Position numbers and translations under genes: made by a program | Notes under the pieces: generated by a model | Told to the model about the DNA's origin: nothing | The model's input: the letters and a program-made list of their open reading frames with translations, nothing else | Databases searched by the model: none | Shown here: piece after piece, positions 1 to 64,000 of the stretch | Layout of the letters: each line of letters starts with the position of its first letter | Position numbering within the stretch: the first letter of the stretch is position 1 | DNA from: an uncultured Chromatiaceae bacterium | Lineage (GTDB): Bacteria; Pseudomonadota; Gammaproteobacteria; Chromatiales; Chromatiaceae | NCBI GenBank assembly: GCA_964583605.1 | Contig: CAZOWL010000006.1 | Span: 14,976-78,975 of the forward strand | Length of the DNA stretch: 64,000 nt | Reading direction: 5' to 3'

Positions 1-70
1 TTGGTACGCCGGCTATGGCGGTCCGGCGGGCGATCCCAGAGGGGCTTGGCAACAAGGAGGTGCCCAAGGG

Positions 71-541
71 ATGGGCGGGCCTTACGGTCATCCGCAAACG
101 GCGGAGCCCTATGGGCCGGCTTACAGCCACGATTATTGGTCGGCGCATCCTGCGTCGATGGGGTACCCTGGCGGCGCGCCATGGGGTGCTTCGCCCGGGT
201 ACTACGGCAGTCCGTACCCCTATCCCTACTCGGCCTACCCGCATGGACCGCAGGGGCCTGGGCAGGCCGGCGCGCACGCCCGTCATGGCGCCGGTATGGC
301 GGACCTGATGGAGGAGATCGCGAAGGGCGGAAACGGCCTATCCAGTCTCTCCAAGATGCTAAGTCTCGACGACTCGGAGTTCTGGAAGGGGGCTCTGGTG
401 GGAGCCGCGGCGGTCCTGTTACTGACGAACGAGTCAGTGCAGGAGGTGCTCTTCAAGACGGGTGCCCGAGCGAAGCAGGCCGTAAAGGCCGGCATCGACA
501 AGGCCAAGGGGACCAGCAGCGAGGCGCCGACCGATGAGTGA
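71..541 (+). CDS. Small Pro/Gly/Tyr-rich membrane protein (paralog of 1228-1656), first visible gene of the fez-like cluster
   Basis: ATG preceded by AAGGAGG. The N-terminal ~75 aa are almost only P/G/Y/S/A/H (GYPGGAPWGASPGYYGSPYPYPYSAYPHGPQGPG). The C-terminal part has one hydrophobic helix with the motif FWKGALVGAAAVLLLTNESVQ, shared with the 1228-1656 product. Confidence 0.7.
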   Translation: MGGPYGHPQTAEPYGPAYSHDYWSAHPASMGYPGGAPWGASPGYYGSPYPYPYSAYPHGPQGPGQAGAHARHGAGMADLMEEIAKGGNGLSSLSKMLSLDDSEFWKGALVGAAAVLLLTNESVQEVLFKTGARAKQAVKAGIDKAKGTSSEAPTDE

Positions 542-923
542 CCGATACGAATACCCAGTGCCCCATCAAGCCCTGGTGGCCTATCCCGCCGTGCCGCCGG
601 CGCCCGGCTATGCGGTGGCCGACAATTCTTGCAGCACGTTGGTGCGCCTGGCCACCGTCGGTGCCATCGTCGGTGGCTCGGCTGCCGCCGCCTCGAACCT
701 GGCGCGGATGCAGCGCGCTGAGATCACCGTGAATCAAGTGCTGGCCGACACGACCAAGACGGCTGTTTCGAGCGCACTCGCGACCGCGGTGGCCGGCGCT
801 GTCGCCGGCGCCGTAGCCGAGCAGGGACTGGTGCGGCTCGGGGTGATGTTTGCCACCGGTGCGGCCGTACTCTATGCGCTCGAGCGGCGCTCGGTGCGCA
901 AGGAGGACGAGACGGGTGTCTGA
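534..923 (+). CDS. MamC-like small two-TM membrane protein
   Basis: The ATG overlaps the previous stop (ATGAGTGA). Two Ala/Gly-rich hydrophobic segments are separated by a polar loop. It is collinear with my recollection of magnetosome MamC/Mms13 (VGG-AA-A-N...IT...DT-K...LATA...GLV...LG...YA). Confidence 0.65.
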   Translation: MSDRYEYPVPHQALVAYPAVPPAPGYAVADNSCSTLVRLATVGAIVGGSAAAASNLARMQRAEITVNQVLADTTKTAVSSALATAVAGAVAGAVAEQGLVRLGVMFATGAAVLYALERRSVRKEDETGV

Positions 924-1113
924 TCACCGCCAACGCCAGCGTCACGGCGCAACCAAGAATCTCGCCGAGGGCATCGGCGGGGCGATCGTCGGGAGCGCCC
1001 TGGTCCTGCTTCTGCGGCAGCTGCTGCGGTCACGTGGGCAGAAGAGCGAGCCGAAGTCTGGACACCATGATGAGCCCTTGTCGAGCCCCCCGGCCGAGCA
1101 AGGACCCGCATGA
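916..1113 (+). CDS. Small single-TM protein (65 aa)
   Basis: In-frame GTG at 916 lies 9 nt after AGGAGGA (901-907) and overlaps the upstream stop (GTGTCTGA). One hydrophobic helix (GIGGAIVGSALVLLLRQLL) is followed by a charged tail. The track ORF 850-1113 is the same frame with an earlier, unsupported start. Confidence 0.5.
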   Translation: MSDHRQRQRHGATKNLAEGIGGAIVGSALVLLLRQLLRSRGQKSEPKSGHHDEPLSSPPAEQGPA

Positions 1114-1227
1114 AGGGCGGTTCCGGCATTGCCGTCGCGGCAGTCGGCCCGAACAGGCGCTGGCGCGCCGAGGAGGTCGCCCGGCGTATCGGCTTACCAT
1201 CTGACGCAACGCTACCAGGAGAGAACC

Positions 1228-1656
1228 TTGAGCAGTCATTACTTGCCGCACCCCTATTCTGGCTCCACGCCGTTTGATCCGAGGCCGATGGGCCAAGCTG
1301 GGTATGCCCCGGGTCACCCGAGTTACGGCTACCCCCAGCCGGGTGCGGGGTGGTATGGGGCGTCGCAGCCAGGACAGTATCCCGGCTATCATCAGTCGCA
1401 ATGGGCCTACCCCGCACGCGGGTCGGCCCCGTTCTTCAATTTTGCCAACGATCGCTTCGTCAAAGGGCTCTTGATCGGCGCCGCCGCGACCTACTTGGTG
1501 ACCAATGAGAGCGTCCAGCGTGCGCTGATCAAAGGGGTCGTGAAGACCTGGTCGATGCTGCAGGGCGGTGTCGAGGAGATCAGGGAGCGCTTCCACGACG
1601 CGGAAGCCGAGCTGCACCATGATTCCGGGCGCCGTGGTGCACCGAAGGATGACTAG
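1228..1656 (+). CDS. Small Pro/Gly/Tyr-rich membrane protein (paralog of 71-541)
   Basis: In-frame TTG at 1228 lies 5 nt after AGGAGAG. The N-terminus is P/G/Y-rich (GYAPGHPSYGYPQPGAGWYGASQPGQYPGY). It has the conserved helix FVKGLLIGAAATYLVTNESVQ. Confidence 0.65.
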   Translation: MSSHYLPHPYSGSTPFDPRPMGQAGYAPGHPSYGYPQPGAGWYGASQPGQYPGYHQSQWAYPARGSAPFFNFANDRFVKGLLIGAAATYLVTNESVQRALIKGVVKTWSMLQGGVEEIRERFHDAEAELHHDSGRRGAPKDD

Positions 1657-1793
1657 CCCGGGATAGACCGCCGGGCGGTGCGACGCCCAGCGGGGCGTCG
1701 GCGCGCCAAAGACGATCCTCTCTCCCGCGGTGCTCGGTCCTCTCTGGCGATGACTGAGCGCCCGCTGTCTAAATCCTGCGCGGAACGAGTCTC

Positions 1794-3914
1794 TTGTCGG
1801 TTCCCGGCTACCAGATTTTGCACGAGCTTCCCGGCCGCCTGCGGTTGCGGGTCCCAGCTCTTGGGCAACCCGGCTTCGCCGCATCGTCCGTTGAGGCTTG
1901 GTTCGATCACATCGCGGGTGTGGAAGGCGTGCGCGTCAACGGGCCAGCGCGCAGCCTGGTCGTCGACTACAGACCCGATCGGGTCTCGCGCGCCGAGCTC
2001 CTGCGCCGGCTCGAGGCCTACAAGCCGCCCGTAACGTCTGGCGCTGCGGCCCTCGACATCACGGATGCCGAGGTCACACCCTTGGCGCGCGCGATCCTGA
2101 CGCTGGTGATCTTGCCGTTCCTGCCGCGGCCGGCTCAGCATGTGGCGACGCTGATCAACATCGGCGGCACACTCCTCAAAGGGCTGGATACCCTGATCCA
2201 TCGCGGCATCAAGGTCGAGGTCCTCGATGCCGTGGCCGTGGGGCTATCGGCGGGCCGTGGCAAGCTCTACACCGCCAATGTCACGGATTTGCTGCTCACC
2301 ACGGGGACCTATCTGGAGCAGCGTACCGAGCGGCAGTCCGATCGCCTTTTGCGCCGCCTGCTGCGTCCCGAGCCGGTATCGGCCTGGGTCGAGCGCGATG
2401 GCGAGCTGGTGCAGGTGGCCGGCGACGCGGTCTGCGAAGGCGAGGTCGTGGTCGTCGGCGCCGGCGAGACGGTTCCGGTCGACGGGCGTGTCGTCGACGG
2501 CGTGGCGCTCGTCAACCAGGCCGCCGTCACGGGTGAGGATGTCCCCGTGGCCAAAGAGGCCCCGCGCCGCGTGATCTCAGGCTCGGTCCTCGTCGAGGGA
2601 CGGCTGCGGATCGAGGCGATTCAAGTCGGCGAGGAGACGACAACGGCGCGCGTGGCGCGCTTCATCCAAGAATCGCTGGCCAAGCAGTCAGCAACCCAGC
2701 GAACGGCCGACGAGCTGGCCGAGAAGCGCGTCTATGTCACGCTCGGCACGGGGGCATTGGTCTACGGCCTCACGCGGGATCTAACGCGCCTGCAGTCGGT
2801 CTTTCTCGTCGATTACTCGTGCGCATTGAAGCTTGGCACCCCCGTTGCATTTAAGGCGGGGCTGTATCAGGCCGCGCGCCACGGCATCCTGATCAAGGGT
2901 GGCGAGGCAATGGAGCACCTGGCAGGGGTCGATACGCTGATCTTCGACAAGACTGGCACCCTGACCCACAGCGAGCTGGCTGTCAGCGATGTGGTGCTGC
3001 TCGACGGGCAAGGCACCGAGTCGGAGGCAGATCTGCTGGCCTTGGTCGCCTCCGTCGAAGAGCACGCCAGCCACCCGGTGGCGCGCGCCGTGGTCGAGGC
3101 GGCCAAGGAGCGGGATCTCCAGCACATCTCCCACGGCGAGGTCGATTACCTCGTGGCCCATGGCCTCTCGGCCGAGATCCGGGCTGGGCGCATCGTCATC
3201 GGCAGCCGTCACTACCTCGAAGAGCATGCCGGCGTTCGGTTCGCCCGCTATGAGGGCGAGATCCGGCGGCTAGAGGAGGCCGGCAAGACACTTCTCTTCG
3301 TGGGCGACGAGCGCGGCCCGCTGGGGTTGATTGCATTGCGCGATACGCTCCGCGAGGAGGCGCCGGACACGCTGACTCGGCTGCGGTCGCTCGGCATCGA
3401 ACGATTGATCATGATCTCTGGGGATCGCCGCGAGAAGGCCGAGGCGCTGGGCGCCGAGCTCGGTTTCGATCGGGTCTTCGCCGAGATCGAGCCCGAGGGC
3501 AAGGCCGAGCTGATCCGGCGCTATCAGCAGGAAGGTCGCCGGGTGGGATTCGTTGGCGACGGCATCAACGATGGCCCCGCGCTAGTCGTCGCCGACGTCG
3601 GGATCGCGATGCCGCGTGGTGCCGATATCGCTCGCGCAACGGCCGATATCGTCCTGATGGATGATCGGCTCGGCGGGGTCGCCGACGCCCGCGAGGTCGC
3701 CGCCGGCACGATGGGCTTGATCCGCAACAACTTCAACCTGGCGGTCGGCGTCAACAGCGGGATCTTGGTTGGAGCCGTGCTCGGCTGGTTGTCGCCGGTC
3801 GCCAGTGCGCTGTTGCATAACGGCACGACGATCGGGATCCTACTCAATGCGCTGCGGGGCGTGCGCATCGGCGACGGCGCGGCCGCACCGACCGATGGCT
3901 TGTCCGAGAACTGA
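1794..3914 (+). CDS. Heavy-metal (P1B-type) P-type ATPase, P1B-6-like (FezB-like), with SCA transmembrane motif
   Basis: Motifs TGE (AAVTGEDVP), DKTGTLT and GDGINDGPAL are present. The TM metal-site motif is DYSCALKLGTP instead of CPC/SPC, and a late TM carries LHNGTT. The N-terminal ~75 aa look HMA-like (LPGRLRLRV...VEGVRVN) but contain no Cys. TTG start. Confidence 0.9.
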   Translation: MSVPGYQILHELPGRLRLRVPALGQPGFAASSVEAWFDHIAGVEGVRVNGPARSLVVDYRPDRVSRAELLRRLEAYKPPVTSGAAALDITDAEVTPLARAILTLVILPFLPRPAQHVATLINIGGTLLKGLDTLIHRGIKVEVLDAVAVGLSAGRGKLYTANVTDLLLTTGTYLEQRTERQSDRLLRRLLRPEPVSAWVERDGELVQVAGDAVCEGEVVVVGAGETVPVDGRVVDGVALVNQAAVTGEDVPVAKEAPRRVISGSVLVEGRLRIEAIQVGEETTTARVARFIQESLAKQSATQRTADELAEKRVYVTLGTGALVYGLTRDLTRLQSVFLVDYSCALKLGTPVAFKAGLYQAARHGILIKGGEAMEHLAGVDTLIFDKTGTLTHSELAVSDVVLLDGQGTESEADLLALVASVEEHASHPVARAVVEAAKERDLQHISHGEVDYLVAHGLSAEIRAGRIVIGSRHYLEEHAGVRFARYEGEIRRLEEAGKTLLFVGDERGPLGLIALRDTLREEAPDTLTRLRSLGIERLIMISGDRREKAEALGAELGFDRVFAEIEPEGKAELIRRYQQEGRRVGFVGDGINDGPALVVADVGIAMPRGADIARATADIVLMDDRLGGVADAREVAAGTMGLIRNNFNLAVGVNSGILVGAVLGWLSPVASALLHNGTTIGILLNALRGVRIGDGAAAPTDGLSEN

Positions 3915-4026
3915 CGCGCCGCTTCGCTCTCCCGTTCAACCTTGCTGGGAGTGAGGGGGCTGGCAGTGAGCGGCACGGCGGGGTCGGTGCGCGCTGGTCG
4001 CGCGCGGCCCGCACCGCGCGGTTTGC

Positions 4027-4434
4027 TCAAGCGCCCGCGGCTGTCTCCTTCTGACCGTAGCGATGACGGTACTGATGGCCGCAGCGATGCCGAGCGAGGT
4101 CGCGGATCGGGGCACCAAAGAAGGCCAGCACCGTCAGATCCTCAGTCACGTCGAAGAAGGCGTGGTTGCACGCGGCGCGCACGTACATCAAGGTACCCTT
4201 GCCAACCTGGTGCTCAGTCTCGCCGATACGCAGTTGCGCCTGGCCCTCCAGGACCAGATAGAGCTCGTCCTCCTCATGTGCGCTGGCCATGTCCTTCGAG
4301 CCGGCAGGGAGGTGGTAGATCGAGCAGGACAGCGACGGCGTGCGGAGGAACTCTCGAAAAGAGAGAGTATTGGGCTCCACATCGCCGACAAGCTCATCCA
4401 GTTGGAAGACGAGCCAATCTGATTCACTCATCAT
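4027..4434 (-). CDS. Cupin-domain protein
   Basis: Cupin-like core: HLPAGSKDMASAHEEDELYLVLEGQAQLRIGETEHQVGKGTLMYVRAACNHAF. Start placed at MMSESD; the upstream part of the track ORF looks non-coding. Confidence 0.7.
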   Translation of the reverse strand: MMSESDWLVFQLDELVGDVEPNTLSFREFLRTPSLSCSIYHLPAGSKDMASAHEEDELYLVLEGQAQLRIGETEHQVGKGTLMYVRAACNHAFFDVTEDLTVLAFFGAPIRDLARHRCGHQYRHRYGQKETAAGA

Positions 4435-4646
4435 TCGAGCGCCCCCTGCGCGATACGCATTGATGCCCAGACCGTCTTGGACGACCATTGCCCGCAACGA
4501 TAGCAGGGACGAACAAGCGACGCAACTGAGAAACAATCGCAGACTTTGTGTAGGGCAGGGCGCCTACGCTGGCCTCCGGCAACGGCAGGGCGGCACCCGC
4601 AGGTGCCGGTGGCCTCACAACCGGATGCTATGAGCTGGCGCGCGTC

Positions 4647-5840
4647 TTAGAACTGCGCGGTGAGGCGCAAGCCGAAGATCCAGCCGTCCGGGTTATCCTG
4701 CTCAGGGTCGATGTCGATGAGATCGTCGTCCATGTATTGGATGTCGGCCGTGATCGCCACGTGCTCATTGAGCACGGCGCGATAGTAGGCCTCGAAGACC
4801 TGCGTCTCGTCGACGTCCCCGTTCCCGCCTTCGAGATAAGCATAGCCGATGCCGATATTGTCCTCTTCGCGACGCCAGCCGTTGCCGCTGAAGTTGAGGC
4901 CACCCGAATAGAGTGCCTTGTAGTCGACGGCCGCGTCATCTTCCTGCCAGGTGAAACGGAGAAAGCCGCCCACGACATCACCGAACGCCTGGTCGAAGGA
5001 TAAGCCATAGCTGAGCAGTCCCTCTTCCTCCTCCCCTGTGGGATCGAGGAAGTCCGAGGACGTCCCGGATATCGTCAGGCGGTAGTTGCCGGGCCCCATG
5101 CTGGTCTCCGGATGGTACCCGACCTCGGCGCCCCAGAAGTTGTAGTTGTTCCCATCGTCGTTCTCACCGATGTTCATGCCTAGGCCAATCAACGTCCACT
5201 CCCCGTACTCCCATTCCAGCGCCGCGCCGGCGTCGTATGAGGGCAGATTGTAGTTACCCGCGTTCACGAACGCCTCGTTCATGAACTGGGTGTACTCGTC
5301 GTTGGCATACTCGTTGCCGTCGATGTAGGCGGTCGAATCGATAATGCCGATCGTTCCACCCAGCGCGCTGCCGTTGCCAAAACTATGTGTGTACTTGTAC
5401 CAGGCCGTGAGTAGGTAATCGCGGCCACGCCCGTTGATGTCTTCGACATCATCCTCGAGATCAGCGGCCCAAGGGGCGAGCCTCCAGGGCGAGACGTCAT
5501 TGAGCGCGTTGTCGACAGCCCAGCCGAGCAGGACGAAGAATTCGTTGGAATCGTTCGGGTGGTAGCTGATCTCCAGCTGGAAGGGCATCCCTCCGCGGCA
5601 CTCGTCGCTGAACTTGTCAAGGCTCGTGTCGAGCTCCTGCGGGTTGCTCCCCTCGATGACCTCTCCATAACTCGCCGATGGCAGCAAGGCCGACATGTTC
5701 TGGCATTGGCCCGTGGGGGCCAGGATGCCGCCGATGGATAACTGGTCGTTGACATCGAAGGCCACAGCCGGGAGGGCCGCGGTGACGGCTGTGGCGAGCA
5801 CGGCCAGTCTCGTGGCAGGACGGTATGGTTGGGGACGCAC
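4647..5840 (-). CDS. Outer-membrane beta-barrel porin, OprB/carbohydrate-porin-like
   Basis: Signal peptide (LAVLATAVTAALPAVA), a Gly/Tyr/Asn/Asp-rich alternating pattern, the C-terminal block EAYYRAVLNEHVAITADIQYM and a terminal ...RLTAQF aromatic residue. Confidence 0.7.
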   Translation of the reverse strand: MRPQPYRPATRLAVLATAVTAALPAVAFDVNDQLSIGGILAPTGQCQNMSALLPSASYGEVIEGSNPQELDTSLDKFSDECRGGMPFQLEISYHPNDSNEFFVLLGWAVDNALNDVSPWRLAPWAADLEDDVEDINGRGRDYLLTAWYKYTHSFGNGSALGGTIGIIDSTAYIDGNEYANDEYTQFMNEAFVNAGNYNLPSYDAGAALEWEYGEWTLIGLGMNIGENDDGNNYNFWGAEVGYHPETSMGPGNYRLTISGTSSDFLDPTGEEEEGLLSYGLSFDQAFGDVVGGFLRFTWQEDDAAVDYKALYSGGLNFSGNGWRREEDNIGIGYAYLEGGNGDVDETQVFEAYYRAVLNEHVAITADIQYMDDDLIDIDPEQDNPDGWIFGLRLTAQF

Positions 5841-5861
5841 TGGCTGAATTCTCCTATTGAT

Positions 5862-5926
5862 ATCGTTCCCTTACCCCCACCATTCTCCCAAATGGCGAGG
5901 GCGCGAACGTGCTTTGCGAATTTCAT
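5862..5926 (+). repeat. Partial, degenerate copy of the MITE-like repeat (second hairpin and tail only)
   Basis: ATCGTTCCCTTACCCCCACCATTCTCCCAAATGGCGAGGGCGCGAACGTGCTTTGCGAATTTCAT aligns with the 3' half of the repeat consensus. Confidence 0.7.
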
Positions 5927-6445
5927 CCTGGGCTCATCTGTGCTCTCTGGAATGGAAAGCTGCCGCCCGGGCTTCGCGCGCAGGGCTAAGAGCGTTTGCG
6001 CGAATAGGTCGTATTTATATTACATTTAGCTTTTGTTGTAAAGGCGGCTCCCTGTACCATCTTGGGCACATAGCGTAGGAAGCCGTGCACAAGACGTGTG
6101 GTGCGTTTGGTGCTTAGGCGACAGCCAAACCCTCGCTGGCCGGATAGGGGGCGCAGACTATCCGGGCCGCATGACGGCCGGGCGGACAAAGCCATCGACC
6201 CTGCGTTGGTGCGCCATCGACACGACGCGGCACACTGTGGCCGGCCAGAGGCGGGAGCGGTCCAGGGGGAAGGAGCAGGACGAAGATCAGATTCGGCTTC
6301 AGGCCACTGGAGCGGCCAGACCACGGGGACGGCTCAATGAAGCCGCGAGCGCCTGGGGGCTGCAACGAGGCGAGCACTGCTTCGCAGCGCGTCGCCCGCC
6401 CGCGCCTGGCCAGTGAGGCCAGCGCGTGGGCAGGTCGGCGGCAGG

Positions 6446-7888
6446 TCAGGCCGGTTGCTCGAAGTGTCGTGACCATTGGCCGATCATGGCCCGGATGTGT
6501 GCTCCGTGTCTTTCGAGCAACGAGCCGGAGACGATGGTGGCGACACCGAGAAGGACGAGTGCGGTCCAGCCGCCGATCGTGAAGTCGGCCAGCGCGGCGT
6601 GGGCCATGACCCCGAGGCCGCTCAACGCGCCAATCAGGCCGACCGCGAAGACGCCGCGGCGCTTCGTGCCAAAACCGTAGGCCAGAATCAGCAGGCCGAC
6701 ACCCAGGCATACCAGGGCGTTGAAGAAGCCGCCCCAGAGCGACAGGTTGACGAGCATCGTCAGGCCGGCCGTCAACGCCGCAGCCCCCTCGTATCGACCC
6801 GAGCGCGCCCCGCTCTGGCGGGCCATATCCAGCAGGAGCAGCGTGAAGAGGCCCATCGCGAGCGGCAGGATCGCGACATCGGCCAACCCATCGAGCTCGG
6901 CTAGGGTCGCGAAGAGGAACAGCGTGCTCGATCCCGCGAGCAGCACAGCCATGGCCTCGAGCAGGCCTGACCGAGGCCTCTCTGGGCCGTGGTCGTGCGC
7001 GCTGAGCGCCAGCCTGGCCGCCAGGTAACCGACTAGCGACAGCGTCGCAAAGAACAGCGTGTCCGGGGCCCAGAGCCAGAGGCTGCGGCCGGCGATCACG
7101 AGGAGGGGGAGTGTCAGCACTGCACGGGCGAAGCGCCCCTCAGGCGTCGCCAGCGTCGCTTCGCCGCGACGCAGCCTCAGGATGCCCAACGCGAGCGCGC
7201 CGGCCAAGACCAGCAGCACGGCAGAGATGACCAGGTCATCCCGCGTTGGCAGCAGTAGCGCCGCATTGGCGAGCAGATAGAGCCCCGTCAGCGCGCCGGC
7301 CGATCGCCTGGCCATCACCAAAAACCCGATCCAGATCGCTCCGGCCAGGATCGCCGTCGCGGCGCCGGTCAGCATCAGCGCCGGGCCGAAGGCCAGAGTG
7401 TGGTCCAGGCTCGGTTGCCACAACGTGGCAGCGGCATCGAGCGTCCGCGGGGCATCCCAGGTCAGGTGCGGATAGGTCACGCCGCCGAGGAAGGCGAAGC
7501 TGACCGGCACCGCGGCCAGCGCCAGCGCTATGAAGAGTCGTGCACCCTTGGCCTCGCGCAGGACATGGCCGCTGGCGAAGCCCGCCATCGTCAGGACGAC
7601 CGTGTGGATGAGTAATAGAAGGCACCGCGTCAGGTCATCCCCGTCGCGCCAGCCCTGGAAGAGATACATGATGAAGGCCGCGACGATGACCAGGGCCCCG
7701 AGCCCATGGAGCAGGCGTGACAGCGTCAGGCCGTTAGGTCGATGCGCAGCCGATGCACTACTGCCCTCGGCCCCATCTTCACTGGGTGGTCGAGACGGCT
7801 CTCCCGGAAGACCGCGCGGCCAGTCCGCGTCGAGATCGAGCTTCAGTTCCAGTTCGCGGACATCGGCGGGTATCGCGTTAGTGCTCAT
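6446..7888 (-). CDS. Polytopic inner-membrane protein of unknown function (~11-12 TM helices)
   Basis: 480 aa with a charged N-terminus followed by a continuous series of hydrophobic helices. Its start overlaps the stop of the PspA-like gene by 11 nt. Confidence 0.75.
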   Translation of the reverse strand: MSTNAIPADVRELELKLDLDADWPRGLPGEPSRPPSEDGAEGSSASAAHRPNGLTLSRLLHGLGALVIVAAFIMYLFQGWRDGDDLTRCLLLLIHTVVLTMAGFASGHVLREAKGARLFIALALAAVPVSFAFLGGVTYPHLTWDAPRTLDAAATLWQPSLDHTLAFGPALMLTGAATAILAGAIWIGFLVMARRSAGALTGLYLLANAALLLPTRDDLVISAVLLVLAGALALGILRLRRGEATLATPEGRFARAVLTLPLLVIAGRSLWLWAPDTLFFATLSLVGYLAARLALSAHDHGPERPRSGLLEAMAVLLAGSSTLFLFATLAELDGLADVAILPLAMGLFTLLLLDMARQSGARSGRYEGAAALTAGLTMLVNLSLWGGFFNALVCLGVGLLILAYGFGTKRRGVFAVGLIGALSGLGVMAHAALADFTIGGWTALVLLGVATIVSGSLLERHGAHIRAMIGQWSRHFEQPA

Positions 7889-8555
7889 CGCAACCTCCTC
7901 CTGCCTGGCCCGGGGCCTGCTGTGCGCGGGCCTTGAGGGCCGCTAGCTCAGCGGACAGCCCGGCTCGTTCCTCATCGGCGACGAATGCGGACTCGAACGG
8001 GTCGCGCTGCGGTGTCGAGTCGCCGTCGAGCTCTGCCTCGACGACGTGCATCTCCCAGCGCTCGAAGGTCTCGTCCAGGTCTGGCTCGACGCCGGCGGCT
8101 GCGACGCGTACCTGGGCGGCCGCCTCCGCCGTCGCCTCGCGGCTGCGCAGCATGTGTCGGCGGTGCTCGAGTGTCAGAAGGCGTTGACGCAACGACTCAA
8201 CCTCGCGTGCCAGCTGCGTCTCGGTCTCGACGTGGTGACGCAGCGTCGCCTTGAGCGACTGCGCCTGCTCGCCTGCCTGCTTGTGCCGTCGTAGGCACTC
8301 CAGCGCCGTATCCTCCTGCGCGCTGTTGACGGCCCTGTCGCGCCACGCCGAGGACGCGGCGTCCAGCTCGGCGATCCGCGAGCGCAGCCGCTCGCCGTGC
8401 TGTCGCAATCGCATCAGTCGGACGCTGGCCCTAGCGTAGGCGCGGCGTCTCTCGCGGATGCCTGCCTCGACGACCGCATCATGGTTCTCGAGCTCTCCGA
8501 CCAACCTGTCGACCCGGGCCGACAGTGACGTCGTAATACGTTTCAGAAATGCCAC
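7878..8555 (-). CDS. PspA/IM30-family protein
   Basis: Coiled-coil protein collinear with PspA (AFLKRITTSLSARVDRLVGELENHDAVVEAGIRE ... FERWEMHVVEAELD). GTG start at 8555 lies 5 nt after AGGAGGAG; the track ATG at 8600 has no RBS. Confidence 0.8.
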   Translation of the reverse strand: MAFLKRITTSLSARVDRLVGELENHDAVVEAGIRERRRAYARASVRLMRLRQHGERLRSRIAELDAASSAWRDRAVNSAQEDTALECLRRHKQAGEQAQSLKATLRHHVETETQLAREVESLRQRLLTLEHRRHMLRSREATAEAAAQVRVAAAGVEPDLDETFERWEMHVVEAELDGDSTPQRDPFESAFVADEERAGLSAELAALKARAQQAPGQAGGGCDEH

Positions 8556-8595
8556 CGAATGCTCCTCCTGCTTCAGAGTTTGGCATCCCATCAAC

Positions 8596-8611
8596 ATCAA
8601 AGCTCATGCCA
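8596..8611 (-). promoter_or_regulatory. Candidate sigma-54 promoter upstream of the PspA-like gene
   Basis: The minus strand reads TGGCATGAGCTTTGAT. The -24 GG is at the right place, but the -12 element is TTGA rather than TTGC. It lies ~40 nt upstream of the GTG start. Confidence 0.3.
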
Positions 8612-8824
8612 TCCTGAGCATCATAGGAGTTTTTCCTTTCTTGTTAGGGCGGTAGGCGCTCTGACGGCCGGCCATGATGGCCATTAGATCCCAATAGGAT
8701 ATGCATTCAATGCATGCGGCCGTGCATAAATTGAATGTCCACTCGCCTCATCTCTGAGCCAGCTCCCACTCCACGGCCGTTCGCACGAGCTCCGCGTCGC
8801 AGGGCCTAGGGATGGGCTCCTGCG

Positions 8825-9292
8825 ATGCCGGAGCCCGCCCTGCGCGAGCTGGCGTCAAGGATGCTCGCGGAGCTCCAGGACAAGAGTCTGGACCAGTTCC
8901 GGCGGCTGGCCGAGGGACTGCCAGTGATCGCTTGGGCGGCGCGACGCAACGGGACGCGCGAGCTCTTCAATCACCATTACGCCGACTTCCTCGGGCTGGA
9001 CCCAGGCCAGGCCACGGGACGTGAAGGGGCATGCCGCCCCTTCATCCATCGCGACGATGTCGGATTTTATCTCACGCTCTTCAAGCTCTCGATCCGCCGG
9101 AAGAGGCCCTTTAAGGCCGAGTTTCGCGGACTGAGGACTGACGGTCGGTGGCGATGGATCAAGAGCGCTGGGCCCCCTTGTTGGGGATCAGACGGCGAGT
9201 ATCTGGGCCATGTTGGCGCCTCGCTCGATGTCACCGAGCGCGAGGAGCCCGTCCGTGAGCCAACTTGCTTCGAAGCGATTATGCCGCGTTGA
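8825..9292 (+). CDS. Stand-alone PAS-domain protein
   Basis: PAS/PAC-like pattern: LPVIAWAARRNGTRELFNHHYADFLGLDP...FIHRDDV...EFRGLRTDGRWRWIKSAGPP...GEYLGHVGASLDVTERE. Confidence 0.7.
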   Translation: MPEPALRELASRMLAELQDKSLDQFRRLAEGLPVIAWAARRNGTRELFNHHYADFLGLDPGQATGREGACRPFIHRDDVGFYLTLFKLSIRRKRPFKAEFRGLRTDGRWRWIKSAGPPCWGSDGEYLGHVGASLDVTEREEPVREPTCFEAIMPR

Positions 9293-9602
9293 CCTTTGAG
9301 CCCCCGCGACACGGCGGAGAGTCGGGCAACGCCTCTCCCCGAGCCTGCCACTCGTCGGGCGTCCAGGCGTGGATCGCCAGGGCATGCAGTCCGTGCTGGA
9401 GCTCGCTGCCGAGTAGACCGTGAACCAGACGGTGACGGGCGATGAGTGGCTGGTCGCCGAACGCGGAGCTAACGATCAAGACCTTGAAATGCGACTCGGC
9501 CCCCGCCGGCACATTGTGGCGTGAGCTCTCATCGATCACATGGAGGTGCGTCGGAGACAGTCTGGAAGCCAGGGTCTCTTCGATGCGTGTCTTACGGCTC
9601 AT
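9279..9602 (-). CDS. bolA: BolA-family protein
   Basis: Near-collinear with E. coli BolA: HLHVIDESSRHNVPAGAESHFKVLIVSSAFGDQPLIARHRLVHGLL...LHALAIHAWTPDEW...SPPCRGG. Confidence 0.9.
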   Translation of the reverse strand: MSRKTRIEETLASRLSPTHLHVIDESSRHNVPAGAESHFKVLIVSSAFGDQPLIARHRLVHGLLGSELQHGLHALAIHAWTPDEWQARGEALPDSPPCRGGSKVNAA

Positions 9603-9625
9603 GGCGGCCCCTCAGCTCGATCTTA

Positions 9626-9752
9626 CGATTAAAGTCGCGAAGCACACCCACCTCCCTGCCCTCTGTGAGAGGTTCTGGGAGGGGTTGGGGGAGTGATCAT
9701 CGCCGGAGGCGACAGGTCGTCCTGCGGCATGGCTCGCCTCGACCCATGATTG
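9626..9752 (-). repeat. Degenerate full-length MITE-like repeat copy, immediately upstream of bolA
   Basis: Aligns along its whole length with the reverse complement of the consensus (..AAAGTCGCGAAGCAC..CCTCCCTGCCCTCTGTGAGAGG..GGGGTTGGGGGAG..GGCTCGCCTCGACCCATGATTG) with many substitutions. Confidence 0.7.
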
Positions 9753-9776
9753 TCCCATCGTGCTCTAACTGTGCAT

Positions 9777-9898
9777 CTAACGATCATGGGGCGAGGCGAG
9801 CCACCCCGGACGATGAAATGTCGCCTCGCCCCTGATCGTTCCCTCACCCCAACCCTCTCCCAGAGGGCGAGGGAGCGAACGTGCTTCGCGAATTTCAT
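9777..9898 (+). repeat. MITE-like repeat, full copy (used here as reference)
   Basis: CTAACGATCATGGGGCGAGGCGA-(loop)-TCGCCTCGCCCCTGATCG forms a ~17-bp stem. It is followed by GTTCCCTCACCCCAACCCTCTCCCAGAGGGCGAGGGAGCGAAC (second hairpin) and GTGCTTCGCGAATTTCAT. Confidence 0.9.
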
Positions 9899-10048
9899 AG
9901 TAAGTTGAGGCTGAAGGTCAGGTATGACAAGCGCCGTCACGCGCCGCCGCTGTCGTTCCTATCAAAGTCGCGTGGAGCCTGCTTCGTATTTCCCTCGCGC
10001 TCTGCCGGGGGGCGGAGTCAGGGAAGCTTCGATGGCGAGCAGCAGCTT

Positions 10049-10717
10049 TCATGATTCGGGGTGGCGCTGCTGCTCGCCATCGACGTCAGGCGAGCGAAGC
10101 AGCGCCGCGGTGGGGCCGAAGCCCAGCTCGGTCGCCCATGCGGCGGCCGTGTGCCCCGAGAAATCCTTCAGCGTGCCGTCGGCGCCGTGGCGCAATAGGG
10201 CCGCGACCGTCTCGCGGTGACCCAGCTTCGCCGCCCAGATCAACGCGGTTACGCCTTGCGTACTCTCCTGATGATCCACGTGGGCACCCTGGGCGAGCAG
10301 ATAGTCAACCACCTCGGCATGGTTGTTGGACGCCGCTAACATCATCGCTGTGTACCCGCCCGAGTCCTCCGCGTCGATCGCCGCACCGGCCGCGACCAGC
10401 CGTTTGACGACCTCGAGATGGCCGTTGAGCGCCGCCTTCATCAAGGGTGTCCATCGGCAGGCGTCACGGATGTCCGGCTGAGCGGCCCGGTTGCTCAACA
10501 GCGCATCCAAGGCCGAGATGTCGCCGCGCTCGGCAGCGACTAGCAGGGGCGGCGTAGGCGGGGCTAGGTCGAGTGCATCCGCGGGGTCATCACCGCTGCA
10601 ACCGATAGCAATGGGGAGGCTGAGGATGGGCCCGGCCAGAAGTCGCCACACCGGCGCTCGGGAACGCCTTCCAGGGGCTGACTCTGTGCTCGAAGAGCTG
10701 ACACTGGGCCGAGACAT
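10049..10717 (-). CDS. Ankyrin-repeat lipoprotein
   Basis: Lipobox-like LSLPIAIGC after a basic N-region. At least four ankyrin repeats (TPLMKAALNGHLEVVKRLVAAGAAIDA, YTAMMLAASNNHAEVVDYLLAQGAHVD, TALIWAAKLGHRETVAALLRHGAD...). Start placed at the internal Met (MSRPSV). Confidence 0.8.
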   Translation of the reverse strand: MSRPSVSSSSTESAPGRRSRAPVWRLLAGPILSLPIAIGCSGDDPADALDLAPPTPPLLVAAERGDISALDALLSNRAAQPDIRDACRWTPLMKAALNGHLEVVKRLVAAGAAIDAEDSGGYTAMMLAASNNHAEVVDYLLAQGAHVDHQESTQGVTALIWAAKLGHRETVAALLRHGADGTLKDFSGHTAAAWATELGFGPTAALLRSPDVDGEQQRHPES

Positions 10718-10895
10718 GGTGCGCCCGAACGGGCCATGATCCGGCTCCAGCGGCCGTGCCGAGCGCAACCAGTCGTAAGATGTAACAGTTCGAGTCATGG
10801 CGATCATTCTCGCCACGGACATCGGTCTAGCCAATGCGAAATCGCAAGCCGATTGACGCTGCTATCGAGTGCGCTCGGCGGCGCGGACCCGGCTG

Positions 10896-11225
10896 CTAAC
10901 CATCCTTGTCCTTGCCCGGTGCGTAGTAGGGTGTGGGGAATGGGGTGACGTTCGAACGCTCGCCGGGGTCATGGATCTTGCCGGTACCCTCCTTGGCGAC
11001 CTCGTCGATGCGGACCACGGCATGGATCGGGACCATGCAGCGCTGCACGCCCTTGAATTCCGACTTCAGCCGCTCTTCGGCCGGATCGACGAGCACCGAG
11101 GAGCCCTCTTCAAAGAGGATCTCTTCGATCTCGACGAAACCGTAGAGCTCGCCCTGACGAACCCGTCGGGCGTAGATCTCATAGATCTTGCCCTGATTGA
11201 AAAAGGCGATGCGAAAAACGCGCAT
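10896..11225 (-). CDS. DUF1820-like conserved hypothetical protein
   Basis: FRIAFFNQGKIYEIYARRVRQGELYGFVEIEEILF resembles the DUF1820 family as I remember it. Start placed at MRVFRIAF. Confidence 0.6.
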   Translation of the reverse strand: MRVFRIAFFNQGKIYEIYARRVRQGELYGFVEIEEILFEEGSSVLVDPAEERLKSEFKGVQRCMVPIHAVVRIDEVAKEGTGKIHDPGERSNVTPFPTPYYAPGKDKDG

Positions 11226-11340
11226 GAAGCGGAGAATCGAACGGTTGACTCGACCCCATTGTAGCCCCGTCCCCTCCATGTGACACGGATTTCGTCACGT
11301 TTCTCGTTGAGGCGCTGGCGCCGGCGCAAGATACAGCGCC

Positions 11341-11381
11341 CAAAAGGAGGAGCCGCCCCCACCTTGCGGCGGGGGCGGCTC
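11341..11381 (-). terminator. Candidate intrinsic terminator (minus strand)
   Basis: 11-bp perfect GC-rich stem GAGCCGCCCCC/GGGGGCGGCTC (11350-11360 / 11371-11381). On the minus strand it is followed by CTCCTTTTG. Confidence 0.5.
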
Positions 11382-11646
11382 ACGCCCAACCAGCGGGATC
11401 TTCAGGTACTGCGTGCGTCTTTCGGCGTTTCGGCCAAATACCCTCCAACCCCGACAGATTGGACGGCCGCCCTAAGGCCACGCCAGGGCCCGTGGCCCTT
11501 GACGCGATCCTGGACAGCACTCCAACCTGTCGACCTGGACGCGCTGACCATGCCGCGCGCCCGGGGCTCCCAGCCCCGTTTGAACATGCTCCGTGCAGGG
11601 AGTCGGAGTGAACCGGGTTCATTCCAGGTCGGTTCATCTCGTTTTA

Positions 11647-11662
11647 AGCGATCTTCGTGCCA
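11647..11662 (-). promoter_or_regulatory. Candidate sigma-54 (-24/-12) promoter
   Basis: The minus strand reads TGGCACGAAGATCGCT, i.e. TGGCAC-N5-TCGC with exact GG-N10-GC spacing. It sits at the edge of an AT-rich patch (11660-11705). Confidence 0.5.
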
Positions 11663-11849
11663 TTCCATAAAAATTATATTTTACAGGCGCTTAATATTTT
11701 TCTCGGCATCCTGAATGCCGCAATCAGGTCAGAACTTGACCTTTCTTGCGTGTCAGGATCGGCCAGGTCTTGCGACGCTGGTGGGCGAGATGGGTAGGAT
11801 GGGGCTTGGGGCCCGAGTCGGCGGGGCGCAGCTGGGTAGGCGCCGATTG

Positions 11850-12527
11850 TCAGTAGGCCGGGCGGCACTCGCCGAAGTGGCAGCGGATCAACATCGATTG
11901 ACTGCCTTGGCAGGGCACTCGGTGGATCTCCACATCGGCCCCCGCGCTGACGAGCTCGGCGCCCTCCGGCCCGAGGCGACAGCCAAGGGTGACCGCCAAC
12001 TGCTCGGCATAGTAAGCCCAGGTGCCGAGGGACCGCTCCCCCGCCAGGGCTCCTGCCTCGGGCAGAGGCGGGGGGCTCGGGCGATCCGGCACGGTCAAAC
12101 TGGCCTCCCACCGGCCCTGCAGTGCCCGGAGGGCGTTCATCAGGTTGTCTTGATAGCGCTCGGTCACATCTTGCGACCGCTCCACGCCGGTGCCAGGACC
12201 ATCGATCTGCACTGCACGCAGATGCACGAGGATGTCCTCGCCGTCTGCGGCGAATTCGGCGCGGACCCGTATCAGGGCGTAGGCGGTGCCTCGCTGATCC
12301 GGAGCCGGTGTCGCGATCGTCTGCTCGAACTGGATGCCGCCTTCGTCGGTGGAGGTCACGACCCACCCCCGACTCAGCGCGGTGTCGACCGCCAACTCGC
12401 GGATCTCATCGATCCCGGCACCTTCGAGCCGGATCGCGGGCCCGCCGTCACCTTCCGTGCCGAAGGCGGCGATCGGCAGACAGAGGCTGAGGAGCAGCCC
12501 AAGCGGAATGCGAAACGGGGGAAGCAC
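11850..12527 (-). CDS. Secreted protein of unknown function with C-terminal 4-Cys module (paralog A)
   Basis: Signal peptide MLPPFRIPLGLLLSLCLPIAAFG. C-terminal module GTWAYYAEQLAVTLGCRLGPEGAELVSAGADVEIHRVPC...IRCHFGEC is shared with the 12556-13599 product. Confidence 0.7.
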   Translation of the reverse strand: MLPPFRIPLGLLLSLCLPIAAFGTEGDGGPAIRLEGAGIDEIRELAVDTALSRGWVVTSTDEGGIQFEQTIATPAPDQRGTAYALIRVRAEFAADGEDILVHLRAVQIDGPGTGVERSQDVTERYQDNLMNALRALQGRWEASLTVPDRPSPPPLPEAGALAGERSLGTWAYYAEQLAVTLGCRLGPEGAELVSAGADVEIHRVPCQGSQSMLIRCHFGECRPAY

Positions 12528-12555
12528 TGGGATGGGCGCGTTCTCGACCGCGGTG

Positions 12556-13599
12556 TCACTCTACTCGCCGGCAAACGCCATTATGGCAGCGCAGCCGGAA
12601 TGTTGGCAGGTTCCAGCAGGCGACCTCGTGGATCTCGTGGTCCGGCTGGTGCTCGATCAAGACGGCCCCCTCGTCCGTCAAGGTGCAGCCCCGTGTCATC
12701 GCGTACTGCTCCGCATAGTAGGCCCACATGCCTGATCGCGTGGTCTGGCTCAGTGTGAGCAGCCCCCCACCCGCCGGTGCCGCACGCGAATCAAGACCGG
12801 AATCAAGCCGCCCGCTGGAGCCTGGCAGCGGGGGTGCGACCAGGGGCGGCGGACCCAAAGGGGCTCGAGTCTTGGCGATCGCTTCCTCGTCATCATCCTC
12901 GGGGCGGGGGTTGCGGCGGTCAGTATCCGAAGGTGGCTGCTCACTGGGCTTCGTCTCGCCGGACAAAGAGGTCTCAGCGGCCCAGACCGCCTTCAATGGA
13001 TCGCTGGGCGGGCGCGTCAGGTCGGCTTTCGGGTCACCGTAGCGATAGCTTACCTCCGGGGATTGACTGCCGGAGCGTTGCGATGCCAGTGCGGCGGCGA
13101 CGCGCTCGCGGTTAGCGCCCCATGTCGCGCGCAGCGACTCGAGCGAGCGCTGCAGGTCGTTTTGATAGGACGCGGTGTAATCGACACTCTGCTGCGTCTG
13201 CTCGGCACCCTCCGTCCGGACCTCCGCGCTCAAGGCAACCAGGACCCCGTCCGGTTGACTTAAGAAGTAGGAAGTGACCTGCACAATGGGGGCGGTGCTC
13301 CCCGCCGCGCCGAGGGCCACCGCCTGCGGCGAGCTCGGATCCATCGGCCGTTGCAGCACGATGCGGTCGTCCTCTTCCGCGACCAGGGTCCAGCCCTTGG
13401 AGTGCGCAGCGCCCATCGCGATGGATCGCACTTCCGCGAGGCTCGCCCCCGGCAGCTTAATCTGCGGCTTGCCGACGATCTCCCCCATTACGTCGTCGGG
13501 TGATCCGAGGCCCACGGTCGGTTGTGTGGCACAGCCGCTCATCCCTAGTCCGGCAAAGAGTCCGATCAGCACCGTCAGCAAAGCCAAGCGCCTATTCAC
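12556..13599 (-). CDS. Lipoprotein of unknown function with C-terminal 4-Cys module (paralog B)
   Basis: GTG start after GAGGG. Lipobox LFAGLGMSGC. Long Pro/Ser/Asp-rich linker. C-terminal GMWAYYAEQYAMTRGCTLTDEGAVLIEHQPDHEIHEVAC...LRCHNGVC. The track ORF start (13656) runs into the MITE. Confidence 0.7.
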   Translation of the reverse strand: MNRRLALLTVLIGLFAGLGMSGCATQPTVGLGSPDDVMGEIVGKPQIKLPGASLAEVRSIAMGAAHSKGWTLVAEEDDRIVLQRPMDPSSPQAVALGAAGSTAPIVQVTSYFLSQPDGVLVALSAEVRTEGAEQTQQSVDYTASYQNDLQRSLESLRATWGANRERVAAALASQRSGSQSPEVSYRYGDPKADLTRPPSDPLKAVWAAETSLSGETKPSEQPPSDTDRRNPRPEDDDEEAIAKTRAPLGPPPLVAPPLPGSSGRLDSGLDSRAAPAGGGLLTLSQTTRSGMWAYYAEQYAMTRGCTLTDEGAVLIEHQPDHEIHEVACWNLPTFRLRCHNGVCRRVE

Positions 13600-13634
13600 T
13601 GTACCCTCGATGACAAAAACATTGAGAATCTCGT

Positions 13635-13760
13635 TACCATGAAATTCGCGAAGCACGTTCGCTCCCTCGCCCTCTGGGAGAGGGTTGGGGTGAGGGAACG
13701 ATCAGGGGCGAGGCGACGTTTCATCATCTGGGGTGGGTCGCCTCGCCCCATGATGGTTAG
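13635..13760 (-). repeat. MITE-like repeat, full copy
   Basis: Reverse complement of the consensus: TTACCATGAAATTCGCGAAGCACGTTCGCTCCCTCGCCCTCTGGGAGAGGGTTGGGGTGAGGGAACGATCAGGGGCGAGGCGA...TCGCCTCGCCCCATGATGGTTAG. Confidence 0.9.
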
Positions 13761-13793
13761 CCGTTTCTCGCTCCCCCAGGTAGGCTGGGTCGG

Positions 13794-15935
13794 CTAAGGA
13801 TCATCGCCCTCGGACACCAGCGCGGGGCGCGGCGGGCTTGAGAGGCTCGGGCGTTGCGGTCCCAGCCACACCTTCAGGGCGGTGTCACCCAGTTCCCACT
13901 GCCCCTTCAGCCGATTCTCGGCCGTCTTCTCAGCGAACACAAGATAGCTGTACTTCCCGTAATGAGGGACCTTGCGTGCCAATGCGATGACGGCCTCGGC
14001 GTCCGCCGCCGCGAGCCAGCCGATGGGTCGCCCCCGAGCCTCTTGCGCCAGTACGATGGCCTCGCGCGCGGACGCGACCTGTTGGGAAGGCAGCTCAAGA
14101 CGATGAGCGCCAAGATCCAGGTGGAAGTCGGTGGCCTGCGAGGCGAAATCCTTTAGAAAACGATTGCCCCAACCGAGTAGCCAGACCGCCTGGTCAGTCG
14201 GCAAGGTGTCCAATGCCGAGTCGGTGGTCACCGACCATCCAGATTGGCCTTCGCTCCAGTCCTCGGCCAGATTGCGGAAGGCGCTCGCCAGGTCAGGTCG
14301 GGCTTGAGCCGGCAGCACGATGAGCCCGGTCTTGGTGCCGAACAGCCGGCTCAGTGTCACCGGGGCCTCGCCGGTAACCAGGCTACGGAAGAGATCGAAG
14401 TGCGGGTCGACATCCAGGCGGATCGGTCGAGCGGGAACCGCCAAATCGAGCTCTCTGCGACGCTCGGAAAATGGTATCTCGAGCGATGTGAGCTGCGCCT
14501 GGCCGGTATGAACGATGACGGGGACCAACAGCGGGAACGGGGCCCCTTTCTGCGCCTGGCGCAATTCTCCGCGGACGCGGAACCTGCCCTCGTCGTCGAT
14601 CACGGATAGATCGGTGACGTGCAGCTCCGGTGCCCCGGTACGCTCGGTCCAATGTCGAAAGAAACCTTCCAGATCCCGGCCGCTGACGGCCTCGAACGCC
14701 GCCCGCAGGTCGGCGAAGCCGGCCGTGCTGAAACGGTTCTCGGCATAAAAGTGCCGCAGCCCTTCAACGAAGGTGGCATCACCCAGCTGCCGGCGCAGCA
14801 TGTGGATGACCATCATCGTCTTGCCATAGCCGATGGCCTGGGTGTCCGCGCCATGGCGGCCGCGGAAGGCCCGGATCGGGAAATCGCGTCCGGTGTCGAC
14901 ATAGTCTGCGTAGGCCTGGAGCGTGTCGCGCCGGTACTCTGCGCCATGGCCTTGGCGCTCGCGCAGCAGGTGATCGGCCAGATAGGCCGTGAGACCCTCG
15001 CTCCAGTTGCCACTTTCGTAGTCCACATAGACTCCGTTGCCCCACCAGTTATGGAGGATCTCGTGGGGATAGGAGGTGTGCAGGATGAACGGGAGTCGGA
15101 TCACCCGCGGTCCAAGGAGCGTGAACGACGGCATGCCGTAGCCGGTCTCCCAGAAGTTCTCCACGAGGGCGAACTTGGCGTACGGATAGGGTCCAATCAG
15201 TTGATCATAGAGGGACAGGTATTGGTCCGTGGCCTCGAGGTAGCGGTCGGCGAGCGCCGGCTCCGGCCGGCGCAGGTAGACCTGCGCCTCGGCGATCGGA
15301 GTGGCGCGGCTAGAGCGCTCGAACGGGCCGGCGATCAGGTGAATCTCGTCCTGGGGCTGCGTCTCACGCCAACCCACCAGTATGCCGTCCTGGGTGGGCT
15401 CGAGGTTAGGGCCTGCGCCCTGCGAGACGGCGAGCCAACCTTCCGGGAGCCTCACGCGCAATGCGAAGGTGACGAGCCGATCCCTGTCGTTTGCGGGCTC
15501 AGTCGCCGGCGCGCTTGGGTACCAGCCGCTTTGCCCGCCGAGGAATACGCCATCGGCGGCGATGATCCCAGGGCTCCAATGCCGGGTCCGTCCCATACCT
15601 TCGCGAATCGCCGCGAGACCATGGCGAATGGTCCCGGCGTAGCGGAGCGTGACCGGTGAGCTGTCCGGCCGATCGAGCTGCCAGCGGTTCAGATGATGTG
15701 CACGGCCGACTCGGGTCAGGGCCGCTGTCCCGCCCTCCACCTCAGGCAGCAGGTCCGCATTCAGCAGGAAGGTCCAACGCCGGCGATCTTCCGGGAGCTG
15801 GATCCGATCTCGGACCTGGAGTCGGCCGGTTGCCGGCTCGATCGTCGCGTCGATCTCATGATGGATCAGCGCCGCGGCCAAGGCCGGCGAGAGACACAGG
15901 GCGAGCAGGGTCAGGAACTGCGTTCCGCGGGTCAT
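13794..15935 (-). CDS. M1-family zinc metallopeptidase (aminopeptidase N-like), secreted
   Basis: HEILHNWWGNGV...NWSEGLTAY zinc-binding signature, with WETGYGMPSF in the position of the GAMEN exopeptidase motif. Signal peptide MTRGTQFLTLLALCLSPALAAA chosen as the start. Confidence 0.8.
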   Translation of the reverse strand: MTRGTQFLTLLALCLSPALAAALIHHEIDATIEPATGRLQVRDRIQLPEDRRRWTFLLNADLLPEVEGGTAALTRVGRAHHLNRWQLDRPDSSPVTLRYAGTIRHGLAAIREGMGRTRHWSPGIIAADGVFLGGQSGWYPSAPATEPANDRDRLVTFALRVRLPEGWLAVSQGAGPNLEPTQDGILVGWRETQPQDEIHLIAGPFERSSRATPIAEAQVYLRRPEPALADRYLEATDQYLSLYDQLIGPYPYAKFALVENFWETGYGMPSFTLLGPRVIRLPFILHTSYPHEILHNWWGNGVYVDYESGNWSEGLTAYLADHLLRERQGHGAEYRRDTLQAYADYVDTGRDFPIRAFRGRHGADTQAIGYGKTMMVIHMLRRQLGDATFVEGLRHFYAENRFSTAGFADLRAAFEAVSGRDLEGFFRHWTERTGAPELHVTDLSVIDDEGRFRVRGELRQAQKGAPFPLLVPVIVHTGQAQLTSLEIPFSERRRELDLAVPARPIRLDVDPHFDLFRSLVTGEAPVTLSRLFGTKTGLIVLPAQARPDLASAFRNLAEDWSEGQSGWSVTTDSALDTLPTDQAVWLLGWGNRFLKDFASQATDFHLDLGAHRLELPSQQVASAREAIVLAQEARGRPIGWLAAADAEAVIALARKVPHYGKYSYLVFAEKTAENRLKGQWELGDTALKVWLGPQRPSLSSPPRPALVSEGDDP

Positions 15936-16050
15936 CGTCTCATCACACAATCTGTCGTTGATCAACCGAACGATCTTGCGAGCGCCCATGAAACCGATAG
16001 TCTGGTCCATAATGCCGCGATCACCCACCTCATTTCCATCGGCCAATCCA

Positions 16051-17202
16051 GTGACGCCCTTCTCTCACCGCCGCTACGTCGTAACGACCGCTATGGTCGC
16101 CGTCCTACCCGCATTGATGCTGGTGTCCGTCTCGTGCGCCACGGCCATCGAGACCAAGACCCCAGTTGTCGAGACTGCCGCCTTGCCCGACCTCGATGAG
16201 GTGATCGAGCGTTTACGCGATCGGCGCGTCATCTATGTCGGGGAGAGCCACGATCGCTACGAAGATCACCTCAATCAGCTGAGAGTGCTCGAGGGCCTGC
16301 ATGCGCAGGGCCAGGACTTGGCGATCGGTATGGAGTTCTTTCAGCAGCCCTTCCAGCCCTTTCTCGATGCCTATGTGGCCGGCGATATCTCTGAGGAAGA
16401 GATGCTGCGCCAGACCGAGTATTTCACGCGCTGGCGGTTCGATTATCGCCTCTATCGGCCCATCCTGCGCTTCGCGCGCAAGTATCGCGTTCCGCTGATC
16501 GCCCTCAATCTCGAGAGCGAGCTGATCGAGAAGGTCGGTGAGCTCGGTATCGATGGCTTGAGCCCCGCCGAGCGTGCCCGCCTGCCGGCGGATATCGATC
16601 GCGATGACCCGGAGTATCGCGCCCGGTTGCGCAAGGCGTTCGAGGCCCATCCGATGCTCGAGCGCAGCACCTTCGAGCATTTCCTCGACGTGCAGCTCGT
16701 GTGGGACGAGGGCATGGCTGAGCGTGCGGCGCGCTATCTCAAGGCGCACCCCTCGAAGACCCTGGTCGTGCTCGCCGGCGCCGGTCACCTCGAGTACGGC
16801 CAAGGCATTCCCCGGCGGTTGCAGCAGCGCATGCCGGTGAGCTCGGCGATCCTGCTCAACGGGCGAGGCCGCGTGCCGGCGACCGATGTGGCCGATTTTC
16901 TTCTCTATCCCCAGCCGGCCGATCTGCCGCCGGGCGGCCTGCTCGGCGTGCAGATCGACAACGAGGCCGAAGGGGGCGGTGTGCTGGTCATCGGCTTCGC
17001 CGAGACCAGCGGGGCCAAGGAGGCCGGCATCGAGAAGCAGGATCGGATCGTCCGCATCGGCGCGACTGCGGTGACGGAGTATAGCGATGTGCGCATCGCG
17101 CTGATCGATCAGTCACCTGGGGTCAGGATACCCGTGCAGGTCGTCCGCGATCGGCTACTCGGGCAGAGCGAGCGGCTGACATTCGAGGTGGAGCTGCACT
17201 AA
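16051..17202 (+). CDS. ChaN-family (haem-binding, DUF399-like) lipoprotein with C-terminal PDZ domain
   Basis: VIYVGESHDRYEDHLNQLRVLEGL...LAIGMEFF...RWRFDYRLYRPILRFARKYRVPLIALN matches ChaN. C-terminal GVQIDNEAEGGGVLVIGFAETSGAKEAGIEKQDRIVRIG looks like PDZ. Lipobox-like LMLVSVSC. The start is uncertain (GTG 16051 or upstream ATGs from 15958). Confidence 0.7.
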   Translation: MTPFSHRRYVVTTAMVAVLPALMLVSVSCATAIETKTPVVETAALPDLDEVIERLRDRRVIYVGESHDRYEDHLNQLRVLEGLHAQGQDLAIGMEFFQQPFQPFLDAYVAGDISEEEMLRQTEYFTRWRFDYRLYRPILRFARKYRVPLIALNLESELIEKVGELGIDGLSPAERARLPADIDRDDPEYRARLRKAFEAHPMLERSTFEHFLDVQLVWDEGMAERAARYLKAHPSKTLVVLAGAGHLEYGQGIPRRLQQRMPVSSAILLNGRGRVPATDVADFLLYPQPADLPPGGLLGVQIDNEAEGGGVLVIGFAETSGAKEAGIEKQDRIVRIGATAVTEYSDVRIALIDQSPGVRIPVQVVRDRLLGQSERLTFEVELH

Positions 17203-17312
17203 CCATCATGGGGCGAGCCGAGCCAGCCCAGACCAGGAAAGGTGGCCTGGCCCCTGATCGTTCCCTCACCCCAACCCGCTCTCAGAGGGCGAGGGGGCAA
17301 ACGCGCTACGCG
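17199..17312 (+). repeat. MITE-like repeat, full copy with diverged tail, filling the gap between two convergent genes
   Basis: CTAACCATCATGGGGCGAGCCGA...CCCCTGATCGTTCCCTCACCCCAACCCGCTCTCAGAGGGCGAGGGGGCAAACGCGCTACGCGG. It contains the TAA stop (17200-17202) of the ChaN-PDZ gene and the CTA (=TAG, 17306-17308) stop of pncA. Confidence 0.85.
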
Positions 17313-17986
17313 GATCTCGTTGTCGGGGTGATCGACAGCTTACTCGAATCGATGATTCGCACACCGCGGCTGTCGAGCTCGGCGCGCACGCGAGCGTCGC
17401 TCGCCGGATCGACGGCTCGGGTCAGGTCCCACAGCAAGTAGGTCGTGAAGCCGGAGTCGACGGCGTCCTCCGCAGTCCATTTTACGCAGACATCGCGCGC
17501 TAGCCCGCAGCAAAACACGCTCTCCACGCCGCGCTCGCGCAGATAGCCGCCGAGTCCTGTCGGCGGACGCTGTCCCTTTGGATCCCAGTTGTTGCGGAAG
17601 CCGCTGTAGGAGTCGGTGTCCGGATCCATCCCTTTGCGGACGATCGCGGCGAGCCGCGACAGCGGCAGGCCAGGATGCAAGCAGGCCCCTTCGCTGCCCT
17701 GTACGCAGTGGTCGGGCCAGAGTGTTTGCGCATGCCCGTGAAGCTCGATCGTGTCAAATGGCTGCTTGCCTGGATGCTGGCTCGCGAACGAGATATGGCC
17801 ATGCGGGTGCCAATCTTGCGTTGCGACCTGCAGTGACAGCCAATCGCTCTCCATCAGCGTGCGAATCCCGGAAAGGATCCGGTCACCCTCGGCAACGGCG
17901 AGGGCGCCGCCGGGCATGAAATCCGGCTGCATGTCAACGACGAGCAGCGCGGCTTTGGCACGCTCAAATGAGATCGACGGGGTCAT
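17306..17986 (-). CDS. pncA: Nicotinamidase/pyrazinamidase
   Basis: ALLVVDMQPDFMPGGALAV, WPDHCVQGSEGA and FCCGLARDVCVKWTAEDA (isochorismatase-fold Cys nucleophile context). Confidence 0.85.
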   Translation of the reverse strand: MTPSISFERAKAALLVVDMQPDFMPGGALAVAEGDRILSGIRTLMESDWLSLQVATQDWHPHGHISFASQHPGKQPFDTIELHGHAQTLWPDHCVQGSEGACLHPGLPLSRLAAIVRKGMDPDTDSYSGFRNNWDPKGQRPPTGLGGYLRERGVESVFCCGLARDVCVKWTAEDAVDSGFTTYLLWDLTRAVDPASDARVRAELDSRGVRIIDSSKLSITPTTRSA

Positions 17987-18230
17987 GCTTCGCCTCGCTG
18001 TCCGCTGGGTTGGTTCTCTCGAGATACAATCTTACGATTGCATTGCGGCCTGCGCCGAAGAATTCCAGCAAGGCGCTCGCGAGGATTGGGACCTGCCCGC
18101 TGAGAACCCGCTCGCGAAGATCGCGGTCCCAAATTGGAAACGGCGAGGGTGGGCCGGAGATACCGATTGGCCTTGCTGATGCGATGACGCTGAGTAGCTC
18201 GGCTTTGTGATTGTTAGAGGAGGACCGATC

Positions 18231-18584
18231 ATGAACACCCTGACCCGCGAGGAGCTTAAAAGGTGGATCGATAGCGGTGAGGCCGGCTGGATGATCAATG
18301 TGCTCGATCCGACGGCGTTCGAGCAGGCCCATATCCCAGGGTCGCACAACATCTCGATCGGCTCCAAAGACTTCGAGGCCCGGGTTGAGGCGCTGACCGG
18401 CGGCAAGGACGGCCGCATCGTCGTGTATTGCTCGAGCTTCGAGTGTGACGCGAGCGACGCCGCTGCCAAGCGGCTGGAGCAGGCCGGATTCAGTCAGATC
18501 CATCGCTACGAGGGCGGCATGAAGGACTGGCGCGAGGCCGATTATCCAATTGAGGGTGAGGATACGAGCCCGTCGACAACTTGA
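18231..18584 (+). CDS. Single-domain rhodanese-like sulfurtransferase
   Basis: ATG lies 6 nt after AGAGGAGGA. INVLDPTAFEQAHIPGSHNI ... RIVVYCSSFECDASDAAAKRLEQAGFSQIHRYEGGMKDW (active-site loop with Cys). Confidence 0.8.
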   Translation: MNTLTREELKRWIDSGEAGWMINVLDPTAFEQAHIPGSHNISIGSKDFEARVEALTGGKDGRIVVYCSSFECDASDAAAKRLEQAGFSQIHRYEGGMKDWREADYPIEGEDTSPSTT

Positions 18585-18653
18585 CTGTTGGCGCGGTGAA
18601 CGCTGTTTCCACCCAACTTGTGCGGCTGTGGACGAAACGCGCGCGATCGCGGC

Positions 18654-21600
18654 TCAGTCGTCCACCTCGGCGTCCAGCGCGCCAAGCCAGCCAAGATCAT
18701 CGAGGATGGCGTAGACGGCCGGGACCAGAAAGAGCGCGGCGATCGTCGCGGCGCTGAGGCCGAAGGCCAAGCTGGCTGCCAACGGGATCAGGATCTGGGC
18801 CTGCAGGCTCTTCTCGAGCAACAGCGGCGTTAGGCCAGCCACGGTCGTGATCGAGGTCAGCAGGATCGGGCGGAACCGGGCACGGGCAGCCTGCTTCGCC
18901 GCATCGGATACACAGATCCCCTGAGCGCGCGCGGCGCGGATGAAGACGACAAGCAGGATGGAATCGTTGACCACCACGCCGAACAGCGAGGCCATGCCGA
19001 CAATGCTCGGCATGGTCAGATCGAGCCGCAACGCCATATGGCCGAAGACGACGCCGATCAGCGCCGTCGGGATCACGACCATCACAGTCAGGGGTGCCAG
19101 ATAGCCGCGGAACTGCAGGGCGAGCAGCATGTAGACGCCGATCAGCCCGAGTAGCACGTTGCGCACGATCGACTGCCCGGTCTTCGCAGACTCCTTGCTC
19201 TCGCCTTGCACGTCAAAACGCAGATCCGGGTAGCGCGCCAACAGGTCGGGGATGAGCTCGGCCCGCGCCAGACCGAGCAGCTCCTGGGCATTGGCCGTGT
19301 CGCGGTCGATCTCACCCTGGATGGTGACGGCGCGACGGCCGTCCACCCGATGGATCCGCGCCCAGCCGCGGACCTCCTCGATCTCGGCGACCACGGACAA
19401 AGGCACCAAGGCACCGTCGGGGCCCATGACGGTGAAGGCCTCCAGGTCTTCCGGGCCGGTACGATCGCCGGCGGCGATGCGCAGGTTGACCTCGTAAGTC
19501 TCCGGGCCAACCGGGAATTCGTCGACCTTGATGCCCTGGAAGGCGCCGTGGACCTGGTCCGCCACGGCACGGGCGTCCAGGCCCAGCACATCGGCACCGG
19601 GCTTCAGGCGCAGGCGGTACTCGCGCTTACCGGGACGAAGATCGTCGCTCAGGTCCTGCACGCCGGCGAAGCGGTTGAGCCAGGCCTGAAGCTCGTTCGA
19701 TGCGGCCTTGAGCCGGTCGAGGTCATCGCCGATCAGGCGCAGATCGATCGGGCGACCGCCGGGGCCAATGGCCGGCTCGGTGAACTTGATCGAGATGACG
19801 TCGGCCAGGTCGCCGGTCTCGGTGCGCCAGACGTTCAGGAATTCTGCGAGACGGGCGTCGCGTATCTCGGCACCGAGCAGATCGACGACGACGCGTGCCA
19901 CATGAGGTCCGCTCTCGAAGGCGTCAGGGTTCTGCCCGTAGATCACCGCGACGTTGCGCACCAGGTCTTGCCGCTCTGGTTGGCGCGGGCGGAAGCGGTC
20001 ATTCGCCCGGGCCAGGGCAGCCTGCAACGCATGCACGACCTGCTCGGTGCGCTCGAGCGGCGTCCCCTGCGGCAACAGTACGCGCGCCTCGACGACGTCG
20101 CCGTCGAGATCCGGGAAACCGACGAACTTGAGCTGGCCGCCAACCGGCATCGCTATTGCGAAAATAAGCAGCATCAGCACCAGGCCGAGCGTGAGGTAGC
20201 GGAAGTCTACGGCGCGGTCTAGCAACGGGCCGAACGCGCGGTCGCGCAGCGCATCGAAGGCATCTGCGAAGCCCTGGCGGAATCGCGACGGCGCCCGCTG
20301 TCGGCTGTGGGCCAGGGCGTGATTGAGATGATGGGGCAGGATCCAAAAGGCCTCGAGCAGACTGACCGATAGCACGAGGATGAGCACCATGGGCATGATG
20401 CGCAGGATCTGCCCCATCTCGCCGGTGATGAAGGCGATCGAGCCGAACACCAGCAGAGTCGTGGCGAACGACGACAGAATGCCCGGCGAGACCTGACGCA
20501 CGCCGTCGATCGCTGCGTGTGCGGGACCCTCCCCCGCGGCCATCCGCGCGGCGATGTTCTCAGCGATGACAATGGCATCATCCATCAATAGGCCCACGCC
20601 GATCAGCAGGCCGACCATCGAGATCATGTTGATCGTGATGCCGAGGACTGGCATCAGGAACAAGGCCCCGAGGAAGGAGACCGGCAGCCCCATGGTTACC
20701 CAGAAGCTGTAGCGGTACCCAAAGAACAGCCACAGGATCAGGAACACCAGCAGCAGCCCTTGGGCGCCGTTGCGCGTCAGCATCGTGAGGCGATCCTGCA
20801 CGACCGAGGCCCGATCCTGGGTCAGGTGCAAGGCGACGCCGCTCGGCGCCTGGGCGCGCTCGGCCTCGACGAAGTCGCGCACCGAGCGGTGAACCTGCAG
20901 GATGTCCTGCGAGCGGATCTTGGCTATGTTCAGCAATGCCGCCCGTTTCCCGTTGAACAGGATCTTGTCTTCGTTGCGGTCGAAGCGGTCCTCGATCGCG
21001 GCGATCTCGCCGAGCCGAATCGCCGCTCCCGTGCGGCCCGAGATCACGATCAGGTCATGGAAGGCCTCGGCGCTCTTGCGCTGATCGTCGAAGCGCAGCA
21101 AGAGGTCCTCGTCGCTCCCCTCGAGCCGGCCGACTGGGGTGCCGACGCTGTGGCGGGCGACGGCCGTGGCGATGTCTGCGGCCGACAGGCCATACTGGCG
21201 CAGGCGCCAGGCCGGCACCTCGATGCGGATGTGGTGATCCGAGAAGCCGCCGATCTCGACCTCAGCCACACCGGTCTCAGCCATCAGGCGGTCGCGCAGA
21301 TTCTCGGCATAGGCCTTGAGCGCGACCGGGTCATCGGGGCCGGTGACAGCGATCGCGATCACCGGCTCGGTGCGGTTGAGCTCCTCGATCACCGGCGGCT
21401 CGGTCTCCTCGGGAAGCTCGTCGATCGCGTCGATCTCGGACTTGATGTCGTCGAGGAAGCGCATCATGTCCGCACCCTCGCGCATCACCGCCGTGGCGGT
21501 CCCGAGGCCCTCGCGGGCGTCGCAGCGTAGCTCGTCGAGGTCGGTGATGCCCTCCAGGGCCTCCTCCAGGCGGCGGCAGACGGCGTCCTCGACCTCGTCA

Positions 21601-21761
21601 GGCGTCGCCCCGCGGTAGACGACGCGCACCTCGACCTCGTCGTTCTGGACCTCGGGCAATGTCTCACGCTGCAGTCCCGGCAGCGCCACCAGGCCGAGGA
21701 TCAAGATCGCGGCCATCAGCAGATTGGCCGCCGTCTGGTGGCGGGCGAACCAGGCGATCAA
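18654..21761 (-). CDS. RND-family efflux transporter, inner-membrane permease subunit
   Basis: 1035 aa with a 12-TM AcrB/CzcA-type layout and the typical N-terminus MIAWFARHQTAANLLMAAILILGLVALPGLQRETLPEV. Its start overlaps the adaptor gene stop. Confidence 0.9.
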   Translation of the reverse strand: MIAWFARHQTAANLLMAAILILGLVALPGLQRETLPEVQNDEVEVRVVYRGATPDEVEDAVCRRLEEALEGITDLDELRCDAREGLGTATAVMREGADMMRFLDDIKSEIDAIDELPEETEPPVIEELNRTEPVIAIAVTGPDDPVALKAYAENLRDRLMAETGVAEVEIGGFSDHHIRIEVPAWRLRQYGLSAADIATAVARHSVGTPVGRLEGSDEDLLLRFDDQRKSAEAFHDLIVISGRTGAAIRLGEIAAIEDRFDRNEDKILFNGKRAALLNIAKIRSQDILQVHRSVRDFVEAERAQAPSGVALHLTQDRASVVQDRLTMLTRNGAQGLLLVFLILWLFFGYRYSFWVTMGLPVSFLGALFLMPVLGITINMISMVGLLIGVGLLMDDAIVIAENIAARMAAGEGPAHAAIDGVRQVSPGILSSFATTLLVFGSIAFITGEMGQILRIMPMVLILVLSVSLLEAFWILPHHLNHALAHSRQRAPSRFRQGFADAFDALRDRAFGPLLDRAVDFRYLTLGLVLMLLIFAIAMPVGGQLKFVGFPDLDGDVVEARVLLPQGTPLERTEQVVHALQAALARANDRFRPRQPERQDLVRNVAVIYGQNPDAFESGPHVARVVVDLLGAEIRDARLAEFLNVWRTETGDLADVISIKFTEPAIGPGGRPIDLRLIGDDLDRLKAASNELQAWLNRFAGVQDLSDDLRPGKREYRLRLKPGADVLGLDARAVADQVHGAFQGIKVDEFPVGPETYEVNLRIAAGDRTGPEDLEAFTVMGPDGALVPLSVVAEIEEVRGWARIHRVDGRRAVTIQGEIDRDTANAQELLGLARAELIPDLLARYPDLRFDVQGESKESAKTGQSIVRNVLLGLIGVYMLLALQFRGYLAPLTVMVVIPTALIGVVFGHMALRLDLTMPSIVGMASLFGVVVNDSILLVVFIRAARAQGICVSDAAKQAARARFRPILLTSITTVAGLTPLLLEKSLQAQILIPLAASLAFGLSAATIAALFLVPAVYAILDDLGWLGALDAEVDD

Positions 21762-23077
21762 GAGGCCGCTCCGAGCGCCCGCAGCGACTCGCTCAGCGTC
21801 TTATCGAGCTCGACCTGCAGCAGCATGCCCTCGACGGCCGGGATCAGGTCCGACACCACGACGCGCTCGCCGGGCTCGAGCCCCGCGCTGATCACGCTGA
21901 TCGCGTTCTGCGAATAGAGCACCTCGACCGAGCGTTGGCGCAGACGGTCGTCGGCGCCGGCGACATAGACATGACCGTCTCGTACCGCCGAGCGCGGTAC
22001 GACCAGACGCTGCGTGTGGCTCTTGCCGCGCAGCACGACCTGCACGAACATGCCTTTCCAGAGCGGTGGCCGGTAGCCCGGCCTGACCTTGTCGAACGGG
22101 CGATCCACGGCCACGACGACGCCCATCGTGCGCGTCTGGGGGTCGACGGTATCGTCGAATCGCACGAACTCTGCCTGCCACTCGGCGACATGGTTGCCGA
22201 GATCGAGCCGTACCGCGGGGTCGAGCCGGATGACCTCGAGAATCTGCTCGCTGAGGCGGGTTGCGTCAACGGCGATCTCGGGCCGGCCGAGAAACAACCG
22301 GCGCAGCGCCGACATCGCCACCTGCGCCTCGATCTCGACGCGATCGACCGAGTCCCCCTGGACCAGGGTCTGACCGGCCGGGACGAACTGGTCGGTCTCG
22401 ACGGCAAGATTGGCGACCCGCATGTCGAACGGCGCGCGGATCACGGTGTGCTCGAGGTCCCGCTCGGCCCGGGCTGCCTTGGCCTCTAGGAGCTGGCGCT
22501 GCGCGGGGATCAGCGCCAAGGTGTTCTTCAGGCCCTGCACGGCGTTGCGGGTGGCGAGCAGCGTGCGCTCGGCCTGATCGACGGCGCTCTGCGAGGTGGT
22601 GCCCTGCTCCACGAGTCGTTGATTGCGCTCGAGGTCCTGGCGAGTCAGCTCCAGATTGCGCTCTTCGATCGCCAGCGAGGCCTTCGCGTTCTGCGCTCGG
22701 ACCTCGAGCTCGGCCAGCTCGGCACGTGCTTGGGCCAGTGCTAGCTCGTAGTCAGTCGGATCGATCTGCAACAGCTCCGTGCCTGCGGCGAGGACCTCGC
22801 CGTCGCGCAGCCGCGGGTGGATCCTGACGATCCGTCCCGACACCTGGCTCACCGCGGCCCAGACCCGGGCGGGCTTCACCGCCCCATAGCCCTCGGCGGT
22901 TGGGATCAGGTCGACCAGCGGGGCCTCGATGACGCGCACGGTACGCGTCGGCTCGCTACGGTCGGCCAGCGCCGGTGGCTCACGGCTCTGTGCCAGCCAG
23001 AACAGCACTAGCAGGCCCAGCAGCACGGGCGGCAAGATCAAAAGCGCTCGCCAGGGTTTCGGTCGATCGGCGGTCAC
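21758..23077 (-). CDS. RND efflux periplasmic adaptor (membrane-fusion protein)
   Basis: HlyD/MFP pattern: N-terminal TM, coiled-coil hairpin (YELALAQARAELAELEVRAQNAKASLAIEERNLELTRQDLERNQRL) and beta-barrel regions. GTG start at 23077 after GGAG; the track ORF N-terminus (to 23215) is translated MITE sequence. Confidence 0.85.
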   Translation of the reverse strand: MTADRPKPWRALLILPPVLLGLLVLFWLAQSREPPALADRSEPTRTVRVIEAPLVDLIPTAEGYGAVKPARVWAAVSQVSGRIVRIHPRLRDGEVLAAGTELLQIDPTDYELALAQARAELAELEVRAQNAKASLAIEERNLELTRQDLERNQRLVEQGTTSQSAVDQAERTLLATRNAVQGLKNTLALIPAQRQLLEAKAARAERDLEHTVIRAPFDMRVANLAVETDQFVPAGQTLVQGDSVDRVEIEAQVAMSALRRLFLGRPEIAVDATRLSEQILEVIRLDPAVRLDLGNHVAEWQAEFVRFDDTVDPQTRTMGVVVAVDRPFDKVRPGYRPPLWKGMFVQVVLRGKSHTQRLVVPRSAVRDGHVYVAGADDRLRQRSVEVLYSQNAISVISAGLEPGERVVVSDLIPAVEGMLLQVELDKTLSESLRALGAAS

Positions 23078-23100
23078 TGTTCGGCTCCGGTCAGGCGCTA

Positions 23101-23224
23101 CTATGACATTCGCGAAGCAGGTTCGCTCCCTCGCCCTCTGGGAGAGGGTTGGGGTGAGGGAACGATCAGGGGCGAGGCGACGTTTCATGGTCGGGGGTGG
23201 CTCGCCTCGCCCCATGATCGTGAG
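23101..23224 (-). repeat. MITE-like repeat, full copy, directly upstream of the RND operon
   Basis: CTATGACATTCGCGAAGCAGGTTCGCTCCCTCGCCCTCTGGGAGAGGGTTGGGGTGAGGGAACGATCAGGGGCGAGGCGA...CTCGCCTCGCCCCATGATCGTGAG. Confidence 0.9.
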
Positions 23225-23622
23225 TCGAGGGCGGCCTCGGTTGGGCGAAGCCGCTCGCGCAAGAGGAAGCCGGCCTCACCCTCGCCGGGCCTGCCCGACA
23301 TGAGGGACGCGGTTGTAGTCCCCGATCAGCTTACCGAACCGGTCTCGGCACAGTCAGGGCTGGCACGCCCACGAGACAACGGCGGCAGGATCTGGCTCGC
23401 CCGGCGCGGATTGTTCTGCGAAGGCCTAGACGCAAGACGTGAGCGACAACCGCTGTTCCCGCTTTCGGACCGGCGAGCCGGAGCTCTTCGGATGCTCGCT
23501 GGAGGCGGGAGGTTTGAGGCCTTCTCCAGGATCAGGGCTCGCACCCCGCACCTCGCCCAGACGAGTCGCGCCATCAGCGCGCGGCATGACTCATGCGTCG
23601 CGCCGCTGCAGCGAATCCTCGT

Positions 23623-24033
23623 TTAGAGATACCGCCGCCAATGCTCGGGACGGTGGTCCCGCAGCGAGTGATCGAGCTGCTCGTAGCGGGTTGCGAAGAC
23701 CTTCTTCGTGCAGTCGGCTTGATTATGGTCGCAGCAGCAATTGGCCCGGATGGTGTCTTCGGTGTAGTACCAAAGCGCGCGCTTGATCCGGTAGGTCAGG
23801 CGGGCATCGATGTGCAGGCCCAGCTCCTCGAGCGCCTTCTCGATCTCCTCGAGCTTGGTGTGGTGGAGATCGTAGGTGACCTTGAGCTGGTGTGGCGTCA
23901 TCGGATGCGCCTCCACGATGCCCTGCAAGCCAATAAGATGGGTCGCAGCCGTCCCTGCCTGGTTCGGGTTCGGATGCAAGGGATCGAAGGGGATGTGGCG
24001 CTGTTTGAAGCGATCGTCGTCGTCGATATCCAT
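23623..24033 (-). CDS. Hypothetical 136-aa protein with HMA-like core and C-terminal Cys cluster
   Basis: Follows prmC after a 45-bp AT-rich spacer. LIGLQGIVEAHPMTPHQLKVTYDLHHTKLEEIEKALEELGLHID looks like a Cys-less ferredoxin-like/HMA fold. It is followed by ANCCCDHNQADC and a His/Arg-rich tail. Confidence 0.6.
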   Translation of the reverse strand: MDIDDDDRFKQRHIPFDPLHPNPNQAGTAATHLIGLQGIVEAHPMTPHQLKVTYDLHHTKLEEIEKALEELGLHIDARLTYRIKRALWYYTEDTIRANCCCDHNQADCTKKVFATRYEQLDHSLRDHRPEHWRRYL

Positions 24034-24078
24034 GGCGGCGGTATGCTAATACAAGATACAGAATATTAACTATTTAAT

Positions 24079-24936
24079 TTATTGATTCTTTGGGCTCAGT
24101 GCATAAGTCACTCGTTCCAGCCCCGCGAGATCGCAGCGGGTGTCGACACCGACGTAGCCTGCCTCAGCCAGGAGCCGGCGAGCGGCTGGACCCTGATCGG
24201 CGCCATGCTCGATGGCGAGCAAGCCGCCAGGACGTAGCGCAATGCGGGCGTTGGCGATGATCTGGCGGATCGCGACGAGCCCATCGGGCCCGGCTGCGAG
24301 CGCCGCTCGGGGCTCATAGGGTAGACCTCCGCGAGCCAGGTGCGGATCGCCGTCGCGGACGTAGGGAGGGTTGCTCAGCAGCGCATCGACCTTGGCGGGA
24401 CCAAACGGCCTGAGCCAGTCCGCTCGCAGCAGATGGACATTGCCGAGGCCCAGGCGGGTGACATTCGCGGACGCGACGGCGAGGGTCTCGGCGGAGATGT
24501 CGGTTGCGATGATCTGCCATCGTGGACGCTCCCGGGCGAGCGCAGCGGCCACGGCACCGCTGCCGGTCCCAAGATCGGCGATGCAGAGCGGGGCATCGGC
24601 AGATAGACGCTCGAGGGCCACCTCGACGAGCTGCTCTGTCTCCGGTCGCGGGATCAGGGTCGCGGGGCTGACCTGTAGCTCGAGTGTCCAAAAGGACTGT
24701 CGCCCGCGGATATAGGCCATCGGCTCGCCCGACGCGCGACGCGCCAACAGACCGCTGTAGGCGTCGAGCTCCGCCTCCGCGAGGGGCCGGTCAGGCCAGG
24801 TCAGGATCTGGGTGCGAGTGAGGCCAGCGGCGAATGCGAGCAGAAGCTCAGCCTCGAGCCGCGGGGCGGCCTCAGGCAGATATCTAAGCCGGCCGATCCC
24901 TGCGGCGACGGCGGTCGCGATCGTATTGGCCATGGT
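24079..24936 (-). CDS. prmC: Release-factor glutamine N5-methyltransferase
   Basis: DLGTGSGAVAAALA SAM motif and the LLSNPPYV catalytic motif, located immediately after prfA. Start placed at MANTIATAV, 16 nt after the prfA stop. Confidence 0.9.
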   Translation of the reverse strand, partial: TMANTIATAVAAGIGRLRYLPEAAPRLEAELLLAFAAGLTRTQILTWPDRPLAEAELDAYSGLLARRASGEPMAYIRGRQSFWTLELQVSPATLIPRPETEQLVEVALERLSADAPLCIADLGTGSGAVAAALARERPRWQIIATDISAETLAVASANVTRLGLGNVHLLRADWLRPFGPAKVDALLSNPPYVRDGDPHLARGGLPYEPRAALAAGPDGLVAIRQIIANARIALRPGGLLAIEHGADQGPAARRLLAEAGYVGVDTRCDLAGLERVTYALSPKNQ

Positions 24937-24952
24937 GCCGTGCGCGCGGGGC

Positions 24953-26032
24953 TCAGGCCGCCGACATGGCGGCAAGCTGCTCGGCCTGATATTCCTCGAG
25001 GAGCGGGTCAATCACTTGATCGAGCTGCCCGGTCATGATCTCGTCCAGCTTATAGAGCGTCAGGTTCACGCGATGATCGGTCAGCCGGTTCTGCGGGAAA
25101 TTGTAGGTGCGGATGCGCTCGGAGCGATCTCCACTGCCCACCTGTAGTCGCCGCGATTGGGCCTCGGCGTCGATCTGTGCGCTTTGCGCCTGAGACAGGA
25201 GCTTCGCCTGTAGCAGCGACATCGCCCGAGCACGATTCTTGTGCTGCGAGCGCTCGTCCTGACATTCGACGACGATCCCGCTCGGGAGATGGGTGATGCG
25301 GATCGCCGAGTCTGTCTTGTTGACATGCTGGCCGCCAGCGCCCGAGGAGCGATAGGTGTCGATGCGCAGGTCGTTCGGATTGACGTCGATCTCATCGATC
25401 AGCTCGGCCTCGGGCAGCACGGCAACCGTACAGGCGGAGGTGTGTACGCGCCCCTGGGACTCGGTCTCGGGTACCCTCTGAACACGGTGGGTGCCAGGCT
25501 CGAACTTGAATCGCGAGTAGACGCCGTTGCCGCTGATGCGCACGACGACCTCCTTGTAGCCGCCCTGCTCGGCCTCGCTCTCGCCGATCAGCTCCGTCGT
25601 CCAGCCGCGAAGCTCGGCATAGCGCAGGTACATACGCAGCAGGTCGCCGGCGAAGAGGGCCGCCTCGGCACCGCCGGTACCGGCTCGGATCTCGAGAAAG
25701 ACGTTGCGGTGATCGTTGGGGTCCGGCGGGATCAAGAGGCGCTGCAGCGTGGGCTCCAGCTCGGCGCGCCGCCGCGCGGCGGCGTCTAGCTCCTCGCGCG
25801 CGAGCGCGGCCATCTCTGGGTCTTGGAGCAGCTCCTCGGCGGCGGTGATGTCCTGCTCGACCTGCTGGTAGCGGGCAAAGCAGCTTGCTACCGGCGCGAT
25901 CTGGGCGTACTCGCGACTCAACGCGCGAAAGCGGTTCAGGTCCGATTGGGTGGCTGGATCGGCGAGCAGGGCGGTGACCTCGGTACAGCGCTCGGAGACC
26001 CGCTCCAGCTTGGAGCGGAGAGAGGCGTTCAT
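24953..26032 (-). CDS. prfA: Peptide chain release factor 1
   Basis: [22 protein letters not shown] (GGQ motif) and [13 protein letters not shown] (PxT-type region), with the overall RF1 length. Confidence 0.95.
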
Positions 26033-27300
26033 TGCGCCGCCTTCGTCTCCTCGCTGAGCTGCAGCAGCTCGTTGGCCGCCTGCAGGAGCTCCATGTTGCC
26101 GTCTCGACCGGCCTGCCGCAGGCGCGTGCTCGGGATGTGCAGCAGCTTGTTCGTCAGGGTGTGGGCCAGGTAGCCAAGCACATCAGCGGGCGGCTTGCCG
26201 CACTCGATCTGGCGCAAGGCGCGCGCTAGCACCTCATCGCGCGCCGCCTCGGCACGCCGACGGTAGTCCTGGATGAGGCCGACGGCGTCGAGCGAGCGCA
26301 ACCAGGACATGAACTCCTCGGTGTGGACATCGATGATCTCGGTGGCCTGCTCGGCCGCCTGTTGGCGCGAGCGCAGGCCCTCGTCGACGACCCCCTGCAG
26401 ATCGTCGACGGTATAGAGGTAGACGTCGCTGAGCTGCCCGACCTCGGGCTCGATGTCGCGCGGCACGGCGATGTCGACCATGAAGATCGGGCGATGCTTG
26501 CGCTTCTTCAGCGCCCGCTCGACGGCGCCCTTGCCGAGGATTGGCAGCGGGCTGGCGGTCGAGGAGATGACGATATCGGCCTCCGGGAGATGGTCGACGA
26601 TCTCCGTGAGCCCGATCGCGAATCCGTTGAACTGCTCGGCCAGCGAGTGAGCGCGCTCGATGGTCCGGTTCGCGACGATGATCCGCCCGAGCTGATGCTG
26701 GCGCAGGTGGCGCGCGGCGAGCTCGATCGTCTCGCCGGCTCCGATGAGCAGCGCGGTCTGGGCCGTCAGGTCGCTGAAGATTTGACGAGCAAGGCTGACG
26801 GCGGCGAAGGCCACCGAGACAGGGCTCGACCCGATGGCCGTATCGGTACGTACCTGCTTCGCCACCGAGAAGCTGTGCTGGAATAGCCGCCCGAGCAGCT
26901 TGCCTACGGTACCGCAATCGCAGGCCGTCTGAAACGCCGTCTTCACCTGTCCCAGGATCTGCGGCTCGCCGAGCACCATCGAATCCAATCCGCTGGCGAC
27001 CTGGAGCAGGTGGCGAACGGCCTGGTTGTTCACGTGCGTGTAGAGGTAAGGGGCAACACGATCGCGGCCGACGCCGTGAAAGCCTCCGAGCCAGGATCGC
27101 ACCGGCTCCTCGGCCGGCGTGGTCATCACGCAATAGATCTCGGTGCGGTTGCAGGTCGACAGGATCGCGGCCTCATCCACTCCGGGATGGTCGGTTAGGC
27201 TGCGCAACGCGCCGGCGATGATGTCTGGGCCAAAGGTAATCCGCTCGCGAATGTCGATGGGGGCTGTCTTGTGATTCAGACCAAGGGCGAGGAGGGTCAT
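26029..27300 (-). CDS. hemA: Glutamyl-tRNA reductase
   Basis: [23 protein letters not shown]..., STCNRTEIY (catalytic Cys) and [13 protein letters not shown]. The start is taken at MTLLALG; the upstream 67 codons of the track ORF are not HemA-like. Confidence 0.95.
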
Positions 27301-27608
27301 GGGCGGCGATGTCTGCAGGAAAAACGCGGGTAGATTCTTCGTCATCGGCCGGTAAGATGCAAGCCGTAGAAGGCCGATGGACGGGCGGCGGCCGAGGACC
27401 TTTTTGCTTGAAAGGCCTGCCATTATACTAGAAAGGCGCCGCGCCCGTCCGGGCCGCCCGCTCGCATGAGCGGGCGGTCTCCGCGCGTGGCTGCGCAGCA
27501 CCGGTGCCGGATGCTTGGCTCAGGCGGGAGCGATCCGGCGTTCGGCGATTCTACGCGGCGCTGCTACTAGCGCTCCCTACAGTCCGCGCTTCGGATAATC
27601 TGCTCCCT

Positions 27609-29381
27609 ATGTACTCCCGATCGGTCCTTATTGGCTTACTGTTCCTCGCCCCTGCGCTCGCAGCCGGGTCCTCTCTCAGCGCAACGCTCGGCGCCGATGG
27701 TGGCAAGCCGAGATTGGCGGCGGTTAGTGAGGTCCAGGTTGCACGGGCCACGTCCGATCAGCACGATGACGAGCCGATTCGCGGTCTGTCGGCTGATTTG
27801 GTTTACTCGATTCTGGTTGGTGAGGTCGCCTCTCAGCGTGGCGATCTGGGCACGGCCTTCACCCACTACCTGGAAGCGGCGCGGCTCTCCGCCGAGGCGC
27901 CGATGGCCGAGCTCGCGACCCAATCGGCACTGGCGGCCAACGATCTGCAGGCGGCCCAGCGGGGCGTCGCCTTGTGGCTGGAGCTGGATCCGGAGGCCGT
28001 CGTCCCTCGGCTCGCCGCGGCGCACGTCGCCCTGCGGCTCGGAAAACGGCAGCACGCGGCCCTCCACCTGCAGAAGGTCGTCGAGCTCAGCGGGTCCGAC
28101 GAGGCAGAAGGCCTGCTCGAGATCGCAGCCGTGATCGCGACGATCAGCCCCGTTGATCAACGATTGGAGTTGATGCGGGCGCTGGTCGCGGTCGCGCCGG
28201 GCGACGCGGACGCCCACTACGCGCTGGCCATGGTCGCGGCCGATGCGGATGACTACGAGGCGGCCGCCGCCGCGGCGCGCGAGGCCCTGAGGCTGCGGCC
28301 GGAGTGGGATAAGCCCCGCCTGATCTTGGTGCGCATCCTCCTGGCTCAGAACAAGCGCGTCGAGGCGCGCGAGGTCTTGGAGGACTTCGTTGACGCGACA
28401 CCCGAGAACCATGTCCTGCGCATGCTTTATGCCCAACTGTTGGTCGAGGACCGAGAGTTCTCGAACGCCCGAAATGTGTTCGAGCGGATGCTCCACAGCA
28501 CACCGAAGGAGCCGGACGTGCTGTTCGCTATCGGGATACTGTCACTGCAGTTGGAGGACACGGCCGCGGCGCGCGACTATTTCGAGCGGCTTTATGCGAC
28601 CGGCCAGCGACGCGACGACGCGGCCCTCTACCTGGGGCAGATCGCCGAGATCGATGGTGAGCTCGACGAGGCGCTTGCCTGGTACGAGAAGGTTTCGGGC
28701 GAGGGCGAGCTCGACGCGCAGGTGCGTAGCGCGCGCGCCCGGGCCGCGATGGGCGAGATCGACAAGGCCCAAGAGGTCCTGCAGCGTCTTCGCGACCAAT
28801 TTCCTGAGCATGCCGTGACCATGTGGCTCATCGAGGCCGAGACGCTGCGTGAGCACGGTCGCTCGGACATGATCATGGCCACCTACAATGAGGCGCTGAG
28901 CGCCCATCCGGGCAACGCCGAGCTGCTCTATGCGCGGGCCCTCTACGCGGTCTCCCTTGGCCAGGTCGAGGTCCTGGAACAGGATCTGCGCGCGATCCTC
29001 GCGGCCAATCCGGACCATGCCGATGCACTCAACGCGCTCGGCTATACGCTCGCTGACCGCACCGATCGGCTCCAGGAGGCCTACGGCTACATCGAGCGGG
29101 CCCTTGCGTTAAAGCCTGAAGAACCGGCGGTGCTCGACAGCATGGGCTGGGTCTTGTTCCGGCTCGGCCGTCACGACGAGGCGCTCTCTTATCTGCGGAA
29201 GGCCTACGAGCGGATGCCCGATGGCGAGATCGCCGCCCATCTCGGTGAGGTGCTCTGGGTCGCGGGCCAGCGTGACGAGGCCTGGCGGATCTGGGACGAG
29301 GCGTTGGCCGCCGATCCAGATCACGAGTACCTTCAGAGCGTGATCGGCCGCTACCGTTACTCCAGAAAGGACGGCGAGTAA
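27609..29381 (+). CDS. Periplasmic tetratricopeptide-repeat protein
   Basis: Signal peptide MYSRSVLIGLLFLAPALAAG followed by many TPR-like helical pairs (ALNALGYTLADRTDRLQEAYGYIERALALKPEEPAVLDSMGWVLFRLGRHDEALSYLRKAY). Its stop overlaps the ispE start (TAATG). Confidence 0.8.
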   Translation: MYSRSVLIGLLFLAPALAAGSSLSATLGADGGKPRLAAVSEVQVARATSDQHDDEPIRGLSADLVYSILVGEVASQRGDLGTAFTHYLEAARLSAEAPMAELATQSALAANDLQAAQRGVALWLELDPEAVVPRLAAAHVALRLGKRQHAALHLQKVVELSGSDEAEGLLEIAAVIATISPVDQRLELMRALVAVAPGDADAHYALAMVAADADDYEAAAAAAREALRLRPEWDKPRLILVRILLAQNKRVEAREVLEDFVDATPENHVLRMLYAQLLVEDREFSNARNVFERMLHSTPKEPDVLFAIGILSLQLEDTAAARDYFERLYATGQRRDDAALYLGQIAEIDGELDEALAWYEKVSGEGELDAQVRSARARAAMGEIDKAQEVLQRLRDQFPEHAVTMWLIEAETLREHGRSDMIMATYNEALSAHPGNAELLYARALYAVSLGQVEVLEQDLRAILAANPDHADALNALGYTLADRTDRLQEAYGYIERALALKPEEPAVLDSMGWVLFRLGRHDEALSYLRKAYERMPDGEIAAHLGEVLWVAGQRDEAWRIWDEALAADPDHEYLQSVIGRYRYSRKDGE

Positions 29382-30250
29382 TGGACGGTCCCGGGATGTG
29401 GCGTGAGCCATGGCCGGCCCCCGCCAAGCTCAATCTGATGCTGCGTGTGCTGGGGCGCCGTGCCGACGGCTACCACCGCCTGCAGACCGTCTTCCAGTTC
29501 ATCGATCTCTGTGACGAGTTGACCTTCAGCCCCAGGCCGGCCGGCCAGATCGAGCGGCTGAATACACTGGCGGGGGTTGAGCCCGAGCGCGATCTCGTGG
29601 TCCGCGCCGCGCGCATGCTGCAGCGCGCGACGGGCTGTCGCGAGGGTGTTGCGATCTCTGTGAGCAAGCGACTGCCAATGGGCGGCGGTCTCGGTGGCGG
29701 CAGCTCGGATGCCGCAACGACATTGCTAGTGCTCGACCGGCTCTGGGGCACGTGCCTCGGGATCGATGCCCTCGCCGGGCTTGGACTCCAGCTTGGTGCC
29801 GATGTCCCGGTGTTCGTGCGGGGGCGCGCGGCCTGGGGCGAGGGGGTCGGTGAGGAGCTTGTGCCGATCGACCTCCCCGAGCCCTGGTACCTGGTCGTGA
29901 TCCCGCCCTGCGAGGTGGCGACGGCGGCCGTCTTCGCCGATGAGCACTTGACAAGGAATTCATCCCCGATCACACTGCAGGGCTTTCTGTCCGGTGACGC
30001 GCGGAACGACTGTTTGCCCGTGGTCGCGCGACGCTGTGCGGAGGTGGCGGCAGCGCTCGAGTGGCTAGAGGCATGGGGTGAGGCGCGCCTCACCGGCACG
30101 GGCTCCTGCGTCTTTGCGGCCTTTGGAACAGGCGAATCGGCTCACGCGGCGCTGGCGCAGGTACCCAGTCGGTTCAGGGCCTTCGTCGCCCGCGGCCGTA
30201 ATCGGTCTCCCCTGTGGGAGCGTTTGGAAGCGTCTGAGCGTTTGACCTAA
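29381..30250 (+). CDS. ispE: 4-diphosphocytidyl-2-C-methyl-D-erythritol kinase
   Basis: WPAPAKLNLMLRVLGRRADGYHRLQTVF and KRLPMGGGLGGGSSDAATTL (GHMP kinase motif). Confidence 0.95.
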   Translation: MDGPGMWREPWPAPAKLNLMLRVLGRRADGYHRLQTVFQFIDLCDELTFSPRPAGQIERLNTLAGVEPERDLVVRAARMLQRATGCREGVAISVSKRLPMGGGLGGGSSDAATTLLVLDRLWGTCLGIDALAGLGLQLGADVPVFVRGRAAWGEGVGEELVPIDLPEPWYLVVIPPCEVATAAVFADEHLTRNSSPITLQGFLSGDARNDCLPVVARRCAEVAAALEWLEAWGEARLTGTGSCVFAAFGTGESAHAALAQVPSRFRAFVARGRNRSPLWERLEASERLT

Positions 30251-30370
30251 CGATCATGGGGCAAGCCGAGCCACCCCGGACGATGAAATGGCGCCTCGCC
30301 CCTGATTGTTCCCTCACCCCAACCCTCTCCCAGAGGGCGAGGGAGCGAGCGTGCTGCGCGGGTTTCATTG
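30247..30370 (+). repeat. MITE-like repeat, full copy, between ispE and tRNA-Gln
   Basis: CTAACGATCATGGGGCAAGCCGA...GCGCCTCGCCCCTGATTGTTCCCTCACCCCAACCCTCTCCCAGAGGGCGAGGGAGCGAGCGTGCTGCGCGGGTTTCAT. Its CTAAC end contains the ispE TAA stop. Confidence 0.9.
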
Positions 30371-30373
30371 TAA

Positions 30374-30448
30374 TGGGGCGTCGCCAAGCGGTAAGGCACT
30401 GGGTTTTGATCCCAGCATTCCCAGGTTCGAATCCTGGCGCCCCAGCCA
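30374..30448 (+). tRNA. tRNA-Gln (anticodon TTG)
   Basis: TGGGGCGTCGCCAAGCGGTAAGGCACTGGGTTTTGATCCCAGCATTCCCAGGTTCGAATCCTGGCGCCCCAGCCA. Acceptor stem TGGGGCG/CGCCCCA, anticodon loop TTTTGAT, encoded CCA. Nearly identical in layout to E. coli tRNA-Gln. Confidence 0.95.
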
Positions 30449-30590
30449 TCTTCGGGCATCGCCGAACTGCGTCGCCGCGAGCCCTATCCGCCAGGTCCGA
30501 GCGTCTGTCGCGCCGCGCTCCATGCTGGAGAGGGAAGGTGCCGGCGCTCTGCGCAGCAATCTGAGGTCTAGCGCCGTGGCCACCAGCCAG

Positions 30591-31529
30591 ATGATGGTGT
30601 TCACCGGGAACGCCAACCCGGATCTCGCCGCCGAGATCGCCGGTCACCTGAGCTTGCCGCTCGGGAAGGCCGTTGTTGGGCAGTTCAGCGACGGCGAGGT
30701 GATGACGGAGATCCAAGAGAACGTCCGTGGGCGCGACGTCTTCGTCGTCCAGCCGACCTGCGCTCCGACCAATGATAACCTGATGGAGTTGTTGGTCATG
30801 ATCGATGCCCTGCGTTGGGCGTCGGCCAAGCGCGTGACCGCGGTGATCCCTTACTTCGGCTATGCCCGGCAGGACCGACGGCCACGCTCGGCGCGCGTGC
30901 CGATCACGGCCAGGTTGGTGGCCAAGGCGATCGGGAATGCCGGGGCCGACCGAGTGCTCACCGTCGACCTGCACGCCGACCAGATTCAGGGCTTCTTCGA
31001 TATCCCGGTCGACAACGTCTATGCCTCGCCGATCCTGCTCGGCGACGTCTGGCGCCAGAAATATCCGCGCTTGATCGTCGTCTCGCCCGATGTCGGTGGC
31101 GTGGTGCGCGCGCGTGCCCTGGCCAAACGGCTCGATGATGCCGATCTGGCGATCATCGACAAGCGGCGGCCTCGTGCCAACGAGGCCAAGATCATGAACA
31201 TCATCGGTGATGTCGAAGGGCGCTCGTGCGTGCTCGTCGACGACCTTGTCGACACCGCGGGCACCCTGTGTCGAGCCGCGGCGGCACTCAAGGAGCGCGG
31301 TGCGGCAATGGTCGTTGCCTACTGCACGCACGCCGTGCTCTCCGGTCCGGCCGTCGAGAATATCAGCGCGTCCGAAATGGATGAGCTGGTGGTGACGAAC
31401 ACGATTCCACTGCGACCCGACGCGCTCGCTTGCGGGCGGATCCGCCAATTGAGTATCGGTGAGTTGTTGGGGGAGACGATACGGCGTGTCTCGAGTGACG
31501 AGTCGGTCAGCTCACTCTTCGTCGATTAG
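30591..31529 (+). CDS. prs: Ribose-phosphate pyrophosphokinase
   Basis: [50 protein letters not shown] and [13 protein letters not shown]. The track ORF start at 30306 is MITE/tRNA sequence. Confidence 0.95.
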
Positions 31530-31638
31530 TCGCCACACGTCCGAGCCCGCCGAGATGTGATTCACTTCCTTCATGCCGCCGACCTGGTCGCGGGTCCCGG
31601 TATGTCTATCCACAACCGAGCCAAGATGGAGTGCGCCC

Positions 31639-32256
31639 ATGAGCGTAAGCTTCGAAATGATCGCAGAGCCCCGCCGTGACGCAGGGAAGGGTGCGAGCCG
31701 CCGCCTGCGTCGCGCCGGACAGGTGCCCGCTATTGTCTACGGTGGCCACAAAGAGCCGGAGCCGATCTCGCTGCTGCACAACGATCTCGTGAACAACCTA
31801 AAGCACGAGGCCTTCTACTCGCACCTGCTCACCCTGAAGGTAGGCGATACGGAGACCAAGGTGGTGCTGAAGGATCTGCAACGCCACCCGGCCAAGCCGC
31901 TGATCCTGCATGTCGACTTCCTGCGAGTCAGCGCCGACGAGAAGCTCCGCATGGTCGTGCCGCTGCACTTCCTCAACGAGGCGCAGTGCAAGGGCGTGAA
32001 GGTGGGCGGTCGCGTGTCGCACAACATCACCGAGGTGGAGGTCAGCTGCCTTCCTGAAGACCTGCCGGAGTTCATCGCTATCGACATGTCCGAGATGGGC
32101 GTCGGGGAGATCCTGCATCTGTCCGAGATCCAGCTGCCGGCCGGCGTGGCGCTCGCTCATGCGCCGGACCCGGATGAGCCGGTCGTCATGGTCTACAGCG
32201 GCCAGAGCGGTGCGGCCGCCGAGGAGGGCGGAGCAGCCGGCGAGGAGGCCTCCTGA
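31639..32256 (+). CDS. rplY: 50S ribosomal protein L25 / general stress protein Ctc
   Basis: [21 protein letters not shown] ... [35 protein letters not shown], with an acidic/Ala-rich C-terminal tail. Confidence 0.9.
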
Positions 32257-32302
32257 CCGGAAGGGAACCGGGGCATCCGGGCGGCAGCCAGGGCAGTAGC
32301 AG

Positions 32303-32908
32303 GTGACGGTGGCCGGCGCGGTGGCCGAGGACGGCATCCGGCTTATTGTCGGACTCGGCAACCCTGGCGCCCAATACGAGTCGACGCGCCACAACGTCGG
32401 TTTTTGGCTCCTCGATCGCCTTGCCGCGCGCCACGGCGTTGCCTTTCGCAACGAGAGCAAGCTGCATGGGATGGTCGGCCGCGTCATGCTGGCCGGTCAG
32501 GATCTGCGACTCCTCAAGCCGGCTACCTTCATGAATCGCAGCGGTCAATCCGTCGCGGCCATGGCCCGCTACTTCGACATCGCGCCAAGGCAGATTCTTA
32601 TCGCCCACGACGAGCTCGACCTGCCCGCCGGCGTCGTGCGCCTCAAGTACGCTGGGGGCCATGCCGGGCACAATGGCCTGCGCGACACGATCCAGCAGCT
32701 CGGCAGCCGCGACTTCTGGCGCCTGCGGATCGGCATCAGTCATCCCGGTGACAAGGCCCAGGTCGTCGGCTACGTCCTGAGCCGAGCGCCTCGGGATGAG
32801 GAGACACAGATCCTCGGGGCGCTTGATGATGCCGATACCTGCCTGCCTGAGCTCGTCGCTGGCCAGTTTCAGCTCGCGATGAACCGCCTGCACGGCGGCC
32901 TGCGCTGA
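32303..32908 (+). CDS. pth: Peptidyl-tRNA hydrolase
   Basis: LIVGLGNPGAQYESTRHNVGFWLLDRLA ... KPATFMNRSGQSV ... HDELDLPAGVVRLKYAGGHAGHNGLRD. GTG start. Confidence 0.95.
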   Translation: MTVAGAVAEDGIRLIVGLGNPGAQYESTRHNVGFWLLDRLAARHGVAFRNESKLHGMVGRVMLAGQDLRLLKPATFMNRSGQSVAAMARYFDIAPRQILIAHDELDLPAGVVRLKYAGGHAGHNGLRDTIQQLGSRDFWRLRIGISHPGDKAQVVGYVLSRAPRDEETQILGALDDADTCLPELVAGQFQLAMNRLHGGLR

Positions 32909-33003
32909 GGCCCTTTCTGTCAACAAGCCTGGGGTCCGACGGCTCGCCTGCCGCGCGAAGGCCGCTAGGCTAACGCGCCGGAGCAAGCCACTCGAGCGAG
33001 CCG

Positions 33004-35853
33004 CTAGACGCGAAATCGATTCACCATCTCGTTGAGGCCCTCGGCCAGGCGCGAGAGCTCCAGTGCACTCTGGCGGACCTGCGAGCTGCTCTCGCTCATC
33101 TCCTTCGCCGAGCTGTTGACCAGCGCCACCTCGCGGGTGATCTCCGCGGCCACGGTGGAGCTCTGGGCGACGTTGTCGTTGACCTCGGCGATCCCCTGAG
33201 ATGTCTGGGAGATGTTCGTGGAGATCTCCTGCGTCGCGGCGGTCTGCTGCGCGACGGCGGTAGCGATCGTGGCGACGATCTCGTTGACCTCGCGAATCAC
33301 CTTGGTGATCTCGCGGATCTCGACAACGGTGGAGTCGGTCGATTCCTGTATCCCACCGATCTGGGCACGAATGGACATCGTCGATTCGGCGGTCTTCTTG
33401 GCCAGCTCCTTGATTTCATTGGCGACGACCGCGAAGCCCTTGCCGGCCTCACCGGCGCGGGCCGCCTCGATCGTGGCATTGAGCGCCAACAGGTTGGTCT
33501 GCTCGGAGATCTCGGTGATCGCCTCGGTCACCTTGTCGATCTCCTGAGCCGCCTCGCCCAGCGCGCGGACCTTCTCCGACGCGGCCTGTGCCTGGCCAAC
33601 GGCCTTCCCCGACACCGTGCGGGCGCTGTCGGTGCTTCGGGCGATCTCGCGAATCGTCGTCGACATCTCCTCCGATGCCGACGCGATCATGTTTGTGTTG
33701 GTCGCGGATTGCTCCATCGCGGCCGAGACGCCGTTCAGATTGCTCGACATCTCCTCGATGGCGGCGGCGACGGTGCTGGCGTTACCGGCCGTGCTCCCGG
33801 CCGTGGCGGTGAGCTGATCGGATACCGCCGACAGCTCCGTCGACGATGCGGTCAGCGTCCCGACGCCGGCGGCGATATCGCGAATCATCACCTGTAGCTT
33901 CTCCATGAACTGATTGAAGCGCAGCGCCAGCTCACCCACCTCGTCGCCGCTCTTCACCGGCAGGCGCAGGGTCAGGTCGCCCCCACCGTGGGCAAGCTCC
34001 GTCAGACTCTCGACCACGTTGCGGACCGGCCGGACGATGCCGGCGGCGAGGACCAGCGCAAGCGCGATGATGATGGCGGTACCAATGGCCCCGATCAGCA
34101 GCATGATCCACTTCAACGCCGCGACGGACGCAAAGGCCTCCGCCTGGTCGATCTCGGCGATGATGGCCCAGGTCACTTCCCCGATCGTCAAGGGCGCATA
34201 GGCGCTCAGGACCGAGCTGCCTTGGTAATCCTTGATGATCTGCGTATCGCTTCGGCCGGCCAGTGCCTCGCGGGATGCCAGCGTGTCCACCTGGCCCCGG
34301 TCTGGATTGGCAAAGGATGCGCGAATCGTATGGTGTACGGGGTCCAGGTAGCTGTCCGAGCGCATCAGTCTATCGGGCCCGACCAGATAGCTCTCGCCCG
34401 TCTCGCCCATCCCGGCGCGCTGAGTCATGATCGCGTTGATCGCATCCGTCGAGAGCTGCAAGGCGACGACCAGCGCCACCTTGCCGTCCTCCATCACCGG
34501 GGCCGCGATAAAGGCCGCCGGCTCATTGTCGCTTGGCGCGTAGGGGGCGAAATCGGCCATCGCATAGTCCTTGTCCTGCAGGACCCGCCGCGTGAGCTGT
34601 CCGAGGCCGGAATCGGCATAGGGGCCATCGATCATGTTGGTGCCATGATCCTCCTCTTTCGTCACCGTATAGAAGACGGTGCCGTTGGGGTGGATCAGGA
34701 AGAGGTCGTAGTAGCCGTAGTGGTCGATGTATTTCGCGAAGTAGTCGGCCTCCTGCTCGGCCGCCTGGGCGACGATCGCCTCCTCGAGATCCATCTTGGT
34801 CACGCAGGCCCAATCGAGGCCGGCGATCTGCAGCGGGGCATAGGCGACGAGCACCAGCTTGCCGGCGCTGTCGGTGTAGATTCCCATCCCATCGTGGCCG
34901 CTCAGTGCGCGCTCGATGTAGGGCGTCCTGATCGGATACCCGACGACGTACCGGCCGTCACCCATCGTCAGCATGTCGCTGCGGAACGCGACTGCCTCCC
35001 CCAGCTTTCCGACGACGTAGGTCTCACCGCTCCGGCCCATACCCTGCCGGCGCTGCACGATTTCATTGGTCTTGTCCGTGGGGACCCTAAAGCCGATGGC
35101 ACCGAGCAGATCGCCGCCACGGTCTCTCACCTGCGCTAGCATGAAGGCCTCTGGCTGCCCGCCCGATGGGGTGTAAGGCTCGAAGTCAGCGACAGCGATC
35201 TCGTCTGGGCCGCCGTCAACAAGACGGGAGAAGGCCTTGCCAAGCCCTGAATCCTTGAGGTAGCTGAGCGGTATGCTCATCCCGAGGTCCCTCTCGCGGG
35301 CAACGGTGTAGACGATATCGCCATCCCATTGAATCAGTAAGATGTCTTCCCAGCCGTAGCGATCCATCACATGCTTCATGCGCGGGTCGACGCGCTCGGC
35401 GATCGCCGAGTAGGCCGGCGTCATCGTCGTCTCGCCGACCTCCTCGAAGGCACGACTCAGGTCGCGCAGCGCGTCCCGGACGAAGGGATCGCCCGTCAAG
35501 GTCGCGAGCTGGGTCTGCATCGATGAGAAATAATCCTGCAGTTGAGCTTCTTTGAGCTCCTGCACCGTATTGAGCTTGGTGAAAGCGGCGTCTTGTAGGG
35601 ACGCGATTGTCTCCAGCAGTACGCCCATGTCCCCTTCGCGCTCGCTGAAGTAGCGCTGGATCTGGGCCTTCTTGACCTCGCGAACGAGCGTGAGTCGATC
35701 GAACGACTGCTCGGACAAGGCATCGCTCGCCTTGATAACCGATACGAGACTCACGATGGCGAAAGGAGTGACACCCACGGCGAGGAAGGCCAACAGCAGC
35801 TTTCTGCCCAGGGTCAGCTGCCTTAGAGATCCCTTCGGACCCGTCCCGTTCAT
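33004..35853 (-). CDS. Methyl-accepting chemotaxis protein with very large (~560 aa) periplasmic Cache-type sensor region
   Basis: TM1 ([22 protein letters not shown]). The periplasmic region has two Cache-like signatures ([22 protein letters not shown]; [22 protein letters not shown]). TM2 and HAMP follow, then a signalling domain with [31 protein letters not shown]. Start ATG 35853 after GGTGGAGG. Confidence 0.9.
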
Positions 35854-36327
35854 GTCGCCTCCACCTTGCCCGACAGCGCGATCAGGCGCTGCGCGGTTGC
35901 CGTCTGTTGCCCGCTCTCGCTGAGCGAAGTACCTGGCCCAAAATGCTAGGCCAGGAATCAGGGGGGAGGTTGTGATGCGATCCGCTGACCAGGGCGGGCC
36001 CCGACGACCCCCTGGGACGCCGTTCACATCTCGATGCGGAGTCTCTGGCTCGCGCGAGACGCCCGTGCACGCGGCCTGCGGGTCCCGAGTAGCCTGAGAT
36101 AATCTCTCGCATTGTCATCGGTCGTCTTGTCGACCATGCTTTGATCCTGAACGGAACGGCCAACTTGGAGCCGCCAGCCTCTTGGGGTCAGCCGCTCGCC
36201 GGTCGAGCGAGGCGTGCCGGCGGAATGTGTAGGTTTACGGCAGAATGAACGGCGTCGACGTCGAGATTCTGCAGACTGTGGGGAAACGATGATCCGAGAG
36301 ACGGAGTACAGGAGGACAGCGGTGCGC

Positions 36328-36449
36328 CTAACGATCATGGGGCGAGCCGACCCACCCCAGACGATGAAATGTCGCCTCGCCCCTGATCGTTCCCTCACCC
36401 CAACCCTCTCCCAGAGGGCGAGGGAGCGAAGGTGCTACGCGATTTTCAT
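36328..36449 (+). repeat. MITE-like repeat, full copy
   Basis: CTAACGATCATGGGGCGAGCCGA...TCGCCTCGCCCCTGATCGTTCCCTCACCCCAACCCTCTCCCAGAGGGCGAGGGAGCGAAGGTGCTACGCGATTTTCAT. Confidence 0.9.
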
Positions 36450-36450
36450 G

Positions 36451-36507
36451 GTAACGATCATGGGGCGAGCCACCCCAGACCATGAAATGTCGCCTCGCCC
36501 CTGATCG
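36451..36507 (+). repeat. Partial MITE-like repeat (first hairpin only), abutting the full copy
   Basis: GTAACGATCATGGGGCGAGCCACCCCAGACCATGAAATGTCGCCTCGCCCCTGATCG. Confidence 0.85.
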
Positions 36508-36664
36508 CGTTGAAACCGTCCGCGTCGTAGACATGACTCAGGCGGTTGCGGTCATCGACAGCGGTCAGCAGCGCGAGGTCATCGTCCTCGGAGAGGTGGC
36601 CGGCCAGATACCAGGCCTTGACGACTGCGCGGCTAGATTGTGCCGAGCCGGAGCGATCGGTCCG
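36508..36664 (-). pseudogene. Relic of a HEPN-type (HI0074-like nucleotidyltransferase substrate-binding) toxin-antitoxin gene, truncated at both ends
   Basis: Minus-strand frame reads ...AVVKAWYLAGHLSEDDDLALLTAVDDRNRLSHVYDADGFN, containing an Rx4H HEPN motif (RNRLSH). An in-frame TAG lies just upstream and there is no start codon. The reading frame runs straight into the MITE at 36507. Confidence 0.45.
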
Positions 36665-36888
36665 CTACTCTGCGCTACTCTCTTCAATCTTAACGCCCCA
36701 GGCTCCTGCCCAACCCGGCTCTGAGACCGGCGGGTGGCGACGCGCCCAAGCCCGCACCGATGGCCGCGCTCCTGGGCTTGGCCGCCGTGCAGCGTTCCTC
36801 CCGTAAACCTCAGCAACGCCGTCGTTGTTTGCGCGGCGATCTCCCGCAGGTCATTGCTACGAATCGTCTGTTAAGCGAGGTTCACAGC

Positions 36889-37305
36889 ATGCGCATTGCA
36901 CTTGCCTGCCGTGTTTGCGGGACGGCGCTCAGTCCAGGTCGCAACTGGAGTCTCGGCCCGGCCAGTTCACAGTACTGCTCGGAGGACTGTCGCAGCCGCG
37001 GCGTGACGCGGCGAGATCGGGATGTGGAGGAAGCCATTTTGGAGCTTCTCAGGGATCGTTCCACGGACGGTTCCGTCTCCCCAAGCGACGTCGCTCGAGC
37101 GGTGTCGGAGGACAAAGGCTGGAGCGTCGAAGTCGAGCGTGTACACATGGCTGCGCGTCGTCTGCAGCGCGCCGGGCGAATTCAGATCGCTGGAAGGGCT
37201 CGTGCCGCCGATTCCAGCCGCCAGAAAGGCGCGATTCGCCTCAAGCTTCGGGAGTTTGGCGCGACGCAGAGCGTTCGGCTGGCGCTCAAAGAGGTCGGCC
37301 TGTAG
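36889..37305 (+). CDS. DUF2256-like zinc-ribbon / DUF3253-like winged-helix protein
   Basis: N-terminal CRVCGTAL...YCSEDCRSRG (C4), then ILELLRDRSTDGSVSPSDVARAV...VHMAARRLQRAGRIQI. Confidence 0.6.
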   Translation: MRIALACRVCGTALSPGRNWSLGPASSQYCSEDCRSRGVTRRDRDVEEAILELLRDRSTDGSVSPSDVARAVSEDKGWSVEVERVHMAARRLQRAGRIQIAGRARAADSSRQKGAIRLKLREFGATQSVRLALKEVGL

Positions 37306-37359
37306 CCAGTCGCCCGGAGCGGGCCGGGGTCATCGCTCCGCCCGCGCGTCGGTGGGTGG

Positions 37360-40300
37360 CTACGCGAGCATCTGCTCGACGACCGAGCTGACCTGCTCCA
37401 GGCGCCGGGCGGGATCGGCCATGTCGCGATAGAAGCGCAGCTTGTCGCCCCCGTCGAGCTTGAGCTCCTTGGGGTGCCTCTGGATCAGCTGGACGAGTCG
37501 GGACGGATCGACCTTGGTGTCTCGCTCGAACTGGATGCGCCCGCTGCTCGCACCGGCCTCGATCTTGCGGATGCCGTAGGGCTGGACCCGCAGCTTGAGC
37601 GCCGTGATCGCAAAGAGATTCTTCACCGGCTCCGGGAGCAGGCCGAAGCGGTCGATCATCTCGACTTGGAGCTCATCGAGCTCGGCGCGGCTAGCGGCGC
37701 TGGCGATGCGCTTGTAGAGCACCAGTCGGGCGTGCACGTCCGGCAGATAATCACTTGGTAGCAGGGCCGGGAGCTGTAGATCGATCTCGGCGCCGTGATC
37801 GAGCGGCCGGTCGAGCTCGGGTGTCCGGCCGGCCTTGAGCGCCTGCACCGCGCGCTCGAGGAGATCCATGTAGAGCGAGAACCCGACCTCGTGGATCTGG
37901 CCGCTCTGCTCGTCGCCAAGCAGCTCGCCGGCGCCGCGGATCTCCAAGTCATGGGTGGCGAGCGTGAAGCCGGCCCCGAGGTCTTCGAGCGACTCGATCG
38001 CCTCGAGGCGTTTCTTCGCATCCTCGGTCATCACCGTGGGCGGCGGCGTGATCAGGTAGGCGTAGGCCCGATGGTGCGAGCGTCCGACCCGGCCCCGGAG
38101 CTGATGGAGCTGGGCCAGTCCCAGCTTGTCCGCACGGTTGATGACGATGGTGTTGGCGCTCGGCACGTCGATGCCGCTCTCGATGATGGTCGTGCACACC
38201 AGCAGGTTGAAGCGCTGGTGGTAGAAGTCGCGCATCACCCGTTCGAGCTCGCGCTCGCGCATCTGGCCGTGGGCGATCTCGGTGCGCGCTTCCGGTACCA
38301 GCTCGATCAGCTTCTGCGCCTGCGCCTCGATCGACTCGACCTCATTGTGCAGGAAGTAGACCTGGCCGCCGCGCTTGAGCTCGCGCAGGCAGGCCTCGCG
38401 GATCAGCACATCGTTCCAGGGCGCGACGAAGGTCTTGATCGGGTGACGTTCGACCGGCGGTGTGGCGATGATCGAGAGGTCGCGCAGACCCGACATCGCC
38501 ATGTTCAGCGTGCGCGGGATCGGCGTTGCGGTCAGCGTTAGGACGTCGACCTCGGCGCGCAATGCCTTCAGCGCCTCCTTATGACGCACGCCGAAGCGGT
38601 GCTCTTCGTCGATGATCGCGAGCCCCAGGTTCTTGAACCGCACCGTACCCTGCAGCAGCTTGTGGGTGCCGATGACGATATCCAGCGTGCCGTCGGCCAG
38701 CCCCTCGAGGATCCGTTTCTGCTCCTTGGCCGTGCGGAAGCGCGACAGGCTCTCGACCCGTATCGGCCAGTCGGCAAAGCGGTCGGAGAAGTTCTCAAAG
38801 TGCTGCTGGGCGAGCAGCGTCGTCGGCACCAGCACGGCGACCTGGCGGCCGCCCTGTACTGCGACGAAGGCGGCGCGCATCGCCACCTCGGTCTTGCCAA
38901 AGCCGACGTCGCCGCAAACCACGCGGTCCATCGGCTTGGGATCGGCCATATCGGCGAGGACTGCTTCGATGGCATGGCCCTGATCCGGCGTCTCCTCGAA
39001 CGGAAAGGCCTCGGCGAAGGCCGCGTACTCGACGTTGCTTAGCGGGAAGGCGATCCCGTTGCGCGCGGCGCGGCGCGCGTAGATGTCAAGGAGCTCGGCC
39101 GCGACATCATGGGCTTGTTGCGCGGCGCGACGTTTGATCCGATCCCATTGGTCGCCACCGAGGCGGTGCAACGGTGCCTGCTCCGGCGATGACCCGGTGT
39201 AGCGCGAGATCAGGTGCAGCGATGAGACCGGGACATAAAGCTTGTCGCCGCGGGCATACTCGAGCGTCAGGAACTCGGTCGTCAAACCGCCGACGGTGAG
39301 TGTCTCCAGGCCGCGATAACGGCCGACGCCGTGGTCCTCGTGGACGACCGGCGCCCCTTCGGTCAGCTCCGTCAGATTGCGGACCACCGACTCGTTGTCA
39401 CGCTCGCGGGCGCGGCGGCGGCGCTCCTGCCGTACCCGCTCGCCGAATAGCTGCGTCTCGGTGACGATGGCGAGCTCGGCGTCGGTCAGCCACAGGCCTT
39501 GCTCCAGCGGCGCGACGGTTAGCCCGACCGACGCATCGCCCGCGGCGAATTCGGCCCAGCCGCGCAGCAGCTGAGGCCGGATACCGAAGCCGCGCAGGTG
39601 CTCGGCGAGCATCTCGCGCCGCCCCGTGCTCTCAGCGGCAAGCAGGACGCGTCGGCCCGCCGCCGCGATGAAGTCCTGCAGGGCCTGGGCCGGATGTGCC
39701 GCCCGAGCCTGGATGGCGAGTGGCGGCAGCGTCTTCGTGTTGAAGTGGCACAGCGCGCTGTAGCCCTTGGCCCGCTCCGGAAAGGCACCACCGCGGTAGC
39801 GCACGCCAGTCATGCGATTGAGGCGTGCGGCGAGCTCGTCGGCGCGCAGATAGAGCCGTGCCGGGGGCAGCGGCGGGCGCTCGATGTCGTAGCGTCGCTG
39901 CTCATAGCGCTCGGCGACCTCATCGAGGAACCGGGCCGCCGCCTCGCGGCAGCCGTCGGCCTCGATGACCAGTGTGTCCTCGGGCAGGTAGTCGAAGAGG
40001 CTCGCCGTCTCATCGAAGAACAGCGGCAGGTAGTACTCGATACCGCCGGGCGCGCGCGACTCGGAGACCTCGCGGTAGACCAGGCTCTGCCTTGGATCGC
40101 CCTCGATCGCGGCGCGATAGCGCTGACGAAAGGCGCTGATCGCCGATTCGGTCAACGGCAGCTCGCGCGCCGGCAGGAGCCGGATGCGCCCGACCTTCGC
40201 GAGCGAGCGCTGGCTGTCAGGGTCGAACGTGCGCAGGCTCTCGACCTCGTCGTCGAAGAGATCGATGCGGTACGGGACGTCGCTGCCCATCGGGAAGACG

Positions 40301-40941
40301 TCGAACAGGGAGCCGCGCACCGCGAACTCGCCGTGCGCGATCACCTGTGAGACGCACTGATAGCCCGCCTGCTCGAGGCGCCGACGCGTGGCGTCCAGGT
40401 CGAGCGCGTCGCCGACCTCGAGCACCAGCGAGTGGCCATCGAGATAGGTCCGGGGCGGCAACCGCTGTAGCAGAGTTGCTACCGGGACGACAAGCACCCC
40501 GCGGCGCAGCCCGGGCAGCCGATAGAGGGTCGCCAGGCGCTCGGAGACCAGCTCGGGGAGCGGCGAGAAGACGTCGTAGGGCAGGGTCTCCCAATCCGGG
40601 AAGGTGAGGATAGACAGGCGCGCGTCATCGCCGTCCTCGGACGGCGCGGCCTGACGATCCTTGCCCACGGTTGCGCCCGCGCCCAGCCCAGCGCTTTGAG
40701 TCTCGCCGTCTCGGAAAAAGCCCAGCTCGTTGCGTAGCCGATTGGCCGATGGCACGTCCTCGACCAAGACCAGCACCATCTGCTCGCTTCGGCGCGTCGC
40801 TGCGGCGATCGCCAGTGCCTGGCTCGCCCCGTAGAGACGCCCCCACTGCACGCGCCCTCCGGCTCGCTCAGGCAGCGGCGGACCGAGGGCAGAATGGAGC
40901 TGCGGCTCGTCAAGGACGGAGGTGGGGGACGACATAGGCAA
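37360..40941 (-). CDS. mfd: Transcription-repair coupling factor
   Basis: 1193 aa with CGDVGFGKTEVAMRAAF (Walker A), IIDEEHRFGV (DEEH box), a QLHQLRGRVGRS helicase motif and UvrB-homology N-terminal modules. Confidence 0.95.
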   Translation of the reverse strand: MPMSSPTSVLDEPQLHSALGPPLPERAGGRVQWGRLYGASQALAIAAATRRSEQMVLVLVEDVPSANRLRNELGFFRDGETQSAGLGAGATVGKDRQAAPSEDGDDARLSILTFPDWETLPYDVFSPLPELVSERLATLYRLPGLRRGVLVVPVATLLQRLPPRTYLDGHSLVLEVGDALDLDATRRRLEQAGYQCVSQVIAHGEFAVRGSLFDVFPMGSDVPYRIDLFDDEVESLRTFDPDSQRSLAKVGRIRLLPARELPLTESAISAFRQRYRAAIEGDPRQSLVYREVSESRAPGGIEYYLPLFFDETASLFDYLPEDTLVIEADGCREAAARFLDEVAERYEQRRYDIERPPLPPARLYLRADELAARLNRMTGVRYRGGAFPERAKGYSALCHFNTKTLPPLAIQARAAHPAQALQDFIAAAGRRVLLAAESTGRREMLAEHLRGFGIRPQLLRGWAEFAAGDASVGLTVAPLEQGLWLTDAELAIVTETQLFGERVRQERRRRARERDNESVVRNLTELTEGAPVVHEDHGVGRYRGLETLTVGGLTTEFLTLEYARGDKLYVPVSSLHLISRYTGSSPEQAPLHRLGGDQWDRIKRRAAQQAHDVAAELLDIYARRAARNGIAFPLSNVEYAAFAEAFPFEETPDQGHAIEAVLADMADPKPMDRVVCGDVGFGKTEVAMRAAFVAVQGGRQVAVLVPTTLLAQQHFENFSDRFADWPIRVESLSRFRTAKEQKRILEGLADGTLDIVIGTHKLLQGTVRFKNLGLAIIDEEHRFGVRHKEALKALRAEVDVLTLTATPIPRTLNMAMSGLRDLSIIATPPVERHPIKTFVAPWNDVLIREACLRELKRGGQVYFLHNEVESIEAQAQKLIELVPEARTEIAHGQMRERELERVMRDFYHQRFNLLVCTTIIESGIDVPSANTIVINRADKLGLAQLHQLRGRVGRSHHRAYAYLITPPPTVMTEDAKKRLEAIESLEDLGAGFTLATHDLEIRGAGELLGDEQSGQIHEVGFSLYMDLLERAVQALKAGRTPELDRPLDHGAEIDLQLPALLPSDYLPDVHARLVLYKRIASAASRAELDELQVEMIDRFGLLPEPVKNLFAITALKLRVQPYGIRKIEAGASSGRIQFERDTKVDPSRLVQLIQRHPKELKLDGGDKLRFYRDMADPARRLEQVSSVVEQMLA

Positions 40942-41140
40942 ATGAGCTAGCTGGTCGGATCAGGACAGGAGTGTGCGTATTCTGACGATCTTGTCGACTC
41001 CGGCGAGAGCCGAGATTCTCGCACAGCCTCGCAGGCAGTGCAGCGCGGCGGAAGGCGATCGTGCAGCGGCCGTGCGGTGTCGCTCCCAGGCTCACCGCTG
41101 ATGACAAAGGCGCGGGTGAAGCGGTAACATCCGTCTTCTA

Positions 41141-41214
41141 GGCTGAGTGGCAGAGTGGTTATGCAGCGGCCTGCAAAGCCGTGTACCTCGGTTCGATTCC
41201 GGGCTCAGCCTCCA
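41141..41214 (+). tRNA. tRNA-Cys (anticodon GCA)
   Basis: GGCTGAGTGGCAGAGTGGTTATGCAGCGGCCTGCAAAGCCGTGTACCTCGGTTCGATTCCGGGCTCAGCCTCCA. Acceptor stem GGCTGAG/CTCAGCC, anticodon loop CTGCAAA, encoded CCA. Confidence 0.95.
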
Positions 41215-41417
41215 ACTCCCCACCAGCACACGAACGGCCCGTTTCTGCCGTTCGGTGCCTCGCCCGCTATGCCATTGCTACTAGGCCGCAGCGCCGTCAG
41301 TCCTCCCGCCCAGCTGACCGCCGGCTCGACCGCACCAATTTCTGGGTTGCTCCGGCGCGGGGCCATCGCTGGCCGCGCGAGATCGATGCGCGGATCACTG
41401 GCCATGTGCGTGGCAAG

Positions 41418-41804
41418 TTACGCGATCCTGCTCAACGCCCCCCGGACATATGGCCCGAGAATCAGAATCCCGATCGCCACGGAGCCGAGAGCCGCGAGGA
41501 GCACCGCACCGGCCGCGACATCCTTGGCTTTGCCGACGAGGGGATGAAAGTCCGGAGATGCGACGTCCGCGAGGAGTTCAAGAGCGGTGTTGAGTGCCTC
41601 TGCTGTCCACACCGACATCATGGCCAGCACGAGCCAACACCATTCATAGGCAGTGACTCCGAAGTAGAGTCCGCCGACGATCACCAGGATGGTCGCTACA
41701 GCGTGTATCCATGCATTGTGCTGTGTCGCGAGCATCAAGGCGATGCCCCTGAGCGCCTGTCGTAGGCTGCGGATGCGCGCGCTTGCTGTGAAGGTTCTAT
41801 TCAT
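41418..41804 (-). CDS. dgkA: Diacylglycerol kinase
   Basis: 128 aa with 3 TM helices: ATQHNAWIHAVATILVIVGG, WTAEALNTALELLAD and [17 protein letters not shown], as in DgkA. Confidence 0.85.
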   Translation of the reverse strand: MNRTFTASARIRSLRQALRGIALMLATQHNAWIHAVATILVIVGGLYFGVTAYEWCWLVLAMMSVWTAEALNTALELLADVASPDFHPLVGKAKDVAAGAVLLAALGSVAIGILILGPYVRGALSRIA

Positions 41805-42117
41805 GTCTTGCTCCGCAATCCGCGGTAGCTGGCGGCTCGCGCCGAGGGGCGAAGGCTGCCGTCTCTCCGTCCCGCAAACCTGCGAACAATCCCGACACAG
41901 GGGGCGACCCCGCGCGTGGCAGATCTCACGGCGCGAGCCGATCGGCTCCCGTCGCCCACTTCCATACTGCTTTCACAGTCGTTACGCGGTCGTTGCACCA
42001 ACGGGTTGTAGCCTTCTCGCTGTCGCAGGCGCGGAGGACTTCAGCTTCGAGGTTGGAGCGGAGCGAACTGCGCGCGACTTCGTCGTAAGGTCCCACAACC
42101 CTGATAAGGAGCGACCA

Positions 42118-42642
42118 ATGAGAAACATTATTGCACTGTCCACGACGATCCTAGCCCTGCTTGCCTCGGCGACCGCTTCGGCCGAGCTACGCCCGGGCGG
42201 CCCCGTTTGGTCAGCCGAGGGGCGCATCGACCGCCGCATCGAGCTCATGACCGAGCGGCTCGATTTGACGGCCGAGCAGCAGGCGGAGATACGCGACATC
42301 CTCGAGGCGCAGGCCCTGACGAGGAGGGAGCAGCGCGCGGCCGTTCGTCAGCAGATCGAGGCCGTGCTGACCAACGAGCAGCTCGCGATGCGCGATGAGG
42401 AGATAGCCAGACGTGTCGACCGGCGGGTGGCGCGCCTCGCCGATCGTCTCGGGCTTAGCGCCGAGCAGGAGGCCGAAGTGCGGACCCTGATGGGCGAGCC
42501 CAGCGATCCGGCCGACTGGGATCGCGGCGCGATGCGCGAGCGCCTGGCTGGCATACTGAGTGACGATCAGCTGGCGCAGCTCGACGCGATGGGTACCCGT
42601 CGCGGCTATCGCGATGGCCGCGCAGGCGGGTGCGCACGCTAG
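42118..42642 (+). CDS. Periplasmic Spy/CpxP-family (LTxxQ-repeat) stress protein
   Basis: ATG after AAGGAG. Signal peptide MRNIIALSTTILALLASATASA. LTxxQ-type repeats (LDLTAEQQAEIRDIL, VLTNEQLAMRDEE, LGLSAEQEAEVRTLM, LSDDQLAQLDAM). Confidence 0.75.
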   Translation: MRNIIALSTTILALLASATASAELRPGGPVWSAEGRIDRRIELMTERLDLTAEQQAEIRDILEAQALTRREQRAAVRQQIEAVLTNEQLAMRDEEIARRVDRRVARLADRLGLSAEQEAEVRTLMGEPSDPADWDRGAMRERLAGILSDDQLAQLDAMGTRRGYRDGRAGGCAR

Positions 42643-42711
42643 CCGATCCGTCGACGAGCGAGCCCAGAGAGGGCCGCTCGTTCACGCCGCGCTGCGCAAT
42701 CGAGGTGCTCG

Positions 42712-44202
42712 TTGAGCCTGTCCATCCGTACCAAGCTGTTCCTGACGTTGCTGATCGCAGGCACCCTGGCCGTGGTAGCCACGCACGCATTCGTTTACTG
42801 GTCATTTCGTCACGGATTGATGGAGCTTGCCGAGGCCCGCCAGCGGGACCGGCTGGGGCTGATCCGTGAGCGCCTCACGGAGCGGTTCCGAGAGGACCAC
42901 AGCTGGAAGCGGCTCGCCGAGGATCGGGCGCTATGGCTTGCGGCGTTGGCCGGGCATGGCGACGCACCCGGTCCGCGACACCGCTTCCGTCACCACCTTG
43001 TGCCTGAGGCGCCGAATGGCGGCTCCGGCATCCAGCGGTATCCTCGGCAGGACGCGCCCGGGGTGTGGCCCCCGTCACGCGTCCTGAGACGGGCTCGTGG
43101 CGCGGAGGGTCGGCCGCTGCCGCTCGAGATGCGGCTCATGTTGCTCGATGCTACCGGCGAGATCGTCTACGGCCGGCAGGAGCTCCTCCAGAATGCGGTG
43201 CGATTTCCACTGAGGCTGGACGGCGAGCGCATCGGCGAGCTGGCCCTGGTCCCCGGCCCACTGATCCACGAGACAGGGGAGCTGCGTTTCAAGGAGAGCC
43301 AGACCTCGGCCTTCGTCGCGATCGCCCTCGGTATGATCCTGCTCTCCGCGCTCTTCGCGTACCCGCTGTCCGAACGCCTCTCTCGGCCGATCCTGGCCTT
43401 CCGGGATGCGGCACGGCGACTCGCCGATGGTGACTTCGCTGCCCGCGTGCCGACTGACCGCCGCGACGAGCTCGGCCGCCTGGGCCGTGACATCAATACG
43501 CTGGCTGAGACCCTGGAGCAGAACGAGCAGGCGCGTCGCCGCTGGGTCGCGGACATCTCTCACGAGCTGCGCACCCCTTTGGCCCTCTTGCGGGCCGAGC
43601 TCGAGGCCCTGCAGGACGGCGTGCGTCCAATCGAGCGCACCGCCGTGGACTCGCTGCACGCCGATGTGCTGCGCCTGAGCCGACTTGTCGACGACCTCTA
43701 CGAGCTGTCGATGACCGACCTCGGCGCGCTGGCCTACCGTAAGACGGAGACCGATCTGGCCGAGGTCCTGCAGGAGGGGCTGAACGCCTACCGCGCCGAG
43801 CTCGCCGGGGCCGGCCTCGAGCTCGCGCTTGAGAACCGCCTGGGCGAGCCCGTGGTCTTGCAGACAGACCCGCACCGTCTCTCTCAGCTGTTCCGTAATC
43901 TGTTGCGCAACAGCCTCGAGTACACTGACGCTGGTGGCGGTCTTACCGTCACTGTCGGCAAAGAGCTCGATGAGCTGGTCATCGATTTCCAGGACACGGC
44001 CCCGGGAGTGCCGGTGCAGTCGCTGCCACACCTCTTCGAGCGACTCTATCGGGTCGAGGTCTCGCGCAGCCGCAACGCGGGCGGGGCCGGCCTTGGTCTG
44101 GCCATCTGCCGAAACATTGTCGAGGCGCATGGGGGGACCATTCAGGCCCGTCCATCGCCTTACGGCGGACTGTGGATCCGCATTCAGCTGCCCATTGCGT
44201 GA
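42712..44202 (+). CDS. Two-component sensor histidine kinase, BaeS-like
   Basis: Two TM helices, HAMP, a HisKA box WVADISHELRTPLALL and HATPase motifs (NLLRNSLEYT, DTAPGV, GGAGLGLAICRNIVEAHGG). TTG start. Confidence 0.85.
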   Translation: MSLSIRTKLFLTLLIAGTLAVVATHAFVYWSFRHGLMELAEARQRDRLGLIRERLTERFREDHSWKRLAEDRALWLAALAGHGDAPGPRHRFRHHLVPEAPNGGSGIQRYPRQDAPGVWPPSRVLRRARGAEGRPLPLEMRLMLLDATGEIVYGRQELLQNAVRFPLRLDGERIGELALVPGPLIHETGELRFKESQTSAFVAIALGMILLSALFAYPLSERLSRPILAFRDAARRLADGDFAARVPTDRRDELGRLGRDINTLAETLEQNEQARRRWVADISHELRTPLALLRAELEALQDGVRPIERTAVDSLHADVLRLSRLVDDLYELSMTDLGALAYRKTETDLAEVLQEGLNAYRAELAGAGLELALENRLGEPVVLQTDPHRLSQLFRNLLRNSLEYTDAGGGLTVTVGKELDELVIDFQDTAPGVPVQSLPHLFERLYRVEVSRSRNAGGAGLGLAICRNIVEAHGGTIQARPSPYGGLWIRIQLPIA

Positions 44203-44888
44203 TGAGAGACACCATCCTGATCGTCGAAGACGAAGAGCGGCTTGCCGAGGTGCTTGCCGACTATCTCAAGGCGGCCGGCTATGCGACAAACCAGCTCGGC
44301 GATGGGACGCACGCCGTCGCTTGGGTGCGCCAGCACCAGCTGGCCCTGATCCTATTGGACCTGATGCTTCCCGGCCGCAGCGGGCTCGACATCTGCCGAG
44401 ACATCCGGGCCTTCAGCGCAGTGCCAATCATCATGACCACGGCTCGCGTCGAGGAGATCGATCGCCTGCTCGGCCTCGAGCTAGGCGCCGACGACTATGT
44501 CTGCAAGCCCTACAGCCCGCGCGAGGTGGTGGCACGGGTCAAGGCTGTCCTTCGCCGCACTGGTCTCTCTCAGGGGAGTCAACCCGGGTGCCTGACGCTC
44601 GATGCGGACAGCTTACGGGTGCGCAGCGGAGCGCGTGAGGTTGAGCTGACAGCGGTCGAGTTCGCGTTGCTGCGGACCCTGCACTCAGCGCCGGGACGGA
44701 TCTTCTCTCGTGACCGCCTGATACAGCGGATCTACAACGATCATCGGATCGTCTCCGACCGCACGATCGACAGTCACATCAAGAAGCTCCGGCGCAAGCT
44801 TGCGGAACTGGCTCCAGAGCTGGATCTCATCCACTCGGTCTATGGCGTCGGCTATCGCTACGAGGAGCGACCGATGCGAATCGCCTGA
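44202..44888 (+). CDS. OmpR-family response regulator, BaeR-like
   Basis: ILIVEDEERLAEVLADYLKAAGY...LILLDLMLPGRSGLDICRDIRAFSAVPIIMTTARVEEIDRLLGLELGADDYVCKPYSPREVVARVKAVLRR is very close to E. coli BaeR. The start overlaps the kinase stop (TGATG). Confidence 0.85.
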   Translation: MRDTILIVEDEERLAEVLADYLKAAGYATNQLGDGTHAVAWVRQHQLALILLDLMLPGRSGLDICRDIRAFSAVPIIMTTARVEEIDRLLGLELGADDYVCKPYSPREVVARVKAVLRRTGLSQGSQPGCLTLDADSLRVRSGAREVELTAVEFALLRTLHSAPGRIFSRDRLIQRIYNDHRIVSDRTIDSHIKKLRRKLAELAPELDLIHSVYGVGYRYEERPMRIA

Positions 44889-44953
44889 AGACCATGCCAT
44901 TCGCTAGCTTCCTGAGAAGCCCGGCCCGTACACCACTTTCCCTTCCGGACCCA

Positions 44954-45080
44954 TTACAATGAATTTCGCGAAGCACGTTCGCTCCCTCGCCCTCTGGGAG
45001 AGGGTTGGGGTGAGGGAACGATCAAGGGCGAGGCGACCTTTCATCATCTGGGGTGGCTCGCCTCGCCCCATGATCGTTAG
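44954..45080 (-). repeat. MITE-like repeat, full copy (left boundary of the lower-G+C cassette)
   Basis: TTACAATGAATTTCGCGAAGCACGTTCGCTCCCTCGCCCTCTGGGAGAGGGTTGGGGTGAGGGAACGATCAAGGGCGAGGCGA...CTCGCCTCGCCCCATGATCGTTAG. Confidence 0.9.
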
Positions 45081-45099
45081 CAGAAGAATGGAGATACGC

Positions 45100-45795
45100 A
45101 TGACCGTTATAAAGAAGGCTTGGCTCTTGTTGTCTTGTCTATTGTTGCTCATCCTGTTCTATGGCACGGCTTACGCCGAAGGAGCAGCAAGTGCATCCGA
45201 TGAGTCGGCCCAAGCATCGGACACCGACAAGTTCTCAACACGCAGGCCCGTGGTGATCAACTATTTTGGCAAGGTCAATGCCACAAATGCGGGTTATCTC
45301 GCGCGGATCATTCTCGACGAGGTCGCGAACAATAACCGCGACTTCCACATTAACATCAATAGCACTGGCGGCGACCCGGATTCAGGGCTTGCGGCATTCA
45401 ACATCATAGAAAGCCTTCCGGTGACCGTTACGACATTCAACGCCAATGAGGTGCAATCGGCGGCCGTCCATTTATACTGCCTTGGCGAGAGAAAATATGC
45501 CTATCCTGAGTCATTCTTTATGATCCACCCTGTGAAATGGAAGATCGATGATCTAACAATGACCGATATTCAGGCAAAATATCTTCACTCCCAGGTTATC
45601 GATCAACGAATAGGGAATATCGCAGAATCCTGCATGGATATTTCGAGAGACGAAATTCGGGAGTATTTCAACGGCAATCAGGATTTCTACTTCACTGCGG
45701 AGCAGGCGAAGTCGATCGGTCTGGTCGATGAGATATCGAGCAGGAATTTCATTCCGAAAAAGGTCTATTTGGTTTCCGACGACTATCGGGGGTAG
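45100..45795 (+). CDS. Secreted or membrane-anchored ClpP-fold serine protease (NfeD/SDH-type)
   Basis: Signal/anchor MTVIKKAWLLLSCLLLLILFYGTAYA. NINSTGGDPDSGLAAFNII, a catalytic-Ser context ANEVQSAAVHLYCLG and a His context SFFMIHPV follow the ClpP/NfeD order. The gene is conspicuously A/T-richer than all its neighbours. Confidence 0.7.
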   Translation: MTVIKKAWLLLSCLLLLILFYGTAYAEGAASASDESAQASDTDKFSTRRPVVINYFGKVNATNAGYLARIILDEVANNNRDFHININSTGGDPDSGLAAFNIIESLPVTVTTFNANEVQSAAVHLYCLGERKYAYPESFFMIHPVKWKIDDLTMTDIQAKYLHSQVIDQRIGNIAESCMDISRDEIREYFNGNQDFYFTAEQAKSIGLVDEISSRNFIPKKVYLVSDDYRG

Positions 45796-45862
45796 GGCCA
45801 ATGAGAATAGACACAACAGGCCCTATTCTTGGACCTGAACGGGGCCTTCGTCCCGTCACTAC

Positions 45863-45981
45863 CTGACGATCATGGAGCGAGACGAGCCACTCCGGATGAT
45901 GACATATCGCCTCGCCCCCTGATCGTTCCCTCACCCCAGCCCTCTCCCAGAGGGTGAGCGAGCGTGCTTCGCGAGCTCCAT
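45863..45981 (+). repeat. MITE-like repeat, diverged full copy (right boundary of the lower-G+C cassette)
   Basis: CTGACGATCATGGAGCGAGACGA...TCGCCTCGCCCCCTGATCGTTCCCTCACCCCAGCCCTCTCCCAGAGGGTGAGCGAGCGTGCTTCGCGAGCTCCAT. Confidence 0.85.
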
Positions 45982-46390
45982 AGTGAGCGCGGGTCGACGC
46001 TTCCGGCTTACCTATAAGCCGCATCTCTCCTTTGGGACCTCAGCCAGCCTCGCCTAGTACGCTGGTGACACTGAAATCGCGCCTCCATCGCGCAACGACG
46101 CGAAGACGCGTCGGTGTGAAGAAATGGCGGGCTCACTGTGAGCAAGCCAACCCCTGATCCCGAAAAAGACCAACTAAACTGTTTGGAATAGTGGCCGCGG
46201 ATGCCGCTCGAGGCTGGGTCGATCCGTATGCTGGAGCTCCGGGCGACTCGATTGGTGCTTGGCAGCTCCACCAGTGGCGAGAGATCCCGACGTTTCTCTG
46301 CCCTGTTTGCGTTTTCAACCGATGCGTGCTCGCGGTTCGAGCTGAGCGGTCCTTCCCCGAAACCATCCGTAGCGACCGGAGCGTGACGCG

Positions 46391-49300
46391 ATGAGCGATA
46401 GAGACGACGGCCTGGGACTTTCGATCCCCGGCATGGTGGTCGCGGCAACGCTGCTCGGCGTGGTGTTCTTCAAGAGCGTACCGTTGGAGACGACGCGGCC
46501 AGCGCCGGAGGCCCAGCTACCCGATGCGTCGGTGACCGCCGAGCGGGCGCCGGCACGGCTTTGGGAGGATCCGTTCAATGCCGTGTATCGGCATATGCCT
46601 AATACAACAGACAGGCCGGAGGCGCCTGATACCGGCGGCGACCCGCCGGCCAACCCCGACTTCTGCTCCACTGACACCGTCGGCGCGCGGGCAGAGCGGG
46701 TCGACCCGCACGAGGCCTCGGCCCCGCCCTGCATCGCCGACCAGATCGCGCATCGCAACCAGCTCGGGCGCAAGCCGCGCATCCTGGCCGTCATGCTCCC
46801 AGGCGCGACCTCCGTCGAGTCCGGCGAGAACCGCATCCGGCGCCGCTACGCGGTCCTCTCCGCCCTGCACATCGCCGGCTTCGTTCCGGATGACGCAACC
46901 CATATTGGCTGGTTCCGTACGATCCCCGGCTCGGACCTGCCGGCGGTGATCCCCTACGAGTGGATGACCGCCACCGACGGCGCGGCCGACCCGGGCTCGG
47001 TGCTCGTCCTCTGGCTCGACGACACGCCATTTCGCCAACGTCTCCACCGGGGCCTGACCGGTCTGGTGGCCGGCATCCTGCCGAAGGACCAGCTGCCGGC
47101 GGACGGCAAGGTCGATGTGGCGGTGCTTGGGCCGTCGTCGTCCGACGGGCTGGTCGGGCTGCTGCGGGAGGCGGCTGCCATCGCCGCTCCAACAGTGGCA
47201 AGCGGCGCCCAGATGCCGGCCTACGACGCGGGCATGGCTGGCATGATCGGTTTGGCCGGCACGGGCACGATTGGAGCGACCCCCGTCTGGCCAGATCGGG
47301 CGTTCGAGATCCGTCTCGATGTGTACTCGGCAACGGCGACGGCAGCCGACGACGAGTTGTTCGATCGCGCCGGGATCGAAGGCGACGGAAGGACCGTTGC
47401 TGACTATCTGTTTTGCCGCCTCAACCTGGACCTGCACCGCACCATCGCCGACGATCGGGTCTTAGTCGAGATACTCGCCGCGGAGCTGGGCGCCCGTTTC
47501 GATCGGAGCTCCGGACCACTGCTCGGGCTGGCTATCGGCCTGCGCAAGGCAACGTCCGCGGTGCGCGAGGCTACCGTCGATCGTCTGCGCGGCACAATCC
47601 CGCCTGTGGGCTCAGGCAAGGGAGGCAAGCACGTCGTCCTGGTCTCGGAGTGGGACACCGCCTACGGCCGCTCACTGCCGATCAGTCTCTGCAAGGCCCT
47701 CGAGGCCGAGCTCGGTAAGACGACCCCCTGCGCTCACGTCGACCAGCGTGGGGCCGGCTACCCGGCAGGAGAAAGTGAGTCGCAGGGAGGAGCGGACTTG
47801 CCCTGGGTGCATCGCTTCACCTACATGCGCGGCCTCGACGGGACCTTGGGGGCGACCGGGGGGCACGCCGGTGATCACTCGCTTGCCGACGCACTGGCCG
47901 AGTCGGCCCAAGGTACGCCGCAGCTCGACTACCTGCGGCGACTCGCCGGCCGCCTCGTCTCGCTGGAGCGAGGCTTGCCCAGTGGCCACTCGATCGCGGC
48001 TGTGGGTATCCTCGGCAGCGATATACACGACAAGCTGCTCATCCTGCAGGCCCTGCGACCAGCGTTCCAGGGTGCGGTGTTCTTCACGACGGACCTGGAC
48101 GCACGACTCTACGAGCCGGCACAGCTGCAGTGGACACGGGGCCTGGTGGTCGCCACCGGCTTCGGTCTGCAGCTCGAGGGAGCCACGGGTGCGGCGCCGA
48201 CGGGCATCGATTGCCAGGATTCGATCCCGCCGTTTCGCAGCGGCTACCAGACTGCGTTCTTCTACGCGGCGCGCGAGGCGCTCGGTGCCCTACCGGAGGC
48301 CTGCCGACTCGGCACCGAGCCGGGCTATCGCCAGGTTGAGGCAGCCGGCCAGGCGCCAGCGCCGGCCCGGCTGTTCGAGATCGGGCGCACGGGTCCGGTC
48401 GCGCTGATCCCGCCGAGGCCCGCGGGTGACGACCAAGGGGCCGATCCTGCCTCATCCGCGCCGGGCGCTCGTGCCCTTGGTAAGCAGGACACGGGCCAGG
48501 CCCGGCTCAACGCCTGGCTTGACGTACTCCTGCTGCTGGTGATGGGCTGGGGCCTGTTTCTGGTCTTCTACCACCGGCATGTGCCCCTCTGGTGGGGGGC
48601 GCTGGGCCAAAGGCTGCGCCGATCCCCGCTCGGCACCAGCCTCGGCCTGATCCTGGCCCTGTTGGCGCTCGGCGGTCTGTTGGCTTGGCTCTGGCGCGAT
48701 CTGGAGGTGCTCGCCTGTCCCCTTGCCCTCGATGCGACGGCCTGTGCCGAGCCGTTCAGCGTCACCAGCGGCATCAGCATCTGGGCGCCTGTCTACCTGC
48801 AGCTGTTGGCCGTGGTGCTGTCGGCGCTGTTCATCGCCCGCGTGCTGGTGCGGTTTCGCGCCAACATGCTTGGCCTCTCGAGCCGGTATTTCCTTGGCCG
48901 GGGCTGTGGGATCGAAAGACGACCTGCGCCAGCCGGGCTGTGGGCGGCGTCGCATGCGGAGCTGCGGCACTGGGCGCAAGTAGGGCTGCGCTGGCTCCGG
49001 CGTCCGGGCTGGGACCGAGCCGACAGCTTGGCGGATCAGGTCTCGGCGAGGGCCGACACCGCGGCGGATACAGGGCACCCTAGCGAGCCGCTGGATACCG
49101 ACGATGCGCTGAGGCTCTGGCTACAGTACTGTCGGCGATCGCGATTCTGGTGGCGGGTGCTGCGCGTCGTGGCCCTGTCCATCCTGCTGTTCGCTGTCGT
49201 GGTTGCTCTGTATTGGGCGACCGGGGGCGGTGGCAACAGCCCGGTCCGCGATGCTGAGCTCGCCCGGATCTTCCTGGAGCTACGGCTCCTCGGCGTGCTC

Positions 49301-49897
49301 CTCGGCGGCATGCTCGCCTTAGCCGTGCTGGACATCGCGCTGGAGTGCCGGCGCTTCATCGACCAGCTTTCGCGTGCCTCGGTCGCCGAGGAGCCGGCGC
49401 GTTGGCCGAGCCAGGTTGCCGCCGGCTTCCAGGCTAACCTGCACCTGGACCCCGCCCGGCTATCGCCTTGGATCGCGCTCAGCGTGATCTCCGAGCACGC
49501 GGACCTGGTCATGCGCCTGGTAGTCTATCCGCTGATCGTGCTCGTGGTCCTGGTGGTCGCCCGGCTGCCCTGGCTCGACACCACCAGCCTGCCGCCGAGC
49601 ATCCTCATCGTCTACCTGGTCTTCGCCTTCTACATCTTTTTCGTCGCCGTCGGCATCCAACGCGCGGCGAACGGGGCCAAGGCCCGAACCCGCGAGCACT
49701 ACCAGACCCTGCTTGACGGCAACCGGAACGCCCCAGTCGAGGATCCCAAGACCAACACCCAGCTTGAATGTCTGATCCGCCAGGTCTCCGAGCTGCACGA
49801 CGGTGCCTTCAAGCCGCTGCCGGCACGGCCGCTCGTGCGCATGGCGCTGCTGCCGTTCGGGGCGCTTGGGGTGGGGCTGTTGGAGTTGTTCGGCTAA
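46391..49897 (+). CDS. Orphan 1168-aa polytopic membrane protein of unknown function
   Basis: Uninterrupted ORF with native-like G+C. One N-terminal TM (IPGMVVAATLLGVVFF) is followed by a ~650-aa soluble region with alternating strand/helix blocks (RILAVMLPG, VDVAVLGPSSSDG, HVVLVSEWDTAYGRS, AAVGILGSDIHDKLLILQAL, AVFFTTDLDARL). At least 7 further TM helices and a conserved-looking tail (GAFKPLPARPLVRMALLPFGALGVG) follow. I recognise no family motif. Confidence 0.75.
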   Translation: MSDRDDGLGLSIPGMVVAATLLGVVFFKSVPLETTRPAPEAQLPDASVTAERAPARLWEDPFNAVYRHMPNTTDRPEAPDTGGDPPANPDFCSTDTVGARAERVDPHEASAPPCIADQIAHRNQLGRKPRILAVMLPGATSVESGENRIRRRYAVLSALHIAGFVPDDATHIGWFRTIPGSDLPAVIPYEWMTATDGAADPGSVLVLWLDDTPFRQRLHRGLTGLVAGILPKDQLPADGKVDVAVLGPSSSDGLVGLLREAAAIAAPTVASGAQMPAYDAGMAGMIGLAGTGTIGATPVWPDRAFEIRLDVYSATATAADDELFDRAGIEGDGRTVADYLFCRLNLDLHRTIADDRVLVEILAAELGARFDRSSGPLLGLAIGLRKATSAVREATVDRLRGTIPPVGSGKGGKHVVLVSEWDTAYGRSLPISLCKALEAELGKTTPCAHVDQRGAGYPAGESESQGGADLPWVHRFTYMRGLDGTLGATGGHAGDHSLADALAESAQGTPQLDYLRRLAGRLVSLERGLPSGHSIAAVGILGSDIHDKLLILQALRPAFQGAVFFTTDLDARLYEPAQLQWTRGLVVATGFGLQLEGATGAAPTGIDCQDSIPPFRSGYQTAFFYAAREALGALPEACRLGTEPGYRQVEAAGQAPAPARLFEIGRTGPVALIPPRPAGDDQGADPASSAPGARALGKQDTGQARLNAWLDVLLLLVMGWGLFLVFYHRHVPLWWGALGQRLRRSPLGTSLGLILALLALGGLLAWLWRDLEVLACPLALDATACAEPFSVTSGISIWAPVYLQLLAVVLSALFIARVLVRFRANMLGLSSRYFLGRGCGIERRPAPAGLWAASHAELRHWAQVGLRWLRRPGWDRADSLADQVSARADTAADTGHPSEPLDTDDALRLWLQYCRRSRFWWRVLRVVALSILLFAVVVALYWATGGGGNSPVRDAELARIFLELRLLGVLLGGMLALAVLDIALECRRFIDQLSRASVAEEPARWPSQVAAGFQANLHLDPARLSPWIALSVISEHADLVMRLVVYPLIVLVVLVVARLPWLDTTSLPPSILIVYLVFAFYIFFVAVGIQRAANGAKARTREHYQTLLDGNRNAPVEDPKTNTQLECLIRQVSELHDGAFKPLPARPLVRMALLPFGALGVGLLELFG

Positions 49898-50015
49898 CGA
49901 TCATGGGGCGAGGCGAGCCACCCCCGACCATGAAACGTCGCCTCGCCCCTGATCGTTCCCTCACCCCAACCCTCTCCCAGAAGGCGAGGGAGCGAACGTG
50001 CTGCGCGAATTTCAT
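49894..50015 (+). repeat. MITE-like repeat, full copy (first of a tandem pair)
   Basis: CTAACGATCATGGGGCGAGGCGA...TCGCCTCGCCCCTGATCGTTCCCTCACCCCAACCCTCTCCCAGAAGGCGAGGGAGCGAACGTGCTGCGCGAATTTCAT. It contains the TAA stop (49895-49897) of the 1168-aa ORF. Confidence 0.9.
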
Positions 50016-50016
50016 G

Positions 50017-50138
50017 GTAACGATCATGGGGCGAGCCGAGCCACCCCGGATGATGAAAGCTCGCCTCGCCCCTGATCGTTCCCTCACCCCAGCCCTCTCC
50101 CAGAGGGCGTGGGGGCGAACGTGCTTCGCGAGCTTCAT
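50017..50138 (+). repeat. MITE-like repeat, full copy (second of a tandem pair)
   Basis: GTAACGATCATGGGGCGAGCCGA...CTCGCCTCGCCCCTGATCGTTCCCTCACCCCAGCCCTCTCCCAGAGGGCGTGGGGGCGAACGTGCTTCGCGAGCTTCAT. Confidence 0.9.
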
Positions 50139-50512
50139 AGTAGGTGCCGCCGCCACTGGAGACGCTGTTTGATCGCGTGGCCAACGCATGGCGTCAGTGC
50201 AAAATGACACAGAGCGCCGCATATATCTTCGTCACACGTGGATTTGCCGTCGCGATGCATGCCCCTCGCGCCCGATCGCTGTGTTGCGCCTCCTCTCCAT
50301 GGGGCCCGCTACGCCTCGTCGGCACGCCTGGCGCTCGGGCCCGATTGGCGCACCGCGCCTGCCGCAAGAGCCATGCGCGACGGGCATAGCTTTCGAGTAA
50401 CATCTCGGTCGCGGCCGGTTGACGAAGAGCAGCTCGGGTACGCCAGTGGTCTGTCGGCCATTATTGCGTAGCGTCAACGGGCCTCAACGACCATCTTGTG
50501 GAGACCCCACCC

Positions 50513-51295
50513 ATGGCGAACTTTGGCAACCTCCTCGGGACTTTCTTGCAGTCGAATATGGCCCAGTCGGGTCAGCAGCGTATGGCCCATGCGGCACAGG
50601 ATCTCCAAACTAGCCTTGGGTCGCTCGGCGCCGGTCAGGGCGGCGCAGGCGGGCTCCTCGGCGGGCTGTTGGATATGGCCAAGGGCGGCTTGAGCAGTGC
50701 CGGGCAGAATCCGCTGCAGGCCGGCGGCATCGGGGCAGCACTCGGGTCCGTGCTCGGCGGTGGCGGGGATTCGGTGAAAGGGGCCCTGACGGGTGGCGCC
50801 CTGGCGATGCTCGCCGGCGTCGCCTTCAAGGCGCTGAATCAGGCCGAGCGTGGCGGGGCAACCAATGTCGGCGACGCCGCGCCGCTCAGTGCCGGGGCCC
50901 TGCCGCTCGGGCTGAAGCCACCGGAGACACCGGCTGAGCAACAGGTACTCAACACGAAGACCCAACTGATCGTGAAGGGCATGATCAACATCGCCAAATC
51001 GGACGGTCAGGTCGGCCTCGACGAGCTGCAGCGGATCATCGGGAAGGCCGAGGACCTCGGCGCTGACGATAAGGATTGGCTGATGGCCGAGCTGCAGCAG
51101 CCGCTCAATCTGGATGCGTTCGTGGCCGAGATCCCCAACCAAGAGGTCGCGGCCGAGGTCTATGCGGCGTCCCTGCTCGCCGTGGAAGTCGACACACCGC
51201 AGGAGCAGGACTATCTCAGGCTTTTTGCCGAGAAGACGGGGCTGCATCCCCTCGTGGTTCAGCACATCCATCAGGCGATGGGGGTGGCGGTCTGA
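50513..51295 (+). CDS. DUF533 / TerB-family (YebE-like) protein
   Basis: MANFGNLLGTFL..., a Gly-rich region (GGLLGGLLDMAKGG), one TM (GGALAMLAGVAFKAL) and a C-terminal TerB-like module (MINIAKSDGQVGLDELQRI...EVYAASLLAVEVDTPQEQDYLRLFAEKTGL). Confidence 0.75.
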   Translation: MANFGNLLGTFLQSNMAQSGQQRMAHAAQDLQTSLGSLGAGQGGAGGLLGGLLDMAKGGLSSAGQNPLQAGGIGAALGSVLGGGGDSVKGALTGGALAMLAGVAFKALNQAERGGATNVGDAAPLSAGALPLGLKPPETPAEQQVLNTKTQLIVKGMINIAKSDGQVGLDELQRIIGKAEDLGADDKDWLMAELQQPLNLDAFVAEIPNQEVAAEVYAASLLAVEVDTPQEQDYLRLFAEKTGLHPLVVQHIHQAMGVAV

Positions 51296-51415
51296 GGGGC
51301 CGGCCGGTATCGAGCCTAGCTGAGAGGATGCAGGTTCCTCTTGCTGCCGCGCTAGGGCTCAGGCCACAGAGCGGCATGCAAGGCGCTCGATTCGCAGAGC
51401 GAGTGCGGGCCTGGG

Positions 51416-54400
51416 TCAGCCGACCCAGGCCCTGGCGTTGCGGAACAGGCGCAGCCACGGGCCGTCGGGCCCCCAGTCTCGCGGGCACCACGAGTGCTGG
51501 ACGGTGCGGAACAGCCGCTCGGGGTGCGGCATCATGATGGTTACGCGTCCATCGCCGGCGGTCAGGCCCGTGATCCCTTCGGGCGAGCCGTTGGGATTGG
51601 CCGGATAGCGCTCGGCCGGCAGGCCATCGTGCTCGATATAACGCATGACGGTCTGCGCCCGGCACGCGCCCAGCTGATCGGCGCCGTGCAGATCAGCTCG
51701 GCCCTCACCATGGGACACGACGATGGGTAGACGGGAGCCCGCCATGCCGGCGAGCAGGATCGACGGCGATGGGCAGACCTCCACCATGACCAGTCGTGCC
51801 TCGAACTGCTCCGAGCGATTGCGCAGAAATTGCGGCCAGCATTCCGCCCCCGGGATCAGCTCACGGAGTCCTGAGAGCATCTGACAGCCGTTGCAGACCC
51901 CGAGGGCGAAGGTATCGGGGCGATCGAAGAAGGCTGCAAAGGCCTCGCGAGCTTGCACGTTGAACAAGATGCTCTTCGCCCATCCGCCGCCGGCACCGAG
52001 GACATCTCCGAACGAGAAGCCGCCACAGGCGGCCAGGCCGCGAAACGCGGCCAGATCCCACCGACCGGCGATCAGATCGGACATGTGGACATCGATGGCC
52101 TCGAAGCCCGCTTTGGCGAAGGCGGCGGCCATCTCGACCTGACCATTGACTCCCTGCTCGCGCAGGACCGCAACCGCTGGCCGCGCGCCGGTTCCGAGAT
52201 AGGGCGCCGAGATATCGTGCTGGGGATCGAAGGAGAGCTGCGCGAAGAGGCCCGGATCCGCGGGATCCGCGATCCGCTCAAACTCCTCGGTGGCGCACTT
52301 GGGATCGTCACGTAACGACTGCAGGGCATGACTCGTCTCGGACCAGACTTGCTGCAGCCGCGCGCGTCCGGCCTCCAGCAGCGTGAGCGCGCCGCGCCGG
52401 ACGCGGATCTGGTCGTTCGACTCGACCGCGCCGACGATCCGACTGCACATCCCCAGGCCGTGCTCGTCGAGGATCGCCAGTGCGCGCTCCGTGTCGCTGC
52501 GTCGCACCTGCAGCAAGGCGCCCAGCTCCTCGGCGAACAGGGCCGCCAGGTCGTCCGCGCCAAGCCCCTCGAGGTCGAGGGTCAGCCCGCAGCGGCCGGC
52601 AAAGGCCATCTCGCAGGCCGCGACGATCAGCCCGCCGTCGGAGCGGTCATGATAGGCGAGCAGCAGTCCTTCCGAACGCAGGGCCTGGATGGCCGCAAAG
52701 AGCCCCCGCAACAGGGCCGGATCATCGAGATCGGGCGGTGCGTCGCCCAGTTGATCGAAGACCTGCGCAAGACAGGACCCCCCGAGGCGGTTGCGTCCCT
52801 CGGCCAGGTGAACCAACATCAGATCGGTCGGCCCACAGTCGGTGCGAAGCTCCGGCGTCAAGGTGTCGCGGGCATCGCTGACCGGGGCGAAGGCCGAGAC
52901 GATCAGCGACAGCGGGGCCGCCATCTCCCGGGGCTCGCCGCCCTCGGTCTGCCAGACGGTCTTCATGCTCATCGAGTCCTTGCCGACTGGGATCGCGATC
53001 CCAAGCGCCGGACACAGCTCCTGCCCAACGGCCCGCACAGTATCGAAGAGGCGTGCGTCCTCCCCCGGATGCCCGGCGGCGACCATCCAGTTCGCCGACA
53101 GCTTGATCTCACCAAGGGCCGCGATCGCGGCGGCGGCGATATTCGTGATCGCCTCGCCGACGGCCATCCGCCCGGAGGCCGGCGCATCGAGCAACGCGAC
53201 AGGGGTGCGCTCGCCGATGGTCATCGCCTCGCCGCGATAACCCTGATAATCGCTCAAGGTGACGGCCACATCGGCGACTGGCACCTGCCAAGGGCCAACC
53301 ATCTGATCGCGCGCGACCAGCCCTGTCACGGTGCGGTCGCCGATCGTGATCAGGAAGGCCTTGTTGGCCACCGTTGGGAACCGTAAGACGCGCAGCAAGG
53401 CCTCCTCCAGGTCCATCGGGCTGCGGTCGAGCGTGAGCCGCGGCACCATGGCCCGCGTGACGTTGCGCAGCATCTTTGGCGGCTTGCCGAATAGCAGCGA
53501 CAACGGGAGGTCGATCGGCCGGTCACCGAAATGGCTGTCCTCCAGGACCAGCTCGTCCGCTTCGCTCGCGCTTCCTACGACGGCATAGGGACAGCGCTCA
53601 CGCTCGCAGATGGCGCGGAACATCTCGAGACGCTCGCGGGCGACGGCGAGCACATAACGCTCTTGGGCCTCGTTGCACCAGATCTCGAGCGGTGACAGCG
53701 CCGGATCCGCGCTCGGTACGGCCCGCAGCGCGATGCGCCCGCCGCGGCCGGCGTCATGGGCCAGCTCGGGCAACGCATTGGCGAGTCCGCCGGCGCCGAC
53801 GTCGTGGATGAACAGGATCGGATTGGCCTCGCCGTGTGCCCAACAACGATCGATCACCTCCTGGCAGCGCCGCTGCATCTCAGGATTGGCACGCTGCACC
53901 GAGGCGAAATCGAGATCCTCGGCCGAGGTCCCCGTCGCCTGGCTCGAGGCCGCGCCGCCGCCCAGACCGATCAGCATCGCGGGTCCCCCCAACACCACCA
54001 AGGGCGTGTCTGGTGGGAAGGGTCGCTTCGCCACATGCTCGGCGCGGATATTGCCGAGTCCCCCGGCAAGCATGATCGGCTTGTGATAGCCGCGGAGCTC
54101 TGTGCCATCAGGACCGGGTACCTCCTGCTCGAAGGTGCGGAAATAGCCCGCCAGATTCGGCCGGCCGAATTCGTTGTTGAAGGCCGCCGCCCCGATCGGC
54201 CCCTCGAGCATGATGTCGAGCGCCGAGACGATCCGGCCCGGTCGCCCGAAGTCTCGCTCCCATGGCTGCTCGCTGCCCGGGATACGCAGATTCGAGACCG
54301 AGAAGCCGGTGAGCCCGGCCTTGGGCTTGGCGCCGAGGCCGGTTGCGCCCTCGTCGCGGATCTCCCCGCCCGCCCCGGTTGCGGCGCCGGGATCGGGCGC

Positions 54401-55309
54401 GATCGCGGTCGGGTGGTTGTGCGTCTCCACCTTCATCAGGATGTGGATGTGTTCCGCCCGCTCGACGTAGCAGCCCGTCTCGGGGTCGACCAAGAACCGC
54501 TGTCCGGGCCGACCACGGATCACGGCCGCGTTGTCCCGGTAGGCGGAGAGGATGTCCGCCGGGGATTCTTCCGTGCTGCGGCGGATCATCGCGAATAGCG
54601 AGCGATCTTGGGCCACGCCGTCGATGATCCAGTCGGCGTTGAAGATCTTGTGGCGACAATGCTCCGAGTTGGCCTGCGCGAACATCATGAGCTCAACATC
54701 GGTCGGATTGCGCCGCAGCCCGAGGAAGCTGTCGACGAGGTAATCGATCTCGTCACCCGACAGGGCGAGCCCGAGCACAGCGTTCGCCTGCTCCAGCGCA
54801 CCCCGCCCACCACCCAGCAAGTCGATGACGATCAGCGCCCGCGGCTCCGCCGCGACGAAGAGACGACCGGCGTCAGCGAGGTCGAACAGCGCGGTCTGAG
54901 TCATGCGGTCGTGCAGCAAGGCCGCGGCGGACCGTCGCCAGTCGTGGCCCTGAGGCATGGGATCCGGACTCAGATAGAAGGCCGTCCCGCGCTCGAGCCG
55001 CTCGACCTTGTGCAACCCGCAGCGCCGGGCGATCTCGGTCGCCTTTGTCGACCAAGGCGAGATCGTCCCGGGGCGTGGTACGACCAGGATCAGCTCACCG
55101 CTCGGCTCGTTGGCTGGCTGGGAGGCGCCGTATTGAAGCAGTCGGTTGAGGAGATTGCGCTCGGATGTGGTCAAATCCTCGCTCAGGGCCGCGAAGTGAG
55201 CCAGCTCGGCCTGCACCCTGACTGGCTGGCCAAGGGCCTCGTTCAGGCGTCGTTCGATCTTGTCGATGCGGAATGTGGAAAGGGCGGGCGAGCCCCGGAG
55301 AACGAGCAT
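51416..55309 (-). CDS. purL: Phosphoribosylformylglycinamidine synthase (single-chain, large type)
   Basis: 1297 aa. The N-terminus [22 protein letters not shown] parallels E. coli Pur[26 protein letters not shown] is present, along with a C-terminal glutaminase with GVCNGCQML and HGEGR. Confidence 0.95.
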
Positions 55310-55380
55310 CGGAGGGTCTCTCTGTGGTGACTGACGAACCTAATGCTGCGAGGAGAACCTGAGACCGGTCGGACATGATC

Positions 55381-55497
55381 GGTCCGCTGAGCGGACCACT
55401 CGCGCCCGCCATCGCCATTGGGAATGGTCCGCACAGCGGACCCTTCTACGGGCCTCGCGCCGGACATCACGACCGGGGATGGTCCGCACAGCGGACC
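55381..55497. repeat. Three REP-like 17-bp palindromes (GGTCCGC-NNN-GCGGACC)
   Basis: GGTCCGCTGAGCGGACC at 55381-55397, and GGTCCGCACAGCGGACC at 55426-55442 and 55481-55497. Each is preceded by ATG(A/G)-type flanks. They lie in the spacer between the GH31 stop and the purL start. Confidence 0.8.
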
Positions 55498-55533
55498 CAC
55501 GGGTGGTGGCCTCAAAATCTTCGCGCTGCAGCG

Positions 55534-58002
55534 CTAGTGTACCGTCTCAAGGGTGTGTGCCTGGCCATCGTCGTCGAGACGCAGCTCCGCCGCGCGCTGC
55601 ACCGCGTCCCAGTGCCACGCCTCGGCTGCGGCTGGGCGCCCGTCAAGGACCAGCGCCGCAGGCCGCTCAGGCAAGTGCAGGCGCAGGATCAGCGCGCGGG
55701 GCGTTGGCGTGTAGCGGCCTCTGCGAGCGCCGATCGCGAGGCCCGCTCCAGCGTCCTGCCCGGCGAGCCAATAATCTGTCTCGGCGATCAAGCCGTCGCG
55801 ATACCCGAAGCCGTCCCCGGAGTCCTCGATCAGCGTCCAACGTCCGCTCGCGCTCGGGTCGGGGTAGAGCTCCAGTGTGAGCTGGGTCAGCGGCTCGGCC
55901 GTGGATTGGCGAATATTGCCGAGGGTCAGGATACTGCCGCCGCGAATCAGGATCGGGATGGTCTCGAGTGGGGCATCGGCCACCCAAGCGCCCGCCTGCG
56001 CCGCGTCCGAGACGCAGGCGCCGGTGTGAAAATCGTACCAGGTGCCAGGCGGTAGCTCGACCAGGCGCCGGCGCACGCCGGGCTGATAGACCGGGGCGAT
56101 CATTAGCTGCGGGCCGATCATCACCTGATCCTCGATCTGATGCAGGTGGGCCGTCTCTGGGAAGTCGTAGAGGAGCGGTCGGAGCAGCGGCTCGCCGGTT
56201 TGGTGGGCGCGATGCGCCAGGGTATATAGGTAGGGCAGCAGGCGGTAGCGGCGCTCGATGGCCGCTCGGGCCACCCGCTCGATCTCGGGTCCGAACGCCC
56301 AGGGCTCCTGCGGGCGACTGCGATAGTGGGTGTGGCCACGCATGAAGGGGTAGAAGGTGCCGAGCTCGATCCAGCGCGCGAAGAGCTCGGGAAAACAGTT
56401 GTGGTAGAAGCCGCCGATATCCACGCCGACATGCGGCGAGCCGCACAGCCCCATGCTGGCCAACTGCGGCAGGCTCATCTCGAGATGCTCCCACCAGGCG
56501 CTGTTATCCCCCATCCAGGTCGCCGCCCAGCGCTGCACGCCGACGAAGCCCGAGCGCGTCAGCACCCATGGTCGGCGATCCGGCCGCAGACGCGCGAGGC
56601 CTTCACTGGTGGCTCGTGCCATCAAGGCCCCGTAGAGGTTGTGCGTCTCGGCATGCAGCGCCTCGCCCTCATCGCCGTGCCGGGACGCAAGCGGGATTGG
56701 CTGATCGCGGACCCCGCGCACCCCGAATGGTCGATCGACAATTGCGGGCTCGTTCATATCGCACCAGACGCCATCGACGCCGGCCTCGAGCAGGCCGGCA
56801 TGCTGTTCGCCCCACCAGCGTCGGGTGGCGCTGCGACAGAAATCCGGGAACAGGGACTCACCGGGCCAGACCCAGCCGGAGAAGAGCTCGCCGTTGGGCC
56901 GGCGCACGAAGTGGCCCTCCGCGACGCCCTCGTCAGCCACCTGGTATCCGGCATCAAGAGCCTTCTTGACGCCAGGATCCACGATGACCACTGCCCGGAT
57001 GCCCTCGGCATGGAGGCTCGCAACCGTCTCGGCCGGTCTCGGAAAACGCTGCCGGTCCCACGTGAAGACGCGATAACCATCCATGTAGTCGATATCGAGA
57101 TGGATTGCCTCGAGCGGGATGCGCCGCGCACGGAACTCGCGGGCGATGGTCCGCACCTCTTGATCGGAGCCGTAGCTCCAGCGTGATTGGTGGTAACCGA
57201 GTGCCCACAGCGGCGGCAATGCCGGCCGACCCGTCAGCCGCGTGAGCTGCTCGACGACGACAGCCGGCGTCGGGCCGGCGAAGACGAAATAGTCCAGCTC
57301 GCCGCCAAGGGTGAAGAGGGTCAATACCCCTTCTTGCTCAGCCCCGACATCGAAGGCGCTATACCAGCTGGAGTGGAGGAAGAGCCCCCAGGTGAGGCCC
57401 GGGCGCATAGCGAGGAGCACCGGATGGGCCTGATACATGTTGTCGTTGCCTCGGCAGTGGCCGGGCGAAGAGCGGTCGACGGTCCAGTGCGTCAGGCGGC
57501 GATGGCGGCGGTCGAGTCGACCGGTGCGCTGGCCGAAGCCGAAATAGGCCTCTCCCGGCGCCATACGCTTGTCGAGAAAGCAGGCCGTTCTGGCTGGTCC
57601 TGGCGGTAGCTCGGTGTCCGGGGTCTGCTCCAGCGCGGTCTCGCGCACGGACATCTCGCGCCACTGTGGTGGGCCGATGTCCTCACCGAGCGGCCATCCA
57701 GCCGGCGTTTGGAACGCGACCGCGCCGGTCGCCAGGTCGATGCTCGCGCTAAGCCCATCGGCGCCCAGGTGACATGTTGGCCCCTCCTCGGCGACCGTCA
57801 GCTCAGCGGACGGCAGATCCAACACAGGCTCCCAATTGCGGCGTGGCGCAAACCGGCCCGTCGGCGAGAAGCGGACCCTCAAGATGTCCGCCGCGACGGC
57901 GTCAATCTGAGTGCACCCAACCTCGTGGAAGGCGCGGAATGCCGAGGCCAGGATCTCCGTGCCCGTAACAGGCCCGGGGTGGCGGCGGGGAAGGTCGTGC
58001 AT
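55534..58002 (-). CDS. Glycoside hydrolase family 31 (alpha-glucosidase-like)
   Basis: VDGVWCDMNEPA (GH31 nucleophile motif WxDMNE), HLDIDYMDGYRVFTWD and WMGDNSAWWEHL. Confidence 0.85.
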   Translation of the reverse strand: MHDLPRRHPGPVTGTEILASAFRAFHEVGCTQIDAVAADILRVRFSPTGRFAPRRNWEPVLDLPSAELTVAEEGPTCHLGADGLSASIDLATGAVAFQTPAGWPLGEDIGPPQWREMSVRETALEQTPDTELPPGPARTACFLDKRMAPGEAYFGFGQRTGRLDRRHRRLTHWTVDRSSPGHCRGNDNMYQAHPVLLAMRPGLTWGLFLHSSWYSAFDVGAEQEGVLTLFTLGGELDYFVFAGPTPAVVVEQLTRLTGRPALPPLWALGYHQSRWSYGSDQEVRTIAREFRARRIPLEAIHLDIDYMDGYRVFTWDRQRFPRPAETVASLHAEGIRAVVIVDPGVKKALDAGYQVADEGVAEGHFVRRPNGELFSGWVWPGESLFPDFCRSATRRWWGEQHAGLLEAGVDGVWCDMNEPAIVDRPFGVRGVRDQPIPLASRHGDEGEALHAETHNLYGALMARATSEGLARLRPDRRPWVLTRSGFVGVQRWAATWMGDNSAWWEHLEMSLPQLASMGLCGSPHVGVDIGGFYHNCFPELFARWIELGTFYPFMRGHTHYRSRPQEPWAFGPEIERVARAAIERRYRLLPYLYTLAHRAHQTGEPLLRPLLYDFPETAHLHQIEDQVMIGPQLMIAPVYQPGVRRRLVELPPGTWYDFHTGACVSDAAQAGAWVADAPLETIPILIRGGSILTLGNIRQSTAEPLTQLTLELYPDPSASGRWTLIEDSGDGFGYRDGLIAETDYWLAGQDAGAGLAIGARRGRYTPTPRALILRLHLPERPAALVLDGRPAAAEAWHWDAVQRAAELRLDDDGQAHTLETVH

Positions 58003-58130
58003 CGAGTGCCTGCTTGCAGGGCAGCGATGGCGATAGTCTACACGTGCAGGATGACGGGGCGTTATCAGAGGCGCTGCATCGCCGTCGTCAGCTGAGCGTT
58101 CTCACCTGAAAGGGGCAGCTGAACCTGGGC

Positions 58131-58793
58131 TTAAGGGCCCCAGGCCCTGAGCATGCGCTCGATCTGCACGTACTCGATGTCCGGTCGCGCCCGCAGCTGC
58201 TCAGCCACCCGCTCGGCCGTGCCGGCCCAATCGATCATGAGCTGCAGCGTGCCGTCCGACTCGACGGTCGCTTGCGCCACGTAGGGAGTCGATCGCAACA
58301 GCGACTCGGCCAGTGCCGCGACCTCCTCCTCTTGGCTCCCGGCGTCTTGCCGCGCCAACACGGCCGCCGCGTCGGTGTCCGCGGCGAAATGAATCAACAG
58401 GCGGTCCTGGTCGGCGAACGGGGTGTCGGCAGGATCCGGTCTTGTCGTGACCGCATCGACCGCTGGGTCGGCCTCGACATGCCCAGCGATCTGCGCCAGG
58501 GCCGCCGCGCGTGGGATCCGCAGCACCAGCTCGGCCCCCGAAGTGACCCGCTCTGCCTCCAGGGGTGCACCGATCGACTTGGCGATGGAATCGAGCCAGG
58601 GCGCGACGGCCTCGGGGGCAAAGGCCGCGCCTCTTAAGACCTCCTGGATATGGCGGGCGGCAGGATTTGCGCCGCTCGGTTTGACGATAAAGGTCGCGGC
58701 CACAACGGGCTCCAGGGCGGCGCTGCTGCAGGCCCATCCAAGCCACAGTAGCGTCAGCACCGCCGGCAGCAGCAGAGAACGATATCCTCTCAC
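58131..58793 (-). CDS. Secreted protein of unknown function, third gene of the subtilase-exosortase operon
   Basis: Signal peptide MRGYRSLLLPAVLTLLWLGWACSSAA, Ala/Asp/Glu-rich, no recognisable motif. It starts 40 nt after the exosortase stop on the same strand. Confidence 0.65.
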   Translation of the reverse strand: MRGYRSLLLPAVLTLLWLGWACSSAALEPVVAATFIVKPSGANPAARHIQEVLRGAAFAPEAVAPWLDSIAKSIGAPLEAERVTSGAELVLRIPRAAALAQIAGHVEADPAVDAVTTRPDPADTPFADQDRLLIHFAADTDAAAVLARQDAGSQEEEVAALAESLLRSTPYVAQATVESDGTLQLMIDWAGTAERVAEQLRARPDIEYVQIERMLRAWGP

Positions 58794-58833
58794 AGTAATC
58801 TCCTCGTCATAAGGGTTTCCGCGCAGGCGCGCA

Positions 58834-59409
58834 TCAAGGTGCGCGGGCCGTCCCGACTCGGTCGCCGCTGACCGCAGTCACCCCTCGCGTCGCCCGGCGA
58901 TGCCAGAAGATCAAGAAGGCCGCCGTACTGATCACGACGACGCTGTACCCGAGCACGTCGTGCGTCAGTGTCCAGTAGTCGGGATGGATCACGGCGACAT
59001 GGAAGGCGGCCAGGATGCGCAGCAGATTGATGCCGATGGCCAGCGCTAAGCCGCTGGCGATACCGACGGCCTTGACGACAACGGGCTGGGGCAGGCTTGC
59101 CACCCAGGCGATGATGAGCAGCCCGGGGACGACGCCCGTGCAGCCATAGACGATCCGCAGTCGGAAACCGCCCGGGTCGATGATCGTCGCGTCGCTGACG
59201 GTCACTGGCAGGCCGGTCATCGCCAAGGCGAGGCCATAGATCTCGGCGTTCAGGCGATTCCACGGGCCGAAGATCTCGCGCAGACCAGGCGTCCACTCGA
59301 TGACGGCCACCAAGACCAGCACCACGCCCAAGGCCAGCGCCTCGCGGGGCGGACGTGCCCCGCGAGCGCCCAGCGATGGCCAGAGCGGGCCATCGGATCC
59401 TGGCCTCAT
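58834..59409 (-). CDS. Minimal exosortase/archaeosortase-family transpeptidase (191 aa)
   Basis: Multi-TM protein with the family's Cys/Arg/His signature in the right order: RIVYGCTGVVPGLLII, GINLLRILAAFHVAV. The ATG overlaps the subtilase stop (ATGA); the track ORF N-terminus (to 59559) overlaps the subtilase gene. Confidence 0.7.
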   Translation of the reverse strand: MRPGSDGPLWPSLGARGARPPREALALGVVLVLVAVIEWTPGLREIFGPWNRLNAEIYGLALAMTGLPVTVSDATIIDPGGFRLRIVYGCTGVVPGLLIIAWVASLPQPVVVKAVGIASGLALAIGINLLRILAAFHVAVIHPDYWTLTHDVLGYSVVVISTAAFLIFWHRRATRGVTAVSGDRVGTARAP

Positions 59410-61286
59410 GCGCGGGACAGCGAGCGGCCCCGCCAACCGAGCCAACCAAGCATGAAGGCAACCAAGGCCCCCAGGCTCCAGAGCGACATGCCCGAGCCGC
59501 TCTGCGTCACCGTGACCTCGACGCAGACCGTCTCGTCGCCGGTGCTCACGTTGACGCACACCGGGCCACCGACGCCGGCTGCGGTCAGGGTCGCCGCGAC
59601 ACGGCCCTCGGCGTTCGTGTTGCCCGTCGCCGGTTTCACGGTCACGACGCCCGTCCCTTGGCTAGCGAACTCCACCGGGACATCAGATTTCGGCGCACCC
59701 GCCATCATCACGGTCGCAACGATACTCGCCGACTGCTCAGCCTCCAGACCGACCTTCATCCGATCGACCCGCAGCATGAGCTTGTCGGGGGCCGGCTCGC
59801 TGGTGCTGAGCAGGCCAGCCCCGCAGGGCTTCGGACATTCGGTACTGTCGCGAGGCAAGGCGGAGGCCTGGAGCCTCTGCAGTACCTGATCCGGGGTCAG
59901 GTTGGGCTCTTCCGCCAACAACAGTGCGGCAACACCGGCGACATGCGGTGCGGCCATCGAGGTGCCGTTGTAGAGGGCATAGCCGCCCTGCACCATGCTC
60001 AAGACGCCGTCGTCGTTACCGTCACCGTTCGCATCCTGGGAGACATCGCCGCCCGGGGCCATGATCTCGACGCCGGTGCCGAAGTTGGAGTAACGCGTGA
60101 CCAGGCGCCCTCTGTAGTCGCTGGCTGCAACCGTGATGACGCCGTCACAGCCCGCGGGTGTGTAGCCAGCCACATCCCTCGCCGAGTTACCGGCCGCCAC
60201 CACGACCGTGGTGCCGGCCGCCACGGCATCATTGATCGCCGATTGCGTGGCCGGCGAGCTGCTGCAGGTCCCAGTGCCGCCGAGGCTCAGGTTGATGACC
60301 TGCGCCGGCTGCGGGTTGTTCGGCACACCGGGCACGGACAGGCCCGCGGCCCAGCGAATTGCGTCATTGATGTCCGCGGTCGTTCCACCGCACTTACCCA
60401 GCACCCGCACCGGAAGGATGCGCGCCTGCCAGTTGATCCCGGCCACGCCGTCGCCATTGTTCGTCTTGCCGACACCGATGGTCCCAGCGACATGGGTGCC
60501 GTGCCAGCTCGAGGGGAAGTCTCGCGGCGGATAACCCTGCCCGCACTCACCCTGCGAGATGGCATCCCCGGGATCGGTCGGATCGGCATCGCGGCCGTCG
60601 CCGTCGTTGGCGATGAAGGTCGAACTGATCATGTCATAGCCCGCCCCCAGGTTCGGCGAGCCGCTGATGTCGGGATGATCGGGCAGGATGCCAGTATCGA
60701 TCACGGCCACCGTCACATTCGGATCACCAGTGGTCTCCGCCCAGCGCTCAGGCAGCCCGATGCCGCCCGGGACCTGCCCGGACCCGCTGCCCTGCGTGAA
60801 GTAGTGCCATTGCTCGGGGTAGCGCGGATCATCCGGCGTCACGGCGAAGTGCTGCCAGACCCAGTTCGGCTGCGCATACTCGACGTCATCGCGCGCGTTG
60901 AGGCGCTCCACTGCCTCCATCACCCGATCGGCCTCGGGTGCGCCCGCCTCCATGATTCCCATCCCCTGCGCGCCGACCAGCTTGAGGATCTGCTCGCCGC
61001 CAGAGGTCAGCCTCTCGGCATCCGGTAACGCCATGCTCGATTGCAGCTCCGCCCCCAGGGCGCTGACACCGGCAATCGGCTCCTTGAACTTGACGATCAC
61101 CTCATCGGCGACGAACAGCGGCTCTGATGGCATCGGCATCACGTCCATCTCGGGCTGCATCGCCGGTTGGGCCATTACCGCACCGGCGATAACAGCCAAC
61201 GATAACAGCGACACGGCACCCAAGCGCCTGACGCGCTCTAGGTGCCGCCCTGAGACGGGCGCTCGCTTCGCAATCTCTCGGCTCAT
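59406..61286 (-). CDS. Secreted subtilisin-like (S8) serine protease with Ig-like domain and C-terminal sorting signal
   Basis: Strong RBS (AAGGAGAAGG) and signal peptide. I9-like propeptide (VIVKFKEP...DVEYAQPNWVW). Catalytic D (VAVIDTGI), H (SWHGTHVAGT) and S (NGTSMAAPHVAGVAALL). The C-terminus is SGSGMSLWSLGALVAFMLGWLGWRGRSLSRA (motif, hydrophobic helix, basic tail). Confidence 0.9.
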   Translation of the reverse strand: MSREIAKRAPVSGRHLERVRRLGAVSLLSLAVIAGAVMAQPAMQPEMDVMPMPSEPLFVADEVIVKFKEPIAGVSALGAELQSSMALPDAERLTSGGEQILKLVGAQGMGIMEAGAPEADRVMEAVERLNARDDVEYAQPNWVWQHFAVTPDDPRYPEQWHYFTQGSGSGQVPGGIGLPERWAETTGDPNVTVAVIDTGILPDHPDISGSPNLGAGYDMISSTFIANDGDGRDADPTDPGDAISQGECGQGYPPRDFPSSWHGTHVAGTIGVGKTNNGDGVAGINWQARILPVRVLGKCGGTTADINDAIRWAAGLSVPGVPNNPQPAQVINLSLGGTGTCSSSPATQSAINDAVAAGTTVVVAAGNSARDVAGYTPAGCDGVITVAASDYRGRLVTRYSNFGTGVEIMAPGGDVSQDANGDGNDDGVLSMVQGGYALYNGTSMAAPHVAGVAALLLAEEPNLTPDQVLQRLQASALPRDSTECPKPCGAGLLSTSEPAPDKLMLRVDRMKVGLEAEQSASIVATVMMAGAPKSDVPVEFASQGTGVVTVKPATGNTNAEGRVAATLTAAGVGGPVCVNVSTGDETVCVEVTVTQSGSGMSLWSLGALVAFMLGWLGWRGRSLSRA

Positions 61287-61527
61287 AACCTTCTCCTTTT
61301 GCGTATGGATTCACCCTGACCATGTGCTACGGGGCATCCGCGACCGGCTGCCATTAAGAAAGGTAGACGGCGGTAGCGAAACCCGCAAGGAGCTGGCACG
61401 GCGATCTGCGCGCGCGCAAGAGCATGGGATGCGCGCCCCGCGCTGCTACGCGGGCCGCCACATGTGAGGCAAGATCAGTGCTGACTTCCCGATTTCGCTG
61501 GCACGTCACCGCGGTCAGGGGGGGTCA

Positions 61528-62430
61528 TTAACGGGTGACTGCGCTTCCCGCGATGGCGCCGAGCGCCGACCAGCGGGAGCCGGGGAACAGGAGCAGCCTG
61601 GGCAAGGCCCTGTAGGCACGGAAGGAAAACCGGCTGACCCAACCAAGCTCGTTTGAATCCCACAGGCGCGACCCGCGTCCGTTCGCGCTCAAGGCGTCGA
61701 ACAACGTCATTGGCGTAAACGCGCTGCCCTCAGACGTTAGCCGATCGAGGATCTCATCCAGCCAACCCAGGGTCAGCCAGGGCTGACGCTCCGCCGGTGC
61801 CGGCTGGCTGCGGAACTCGGCGAAATTGTCGGGATGGAAGACCAGTACGGCCCAAGGATTGAAGCGCGCGTACTGCGCGCCGACGTGAAACAGGTCTGCC
61901 ATGTGCGATCTGTCGAAGCGGCTGGTCTTCGGGATGACGATCGGCACGGAAATCGATTTCGGTCCAGATCGGGCGCGAATGCCTCCGCCCAGGAACCGGA
62001 ATCCGGTCTCGCGAGCCGCGATCAACGTGAGCCGGTCGAAGGTATTCCACGGTGGAACGAAGCCGTTGATCGGCGAGGAAAACGCGCGCTCGAGCACGTC
62101 TCGGCCCCGCTTCATCATCGCCAACTGCTCCGCCAAGGGCCGGCCCGCGAACTCCGTGGGCACCCCGCTGCGGGTGGTTGCATAGCGCTGGTGCGCGAGA
62201 CCGTGCAGAGCGACCTCGATCAGGCCTTGCTGGTGGGCGTCGACCAGGTGCGGGACGTCGGAGGCCGTGAGCGGCCGTGTGACATCGGCAGGATCGTACG
62301 GAACGACGGCAACCGTCAGCGGTACATCGTGCTTGCGGAAGAGCGCCAGGATCCTGGCTTCGAGGCTGTGATCGCTCGATGCGGACGGATCATCGAAGCG
62401 GAAGCTGATGCGCACGTTGTCGCCCTCCAC
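61528..62430 (-). CDS. Polysaccharide deacetylase-like (NodB/DUF2334-type) protein
   Basis: ISFRFDDPSA..., LTVAVVPY, EVALHGLAHQ and GFVPPWNTF. GTG start. Confidence 0.65.
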   Translation of the reverse strand: MEGDNVRISFRFDDPSASSDHSLEARILALFRKHDVPLTVAVVPYDPADVTRPLTASDVPHLVDAHQQGLIEVALHGLAHQRYATTRSGVPTEFAGRPLAEQLAMMKRGRDVLERAFSSPINGFVPPWNTFDRLTLIAARETGFRFLGGGIRARSGPKSISVPIVIPKTSRFDRSHMADLFHVGAQYARFNPWAVLVFHPDNFAEFRSQPAPAERQPWLTLGWLDEILDRLTSEGSAFTPMTLFDALSANGRGSRLWDSNELGWVSRFSFRAYRALPRLLLFPGSRWSALGAIAGSAVTR

Positions 62431-62477
62431 GAAACCGCCAATTCAGCGCCGGATGGCTGTCGCACCGCCTCGTCCAA

Positions 62478-62720
62478 TCATCGTCGCTTGGCCGATTCGA
62501 CGAGGCGGGCGAGGGCGGCGATCGTGTCCGCCTCGACGGCCTCCTCGATCGGAATGTCAACCGCGAACGTGTCCGCGATCGCCTCCAACAGCTGGATATG
62601 CCCCAGGGAGTCCCACCGCGGCACCGAGCCCGGACCCGAGTCCTCGCTCAGTTGCTCGATCGCGCAGGAAAAGGTCTCGCATGCCAGCCGTTTGATTTCC
62701 TCAATCGTAGCGCTCGCCAT
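62478..62720 (-). CDS. Acyl carrier protein
   Basis: 80 aa, acidic, four-helix pattern with the phosphopantetheine-attachment context PRWDSLGHIQLLEAIADTF. Confidence 0.8.
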   Translation of the reverse strand: MASATIEEIKRLACETFSCAIEQLSEDSGPGSVPRWDSLGHIQLLEAIADTFAVDIPIEEAVEADTIAALARLVESAKRR

Positions 62721-62731
62721 CGATAAGCCTC

Positions 62732-64000
62732 TCAGCTCAGTCTTCGCAGTACTGTCGGCCCGTCAATCTCGAGCATCCGACGCTGAATCTTGCCGTTGCT
62801 CGTCATCGGGATCTCCGAAACCGCATAGTAGGCGACTGGAACCTTGATCGGGGTAAGCTCCGCGGCGAGCGCAGCGTCCAACTCTCCCTTGGAGACCGCA
62901 TCTCGTAGGACCAGAAACGCGACCGGCGCGGCGCCGCGTGTCGGGTCCTGTATGCCTCGCACGGCAGCGCTCTCAACCATCGGTAGACGGTTCAACGCCG
63001 CCTCTATTTCCAGCGGCGAGACCTTCTCCCCAGCGACGTTGAATATGTCGTCAACCCTTCCGAAGAGCTTGACGTAGCCACTATCGATGCATGCCAGGTC
63101 GCCGGTTATCAGGTAGCCGTCTCGGGTGAACGCCTCACGGGTGCGTTCCTCGTCGCCGAGATAGCCCGGAGAGATATTCTTGCCCCTGACCGCCAGCACG
63201 CCGATCTCGCCGTCCGGTAGGCTCTCGTGGTTCTTCGGATCGATTATACGGGTGTCCACGCCCGCCATCGCACGGAGGCTCGAGCCTTCGACAAAACGCG
63301 GATCGGAGTCGGAGACGAAGGCGAGCCTCGGACAGGCCTCGGTCATACCGTAGTTGTTGAACACCTTCGCGTTGGGGAACATGGCCCTTATCGGTTGCTG
63401 AAGGCTCGTGTCGAATGCCGCACCGGCGGAGCACACGACCTTGACCGACGGCAGCTGAACCCGCGTCAGGCGGGAGAACTTCGCCAAGGTCAGGAACGTG
63501 GACGGCACACCGCAAAACGATTTGATGTCCTCGTTTTCGATCGTTCGGATCACTGCCAACGGATTGCGCAGGCCCGCCATCAGCCTCACGTAACCACCGA
63601 CGAATAACTGGCACAGAACCTGCGAAATCAGGCCATAAGCGTAGTACAGCGGCAACACGGCCACCGTGGAGGCCGCCTCTCGATAGCCGAGGTAATCGGA
63701 CACGGCCGAGCACGATGAAACCAGGTTCTCGTGCGTCATGATCACACCTTTGGGAGACCCGGTCGTCCCCGATGTGAACATGACCAGGGCCGGACGAGCG
63801 GGATCTGCCTCGGACAAGGGCTCCAAGCCCACATAGGCATGCGATGATAATGGCTCCAAAACCGTTCGAACCTTGCAGGTTCGCAAGATTCCGTCGAGCG
63901 GGTGATCGGGTAACTGAGGATCTATCGGTACCGGCGTGTTACCGCTATACAACGTCCCGATCAGCGTAACGATGAAATCTATCGATGGCGTTGCCTTTAC
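62732..64000 (-). CDS. AMP-dependent acyl-CoA/acyl-ACP ligase (5' end beyond the window)
   Basis: FTSGTTGSPKGV (AMP-binding motif I), YGMTEA, ITGDLA and SNGKIQRR. The frame stays open upstream of the track start to position 64000 (..KATPSIDFIVTLIGTLYSG..), so the gene is truncated by the window edge. Confidence 0.85.
   Translation of the reverse strand, partial: VKATPSIDFIVTLIGTLYSGNTPVPIDPQLPDHPLDGILRTCKVRTVLEPLSSHAYVGLEPLSEADPARPALVMFTSGTTGSPKGVIMTHENLVSSCSAVSDYLGYREAASTVAVLPLYYAYGLISQVLCQLFVGGYVRLMAGLRNPLAVIRTIENEDIKSFCGVPSTFLTLAKFSRLTRVQLPSVKVVCSAGAAFDTSLQQPIRAMFPNAKVFNNYGMTEACPRLAFVSDSDPRFVEGSSLRAMAGVDTRIIDPKNHESLPDGEIGVLAVRGKNISPGYLGDEERTREAFTRDGYLITGDLACIDSGYVKLFGRVDDIFNVAGEKVSPLEIEAALNRLPMVESAAVRGIQDPTRGAAPVAFLVLRDAVSKGELDAALAAELTPIKVPVAYYAVSEIPMTSNGKIQRRMLEIDGPTVLRRLS

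What the first reader, a model, noticed from the sequence alone, without database searches (positions are those of the whole stretch)
1..3914. Ferrosome-type (fez-like) cluster: four small membrane proteins translationally coupled ahead of an SCA-motif P1B ATPase
Five same-strand genes sit at the window edge: 71-541, 534-923, 916-1113, 1228-1656 and a 706-aa P-type ATPase at 1794-3914.

- The 534 start overlaps the previous stop (ATGAGTGA).
- The GTG at 916 lies after AGGAGGA and overlaps the previous stop.
- The ATPase has normal catalytic motifs (TGE, DKTGTLT, GDGINDGPAL). Its metal-site TM motif, however, reads DYSCALKLGTP (SCA, not CPC/SPC/TPC), and a late TM carries HNGTT.
- Its N-terminal HMA-like domain has no Cys at all.

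As far as I recall, the SCA motif defines the P1B-6 subgroup. That subgroup includes FezB, the signature protein of the ferrosome (membrane-bounded iron-granule) operons described in 2022 in Desulfovibrio magneticus, Rhodopseudomonas palustris and Shewanella putrefaciens. Those operons combine the ATPase with several small hydrophobic proteins, and six genes were reported for the latter two species. Five are visible here and the cluster may continue upstream of position 1. This would be a lipid-bounded organelle locus rather than a metal-efflux pump.
Basis: partly seen in the sequence, partly recalled or inferred. Interest (0 to 1): 0.75.

Follow-up and report, generated by a model that had tools for sequence, protein, structure and literature searches.

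The report
Ferrosome (fez) iron-storage gene cluster
The window's left edge carries most of a ferrosome (fez) gene cluster from a purple sulfur bacterium: an iron-pumping P1B-6 ATPase plus small membrane proteins. This cluster type was already catalogued in sister genera in 2020, so it is a correct but largely expected find.

Summary

Corrections:
- Gene 1 is cut by the window edge. The full gene is 261 aa and starts 245 nt upstream.
- Only two of the four junctions overlap.
- g1 and g4 are only weakly hydrophobic.

- The ATPase has DYSCALK, HNGTT and an N-terminal GRLRLRVP motif, the published FezB/P1B-6 signatures.
- It clusters with SCA-type pumps (NJ bootstrap 0.98), apart from CPC-type Cu and Zn pumps.
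- It is 71% and 65% identical to Thivi_1332 and Thimo_2900, which Grant & Komeili list as FezB.
- Their tables also list the orthologues of g1, g2 and g4 as Fez-cluster groups 2-3, 4-5 and 2-1.
- The gene order g1-g2-(g3)-g4-fezB recurs in six gammaproteobacterial loci and, without a detectable g3, in two Desulfobacterota.

An identical public contig shows what lies upstream of the window: an arginine-rich HMA_2 protein and a true Fur gene.

One extra finding: g2 is a homologue of the magnetosome protein MamC (hhalign 98.4%). I found no paper that reports this.

Verdict: a new member of a known kind. No experiment exists for this cluster architecture.

The parts
1..541 (+). g1: the 3' 180 codons of a 261-aa gene whose start lies 245 nt upstream of the window. 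It has a Pro/Gly/Tyr/Gln-rich low-complexity N-terminal part. Its conserved C-terminal segment is FWKGALVGAAAVLLLTNESVQ (nt 380-442), which contains GxxxG. It corresponds to Fez-cluster group 2-3 of Grant & Komeili.
   Evidence: The frame is open to position 2. The full ORF is L005 7603-8388. Orthologues Thimo_2895 and Thivi_1336 are listed with the motif xFWKGALVGAAAVL. tblastn finds it in eight loci, and an ORF carrying the same motif precedes the MamC-like gene in L086. It is a paralogue of g4 (E 2e-11).
534..923 (+). g2: a 129-aa MamC-like membrane protein with two hydrophobic regions (nt 639-704 and 762-881). It corresponds to Fez-cluster group 4-5. Group 4 also holds the two-TM protein of the Shewanella and Rhodopseudomonas operons.
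   Evidence: It hits NCBIfam MamC NF038051 at E 1.4e-12 and 47.8 bits, below the 100-bit cutoff. All 31 homologues carry PF26373. hhalign against true MamC gives 98.4% probability and E 4e-15. The AF2 model has three helices with mean pLDDT 68. Orthologues Thimo_2896, Thivi_1335 and Alvin_1680 are listed as group 4-5.
916..1113 (+). g3: a 65-aa single-pass membrane protein. It has a basic N-terminus, RQRQRHG (nt 928-948), and a GxxxG transmembrane helix, LAEGIGGAIVGSALVLLLRQLL (nt 961-1026). It starts with GTG 8 nt after AGGAGGA, and the start overlaps the g2 stop.
   Evidence: The first ~40 residues are conserved in five other genomes at 48-82% identity, and the start overlaps or closely follows the g2 stop. 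It is called as a gene in T. violascens and T. mobilis. Kyte-Doolittle score is 1.76. It was not found in the stored (truncated) text of the 2020 supplement and is not called on the Logan contig.
1228..1656 (+). g4: a 142-aa protein with a Pro/Gly/Tyr-rich N-terminal half. Its conserved segment is RFVKGLLIGAAATYLVTNESVQ (nt 1453-1518), followed by a helix-prone charged tail. It corresponds to Fez-cluster group 2-1, the subgroup of RPA2334 and Sputcn32_3194. It starts with TTG after AGGAGA.
   Evidence: Alignment A1 has 25 invariant columns, 23 of them in the C-terminal half. P0153 is Thimo_2898 and P0155 is the T. violascens orthologue. The supplement lists group 2-1. Some orthologues are named 'YtxH domain-containing' by UniRef or NCBI, but the local Pfam scan gave no hit.
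1794..3914 (+). g5: fezB, a 706-aa P1B-6-type P-type ATPase. Its parts are an N-terminal HMA_2-like domain (aa 7-75) with the R-rich strand GRLRLRVP (nt 1833-1856), TGE (nt 2529-2537), DYSCALK (nt 2811-2831), DKTGTLT (nt 2946-2966), GDGINDGPAL (nt 3555-3584) and HNGTT (nt 3816-3830).
   Evidence: Pfam hits are E1-E2_ATPase, Hydrolase and HMA_2, and it hits TIGR01525 at 485 bits. It lies in the SCA clade with bootstrap 0.98. It is 71% and 65% identical to the listed FezB homologues. The AF2 model has pLDDT 78 and pTM 0.70.

Best explanation
This is the main operon of a ferrosome (fez) gene cluster in a purple sulfur bacterium. The organism belongs to the Chromatiaceae and its nearest sequenced relative is Thiococcus pfennigii.

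**Proposed mechanism, carried over from the characterised systems**
- When the cell has to manage iron under anoxic conditions, Fur repression is relieved and the operon is expressed.
- The small proteins insert into a patch of cytoplasmic membrane and help to shape or stabilise a vesicle of about 20 nm. These are the Gly/Ala-rich GxxxG proteins g1, g3 and g4, and the MamC-like hairpin protein g2.
- FezB sits in that vesicle membrane. It uses ATP to pump Fe(II) from the cytoplasm into the lumen.
- In the lumen the iron precipitates with phosphate as a disordered ferrous phosphate store. This store is shielded from cytosolic redox chemistry.
- The arginine-rich strand on the HMA_2-like N-terminal domain of FezB probably mediates assembly, targeting or iron hand-off. 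It is unlikely to bind metal through cysteines, because it has none. The separate HMA_2 protein encoded upstream carries the same kind of strand.

**Shown here**
- Gene content, sequence motifs and phylogenetic placement.
- Conserved gene order across distant lineages.
- A Fur gene next to the operon.
- Homology of g2 to MamC.

**Inferred**
- Iron as the substrate.
- Vesicle rather than plasma-membrane location.
- The roles assigned to the individual small proteins.
- Regulation by Fur.
For: 1. **FezB signatures.** DYSCALK, HNGTT, GRLRLRVP and a Cys-free N-terminal domain are all present. The defining criteria come from bioRxiv 10.1101/2020.01.10.902569.
2. **Phylogeny.** In an NJ tree of 31 P1B ATPases the SCA/ACA clade containing the window protein has bootstrap 0.98. 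It is sister to the R-rich DFxTGIR pumps and separate from the CPC/DVGV (ZntA-like) and CPC/MSLSS (CopA-like) pumps.
3. **Orthologues catalogued in the ferrosome paper.** The listed orthologues are Thimo_2900 and Thivi_1332 (FezB), Thimo_2895 and Thivi_1336 (group 2-3), Thimo_2896 and Thivi_1335 (group 4-5), and Thimo_2898 and Thivi_1333 (group 2-1). Thimo_2901 (group 3-10) is 32% identical to the upstream HMA_2 protein, E 4e-20. The Thimo_2900 cluster was one of that paper's seed 'conserved fez gene clusters'.
4. **Link to validated operons.** Subgroup 2-1 also contains RPA2334 and Sputcn32_3194. These belong to operons shown by deletion and by heterologous expression to make ferrosomes.
5. 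**Conserved gene order.** The order recurs in T. pfennigii, T. violascens, Thioflavicoccus mobilis, Halochromatium salexigens, two MAGs, a Desulfosarcina MAG and Desulfobotulus pelophilus. In Desulfobotulus, FeoA-domain and TonB-receptor genes follow the cluster.
6. **Iron link at this locus.**
   - An equivalog-level Fur gene (172 bits against a cutoff of 146) lies 360 nt upstream of g1.
   - A 13/19 Fur-box-like site lies 96 nt upstream of the g1 ATG.
   - Similar 13/19 sites occur upstream of the cluster in 5 of 6 gammaproteobacterial loci. Each is matched by only 1-5% of windows in its own locus.
   - In C. difficile, loss of Fur causes fezB-dependent over-accumulation of ferrosome iron (PMC13307979).
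7. **Lifestyle.** The organism is an anaerobic phototroph. This matches the anaerobic distribution reported for fez clusters.
Against: - **No experiment on this architecture.** Validated operons are D. magneticus fezABC and the six-gene Shewanella and Rhodopseudomonas operons. C. difficile fezB has also been tested by deletion. I found no paper that mentions ferrosomes together with purple sulfur bacteria.
- **Substrate unproven.** No FezB has had its substrate shown biochemically in the papers I could read, and no P1B-6 structure is solved.
- **No direct comparison with model Fez proteins.** I could not obtain their sequences. The link rests on the published grouping and on motif strings.
- **R-rich partner differs.** The window operon lacks FezC- and FezD-type genes. 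The only R-rich partner found is the group 3-10 protein upstream.
- **Topology.** The AF2 model shows eight membrane-domain helices laid out as in CopA. This disagrees with the six-TM topology reported for P1B-6.
- **Fur-box evidence is weak.** Six 13/19 sites occur in 72 kb, and an AT-rich consensus favours intergenic DNA.
Confidence: 0.75

Rival explanations
1. This is an ordinary cytoplasmic-membrane metal efflux or detoxification pump. It would export Fe(II) or another divalent metal to the periplasm. The small genes would be accessory membrane subunits or chaperones, and no organelle would be involved.
For: - The catalytic core is a standard P1B ATPase. It scores 485 bits to TIGR01525.
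- The closest solved relatives are the exporters CopA, sCoaT and ZntA.
- The model has the usual eight-helix layout.
- A Fur-linked iron exporter is biologically plausible.
- Location in a vesicle has not been shown for this protein.
Against: - The protein lies in the clade whose members are required for ferrosome formation in the species tested by deletion, including C. difficile fezB.
- It lacks the CPC/SPC and Cys- or His-rich metal sites of the known exporters.
- The accessory genes are the ones catalogued in fez clusters and are conserved across phyla.
- Fur normally represses uptake and storage-related genes that are needed when iron is low, not efflux pumps. This point rests on general knowledge.
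Confidence: 0.14
2. The cluster builds a ferrosome-like compartment, or drives a metallation pathway, for a metal other than iron such as Mn or Zn. This would resemble the related R-rich pump CtpC of mycobacteria.
For: - R-rich P1B ATPases with other TM motifs are the sister group (DFxTGIR/NNGSx). Grant & Komeili note that CtpC is related.
- One metagenomic contig pairs such a pump (DYGTGIR) with a MamC-family protein, a His-rich HMA_2 protein and a Gly/Ala-rich small protein.
- A 2026 review lists compartments for other metals as an open question (PMC13463818).
Against: - The window pump has the exact DYSCALK/HNGTT residues of the iron-associated FezB clade, not those of the sister group.
- A Fur gene, not Zur or MntR, lies next to it.
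- Related clusters are flanked by FeoA, a TonB-dependent receptor and an ABC transporter whose binding protein hits SBP_bac_1/6/8/11 families.
Confidence: 0.07
3. The locus is a remnant or relative of a magnetosome gene cluster, given the MamC-like g2. Alternatively, the Gly/Tyr/Pro-rich small proteins are sulfur-globule envelope proteins of a purple sulfur bacterium.
For: - g2 is a true homologue of MamC.
- g1 and g4 have Gly/Tyr/Pro-rich low-complexity regions. These superficially recall structural envelope proteins, and Chromatiaceae do make sulfur globules (a resemblance recalled from general knowledge).
Against: - Family scans of 29 further ORFs spread across the window, and of five genes on the upstream contig, found no Mam family. 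These ORFs are mostly housekeeping genes.
- g2 scores 48 bits against a 100-bit MamC cutoff.
- MamC-family proteins also occur alone, outside both fez and mam clusters.
- The g1 and g4 families travel with fezB in Desulfosarcina and Desulfobotulus, which (from general knowledge) do not store sulfur globules.
- No N-terminal hydrophobic segment of the signal-peptide type appears in g1 or g4.
Confidence: 0.02

Closest known systems
The Thioflavicoccus mobilis (Thimo_2894-2901) and Thiocystis violascens (Thivi_1332-1336) fez gene clusters, catalogued in Grant & Komeili 2020 (bioRxiv 10.1101/2020.01.10.902569; published as Grant et al. 2022, Nature 606:160)
   Same: - The gene order is the same: group 2-3 protein, MamC-like group 4-5 protein, a small TM protein, group 2-1 protein, then FezB.
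- FezB is 65-71% identical and has the same DYSCALK and HNGTT motifs, with a near-identical R-rich motif.
- The upstream group 3-10 R-rich protein is shared with T. mobilis.
   Different: - R-rich genes are placed differently. T. mobilis has a FezD-like gene directly upstream of g1 and two HMA_2 genes downstream of fezB.
- Here the only R-rich partner is upstream, and a Fur gene separates it from the operon.
- T. violascens has neither arrangement. It has a divergent ABC transporter instead.
- None of these clusters has been tested experimentally.
The Shewanella putrefaciens CN-32 (Sputcn32_3193-3198) and Rhodopseudomonas palustris CGA009 (RPA2333-2338) six-gene fez operons
   Same: - FezB has the same TM motifs.
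- A group 2-1 GxxxG protein lies next to fezB, corresponding to g4.
- A 'Group 4' protein described as having two TM domains corresponds by group to g2.
- These operons are necessary for ferrosome formation. The Shewanella operon is also sufficient in E. coli.
   Different: - The model operons carry FezC (group 3-2) and FezD (group 3-1) R-rich proteins and a group 2-5 GxxxG protein. None of these is in the window.
- The window has a group 2-3 protein with a long Pro/Gly/Tyr-rich region and the 65-aa g3 instead.
- Sequences could not be compared directly here.
The Desulfovibrio magneticus fezABC cluster, and C. difficile fezB
   Same: Both pair a P1B-6 ATPase with at least one small hydrophobic GxxxG protein. 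Both are linked to iron starvation or to Fur.
   Different: - The D. magneticus cluster is smaller, with three genes.
- FezA belongs to group 2-4.
- No MamC-like gene is reported for it.
MamC (Mms13), a magnetosome membrane protein (NCBIfam NF038051, Pfam PF26373)
   Same: g2 shares the two Gly/Ala-rich hydrophobic helices and the helical connecting loop. hhalign gives 98.4% probability over 82 columns with 38% identity.
   Different: - g2 scores well below the equivalog cutoff (48 against 100 bits).
- It lies in a fez cluster, not a mam cluster.
- The family also has stand-alone members.
CopA, ZntA and sCoaT (P1B-1, P1B-2 and P1B-4 exporters with solved structures)
   Same: The A, P and N domains and the overall predicted fold are shared. 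TM-score is 0.74 to A. fulgidus CopA 7R0G.
   Different: - Identity is about 30%.
- The TM4 motif is SCA, not CPC or SPC.
- TM6 carries HNGTT.
- The N-terminal domain lacks Cys and carries an arginine-rich strand.

Membership tests
FezB / P1B-6 ATPase (Smith et al. 2014; Grant & Komeili 2020) | [quoted passage not shown] | tested here: met
   DYSCALK lies at aa 340-346 (nt 2811-2831) and aligns with the same motif in seven relatives. The criterion is quoted.
FezB / P1B-6 ATPase | HNxxT motif in the last transmembrane helix | tested here: met
   HNGTT lies at aa 675-679. H675, N676, G677 and T679 are invariant in 30 homologues.
FezB / P1B-6 ATPase | An N-terminal R-rich motif (RxR or RxRxR), with no CxxC or His-rich metal-binding domain | tested here: met
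   GRLRLRVP lies at aa 14-21. R15, R17 and R19 are conserved in at least 90% of 30 homologues. Residues 1-90 contain no Cys and only two His. The paper notes that this motif is not exclusive to FezB.
FezB / P1B-6 ATPase | Phylogenetic placement in the FezB clade, apart from the P1B-1, P1B-2 and P1B-4 pumps | tested here: met
   The NJ tree gives bootstrap 0.98 for the SCA/ACA clade. Outgroups were classified by motif only, and no curated P1B-1 to P1B-7 reference set was available. The protein is 65-71% identical to proteins that sit in the published FezB clade.
FezB / P1B-6 ATPase | The unusual six-helix transmembrane topology reported from TOPCONS predictions | tested here: inconclusive
   The AF2 model (pLDDT 78) has eight helices in the membrane region. 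It superposes on almost the whole of CopA 7R0G, which has eight TM helices. Hydropathy alone finds fewer. No TM predictor was available.
FezB / P1B-6 ATPase | Transports Fe(II) into a cytoplasmic vesicle | not testable with these tools
   This needs localisation and transport assays.
fez (ferrosome) gene cluster | fezB clustered with one or more small hydrophobic proteins that carry a GxxxG (or Gxxx[A/S]) motif | tested here: met
   The motifs are g1 KGALVGAAA, g3 GGAIVG and g4 KGLLIGAAA. Orthologues are listed in the paper's GxxxG tables as groups 2-3 and 2-1.
fez (ferrosome) gene cluster | Cluster-encoded proteins with an N-terminal R-rich (HMA_2) motif, such as FezC or FezD; described as present in many clusters, not all | tested here: met
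   None occurs inside the window apart from FezB itself. A 223-aa HMA_2 protein with HQIPGRMRWHVP lies 1.5 kb upstream of the window on the identical contig L005. It is homologous to Thimo_2901, group 3-10. It is not FezC- or FezD-type.
fez (ferrosome) gene cluster | Gene neighbourhood conserved around fezB in related genomes | tested here: met
   The g1-g2-(g3)-g4-fezB order recurs in 8 of 8 further loci examined with a FezB of at least 41% identity. It is absent from a Lachnospiraceae FezB locus at 34% identity.
fez (ferrosome) gene cluster | Direct sequence homology of the small proteins to Fez proteins of D. magneticus, S. putrefaciens and R. palustris | not tested
   The model-organism sequences could not be retrieved with the available searches. 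Only the published grouping and the motif strings were compared.
fez (ferrosome) gene cluster | Necessary and/or sufficient for membrane-bounded Fe/P granules | not testable with these tools
   This needs genetics combined with TEM or cryo-ET.
MamC (magnetosome protein), NCBIfam NF038051 equivalog | A score at or above the curated 100-bit cutoff, plus location in a magnetosome gene cluster | tested here: not met
   g2 scores 47.8 bits, and no mam genes lie nearby. It is homologous but is not a MamC equivalog. It should be called MamC-like.

The most novel reading that the evidence does not exclude
One widespread fez cluster architecture, found in Chromatiaceae, other Gammaproteobacteria and Desulfobacterota, is built around three things. 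These are a MamC homologue and two paralogous proteins that join a Pro/Gly/Tyr-rich disordered region to a GxxxG anchor.

- If these are true ferrosome membrane proteins, ferrosomes and magnetosomes share a membrane-protein module. That sharing could come from common descent or from recruitment.
- The disordered regions could act as a luminal or cytoplasmic scaffold for nucleating amorphous iron phosphate.
- It would also mean that purple sulfur bacteria make ferrosomes alongside their photosynthetic membranes and sulfur globules. These bacteria are key players in ferruginous and euxinic water columns.

In the papers I could search, none links MamC to fez clusters or links ferrosomes to purple sulfur bacteria.
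Probability: 0.35. Interest if true: 0.55.

Novelty: new member of a known kind. Interest (0 to 1): 0.35.

Why it matters
**Value for annotation**
[quoted passage not shown] This work gives them a specific, testable role.
- The locus turns out to be a seven-gene unit linked to Fur.

**Biological interest**
- Purple sulfur bacteria live at sulfidic, iron-poor chemoclines, where a protected Fe(II) store would be useful. Ferrosomes have not been looked for in them.

**MamC homology**
- It is a modest new lead on how bacteria build iron-mineralising vesicles.
- It is also a caution for annotation. NCBI already labels some proteins of g2's family in Desulfobotulus as 'magnetosome protein MamC'. In D. 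pelophilus a member of the same 90%-identity cluster sits in a fez cluster.

**Limit**
- The main claim adds another member to a family described in 2020-2022 and does not open a new question.

Tried and rejected
1. **Retrieving model-organism Fez proteins.** I wanted sequences from S. putrefaciens, R. palustris and D. magneticus for a direct comparison.
   - The genome-collection scan used generic peptide patterns and returned mostly CPC-type pumps. Those pumps were useful only as outgroups.
   - The profile search with the g4 family returned 575 hits, but only the 120 closest were listed, and none of those that carry an organism name comes from a model species.
   - The Nature 2022 and Nature 2023 papers are not held.
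2. **Local Pfam scan for MamC.** The local copy has no model that matches the PF26373-annotated orthologues. I used the NCBIfam MamC model and hhalign instead.
3. **Fur box.** A single-locus scan is not significant, with six 13/19 hits in 72 kb. Comparing orthologous promoters gives moderate support only. The sigma-70 scan found nothing upstream of g1.
4. **YtxH assignment of g1 and g4.** Some database names suggest it, but there is no Pfam hit at E 0.1 or better. I left it as a resemblance.
5. **Six-TM topology.** The structure model does not reproduce it.
6. **MamC-like proteins as a universal marker of fez or mam clusters.** Rejected, because stand-alone members exist.
7. **RNA elements in the intergenic gaps.** No Rfam family matched in the cluster.
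8. **Magnetosome-remnant and sulfur-globule-protein readings.** Both were rejected; see the rival explanations.
9. **The downstream PspA/IM30 gene as part of the cluster.** It is not in the gene lists of the three related loci with called genes, so I treat it as coincidental.

Full report
**1. What is in the sequence**

The ORF listing and direct reading confirm five same-strand ORFs at the left edge of the window.

| Gene | Coordinates | Size |
|---|---|---|
| g1 | ending at 541 | see below |
| g2 | 534-923 | 129 aa |
| g3 | 916-1113 | 65 aa, GTG start |
| g4 | 1228-1656 | 142 aa, TTG start |
| g5 | 1794-3914 | 706 aa, TTG start |

ATGAGTGA lies at 534-541. AGGAGGA lies at 901-907, followed by a GTG at 916 that overlaps the TGA at 921-923.
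- The other two junctions are gaps of 114 and 137 nt, so translational coupling applies to only half of the junctions.
- Third-position GC of 0.74-0.82, with second-position GC of 0.46-0.58, marks these frames as the coding ones. The long antisense ORFs typical of a 66% GC genome do not show this pattern.
- NCBI-source proteins identical to g2, g4 and g5 exist (P0121, P0152, P0001).
- The ATPase motifs are all present at the coordinates given.
- The protein has only two cysteines, C214 and the Cys of the SCA motif (C343). Residues 1-90 contain none.

**2. The window cuts the cluster**

- The g1 frame is open back to position 2.
- A public Logan contig (L005, SRR7048221_115824, 9,677 bp) is 100% identical to window 1-1830. 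Window position 1 equals L005 position 7848.
- On that contig g1 begins at an ATG 245 nt upstream of the window, preceded by GGGAGG, and encodes 261 aa. This agrees with orthologues of 250-284 aa.
- Further upstream lies a 360-nt intergenic region.
- Next comes a 143-aa gene that passes NCBI's equivalog cutoff for the ferric uptake regulator Fur (172 bits against 146).
- Next comes a 223-aa protein with an HMA_2 domain and the arginine-rich motif HQIPGRMRWHVP.
The unit is seven genes: HMA_2 protein, fur, then g1, g2, g3, g4 and fezB.
- No other arginine-rich HMA_2 ORF occurs in the 64-kb window.

**3. The ATPase**

- Pfam finds E1-E2_ATPase, the HAD hydrolase domain and a weak HMA_2 match. NCBIfam places it in TIGR01525, the heavy-metal P1B family, at 485 bits.
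- Grant & Komeili define FezB/P1B-6 by D[Y/F]SCA and HNxxT in the metal-binding helices. They also note an N-terminal RxR/RxRxR motif in place of a Cys or His metal-binding domain (bioRxiv 10.1101/2020.01.10.902569).
- The window protein has DYSCALK, HNGTT and GRLRLRVP. The arginines are conserved in at least 90% of 30 homologues.
- I extracted 88 P1B ATPases from fetched loci and read their motifs in a common alignment.
- In an NJ tree of 31 of them, the window protein sits in a clade of SCA/ACA + HNxxT pumps with bootstrap 0.98.
- That clade is sister to R-rich DFxTGIR/NNGSx pumps (bootstrap 0.94). It is well separated from the CPC/DVGV (ZntA-like) and CPC/MSLSS (CopA-like) pumps, to which the window protein is about 30% identical.
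- No P1B-6 structure is solved. The closest PDB sequences are CopA, sCoaT and ZntA, and they match only from about residue 140-163 onward.
- An AlphaFold model (pLDDT 78, pTM 0.70) gives a beta-beta-alpha-beta-beta-alpha N-terminal domain at residues 7-75. The R-rich motif forms the second strand of a hairpin in that domain.
- The model has eight membrane-region helices. It superposes on almost the whole of A. fulgidus CopA 7R0G with TM-score 0.74.
- The published six-helix topology is therefore not reproduced by the model. I leave that feature open.

**4. It is already catalogued**

- The best named relatives are Chromatiaceae: Thiococcus pfennigii at 80% identity, Thiocystis violascens at 71% and Thioflavicoccus mobilis at 65%.
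- The supplement of the ferrosome paper lists Thivi_1332, Thimo_2900, Thidr_2751, Marpu_0948 and a Thiocapsa roseopersicina protein as FezB homologues. All carry HNGTT and DYSCALK (DYACALK in Marpu_0948), and Thimo_2900 and the Thiocapsa protein carry HELPxRLRLRxP.
- The Thimo_2900 neighbourhood was one of the seed 'conserved fez gene clusters' in that paper.

The accessory genes are catalogued too:

| Window gene | Listed orthologues | Paper's group | Notes |
|---|---|---|---|
| g1 | Thimo_2895, Thivi_1336 | 2-3 | GxxxG motif xFWKGALVGAAAVL |
| g4 | Thimo_2898, Thivi_1333 | 2-1 | Same subgroup as RPA2334 and Sputcn32_3194 |
| g2 | Thimo_2896, Thivi_1335, Alvin_1680 | 4-5 | Group 4 also holds Sputcn32_3195 and RPA2335 |
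| upstream HMA_2 | Thimo_2901 (32% identity, E 4e-20) | 3-10 | Arginine-rich |

- RPA2334 and Sputcn32_3194 sit next to fezB in the two six-gene operons shown by deletion to be required for ferrosome formation. The Shewanella operon is also sufficient in E. coli.
- By elimination, Sputcn32_3195 and RPA2335 are the 'two-TM' protein FezF. This is my inference from the figure legend.
- My searches recovered Thimo_2898 itself as a top hit of the g4 profile.
- g3 was not found in the stored, truncated supplement.

**5. Conservation of the small genes**

- tblastn with the window proteins finds g1, g2, g3, g4 and fezB in the same order in T. pfennigii, T. violascens, T. mobilis, Halochromatium salexigens and a Pseudomonadota MAG. 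A Chromatiaceae MAG shows the same order but g3 was not detected there.
- Halochromatium carries two MamC-like copies.
- A Desulfosarcina MAG also has g1, g2, g4 and fezB in this order, with FezB only 41% identical.
- Desulfobotulus pelophilus has a g1-like gene, a MamC-like gene, a g4-like gene, an 80-aa TM protein and FezB (DYSCAIK/HNAST). A FeoA-domain protein and a TonB-dependent receptor follow.
- A Lachnospiraceae FezB at 34% identity lacks these genes.
- g3 is a real gene. Its first ~40 residues (QRQRHGVTKNLVEGVGGVIVGAALVLLLR) are conserved in five other genomes, and its start overlaps or closely follows the g2 stop.
- g1 and g4 are paralogues (E 2e-11). Both have a variable Pro/Gly/Tyr/Gln-rich region followed by xF-x-KG-x-L-x-GAAA-xx-L-x-TNESVQ and a helix-prone tail.
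- Hydropathy shows a clear TM helix in g3 and two or three hydrophobic helices in g2. g1 and g4 have only a short, weak hydrophobic segment. 'Membrane protein' is therefore secure for g2 and g3 and provisional for g1 and g4.

**6. The MamC link**

- g2 hits NCBI's MamC model at E 1.4e-12, scoring 48 bits against a cutoff of 100.
- All 31 of its database homologues carry Pfam PF26373 (MamC).
- A profile of these 31 was searched against 1.84 billion representative proteins. It found only 203 proteins at E 0.001 or better.
- Of the top 149, 139 match the MamC model.
- Six proteins that pass the MamC equivalog cutoff (117-135 bits) were among the profile's hits, at whole-library E-values of 7e-7 to 2e-5.
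- Profile-profile comparison of the fez-linked family with those six gives 98.4% probability, E 4e-15, over 82 columns.
- The AF2 model of g2 is helical throughout its conserved part, with low to moderate confidence.
- So g2 is a MamC homologue but not a MamC equivalog.
- The family is not confined to fez or mam clusters. Two members looked up stand alone. One high-scoring member sits beside an R-rich DYGTGIR pump.
- No paper in the searchable library connects MamC with fez clusters.

**7. Regulation**

- The Fur gene is adjacent to the operon.
- A Fur-box-like site (13 of 19 matches to GATAATGATAATCATTATC) lies 96 nt upstream of the g1 ATG. Five other 13/19 sites occur in the 72 kb examined.
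- Sites of 13/19 occur within 300 nt upstream of the first cluster gene in five of six gammaproteobacterial loci. Each is reached by only 1-5% of same-size windows in its own locus. The T. pfennigii and window sites resemble each other.
- This is suggestive, not proof, because an AT-rich consensus favours intergenic DNA.
- In C. difficile a fur mutant accumulates about four times the iron of a fur fezB double mutant, held as a vivianite-like ferrous phosphate (PMC13307979).
- No Rfam family and no convincing sigma-70 or terminator site lies in the cluster.

**8. Surroundings**

- Downstream of fezB, on the opposite strand, are a cupin, an OprB-family porin, a 480-aa membrane protein and a PspA/IM30-family gene.
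- Then come PAS, BolA, ankyrin, DUF1820 and M1 peptidase genes, a ChaN-type haem-binding protein, an isochorismatase and an RND efflux pair.
- The scanned ORFs further downstream are mostly housekeeping genes: prfA, hemA, prs, mfd, purL and others.
- None of these neighbours appears next to fezB in the three related genomes with called genes, so the functional unit ends at 3914.

**9. Mechanism and rivals**

- The best-supported reading is a ferrosome cluster (confidence 0.75). FezB loads Fe(II) into a small lipid vesicle. The GxxxG and MamC-like proteins build or stabilise its membrane. The iron is stored as amorphous ferrous phosphate, under Fur control.
- Homology to the fez family is close to certain. 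Actual organelle formation by this untested architecture is an inference.
- The main rival is a plain cytoplasmic-membrane exporter (0.14).
- A compartment for another metal (0.07) and the magnetosome-remnant or sulfur-globule readings (0.02) are unlikely.

**10. Novelty**

- The kind of system is known from 2020-2022 work. The same architecture in sister genera is in that work's supplementary tables.
- This locus is a new member of a known kind.
- New here are the Fur-containing upstream extension at this locus, the conserved 65-aa g3, the cross-phylum conservation of the g1-MamC-like-g4-fezB module, and the demonstration that the group 4-5 protein is a MamC homologue.

Noticed in passing
window 6446-8600 (- strand): A PspA/IM30-family gene (7878-8600) overlaps by 11 nt a 480-aa multi-pass membrane protein with a weak DUF2157 hit (6446-7888). 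The pair lies 2.5-4.7 kb downstream of fezB. PspA/IM30 proteins remodel membranes, which is interesting next to an organelle cluster. The pair is not in the gene lists of the T. pfennigii, T. violascens or T. mobilis loci.
   Followed up: partly
L088 1-3341 (JGI metagenome contig Ga0672872_0041821): A protein that passes the NCBIfam MamC equivalog cutoff (117 bits) sits beside three other genes. These are an R-rich P1B ATPase with a DYGTGIR motif (the sister group of FezB), a His-rich HMA_2 protein ending in HHHHHHHY, and a Gly/Ala-rich small protein. This may be a ferrosome-like cluster for another pump type.
   Followed up: partly
L086 704-1042 (Desulfobotulus pelophilus) and cluster members P0426 and P0427: NCBI names the Desulfobotulus proteins of g2's family 'magnetosome protein MamC'. 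In D. pelophilus the gene lies inside a fez cluster with FezB, FeoA and a TonB-dependent receptor. This looks like a misleading annotation transfer.
   Followed up: yes
L009 1705-3927 (Desulfosarcina MAG): A second R-rich P1B ATPase with ACPCATI/HITHT motifs lies about 1 kb upstream of the g1-like gene, which heads the g1-MamC-like-g4-fezB module. It matches the 'FezH' type described by Grant & Komeili.
   Followed up: no
L006 4069-4443 and 4719-5108 (Halochromatium salexigens): This fez cluster carries two MamC-like paralogues in tandem, with the g3 orthologue between them.
   Followed up: no
window 1110-1277 (+) and 916-1113 (+): The gene caller used for the Logan contig called a 55-aa ORF at 1110-1277 and missed g3 (916-1113). 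The 55-aa ORF has no detected conservation and a lower GC3 (0.66). Small fez genes are easily mis-annotated.
   Followed up: yes
L005 3134-5695 (- strand), upstream of the window: An 853-aa protein with no NCBIfam match (and no precomputed Pfam hit on the contig) is transcribed divergently from the HMA_2-fur pair. An alkaline-phosphatase-family gene (1085-2914) lies beyond it. Phosphate metabolism next to an iron-phosphate storage cluster may or may not be meaningful.
   Followed up: no
window 15958-17202 (+) and 9279-9602 (-): A ChaN-type haem-binding/PDZ protein and a BolA-like protein lie within 15 kb of the cluster. Both families are linked to iron or Fe-S metabolism. They are not adjacent to fezB in related genomes.
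   Followed up: no
window 46391-49897 (+): A 1,168-aa ORF with a coding-like GC3 of 0.83 has no Pfam match at E 1e-5 or better.
   Followed up: no
window 50474-51271 (-) and 50498-51295 (+): Two mirror-image 265-aa ORFs on opposite strands both show coding-like third-position GC (0.74 and 0.81). Which strand is coding was not resolved.
   Followed up: no
window 30374-30448 and 41141-41214 (+): tRNA-Gln(ttg) and tRNA-Cys(gca) are the only Rfam or ARAGORN hits in the window. The tRNA-Gln lies inside the 5' end of the mechanically listed prs ORF (30306-31529), so the real prs start must be downstream.
   Followed up: partly

What the first reader, a model, noticed from the sequence alone, without database searches (positions are those of the whole stretch)
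534..923. MamC-like (magnetosome-membrane-protein-like) gene inside the fez-like cluster
The 129-aa product has two Ala/Gly-rich TM helices flanking a polar loop. I aligned it by eye to my recollection of magnetosome protein MamC/Mms13 of Magnetospirillum. The match is collinear over ~78 residues, with roughly 30 identities and a single 1-residue gap. Shared positions:

- G-x-[IV]-V-G-G-x-A-A-x-A-x-N
- I-T
- D-T-x-K
- L-A-T-A
- A-x-A-V
- G-L-V
- L-G
- G-x-A
- Y-A

MamC is normally regarded as a magnetosome-specific magnetite-interacting protein. A homolog embedded in an iron-organelle (ferrosome-type) operon would link the two organelle systems, provided the organism is not magnetotactic; I see no other mam genes in this window. 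Caveat: the reference sequence is from memory, and Ala/Gly-rich TM segments inflate apparent identity.
Basis: inference. Interest (0 to 1): 0.7.

Follow-up and report, generated by a model that had tools for sequence, protein, structure and literature searches.

The report
MamC-family FezF-like ferrosome membrane gene
The small gene is a real relative of the magnetosome protein MamC, but it is the standard small membrane protein found in ferrosome (iron-storage organelle) gene clusters of many non-magnetic bacteria, so this copy is ordinary even though the family link between the two iron organelles is little discussed.

Summary
The 129-aa ORF at 534..923(+) is real, and its resemblance to MamC is homology, not composition. 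NCBIfam MamC scores E 1.4e-12 over 80 collinear residues. A profile-profile comparison with bona fide MamC gives 98.7% probability. 2,480 shuffled controls reach at most 9.5 bits, against 33-61 bits for the real sequences. The exact protein carries Pfam PF26373 'MamC'.

It is not MamC in the strict sense. It scores 47.8 bits against a cut-off of 100, lacks the KYAWDRG tail, and does not lie in a magnetosome cluster. It sits, translationally coupled on both sides, in a canonical fez (ferrosome) operon. That operon has a FezB P1B-6 ATPase (DYSCALK, HNGTT, HELPGRLRLRVP) and two GxxxG proteins.

It is 50% identical to Thimo_2896. Grant et al. already list that protein as conserved fez-cluster 'Group 4-5'. 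Group 4 also holds Sputcn32_3195, by elimination Shewanella's two-TM FezF. Family members lie beside fez ATPases in nine further independent loci.

RefSeq already calls two purple-sulfur-bacterial orthologues 'MamC'. I found no paper that discusses the link. Verdict: observation confirmed, interpretation supported, but this is a new member of a known kind. Function (ferrosome-membrane subunit) is inferred.

The parts
1..541 (+). 3' part of the first fez-cluster gene, a GxxxG protein of 'Group 2-3' (FezA-like). The window start cuts it.
   Evidence: It contains EFWKGALVGAAAVL. Compare DFWKGALVGAAAVL of Group 2-3 in Supplementary Table 4 of the ferrosome preprint. The complete gene is 261 aa on the overlapping contig, L001 7603..8388. 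Its stop codon overlaps the next gene's ATG by 8 nt, ATGAGTGA.
534..923 (+). The finding: a 129-aa MamC-family (Pfam PF26373) small membrane protein. It is the FezF-like 'Group 4-5' component of the fez cluster.
   Evidence: NCBIfam MamC E 1.4e-12, 47.8 bits. Precomputed Pfam PF26373:MamC on this exact protein. 50% identity, E 5e-27, to Thimo_2896, which the preprint lists in Group 4-5. hhalign against MamC gives 98.7% probability. Shuffle control.
696..764 (+). Polar loop (residues 55-77, NLARMQRAEITVNQVLADTTKTA), equivalent to the magnetite-interacting loop of MamC.
   Evidence: It aligns to the MamC loop KN...EA.IDTGKE. Q68 aligns with MamC Glu66 and D72 with MamC Asp70 (with residue numbers corrected by reading the sequence; the roles of Glu66 and Asp70 are from PMC6584501). 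T73 and K75 lie in columns conserved across all subfamilies.
916..1113 (+). Small conserved single-TM protein (65 aa, GTG start) with a GxxxG-type helix, HGATKNLAEGIGGAIVGSALVLLL.
   Evidence: Its start overlaps the MamC-like stop by 8 nt, GTGTCTGA. Homologous small ORFs lie at the same position in Thiorhodococcus fuscus (L003 10314..10556) and Thiobacillaceae (L004 10290..10634). Small genes are called at that position in Thioflavicoccus mobilis (61 aa) and Endothiovibrio (80 aa).
1228..1656 (+). GxxxG protein of 'Group 2-1' (142 aa from TTG 1228, which follows an AGGAGA ribosome-binding site).
   Evidence: It contains RFVKGLLIGAAATY, the same string type as Group 2-1 entries such as Thivi_1333 and ThidrDRAFT_2750. 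The gene caller on L001 chose the same start (L001 9075). Sequence.
1794..3914 (+). FezB, a P1B-6-type heavy-metal P-type ATPase (706 aa).
   Evidence: Pfam E1-E2_ATPase, Hydrolase and HMA_2. TIGR01525 at 485.6 bits. Signature strings HELPGRLRLRVP (N-terminal R-rich motif), VDYSCALK (TM4) and HNGTT (TM6) can be read. They match the FezB table of the preprint, for example Thiorhodococcus drewsii with DYSCALK / HNGTT / HELPGRMRVRVQ.

Best explanation
ORF 534..923 encodes the FezF-like ('Group 4-5') small integral membrane protein of a ferrosome (fez) operon. It belongs to the wider Pfam MamC family, PF26373.

**Expression.** It is made together with its neighbours as one unit: 8-nt start/stop overlaps link it to both the upstream and the downstream gene.

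**Most likely role (inferred).** It inserts into the membrane that FezB loads with iron. There it acts as a structural or assembly subunit. Its Gly/Ala-rich small-xxx-small helices pack against themselves and against the other GxxxG Fez proteins. Its conserved polar loop (N55...Q68..D72-T73-x-K75) is displayed at one membrane face. By analogy with MamC, that loop could contact the iron mineral or help set vesicle and mineral size.

**Relation to MamC.** In this reading, bona fide MamC is one specialised, compact branch of the same family. That branch gained a more acidic loop (EA.IDTGKE) and a KYAWDRG tail in magnetosome gene clusters.

**Shown:** homology to MamC, membership of the fez-cluster family, operon coupling, and recurrent linkage to fez ATPases.
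**Inferred:** ferrosome-membrane location, helix packing, orientation of the loop, and any contact with mineral.
For: **Homology to MamC**
- NCBIfam MamC E 1.4e-12.
- Pfam PF26373:MamC on this exact protein.
- A profile built only from the window's family recovers curated-threshold MamC proteins at E of about 1e-6 to 1e-7 in a library of 1.84 billion proteins. These are P0133, P0135, P0147, P0145 and P0165, at 117-135 bits to NF038051.
- hhalign probability 98.7%.
- Shuffles reach at most 9.5 bits against 33-61 bits for the real sequences.

**The cluster is fez**
- FezB motifs.
- GxxxG groups 2-3 and 2-1.
- An HMA_2/R-rich protein and a Fur gene lie just upstream.

**Same family as a catalogued Fez component**
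- 50% identity to Thimo_2896, listed in Group 4-5.
- The Thioflavicoccus mobilis locus has the same gene order.
- Group 4 also contains Sputcn32_3195 of the genetically studied Shewanella putrefaciens fez operon.

**Recurrent linkage.** PF26373 genes lie next to fez-type ATPases or feoAB in these loci:
- Endothiovibrio (L002)
- Thiorhodococcus fuscus (L003)
- Thiobacillaceae (L004)
- L006
- L007/L008 and L009/L010, two copies each
- L012
- L014
- L015/L016, an unnamed NCBI draft assembly whose gene order and 102-aa size fit the preprint's Group 4-4

**Positive control.** A bona fide MamC (P0133) instead sits beside genes with MamS/MamX, magnetochrome (MCR) and MFS/ferric-reductase domains.

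**Conservation pattern**
- Small residues in the helices: G43, G47, G48, A51, A52, A83, T84, G88, A89, A91 and G109. Y114 is also conserved.
- Loop T73 and K/R75 are conserved in all subfamilies.

**Coupling.** The overlaps ATGAGTGA and GTGTCTGA.
Against: - There is no experimental datum for this subfamily. The ferrosome proteomics in Desulfovibrio magneticus enriched only FezA, FezB and FezC, and I have no evidence that D. magneticus encodes a Group 4 protein.
- The acidic pair implicated in magnetite binding by MamC is only half kept: Q68 and D72 in the window protein. In the window's clade the Glu66 column is acidic in 18 of 58 sequences and the Asp70 column in 30 of 58.
- The loop of the fez-type clade is net basic (K+R 3.2 against D+E 2.5), while the N- and C-terminal tails are acidic. 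By the positive-inside rule this points to a cytoplasmic rather than a lumenal loop, so mineral contact is doubtful.
- The AlphaFold model has low confidence (pLDDT 68, pTM 0.32). It leaves two or three membrane helices open.
- I could not obtain the Shewanella FezF sequence. Its membership of the same family rests on the preprint's similarity network.
Confidence: 0.75

Rival explanations
1. It is an ordinary mamC paralogue of a magnetotactic bacterium. The host carries a magnetosome island elsewhere, and this gene serves magnetosomes.
For: Only this 64-kb window plus about 7.8 kb upstream were seen, out of a genome of unknown size. Magnetotactic Gammaproteobacteria exist (my own knowledge). 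RefSeq labels two orthologues 'magnetosome protein MamC'.
Against: - The score to the curated MamC model is 47.8 bits against a cut-off of 100. True MamC proteins score 117-135 bits.
- The gene is translationally coupled inside a fez operon.
- There are no mam genes in the window.
- Orthologues in the same cluster occur in the complete genome of Thioflavicoccus mobilis and in Endothiovibrio and Thiorhodococcus. The Thiocystis violascens protein from a 5.0-Mb contig matches Thivi_1335 of the preprint's fez cluster. To my knowledge these species are not magnetotactic.
- The RefSeq-named 'MamC' proteins themselves score only 41-44 bits.
Confidence: 0.04
2. The MamC resemblance is a compositional artefact of Ala/Gly-rich transmembrane segments, and the protein belongs to an unrelated small membrane-protein family.
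For: The sequence is 25-30% Ala plus Gly-rich. The mean bias term in the HMM scores is high, about 12 bits. The local Pfam copy gave only sub-threshold hits to DUF6232 and P22_gp7.
Against: - 2,480 composition-preserving shuffles, including shuffles confined within each helix or loop segment, and 31 reversed sequences never exceed 9.5 bits. The real sequences score 33-61 bits.
- The match is gapless over 87 columns and includes the polar loop motif.
- Reciprocal profile searches connect the two groups at E values down to 1e-9, with intermediates on a continuum of 49-99 bits.
- Pfam places them in one family.
Confidence: 0.02
3. The protein is a bona fide Fez component, but its job has nothing to do with mineral. 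It is purely a membrane-curvature or packing element, or a small regulatory or stabilising subunit of the FezB pump (like small subunits of other P-type ATPases). In this reading the loop faces the cytoplasm.
For: - The loop is the most K/R-rich extramembrane segment, with 3.2 basic residues against 0.8 in the N-terminus and 1.5 in the C-tail.
- The strongest conservation is in small-xxx-small helix motifs.
- A subfamily-specific Q97-G98...R101 turn is nearly invariant: R101 in 55 of 58 sequences.
- The gene nearly always sits within a few genes of the ATPase.
- One metagenomic gene fuses it to a GxxxG Fez protein (P0081).
- Some relatives carry long Lys-rich C-tails, which would have to be cytoplasmic.
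Against: - Loop residues T73 and K/R75, and an acidic or amide residue at positions 68 and 72, are conserved from MamC to the fez types. For MamC the loop is reported to interact with magnetite (PMC6584501; PMC4306944).
- Nothing here measures topology.
Confidence: 0.35

Closest known systems
Fez cluster 'Group 4' proteins of Grant et al. (10.1101/2020.01.10.902569). Subgroup 4-5: Thimo_2896, Thivi_1335, Alvin_1680, Marpu_0946, ThisiDRAFT_1851. [quoted passage not shown]
   Same: - 50% identity to Thimo_2896.
- Same length class, 115-129 aa.
- Same slot between the GxxxG 2-3 and GxxxG 2-1 genes, upstream of fezB.
- Same Pfam family, including the Group 4-4-like cluster L015.
   Different: Nothing material. 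The N-terminal 30 residues are variable and Pro/Tyr-rich. The window's host is an unnamed, 65.7% GC organism. The preprint's main text does not mention MamC (0 occurrences of 'Mam').
MamC (Mms13), the magnetosome membrane protein of the mamGFDC/mamCD operon (NCBIfam NF038051).
   Same: - Collinear core: G-A-[IV]-V-G-G-x-A-A-x-A-x-N helix, polar loop with D-T-x-K, [LV]-A-T-A helix, and a conserved Tyr near the end.
- Same size class.
- Both are encoded in gene clusters for a membrane-bounded iron-mineral organelle.
   Different: - It scores 47.8 bits against the 100-bit equivalog cut-off.
- MamC Glu66 is Gln here, and the MamC loop is net acidic (4.4 acidic, 3.0 basic) while the fez-type loop is net basic.
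- It lacks KYAWDRG (LYALERR here) and has a clade-specific Q97-G98..R101 turn.
- Genomic context is fezB and GxxxG genes, rather than mam genes as seen for P0133.
- Ferrosomes hold iron-phosphate mineral, not magnetite (abstract of PMC13307979).
GxxxG-motif Fez proteins (FezA, FezE, FezG; Group 2 of Grant et al.).
   Same: They are small hydrophobic proteins of the same operon with Gly/Ala small-xxx-small helices. One metagenomic protein (P0081) fuses a MamC-like half to a Group 2-1-like half.
   Different: There is no detectable sequence relationship. Neither NCBIfam MamC nor any other model hits the window's Group 2-1 protein or the small TM protein. Those proteins have one hydrophobic segment, whereas this one has two or three.

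Membership tests
Pfam PF26373 'MamC' (broad family) | Significant match to the family HMM. | tested here: met
   The precomputed Pfam assignment PF26373.1 / 'PF26373:MamC' is attached to this exact sequence, P0001. The local Pfam copy lacks the model, so the score itself was not recomputed. An independent NCBIfam MamC HMM gives E 1.4e-12.
Pfam PF26373 'MamC' (broad family) | Collinear core (helix, polar loop, helix or helices) shared with bona fide MamC beyond what composition explains. | tested here: met
   hhalign aligns 87 gapless columns with probability 98.7%. The shuffle control gives a maximum of 9.5 bits against 53.8 for the window protein.
MamC sensu stricto (NCBIfam NF038051 equivalog) | Score at or above the curated cut-off of 100 bits. 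| tested here: not met
   47.8 bits. Bona fide members score 117-135 bits.
MamC sensu stricto (NCBIfam NF038051 equivalog) | Encoded within a magnetosome gene cluster (mamGFDC/mamCD or next to other mam genes). | tested here: not met
   The neighbours are fez genes. There are no mam genes among the 35 window ORFs scanned with Pfam. As a contrast, P0133 lies next to genes with MamS/MamX and magnetochrome domains. The rest of the genome was not available.
MamC sensu stricto (NCBIfam NF038051 equivalog) | Acidic loop pair Glu66/Asp70 implicated in magnetite interaction (PMC6584501). | tested here: inconclusive
   The Asp70 equivalent is kept (D72). The Glu66 equivalent is Gln (Q68).
MamC sensu stricto (NCBIfam NF038051 equivalog) | Location in the magnetosome membrane and an effect on magnetite crystals or vesicle size. 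| not testable with these tools
   This needs cell biology.
Fez-cluster Group 4 / FezF-like proteins (Grant et al. preprint) | Sequence similarity to listed members. | tested here: met
   P0253 is Thimo_2896 (named by NCBI). It has 50% identity, E 5e-27 pairwise and E 2.7e-34 to the profile. Thimo_2896 is listed in Group 4-5.
Fez-cluster Group 4 / FezF-like proteins (Grant et al. preprint) | Encoded within about ten genes of a FezB (P1B-6) ATPase in a conserved cluster. | tested here: met
   It lies 871 bp upstream of fezB on the same strand, with the same gene order as Thioflavicoccus mobilis, Thiorhodococcus fuscus, Endothiovibrio and Thiobacillaceae.
Fez-cluster Group 4 / FezF-like proteins (Grant et al. 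preprint) | Direct similarity to the genetically studied Shewanella FezF (Sputcn32_3195, Group 4-2). | not tested
   The sequence could not be retrieved. The link rests on the preprint's similarity network, which places subgroups 4-2 and 4-5 in one group.
Fez-cluster Group 4 / FezF-like proteins (Grant et al. preprint) | Association with ferrosomes, or a requirement for their formation. | not testable with these tools
   This needs ferrosome purification or deletion mutants.
FezB (P1B-6 ATPase), for the neighbouring gene 1794..3914 | TM4 D[YF]SCA[LIV]K, TM6 HNxxT, and an N-terminal R-rich motif H.[LI]PGR.R.R. | tested here: met
   VDYSCALK, HNGTT and HELPGRLRLRVP are read in the translation. 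They match Supplementary Table entries for FezB homologues. There is also a weak HMA_2 hit.

The most novel reading that the evidence does not exclude
MamC, the abundant magnetosome membrane protein usually described in a magnetosome-only context, would be a specialised offshoot of a much larger and more widespread family of ferrosome membrane proteins (FezF / Group 4). The two iron-mineral organelles would then share an inherited membrane component. FezF-type loops would play the same mineral- or vesicle-sizing role in ferrosomes that the MamC loop plays in magnetosomes. The databases record the shared family, but I found no paper that states or tests this.
Probability: 0.3. Interest if true: 0.6.

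Novelty: new member of a known kind. Interest (0 to 1): 0.38.

Why it matters
**For this window it matters little.** The gene is one more copy of a component already tabulated for fez clusters, and Pfam already files it under MamC.

**The family-level picture is more useful.**
- At least nine further independent fez-type loci carry PF26373 genes, across Chromatiales-type, Thiobacillaceae, an unnamed NCBI draft resembling the preprint's Vibrio-type clusters, and unidentified metagenome lineages.
- Curated-threshold MamC forms a single compact clade of 12 among 186 tips.

This gives ferrosome research a concrete candidate for a mineral- or membrane-facing subunit. A large body of MamC loop biochemistry could be transferred to it. 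It gives magnetosome research a plausible evolutionary source for MamC.

It also flags an annotation problem. RefSeq entries named 'magnetosome protein MamC' in purple sulfur bacteria score 41-44 bits against a cut-off of 100. They should not be read as evidence of magnetotaxis.

Tried and rejected
- **Local Pfam scan.** The local copy has no PF26373 model. It gave only sub-threshold DUF6232 and P22_gp7 hits, which I set aside.
- **Genome-contig scan with the family alignment.** Only two loci were confirmed, so there is no systematic taxonomic census.
- **tblastn against plasmids.** No match.
- **PDB sequence search with the family profile.** Only a chance hit, E 1.6. Because the AlphaFold model is low-confidence (pLDDT 68), I did not run a fold search.
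- **E. coli-type Fur box upstream (L001).** No match at 3 or fewer mismatches. AT-rich Fur-box-like stretches were seen by eye but not evaluated.
- **Literature.** 'MamC-like' returned 0 papers. 'ferrosome' plus 'MamC' returned 4 papers, none making the link. 'PF26373' returned 0.
- **My recollected AMB-1 and MSR-1 MamC sequences.** I used them only to locate MamC-like entries among the hits. All claims rest on database proteins validated with NF038051.
- **NJ tree.** It has no support values and arbitrary rooting, so I treat it as weak evidence only.
Full report
**1. The observation**

The ORF at 534..923(+) exists. It starts with ATG, encodes 129 aa, and has the codon-position GC pattern of real genes in this 65.7% GC window.

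Its product has four parts:
- a variable Pro/Tyr-rich N-terminus (residues 1-34);
- a Gly/Ala-rich hydrophobic helix (35-54);
- a polar loop (55-77, NLARMQRAEITVNQVLADTTKTA);
- a 39-residue hydrophobic stretch (78-116), followed by a charged tail.

An AlphaFold2 model built on 31 homologues has modest confidence (pLDDT 68, pTM 0.32). It shows helices 31-61, 66-97 and 99-127, so the second hydrophobic stretch may be a hairpin of two helices broken at Q97-G98. 'Two TM helices' is therefore approximately right, but three are possible.

**2. Is the MamC resemblance real?**

Yes. Five lines of evidence agree.
- The curated NCBIfam model for MamC (NF038051) is the only meaningful hit: E 1.4e-12, 47.8 bits, residues 39-118 on profile positions 12-91 of 97.
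- The exact protein is in the public collection and carries the precomputed Pfam domain PF26373, which the tool names 'MamC'. The local Pfam copy lacks that model, which is why one search found nothing.
- A profile built only from 31 close relatives of the window protein was run against 1.84 billion representative proteins. It returned 203 hits at E of 1e-3 or better. Among them are proteins that pass NCBI's 100-bit MamC cut-off: P0133 (127 bits), P0135 (132), P0147 (135), P0145 (117) and P0165 (125). There is also a graded series of intermediates at 49-99 bits.
- Profile-profile comparison of the window's family with 11 MamC and near-MamC sequences gives 98.7% probability, E 3.3e-16, over 87 columns without a gap.
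Against an HMM of the bona fide MamC set, the real family scores 32.9-60.7 bits and the window protein 53.8. By contrast, 1,240 global shuffles, 1,240 shuffles confined within each helix or loop segment, and 31 reversed sequences never exceed 9.5 bits.

**3. The surroundings**

The cluster is a textbook fez (ferrosome) cluster.
- The 706-aa P-type ATPase at 1794..3914 carries HELPGRLRLRVP, VDYSCALK and HNGTT. These are the three signature strings that the ferrosome preprint (Grant et al., 10.1101/2020.01.10.902569) tabulates for FezB homologues. An example is Thiorhodococcus drewsii with DYSCALK / HNGTT / HELPGRMRVRVQ.
- The gene before the finding (..541) contains EFWKGALVGAAAVL, matching the preprint's GxxxG 'Group 2-3'. 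The window start cuts this gene; it is 261 aa on an overlapping contig.
- The gene at 1228..1656 contains RFVKGLLIGAAATY, matching 'Group 2-1'.
- Between the finding and that gene lies a conserved 65-aa single-helix ORF (916..1113). It also appears in Thiorhodococcus fuscus and Thiobacillaceae, and small genes are called at that position in Thioflavicoccus and Endothiovibrio.
- The finding's start overlaps the upstream stop (ATGAGTGA), and its stop overlaps the downstream GTG start (GTGTCTGA). This indicates translational coupling within one operon.
- Just upstream of the window lie an HMA_2/R-rich protein and a Fur gene.
- The rest of the window is ordinary chromosome: prfA, hemA, prmC, prs, ispE, the L25 gene, mfd, purL, an RND efflux pump, an MCP and others. 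It has no mam genes.

**4. What the gene is**

The profile search with names returned P0253, 'hypothetical protein Thimo_2896 [Thioflavicoccus mobilis 8321]'. It is 50% identical to the window protein.

Thimo_2896 is listed in Supplementary Table 6 of the ferrosome preprint as Group 4-5 of the 'other conserved proteins' of fez clusters. The same subgroup holds Thivi_1335, Alvin_1680, Marpu_0946, ThisiDRAFT_1851 and a Thiocapsa protein. In the T. mobilis complete genome the order is:

HMA_2 - 284 aa (Group 2-3) - PF26373 protein - 61 aa - 148 aa - 70 aa - 707-aa ATPase - HMA_2 - HMA_2.

This is the same order as in the window.

Group 4 also contains Sputcn32_3195 (subgroup 4-2). This is the gene between the two GxxxG genes of the Shewanella putrefaciens fez operon. 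[quoted passage not shown]

So the window ORF is the Chromatiales-type representative of the FezF-like component. The family was already recognised as a conserved Fez protein, although the preprint's main text never mentions MamC.

**5. How general the link is**

Every PF26373 gene outside the strict MamC clade whose contig reached 5 kb or more lies in an iron-organelle-type cluster (the two other look-ups, L005 and L011, hit contigs under 2 kb):
- Endothiovibrio diazotrophicus;
- Thiorhodococcus fuscus;
- a Thiobacillaceae MAG, with feoAB next door;
- a feoA-feoA-feoB-feoC contig with two tandem PF26373 genes;
- two metagenomic lineages with two PF26373 genes each, beside one or two P-type ATPases, FeoA-like, DtxR and iron ABC transporter genes;
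- a contig with a Lys-rich-tailed member next to a 701-aa ATPase;
- an unnamed NCBI draft assembly whose gene order and 102-aa member size fit the preprint's Vibrio-type Group 4-4.

As a positive control, a bona fide MamC (P0133) lies next to genes with MamS/MamX, magnetochrome (MCR) and MFS/ferric-reductase domains, and feoAB.

BLAST clustering splits the family into four communities. In an unsupported NJ tree, the 11 MamC and near-MamC sequences plus one other form a single clade of 186 tips. That clade is sister to a 36-tip clade containing a fez-linked member.

**6. Same as, and different from, MamC**

Conserved across all subfamilies:
- the G-A-x-V-G-G..A-A-A-x-N helix;
- loop T73 and K/R75 (window numbering);
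- the A-T-A motif;
- small residues in the later helix;
- Tyr114.

Differences:
- The MamC residues reported to bind or template magnetite are Glu66 and Asp70 (PMC6584501). They correspond to Q68 and D72 here. In the window's clade these columns are acidic in 18/58 and 30/58 sequences, against 10/11 and 11/11 in MamC.
- The MamC loop is net acidic (4.4 acidic, 3.0 basic). The fez-type loop is net basic (2.5 against 3.3).
- The fez-type clade has its own nearly invariant Q97-G98..R101 turn and lacks MamC's KYAWDRG.
- In the fez-type clade the loop is the most K/R-rich extramembrane segment, while both tails are acidic. By the positive-inside rule this does not favour a lumenal loop.

**7. Mechanism**

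*Shown:* homology, operon membership, coupling, and recurrent linkage to FezB.

*Inferred:* the protein is an integral subunit of the ferrosome membrane, made stoichiometrically with the GxxxG proteins. Its small-xxx-small helices mediate packing, and its conserved loop is presented at one face. I put about 0.75 on 'Fez-complex/ferrosome-membrane structural subunit of the MamC family'.

Within that, I split roughly evenly between two versions:
- a MamC-like role, in which the loop contacts the mineral or helps size the vesicle (MamC background: PMC4306944);
- a mineral-independent role in packing, curvature or ATPase support, with a cytoplasmic loop.

**8. Novelty**

For this window, the gene is a new member of a known kind. 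The cluster type, the gene family (Group 4) and the Pfam assignment all exist already. RefSeq even names the Thiocystis violascens and Thiorhodococcus minor orthologues 'magnetosome protein MamC', although they score only 41-44 bits against the 100-bit cut-off.

I could not find any paper that states that ferrosome clusters encode MamC homologues or draws consequences from it. The library searched is incomplete, and the final journal version of the ferrosome paper was not examined.

**9. Limits**

- The host organism is unidentified, and its full genome was not available.
- The Shewanella FezF sequence was not retrieved.
- Topology and location are untested.
- The tree is weak.

Noticed in passing
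window 7878..8600 (-) and 6446..7888 (-): A PspA/IM30-family gene (Pfam E 1.3e-10) overlaps by 11 nt a 480-aa multi-pass membrane ORF with no Pfam hit. The pair lies about 2.5-4 kb downstream of fezB on the opposite strand. A membrane-remodelling (ESCRT-III-like) protein next to an organelle cluster may be coincidence or may be relevant.
   Followed up: partly
window 916..1113 (+): A conserved 65-aa single-helix ORF (HGATKNLAEGIGGAIVGSALVLLL) is translationally coupled to the MamC-like gene. Homologues lie at the same position in L003 and L004, and small genes are called there in L002 and L014. The gene caller on the overlapping Logan contig missed it and instead called an ORF in another frame (L001 8957..9124, equal to window 1110..1277). 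It has no family hit in NCBIfam.
   Followed up: partly
window 1..541 (+); L001 7603..8388: The window start cuts the first fez gene. The full product is 261 aa with a long Gly/Pro/Gln/Tyr-rich low-complexity N-terminal region ahead of the GxxxG helix. The ORF list's 71..541 start is an artefact of the window edge.
   Followed up: yes
L001 6119..7242 and intergenic 5900..6110, 7243..7602 (upstream of the window): An R-rich HMA_2 protein (223 aa, HQIPGRMRWHVP) and a Fur-family regulator precede the operon. AT-rich, Fur-box-like stretches sit near putative promoters (for example TTGACAcgtaaaGATAACGATTAGC). No match to the E. coli Fur consensus was found at 3 or fewer mismatches.
   Followed up: partly
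L005 330..1088 (protein P0081): A 252-aa metagenomic protein joins a MamC-like N-terminal half to a C-terminal half almost identical in motif to the window's Group 2-1 GxxxG protein (FSNDRFLKGLLIGAAATYPLTNESVQ...). This is either a natural fusion or a merged gene call. Either way it supports functional linkage of the two proteins.
   Followed up: no
P0120, P0121, P0124, P0152 and others; L004 10290..10634: Many MamC-family members of the community nearest to true MamC carry long Lys/Ala/Pro-rich, histone-H1-like C-terminal tails, and so does the small TM protein of the Thiobacillaceae cluster. There is a weak NCBIfam Hc2 hit for P0121. These tails might bind polyanions such as polyphosphate or nucleic acid at the organelle surface.
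   Followed up: no
P0268 (Thiocystis violascens), P0269 (Thiorhodococcus minor), P0183 (Gammaproteobacteria bacterium): Public records name these fez-type proteins 'magnetosome protein MamC'. They score only 41-44 bits against the 100-bit cut-off of the current NF038051.2 model. This is a likely over-annotation that could be misread as a sign of magnetotaxis.
   Followed up: yes
L006 4711..5439; L007 2123..2563 and 10001..10465; L009 638..1087 and 8710..9357: Some lineages carry two MamC-family genes per locus, either in tandem after feoAAB-feoC or spread over a roughly 10-kb region with the P-type ATPase, a DUF5661 gene, a FeoA-like 241-aa gene, DtxR and an iron ABC transporter. L007 holds two P-type ATPases. 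These larger clusters were not analysed further.
   Followed up: no

Follow-up and report, generated by a model that had tools for sequence, protein, structure and literature searches.

A probably acquired gene for an exported-type ClpP-fold serine peptidase between two copies of an abundant repeat in a Chromatiaceae genome

The locus, its reading frame and its composition

The stretch of DNA analysed here (the window, 64,000 nucleotides) comes from an uncultured Chromatiaceae bacterium whose genus is represented by this one genome. The gene under study, at 45100-45795, has as neighbours mfd, the genes of an LTXXQ (CpxP/Spy-like) protein, a histidine kinase and a response regulator, and those of an 1168-residue membrane protein and a DUF533 protein, and purL. 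The features of the locus are the following.

42118-44888, + strand: genes of the LTXXQ (CpxP/Spy-like) protein, a HAMP histidine kinase and an OmpR-type response regulator; native composition, upstream and on the same strand
44954-45080, - strand: left copy of a 127-nt, two-hairpin, MITE-like repeat; 93.7% identical to the consensus, its CTAAC end 19 nt upstream of the start codon
45090-45093, + strand: GGAG ribosome-binding site, 6 nt ahead of ATG 45100, as read from the sequence
45100-45795, + strand: gene of a putatively exported ClpP-fold serine peptidase, 231 residues, G+C 0.487
45100-45177, + strand: Sec-type signal peptide, residues 1-26, predicted to be cleaved after A-Y-A, from sequence features, the structural model and relatives
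45457-45459, + strand: Ser120 codon (context EVQSAA); this catalytic residue aligns with the nucleophile of ClpP and is invariant in 15 family members
45526-45528, + strand: codon of the catalytic His143 (context MIH), aligned to the ClpP His and invariant in 15 clade members
45682-45684, + strand: codon of Asp195 (context QDFYF), aligned to the ClpP catalytic Asp and invariant in the six closest relatives
45863-45981, + strand: right copy of the same repeat, diverged (84.3% identity to the consensus, 4 nt deleted) and beginning 67 nt past the stop codon

An open reading frame opening at 44959 reads through into the gene, and the earlier note had described the left repeat as being in frame with it. 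The 47 additional upstream codons are the repeat's own sequence, and this start was rejected as an artefact of ORF calling because the GGAG precedes ATG 45100 and the relatives align from its Met. Initiation at an alternative in-frame ATG, 45088, would lengthen the protein by four residues (MEIR) ahead of the Met at which the N-termini of the relatives align.

The low-G+C segment spans 45081-45862 (782 bp) and holds a single gene, and the compositional step meets the inner ends of both repeats (0.60/0.51 on the left, 0.51/0.61 on the right). The gene itself has a G+C of 0.487. The genome averages 0.648 (sd 0.035, 700-bp windows), which places the gene at z = -4.6, a level that only 0.1% of the 700-bp windows of the genome match or undercut. 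In 300-nt windows, the values are 0.44-0.50 within the gene and 0.64-0.72 in the flanking genes, so that the earlier description of the gene as A/T-richer than its surroundings, and the deviation expected of a windowed profile, are both borne out. The suspected deviation is also seen by codon position. GC1/GC2/GC3 are 0.48/0.37/0.61, compared to medians of 0.69/0.48/0.78 over 2639 long ORFs; GC3 is about 2 sd under the genome median, and codon positions 1 and 2 hold more than half of the deficit, which therefore reflects the composition of the protein. The same GC1/GC2 pair (0.48/0.37) is found in a relative from another high-G+C host (L011), and the deficit is common to such relatives. Composition alone thus cannot date the transfer, and the low G+C is a weaker sign of recent transfer than its appearance suggests.

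No Clp ATPase, AAA+ or stomatin gene lies within ~8 kb on either side of the gene, as had been noticed earlier, and no capsid, portal or terminase gene is found near it, the neighbours being chromosomal genes. A separate housekeeping clpP is carried by another contig (C52), and its product is 27% identical to the protease. A consensus scan of 44600-46500 detected neither a sigma-70-like promoter nor, on the strand of the gene, a terminator. The foreign DNA before the start codon amounts to 19 nt, too short for a promoter of its own. With nothing resembling a promoter in the interval from the regulator gene to the start codon, read-through is the simplest possibility: transcription would come from the LTXXQ/kinase/regulator operon, across the left repeat.

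Fold, catalytic residues and export signal of the protein

The protein matches the Pfam CLP_protease family (PF00574) with 69.7 bits for a cut-off of 20.2 (E = 3.8e-19, profile positions 21-180 of 182), the sole Pfam family reported at E <= 0.01. In phmmer alignments, Ser120, His143 and Asp195 fall on the Ser, His and Asp of solved ClpP structures; the Ser and His contexts that the earlier note had picked out are hence retained, with Asp195 completing the triad. Asp195 is mostly retained across the wider clade, while Cys127, Cys178 and Gly90-Gly91 are, besides Ser120 and His143, invariant in 15 members. The AlphaFold monomer model has a pLDDT of 88.7, and the top 50 Foldseek matches in the PDB are all ClpPs (probability 1.00, TM normalised to the target 0.74-0.84), the best of them superimposing with a target-normalised TM of ~0.8 and an rmsd of ~1.9 Å over ~170 residues. 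Both the handle helix and the Gly-Gly oxyanion region are kept, and the modelled fold is that of ClpP, including its handle region.

The N-terminus reads MTVIKKAWLLLSCLLLLILFYGTAYA up to the predicted cleavage site and EG beyond it, with a K-K n-region, a 15-residue hydrophobic core and A-Y-A. In the AlphaFold model, a helix spans residues 3-25 and is followed by a disordered stretch (25-37). All 14 closest relatives carry a signal peptide or a lipobox at this place, in agreement with the signal peptide that had been proposed for this protein. By a hydrophobicity rule, the N-termini are signal-peptide-like in 11 of the 12 best cluster representatives, the twelfth falling just short (1.98 for a threshold of 2.0), in 23 of the 30 best, and in 55 of the 150 nearest, the share dropping with distance. 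Some members of the clade possess a TPR-like domain at their N-terminus.

ClpP is the textbook protease dependent on a cytoplasmic ATP-driven unfoldase. The present protein resembles it (MEROPS S14, PF00574) in fold, in the positions of the Ser-His-Asp triad, in the handle helix and in the Gly-Gly oxyanion region. In contrast, it would possess a cleavable signal peptide where ClpP has its N-terminal axial-loop region, it has no ClpX or ClpA partner nearby (the housekeeping clpP of the genome being elsewhere), and its clade displays an invariant Cys pair and, in some members, the TPR-like domain. The ClpP equivalog model TIGR00493 yields 39.5 bits for a cut-off of 308.6, and all nine ClpP-type NCBIfam models remain far below their cut-offs. 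This equivalog score, the signal peptide and the lack of an AAA+ neighbour speak against a housekeeping ClpP.

The closest functional analogy may be with SppA (S49) and long NfeD proteins, the known extracytoplasmic or membrane-bound peptidases of the ClpP superfamily, which are ATP-independent and act on peptides outside the cytoplasm. These enzymes are assigned to different Pfam families and rely on a Ser-Lys dyad, whereas the present protein has a Ser-His-Asp triad, matches PF00574 only and has no stomatin partner in the window. That single Pfam match and the presence of His143 and Asp195 speak against an SppA or NfeD identity; of the ClpP/NfeD fold assigned before, the ClpP half is confirmed by PF00574 and Foldseek, and the other half finds no S49/NfeD profile match. 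Phage head-maturation proteases (NF045542) show a weak similarity (46.9 bits, E = 2.8e-12, for a cut-off of 120 bits), and phage proteins are 29-35% identical to the protease over part of its length. Such an identity is disfavoured as well, in view of the sub-cut-off score, the signal peptide, the chromosomal context and the lack of close phage or viral relatives.

These features indicate that ClpP homologues with an export signal and a full catalytic triad form a genuine, if small, clade, as far as sequences can tell. The precursor would pass through Sec and be cut by signal peptidase I after Ala26, leaving a mature domain of ~205 residues that appears to be a complete ClpP core, with the handle helix and Ser120-His143-Asp195. 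As this core is kept, assembly into ClpP-like rings is probable, judging from the monomer model. In a periplasm devoid of ATP and of an unfoldase, the enzyme would then be an ATP-independent, self-compartmentalised peptidase, its substrates presumably being short or unfolded peptides. Cys127 and Cys178 may form a disulfide, as expected of an exported protein.

Relatives of the protease are few. Close ones, at 62-67% identity, number only three in a search of 5.8 billion clustered proteins, and only five representatives among 1.84 billion reach E <= 1e-30. Of the 301 genomes (83 genera) of the bacterial family, only 2, from 2 genera, contain the subfamily, and the second copy (genome G006) is a pseudogene with two stops, lying in a 40% G+C stretch and sharing 47% identity. 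A scan of genome contigs retrieved relatives from MAGs of Competibacteraceae (one, at 42% identity) and of Tannerella (one, at 27%), while plasmid and phage collections returned ordinary ClpPs or head proteases only (27-35% identity). The search for a donor, which had been suggested earlier, identified no such lineage; metagenome and viral scans gave nothing close, and the three relatives mentioned above are the nearest. Asn, Lys and Ile abound in many of the nearest members of the clade, a composition that may point to low-G+C source organisms.

The gene neighbours of the relatives all differ (AAA_14/DUF4143, radical SAM-SPASM, DUF1285, AIM24 and unknown proteins), so a conserved neighbourhood was rejected as a functional clue. 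These differing neighbours support the view that the protease gene behaves as a stand-alone unit. In the Competibacteraceae contig, a stomatin/NfeD pair is found 2 kb downstream of the relative's gene, probably by coincidence.

The repeat family and the two flanking copies

Counting copies of 70 nt and longer, the 127-nt repeat occurs no fewer than 412 times in 4.48 Mb, or 496 times when matches of at least 50 nt are included. Since 83 of the 334 contig ends stop inside a copy, the true number is higher. In an alignment of 355 full-length copies, conservation falls sharply at both ends; in being short, non-coding, sharply bounded and present in high copy number, the repeat resembles a MITE. 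Its strong symmetry lies in two internal hairpins. Compared by eye on the consensus, one terminus reads TAACGATCATG and the opposite one, when complemented, TTACAATGAAA (the common variant); they agree at only 7 of 11 positions, a weak match. The same trinucleotide (consensus TAA) stands at both ends in 155 of the 355 copies and is shared by tandem copies; it may be a target-site duplication or part of the element itself. The 150-nt flanks of the copies average 0.639 G+C, compared to 0.648 for the genome, and a preference for AT-rich targets is thus weakly supported. No Rfam family corresponds to the repeat. No parent element with matching termini around a transposase was found in the fragmented assembly (167 contigs), from which a parent could be absent, and terminal matches longer than 19 nt occur only inside repeat copies. 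Full-length copies at 85-92% identity are present in at least seven other genomes from six genera of the family, all without the protease gene.

In its length of ~127 nt, its two strong hairpins, its hundreds of copies in both orientations and its location in intergenic gaps, often touching stop or start codons, the repeat resembles ERIC/IRU, Correia/NEMIS and REP/BIME elements. It has no sequence relation to them, however, and its terminal inverted repeats are weak. Pairs of MITEs around cargo are also documented: identical MITEs flanking class 1 integrons of Acinetobacter have been called "comparable to a composite transposon", and such MITE-flanked composite units, including MITE-297 pairs, have identical copies on their two sides and are met with in more than one strain or plasmid (PMC6382973). 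The present locus shares with them a short non-coding repeat pair around a cargo gene, but here the two copies show just 85% identity, the unit occurs once, and dozens of native genes are bracketed by this repeat as well.

The two copies lie head to head as described in the earlier note, with their CTAACGATCATGG ends toward the protease gene; the significance attached to this bracketing did not hold. The copies are 85-86% identical over ~120 nt and stand at the 69th (left) and 6th (right) percentile of identity to the consensus, an inequality that indicates separate insertions of different ages. Neighbouring copies 200-2500 bp apart form 67 pairs in all four orientations, 19 of them head to head. 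The other 18 head-to-head pairs, where a search for further cargo had been proposed, enclose DNA of native composition (G+C 0.595-0.703), and these together with the 48 pairs in the remaining three orientations enclose 0.57-0.71, compared to 0.49 here. Within 3 kb, head-to-head pairs make up 23 of 103, without enrichment. Bracketing by two copies is within chance for this genome; with one repeat per ~10 kb, a gene between copies is expected often and says nothing of how it arrived.

One set of counts points the other way, as does the meeting of the compositional step with the inner ends of both copies. Repeats adjoin low-G+C patches about two-fold more often than expected (14 of 68 versus 6.9, permutation P ~0.006), and two such patches are flanked on both sides versus 0.2 expected (P ~0.014). 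Some link between repeats and accessory islets therefore exists, and it counts against a pure bystander role. The other doubly flanked patch, on contig C57, has copies in the same orientation, one being a 44-nt fragment.

Origin of the gene and alternative readings

The kinase/regulator pair flanking the gene is vertically inherited: 37 genera of the family have orthologues, which are 59-78% identical. In none of the five closest is the protease gene found downstream, and the downstream genes differ. On the other side, a homologue of the 1168-residue protein is missing from 40 relatives; the nearest orthologues from any source share 58-63% identity with it and lie in different neighbourhoods without synteny, no DNA similarity is detected upstream of their start codons, and the conserved 64-residue ORF that precedes them is absent at the present locus. 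The C-terminus of the regulator, searched as a wobble-degenerate DNA pattern, found no match in metagenome contigs.

The compositional deviance and the patchy distribution make horizontal acquisition, as proposed in the earlier note, the most likely origin: the gene was probably acquired from another lineage. We favour with good confidence the reading in which a single gene of the exported ClpP clade was acquired horizontally and the repeats are bystanders. Segment 45081-45862 would correspond to one acquired gene from a small, uncharacterised clade of the ClpP superfamily (MEROPS S14, PF00574), the members of which appear to be exported and not cytoplasmic. The flanking copies would be two independent insertions of an abundant resident element that enters non-coding gaps genome-wide and carries TAA at its ends. 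Both short intergenic flanks of the gene would have offered targets, resulting in the bracketing without the repeats having been the vehicle. As the repeat family numbers over 400 copies and many ordinary genes lie between its members, the flanking copies are most likely bystanders.

The capture or mobilisation of the gene by the MITEs, as first envisaged, is correspondingly disfavoured by the copy number (at least 412), the native DNA inside the other pairs, the dissimilarity of the two copies and the absence of the repeat near the relatives. Its explicit form, in which the two repeats acted as composite transposon-like ends and the gene was brought to this site by a transposase acting in trans, seems unlikely. 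It would account for inverted copies with the same ends inward, placed at the exact limits of the low-G+C segment, it draws on the excess of doubly flanked low-G+C patches (2 versus 0.2 in permutations), and cargo between MITE pairs is known from the Acinetobacter class 1 integrons (PMC6382973). Yet 18 other head-to-head and 48 otherwise oriented pairs enclose DNA that is not low in G+C, and the doubly flanked patch on C57, with its same-orientation copies and 44-nt fragment, is of another make. The copies, 85% alike, diverge very unequally from the consensus; the repeat is native to the bacterial family and the gene is not; no parent element with matching ends was found in the 167-contig assembly. 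Furthermore, the repeat-gene-repeat cassette has no second copy in this genome and none in the family's 300 others, and the repeat is absent beside every relative of the gene.

The repeats could instead have served as portable homology arms, RecA recombination installing the gene from a repeat-flanked donor of the same family, a possibility we rate somewhat lower still. The full-length copies in at least seven other genomes of six genera (85-92% identity) would provide the partners, the foreign segment stops exactly at the copies, and their unequal divergence fits chimeric donor/recipient repeats. However, G006, the sole other genome of the family with the gene, and a dead copy at that, lacks the repeat, and the known relatives have none nearby. 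Arms of 127 nt at ~85-94% identity would, on general grounds, be poor recombination substrates. The most improbable alternative is that the gene is ancestral to the lineage, its foreign look stemming from a protein rich in Asn, Ile, Phe, Tyr and Lys, and that nearly all relatives have lost it. GC1 and GC2, which hold most of the deficit and are near-identical in L011, speak for it, as does a GC3 that at 0.61 is merely ~2 sd below the median. With carriers in just 2 of 301 genomes, belonging to 2 of 83 genera, dozens of independent losses would nevertheless be required; the G006 copy, 47% identical and in a 40% G+C stretch, is unlike an orthologue; and the Asn/Lys/Ile-rich clade members may point to low-G+C sources.

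What is mildly novel is the clade itself, defined by sequence: its members are ClpP homologues that are putatively exported and ATPase-less and share two invariant cysteines. The limited literature collection searched contained no account of ClpP homologues of this exported kind. A much bolder proposal, which we hold to be improbable although less so than the three alternatives above, is that of a new class of periplasmic or extracellular ClpP-type chamber proteases, which would need neither ATP nor an unfoldase, would owe their stability to a conserved disulfide and in some cases might recruit substrates through the TPR-like domain. Here, the enzyme would be wired by read-through across the repeat into an envelope-stress operon (LTXXQ chaperone, kinase, regulator) as an acquired envelope quality-control protease, the repeats possibly being landing pads or homology arms for single-gene islets. 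An exported ClpP would in any case need another working mode, and automatic annotation would mislabel it as "ATP-dependent"; a characterised member would show the role of the ClpP chamber without ATP.

The protease gene and its surroundings

The genome comprises 4.48 Mb in 167 contigs at 64.8% G+C, and the window corresponds to C6:14976-78975 (C6, its contig). The protease ORF and two copies of a 127-nt repeat share a 1.5-kb interval between a response-regulator gene and the gene of a 1168-aa membrane protein:

44888, stop of the OmpR-type response-regulator gene
44954-45080, minus, left repeat copy, 127 nt
45090-45093, GGAG within the 19-nt spacer that follows
45100-45795, plus, protease ORF
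67-nt spacer between the protease ORF and the right repeat copy
45863-45981, plus, right repeat copy
~400-bp spacer between the right copy and the 1168-aa gene
46391, start of the 1168-aa membrane-protein gene

The gene is thus bounded by two inverted repeat copies, as the earlier note had described, and its neighbours in the window are mfd, an LTXXQ protein, a kinase, the regulator, the membrane protein, DUF533, and purL. The window holds no AAA+ ATPase or stomatin gene, in agreement with the same note. Neither a sigma-70-like promoter nor a terminator on the strand of the protease gene is predicted between 44600 and 46500. The gene lies on the strand of the LTXXQ/kinase/regulator genes, 211 nt past the regulator stop, and 127 nt of this gap are repeat; transcription by read-through from these upstream genes would be the simplest possibility. 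A longer ORF, starting at 44959 in the left copy, had been proposed to run in frame into the gene. Its 47 extra residues are the translation of the repeat itself, which is also seen elsewhere (e.g., in an ORF on contig C12), and the alignment of relatives starts at the Met of 45100; the start at 44959 is an artefact.

The A/T richness of the gene is borne out. In 300-nt windows, its G+C is 0.44-0.50 versus 0.64-0.72 in neighbouring genes, and the whole ORF (0.487) has a z of -4.6 relative to the full set of 700-bp genome windows (mean 0.648, sd 0.035), 0.1% of which are equally low. By codon position, GC1/GC2/GC3 are 0.48/0.37/0.61 versus medians of 0.69/0.48/0.78 in 2639 long ORFs (z of -3.4, -1.9, and -2.0). 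A GC3 at or below that of the gene is found in 4.5% of long ORFs, an upper bound because wrong-frame ORFs of low GC3 are still part of this reference set. Amino-acid composition, through positions 1 and 2, therefore accounts for more than half of the deficit, and nearly the same values (0.48/0.37/0.63) are seen in a relative of 65% identity from another high-G+C contig. The deviation is real, yet in part it comes with the protein family, and low G+C does not by itself show that the gene was transferred recently.

Fold, predicted export and relatives of the protease

CLP_protease is the sole Pfam family reported for the protease (E = 3.8e-19), and NCBIfam ClpP models match it weakly, with scores far under their cut-offs. 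In a phmmer comparison with PDB sequences, residues 55-215 align with ClpPs of many species, and Ser120 (EVQSAA), His143 (MIH), and Asp195 (QDFYF) sit on the catalytic Ser, His, and Asp, which upholds the ClpP fold and the retained Ser and His put forward earlier. The AlphaFold model, built from a 15-sequence alignment, has a mean pLDDT of 88.7, and ClpP accounts for each of its 50 best Foldseek matches in the PDB (TM ~0.8 on target, rmsd ~1.9 Å). The N-terminus (MTVIKKAWLLLSCLLLLILFYGTAYA, then EG) shows the layout of a Sec signal peptide, with n-, h-, and c-regions, and is modelled as a helix leading into a disordered linker. The export signal of the earlier note is thus borne out, and all 14 closest relatives also start with a signal peptide or lipobox.

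Only three relatives (62-67% identity), each on a short metagenome contig, emerged when 5.8 billion clustered proteins were searched with a word index. HMMER, run over all 1.84 billion cluster representatives, yielded 5 at E <= 1e-30 and 157 at E <= 1e-10. Judged by a simple rule on hydrophobicity, N-termini are signal-peptide-like in 11 of the 12 best, 23 of the 30 best, and 55 of the 150 best. Ser120, His143, Gly90-Gly91, Cys127 (45478-45480), and Cys178 (45631-45633) are invariant in 15 members of the exported clade, and the two cysteines are candidates for a structural disulfide. Five of the 14 closest relatives possess an extra N-terminal region of ~120-150 residues, and for two of them the precomputed Pfam hits include TPR there, at weak or faint level. 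The exported ClpP homologues form a genuine clade, of which no description was found in the searchable literature. The gene neighbours of these relatives have nothing in common: an AAA_14/DUF4143 protein, a radical SAM-SPASM enzyme, DUF1285, AIM24, and unknowns. In a Competibacteraceae MAG (locus L031), the relative is a 42%-identical lipoprotein, its stop codon is overlapped by a DUF1285 gene, and stomatin (SPFH-like) and short NfeD-like genes, named from their sequences alone, lie 2 kb downstream (2885-4278); genes of this kind are absent from the window.

Distribution of the gene

Among 301 Chromatiaceae genomes (83 genera), the subfamily occurs in two, the studied one and G006, which belongs to another genus and is the only one of 40 relatives with a further member. 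The latter, 47% identical, lies in a 40% G+C stretch and is a pseudogene with two stop codons (one TGA, one TAA). At its locus, L002 (G006:C74, ~17.2-17.8 kb; coordinates 134-2070 of the locus), the pseudogene is immediately followed by an intact gene for a radical SAM/SPASM enzyme of 388 aa and by a small ORF, perhaps what is left of a peptide-modification cluster. Named relatives were found only in the Competibacteraceae MAG (42% identity) and in a Tannerella MAG (27%), and plasmid, phage, and viral collections contain no close relatives. For the upstream kinase and regulator, orthologous pairs at 59-78% identity are spread over 37 genera, and the protease gene is absent downstream of the pair in the five closest orthologous loci. 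Given this patchy distribution, horizontal acquisition, already favoured by the earlier note, is the best reading, and the product would be a foreign, exported, ATPase-less ClpP-fold protease.

The three closest orthologues of the 1168-aa protein each have, upstream and in divergent orientation, a conserved 57-64-aa ORF (MFWTNLILVIAFLAM...WEDD.GGPGPLQWRRARGDR) that is absent from the studied genome:

L041 6617-6811
L042 164-358
L043 127-300

The 127-nt repeat and the proposed mobilisation of the gene

The repeat has sharp boundaries, two strong hairpins, and a terminal TAA that may be a target duplication; its BLAST hits of 70 nt or more mark at least 412 loci (205 plus, 207 minus). As 83 of 334 contig ends terminate in a copy, the true number is higher and the repeat is the main cause of assembly breaks. 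Copies in the window lie at 9841, 13676, 17263, 23140, 30311, 36392, 44996, 45928, 49958, and 50081.

The repeat pair had been interpreted as a composite transposon-like unit that captured or mobilised the gene. Such a unit predicts near-identical ends, recurrence, and co-distribution of repeat and gene, all of which are contradicted. Identity to the consensus is 93.7% for the left copy (69th percentile of 355 copies) and 84.3% for the right one (6th percentile); the two differ in age. Genes between two copies are frequent: neighbouring pairs 200-2500 bp apart number 67, of which 19 have the minus/plus arrangement of the protease locus, and the other 18 enclose DNA at G+C 0.595-0.703. This head-to-head orientation is not favoured within 3 kb (32, 31, 23, and 17 pairs in the four orientations), and tandem pairs dominate at short range (27 of 29 less than 500 bp apart, genome-wide). 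The full-length repeat occurs, at up to 92% identity, in several other Chromatiaceae genera, none with the protease gene, and is absent from G006, which carries the dead copy, and from the contigs of all protease relatives: the two distributions are independent. No transposase-bearing element with the repeat's ends was found in the assembly.

The composite transposon is kept alive, however, by a compositional step that coincides exactly with the inner ends of both copies, and by repeats being about twice as frequent as expected beside low-G+C patches (14 of 68 versus 6.9, permutations, P ~0.006), with two patches flanked on both sides versus 0.2 expected. The further patches beside repeats resemble typical small accessory genes:

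C57:2750-3076
C72:3204-3729
C30:5636-5965
C72:15-632

Judged from sequences alone, these low-G+C patches seem to contain BrnT/BrnA-like toxin-antitoxin genes and to code for an SMR-type small multidrug transporter and a cold-shock-domain/Excalibur-like protein. We read this enrichment as accessory islets and repeats both piling up in permissive intergenic gaps; repeats acting as landing pads or homology arms for such islets are a possible alternative. A strong AT-target preference was rejected as the explanation, since the G+C of repeat flanks in general falls just 1% short of the genome value. The observation in the earlier note stands and its interpretation is half right: the foreign exported protease is retained, and the "MITE cassette" most likely arose by coincidence, given how densely repeats populate this genome.

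Two tandem same-orientation copies sharing a TAA junction directly follow the 1168-aa gene (49894-50140), and the 38-nt core hairpin of the repeat (TCCCTCACCCCAACCCTCTCCCAGAGGGCGAGGG) is present in many more genera.
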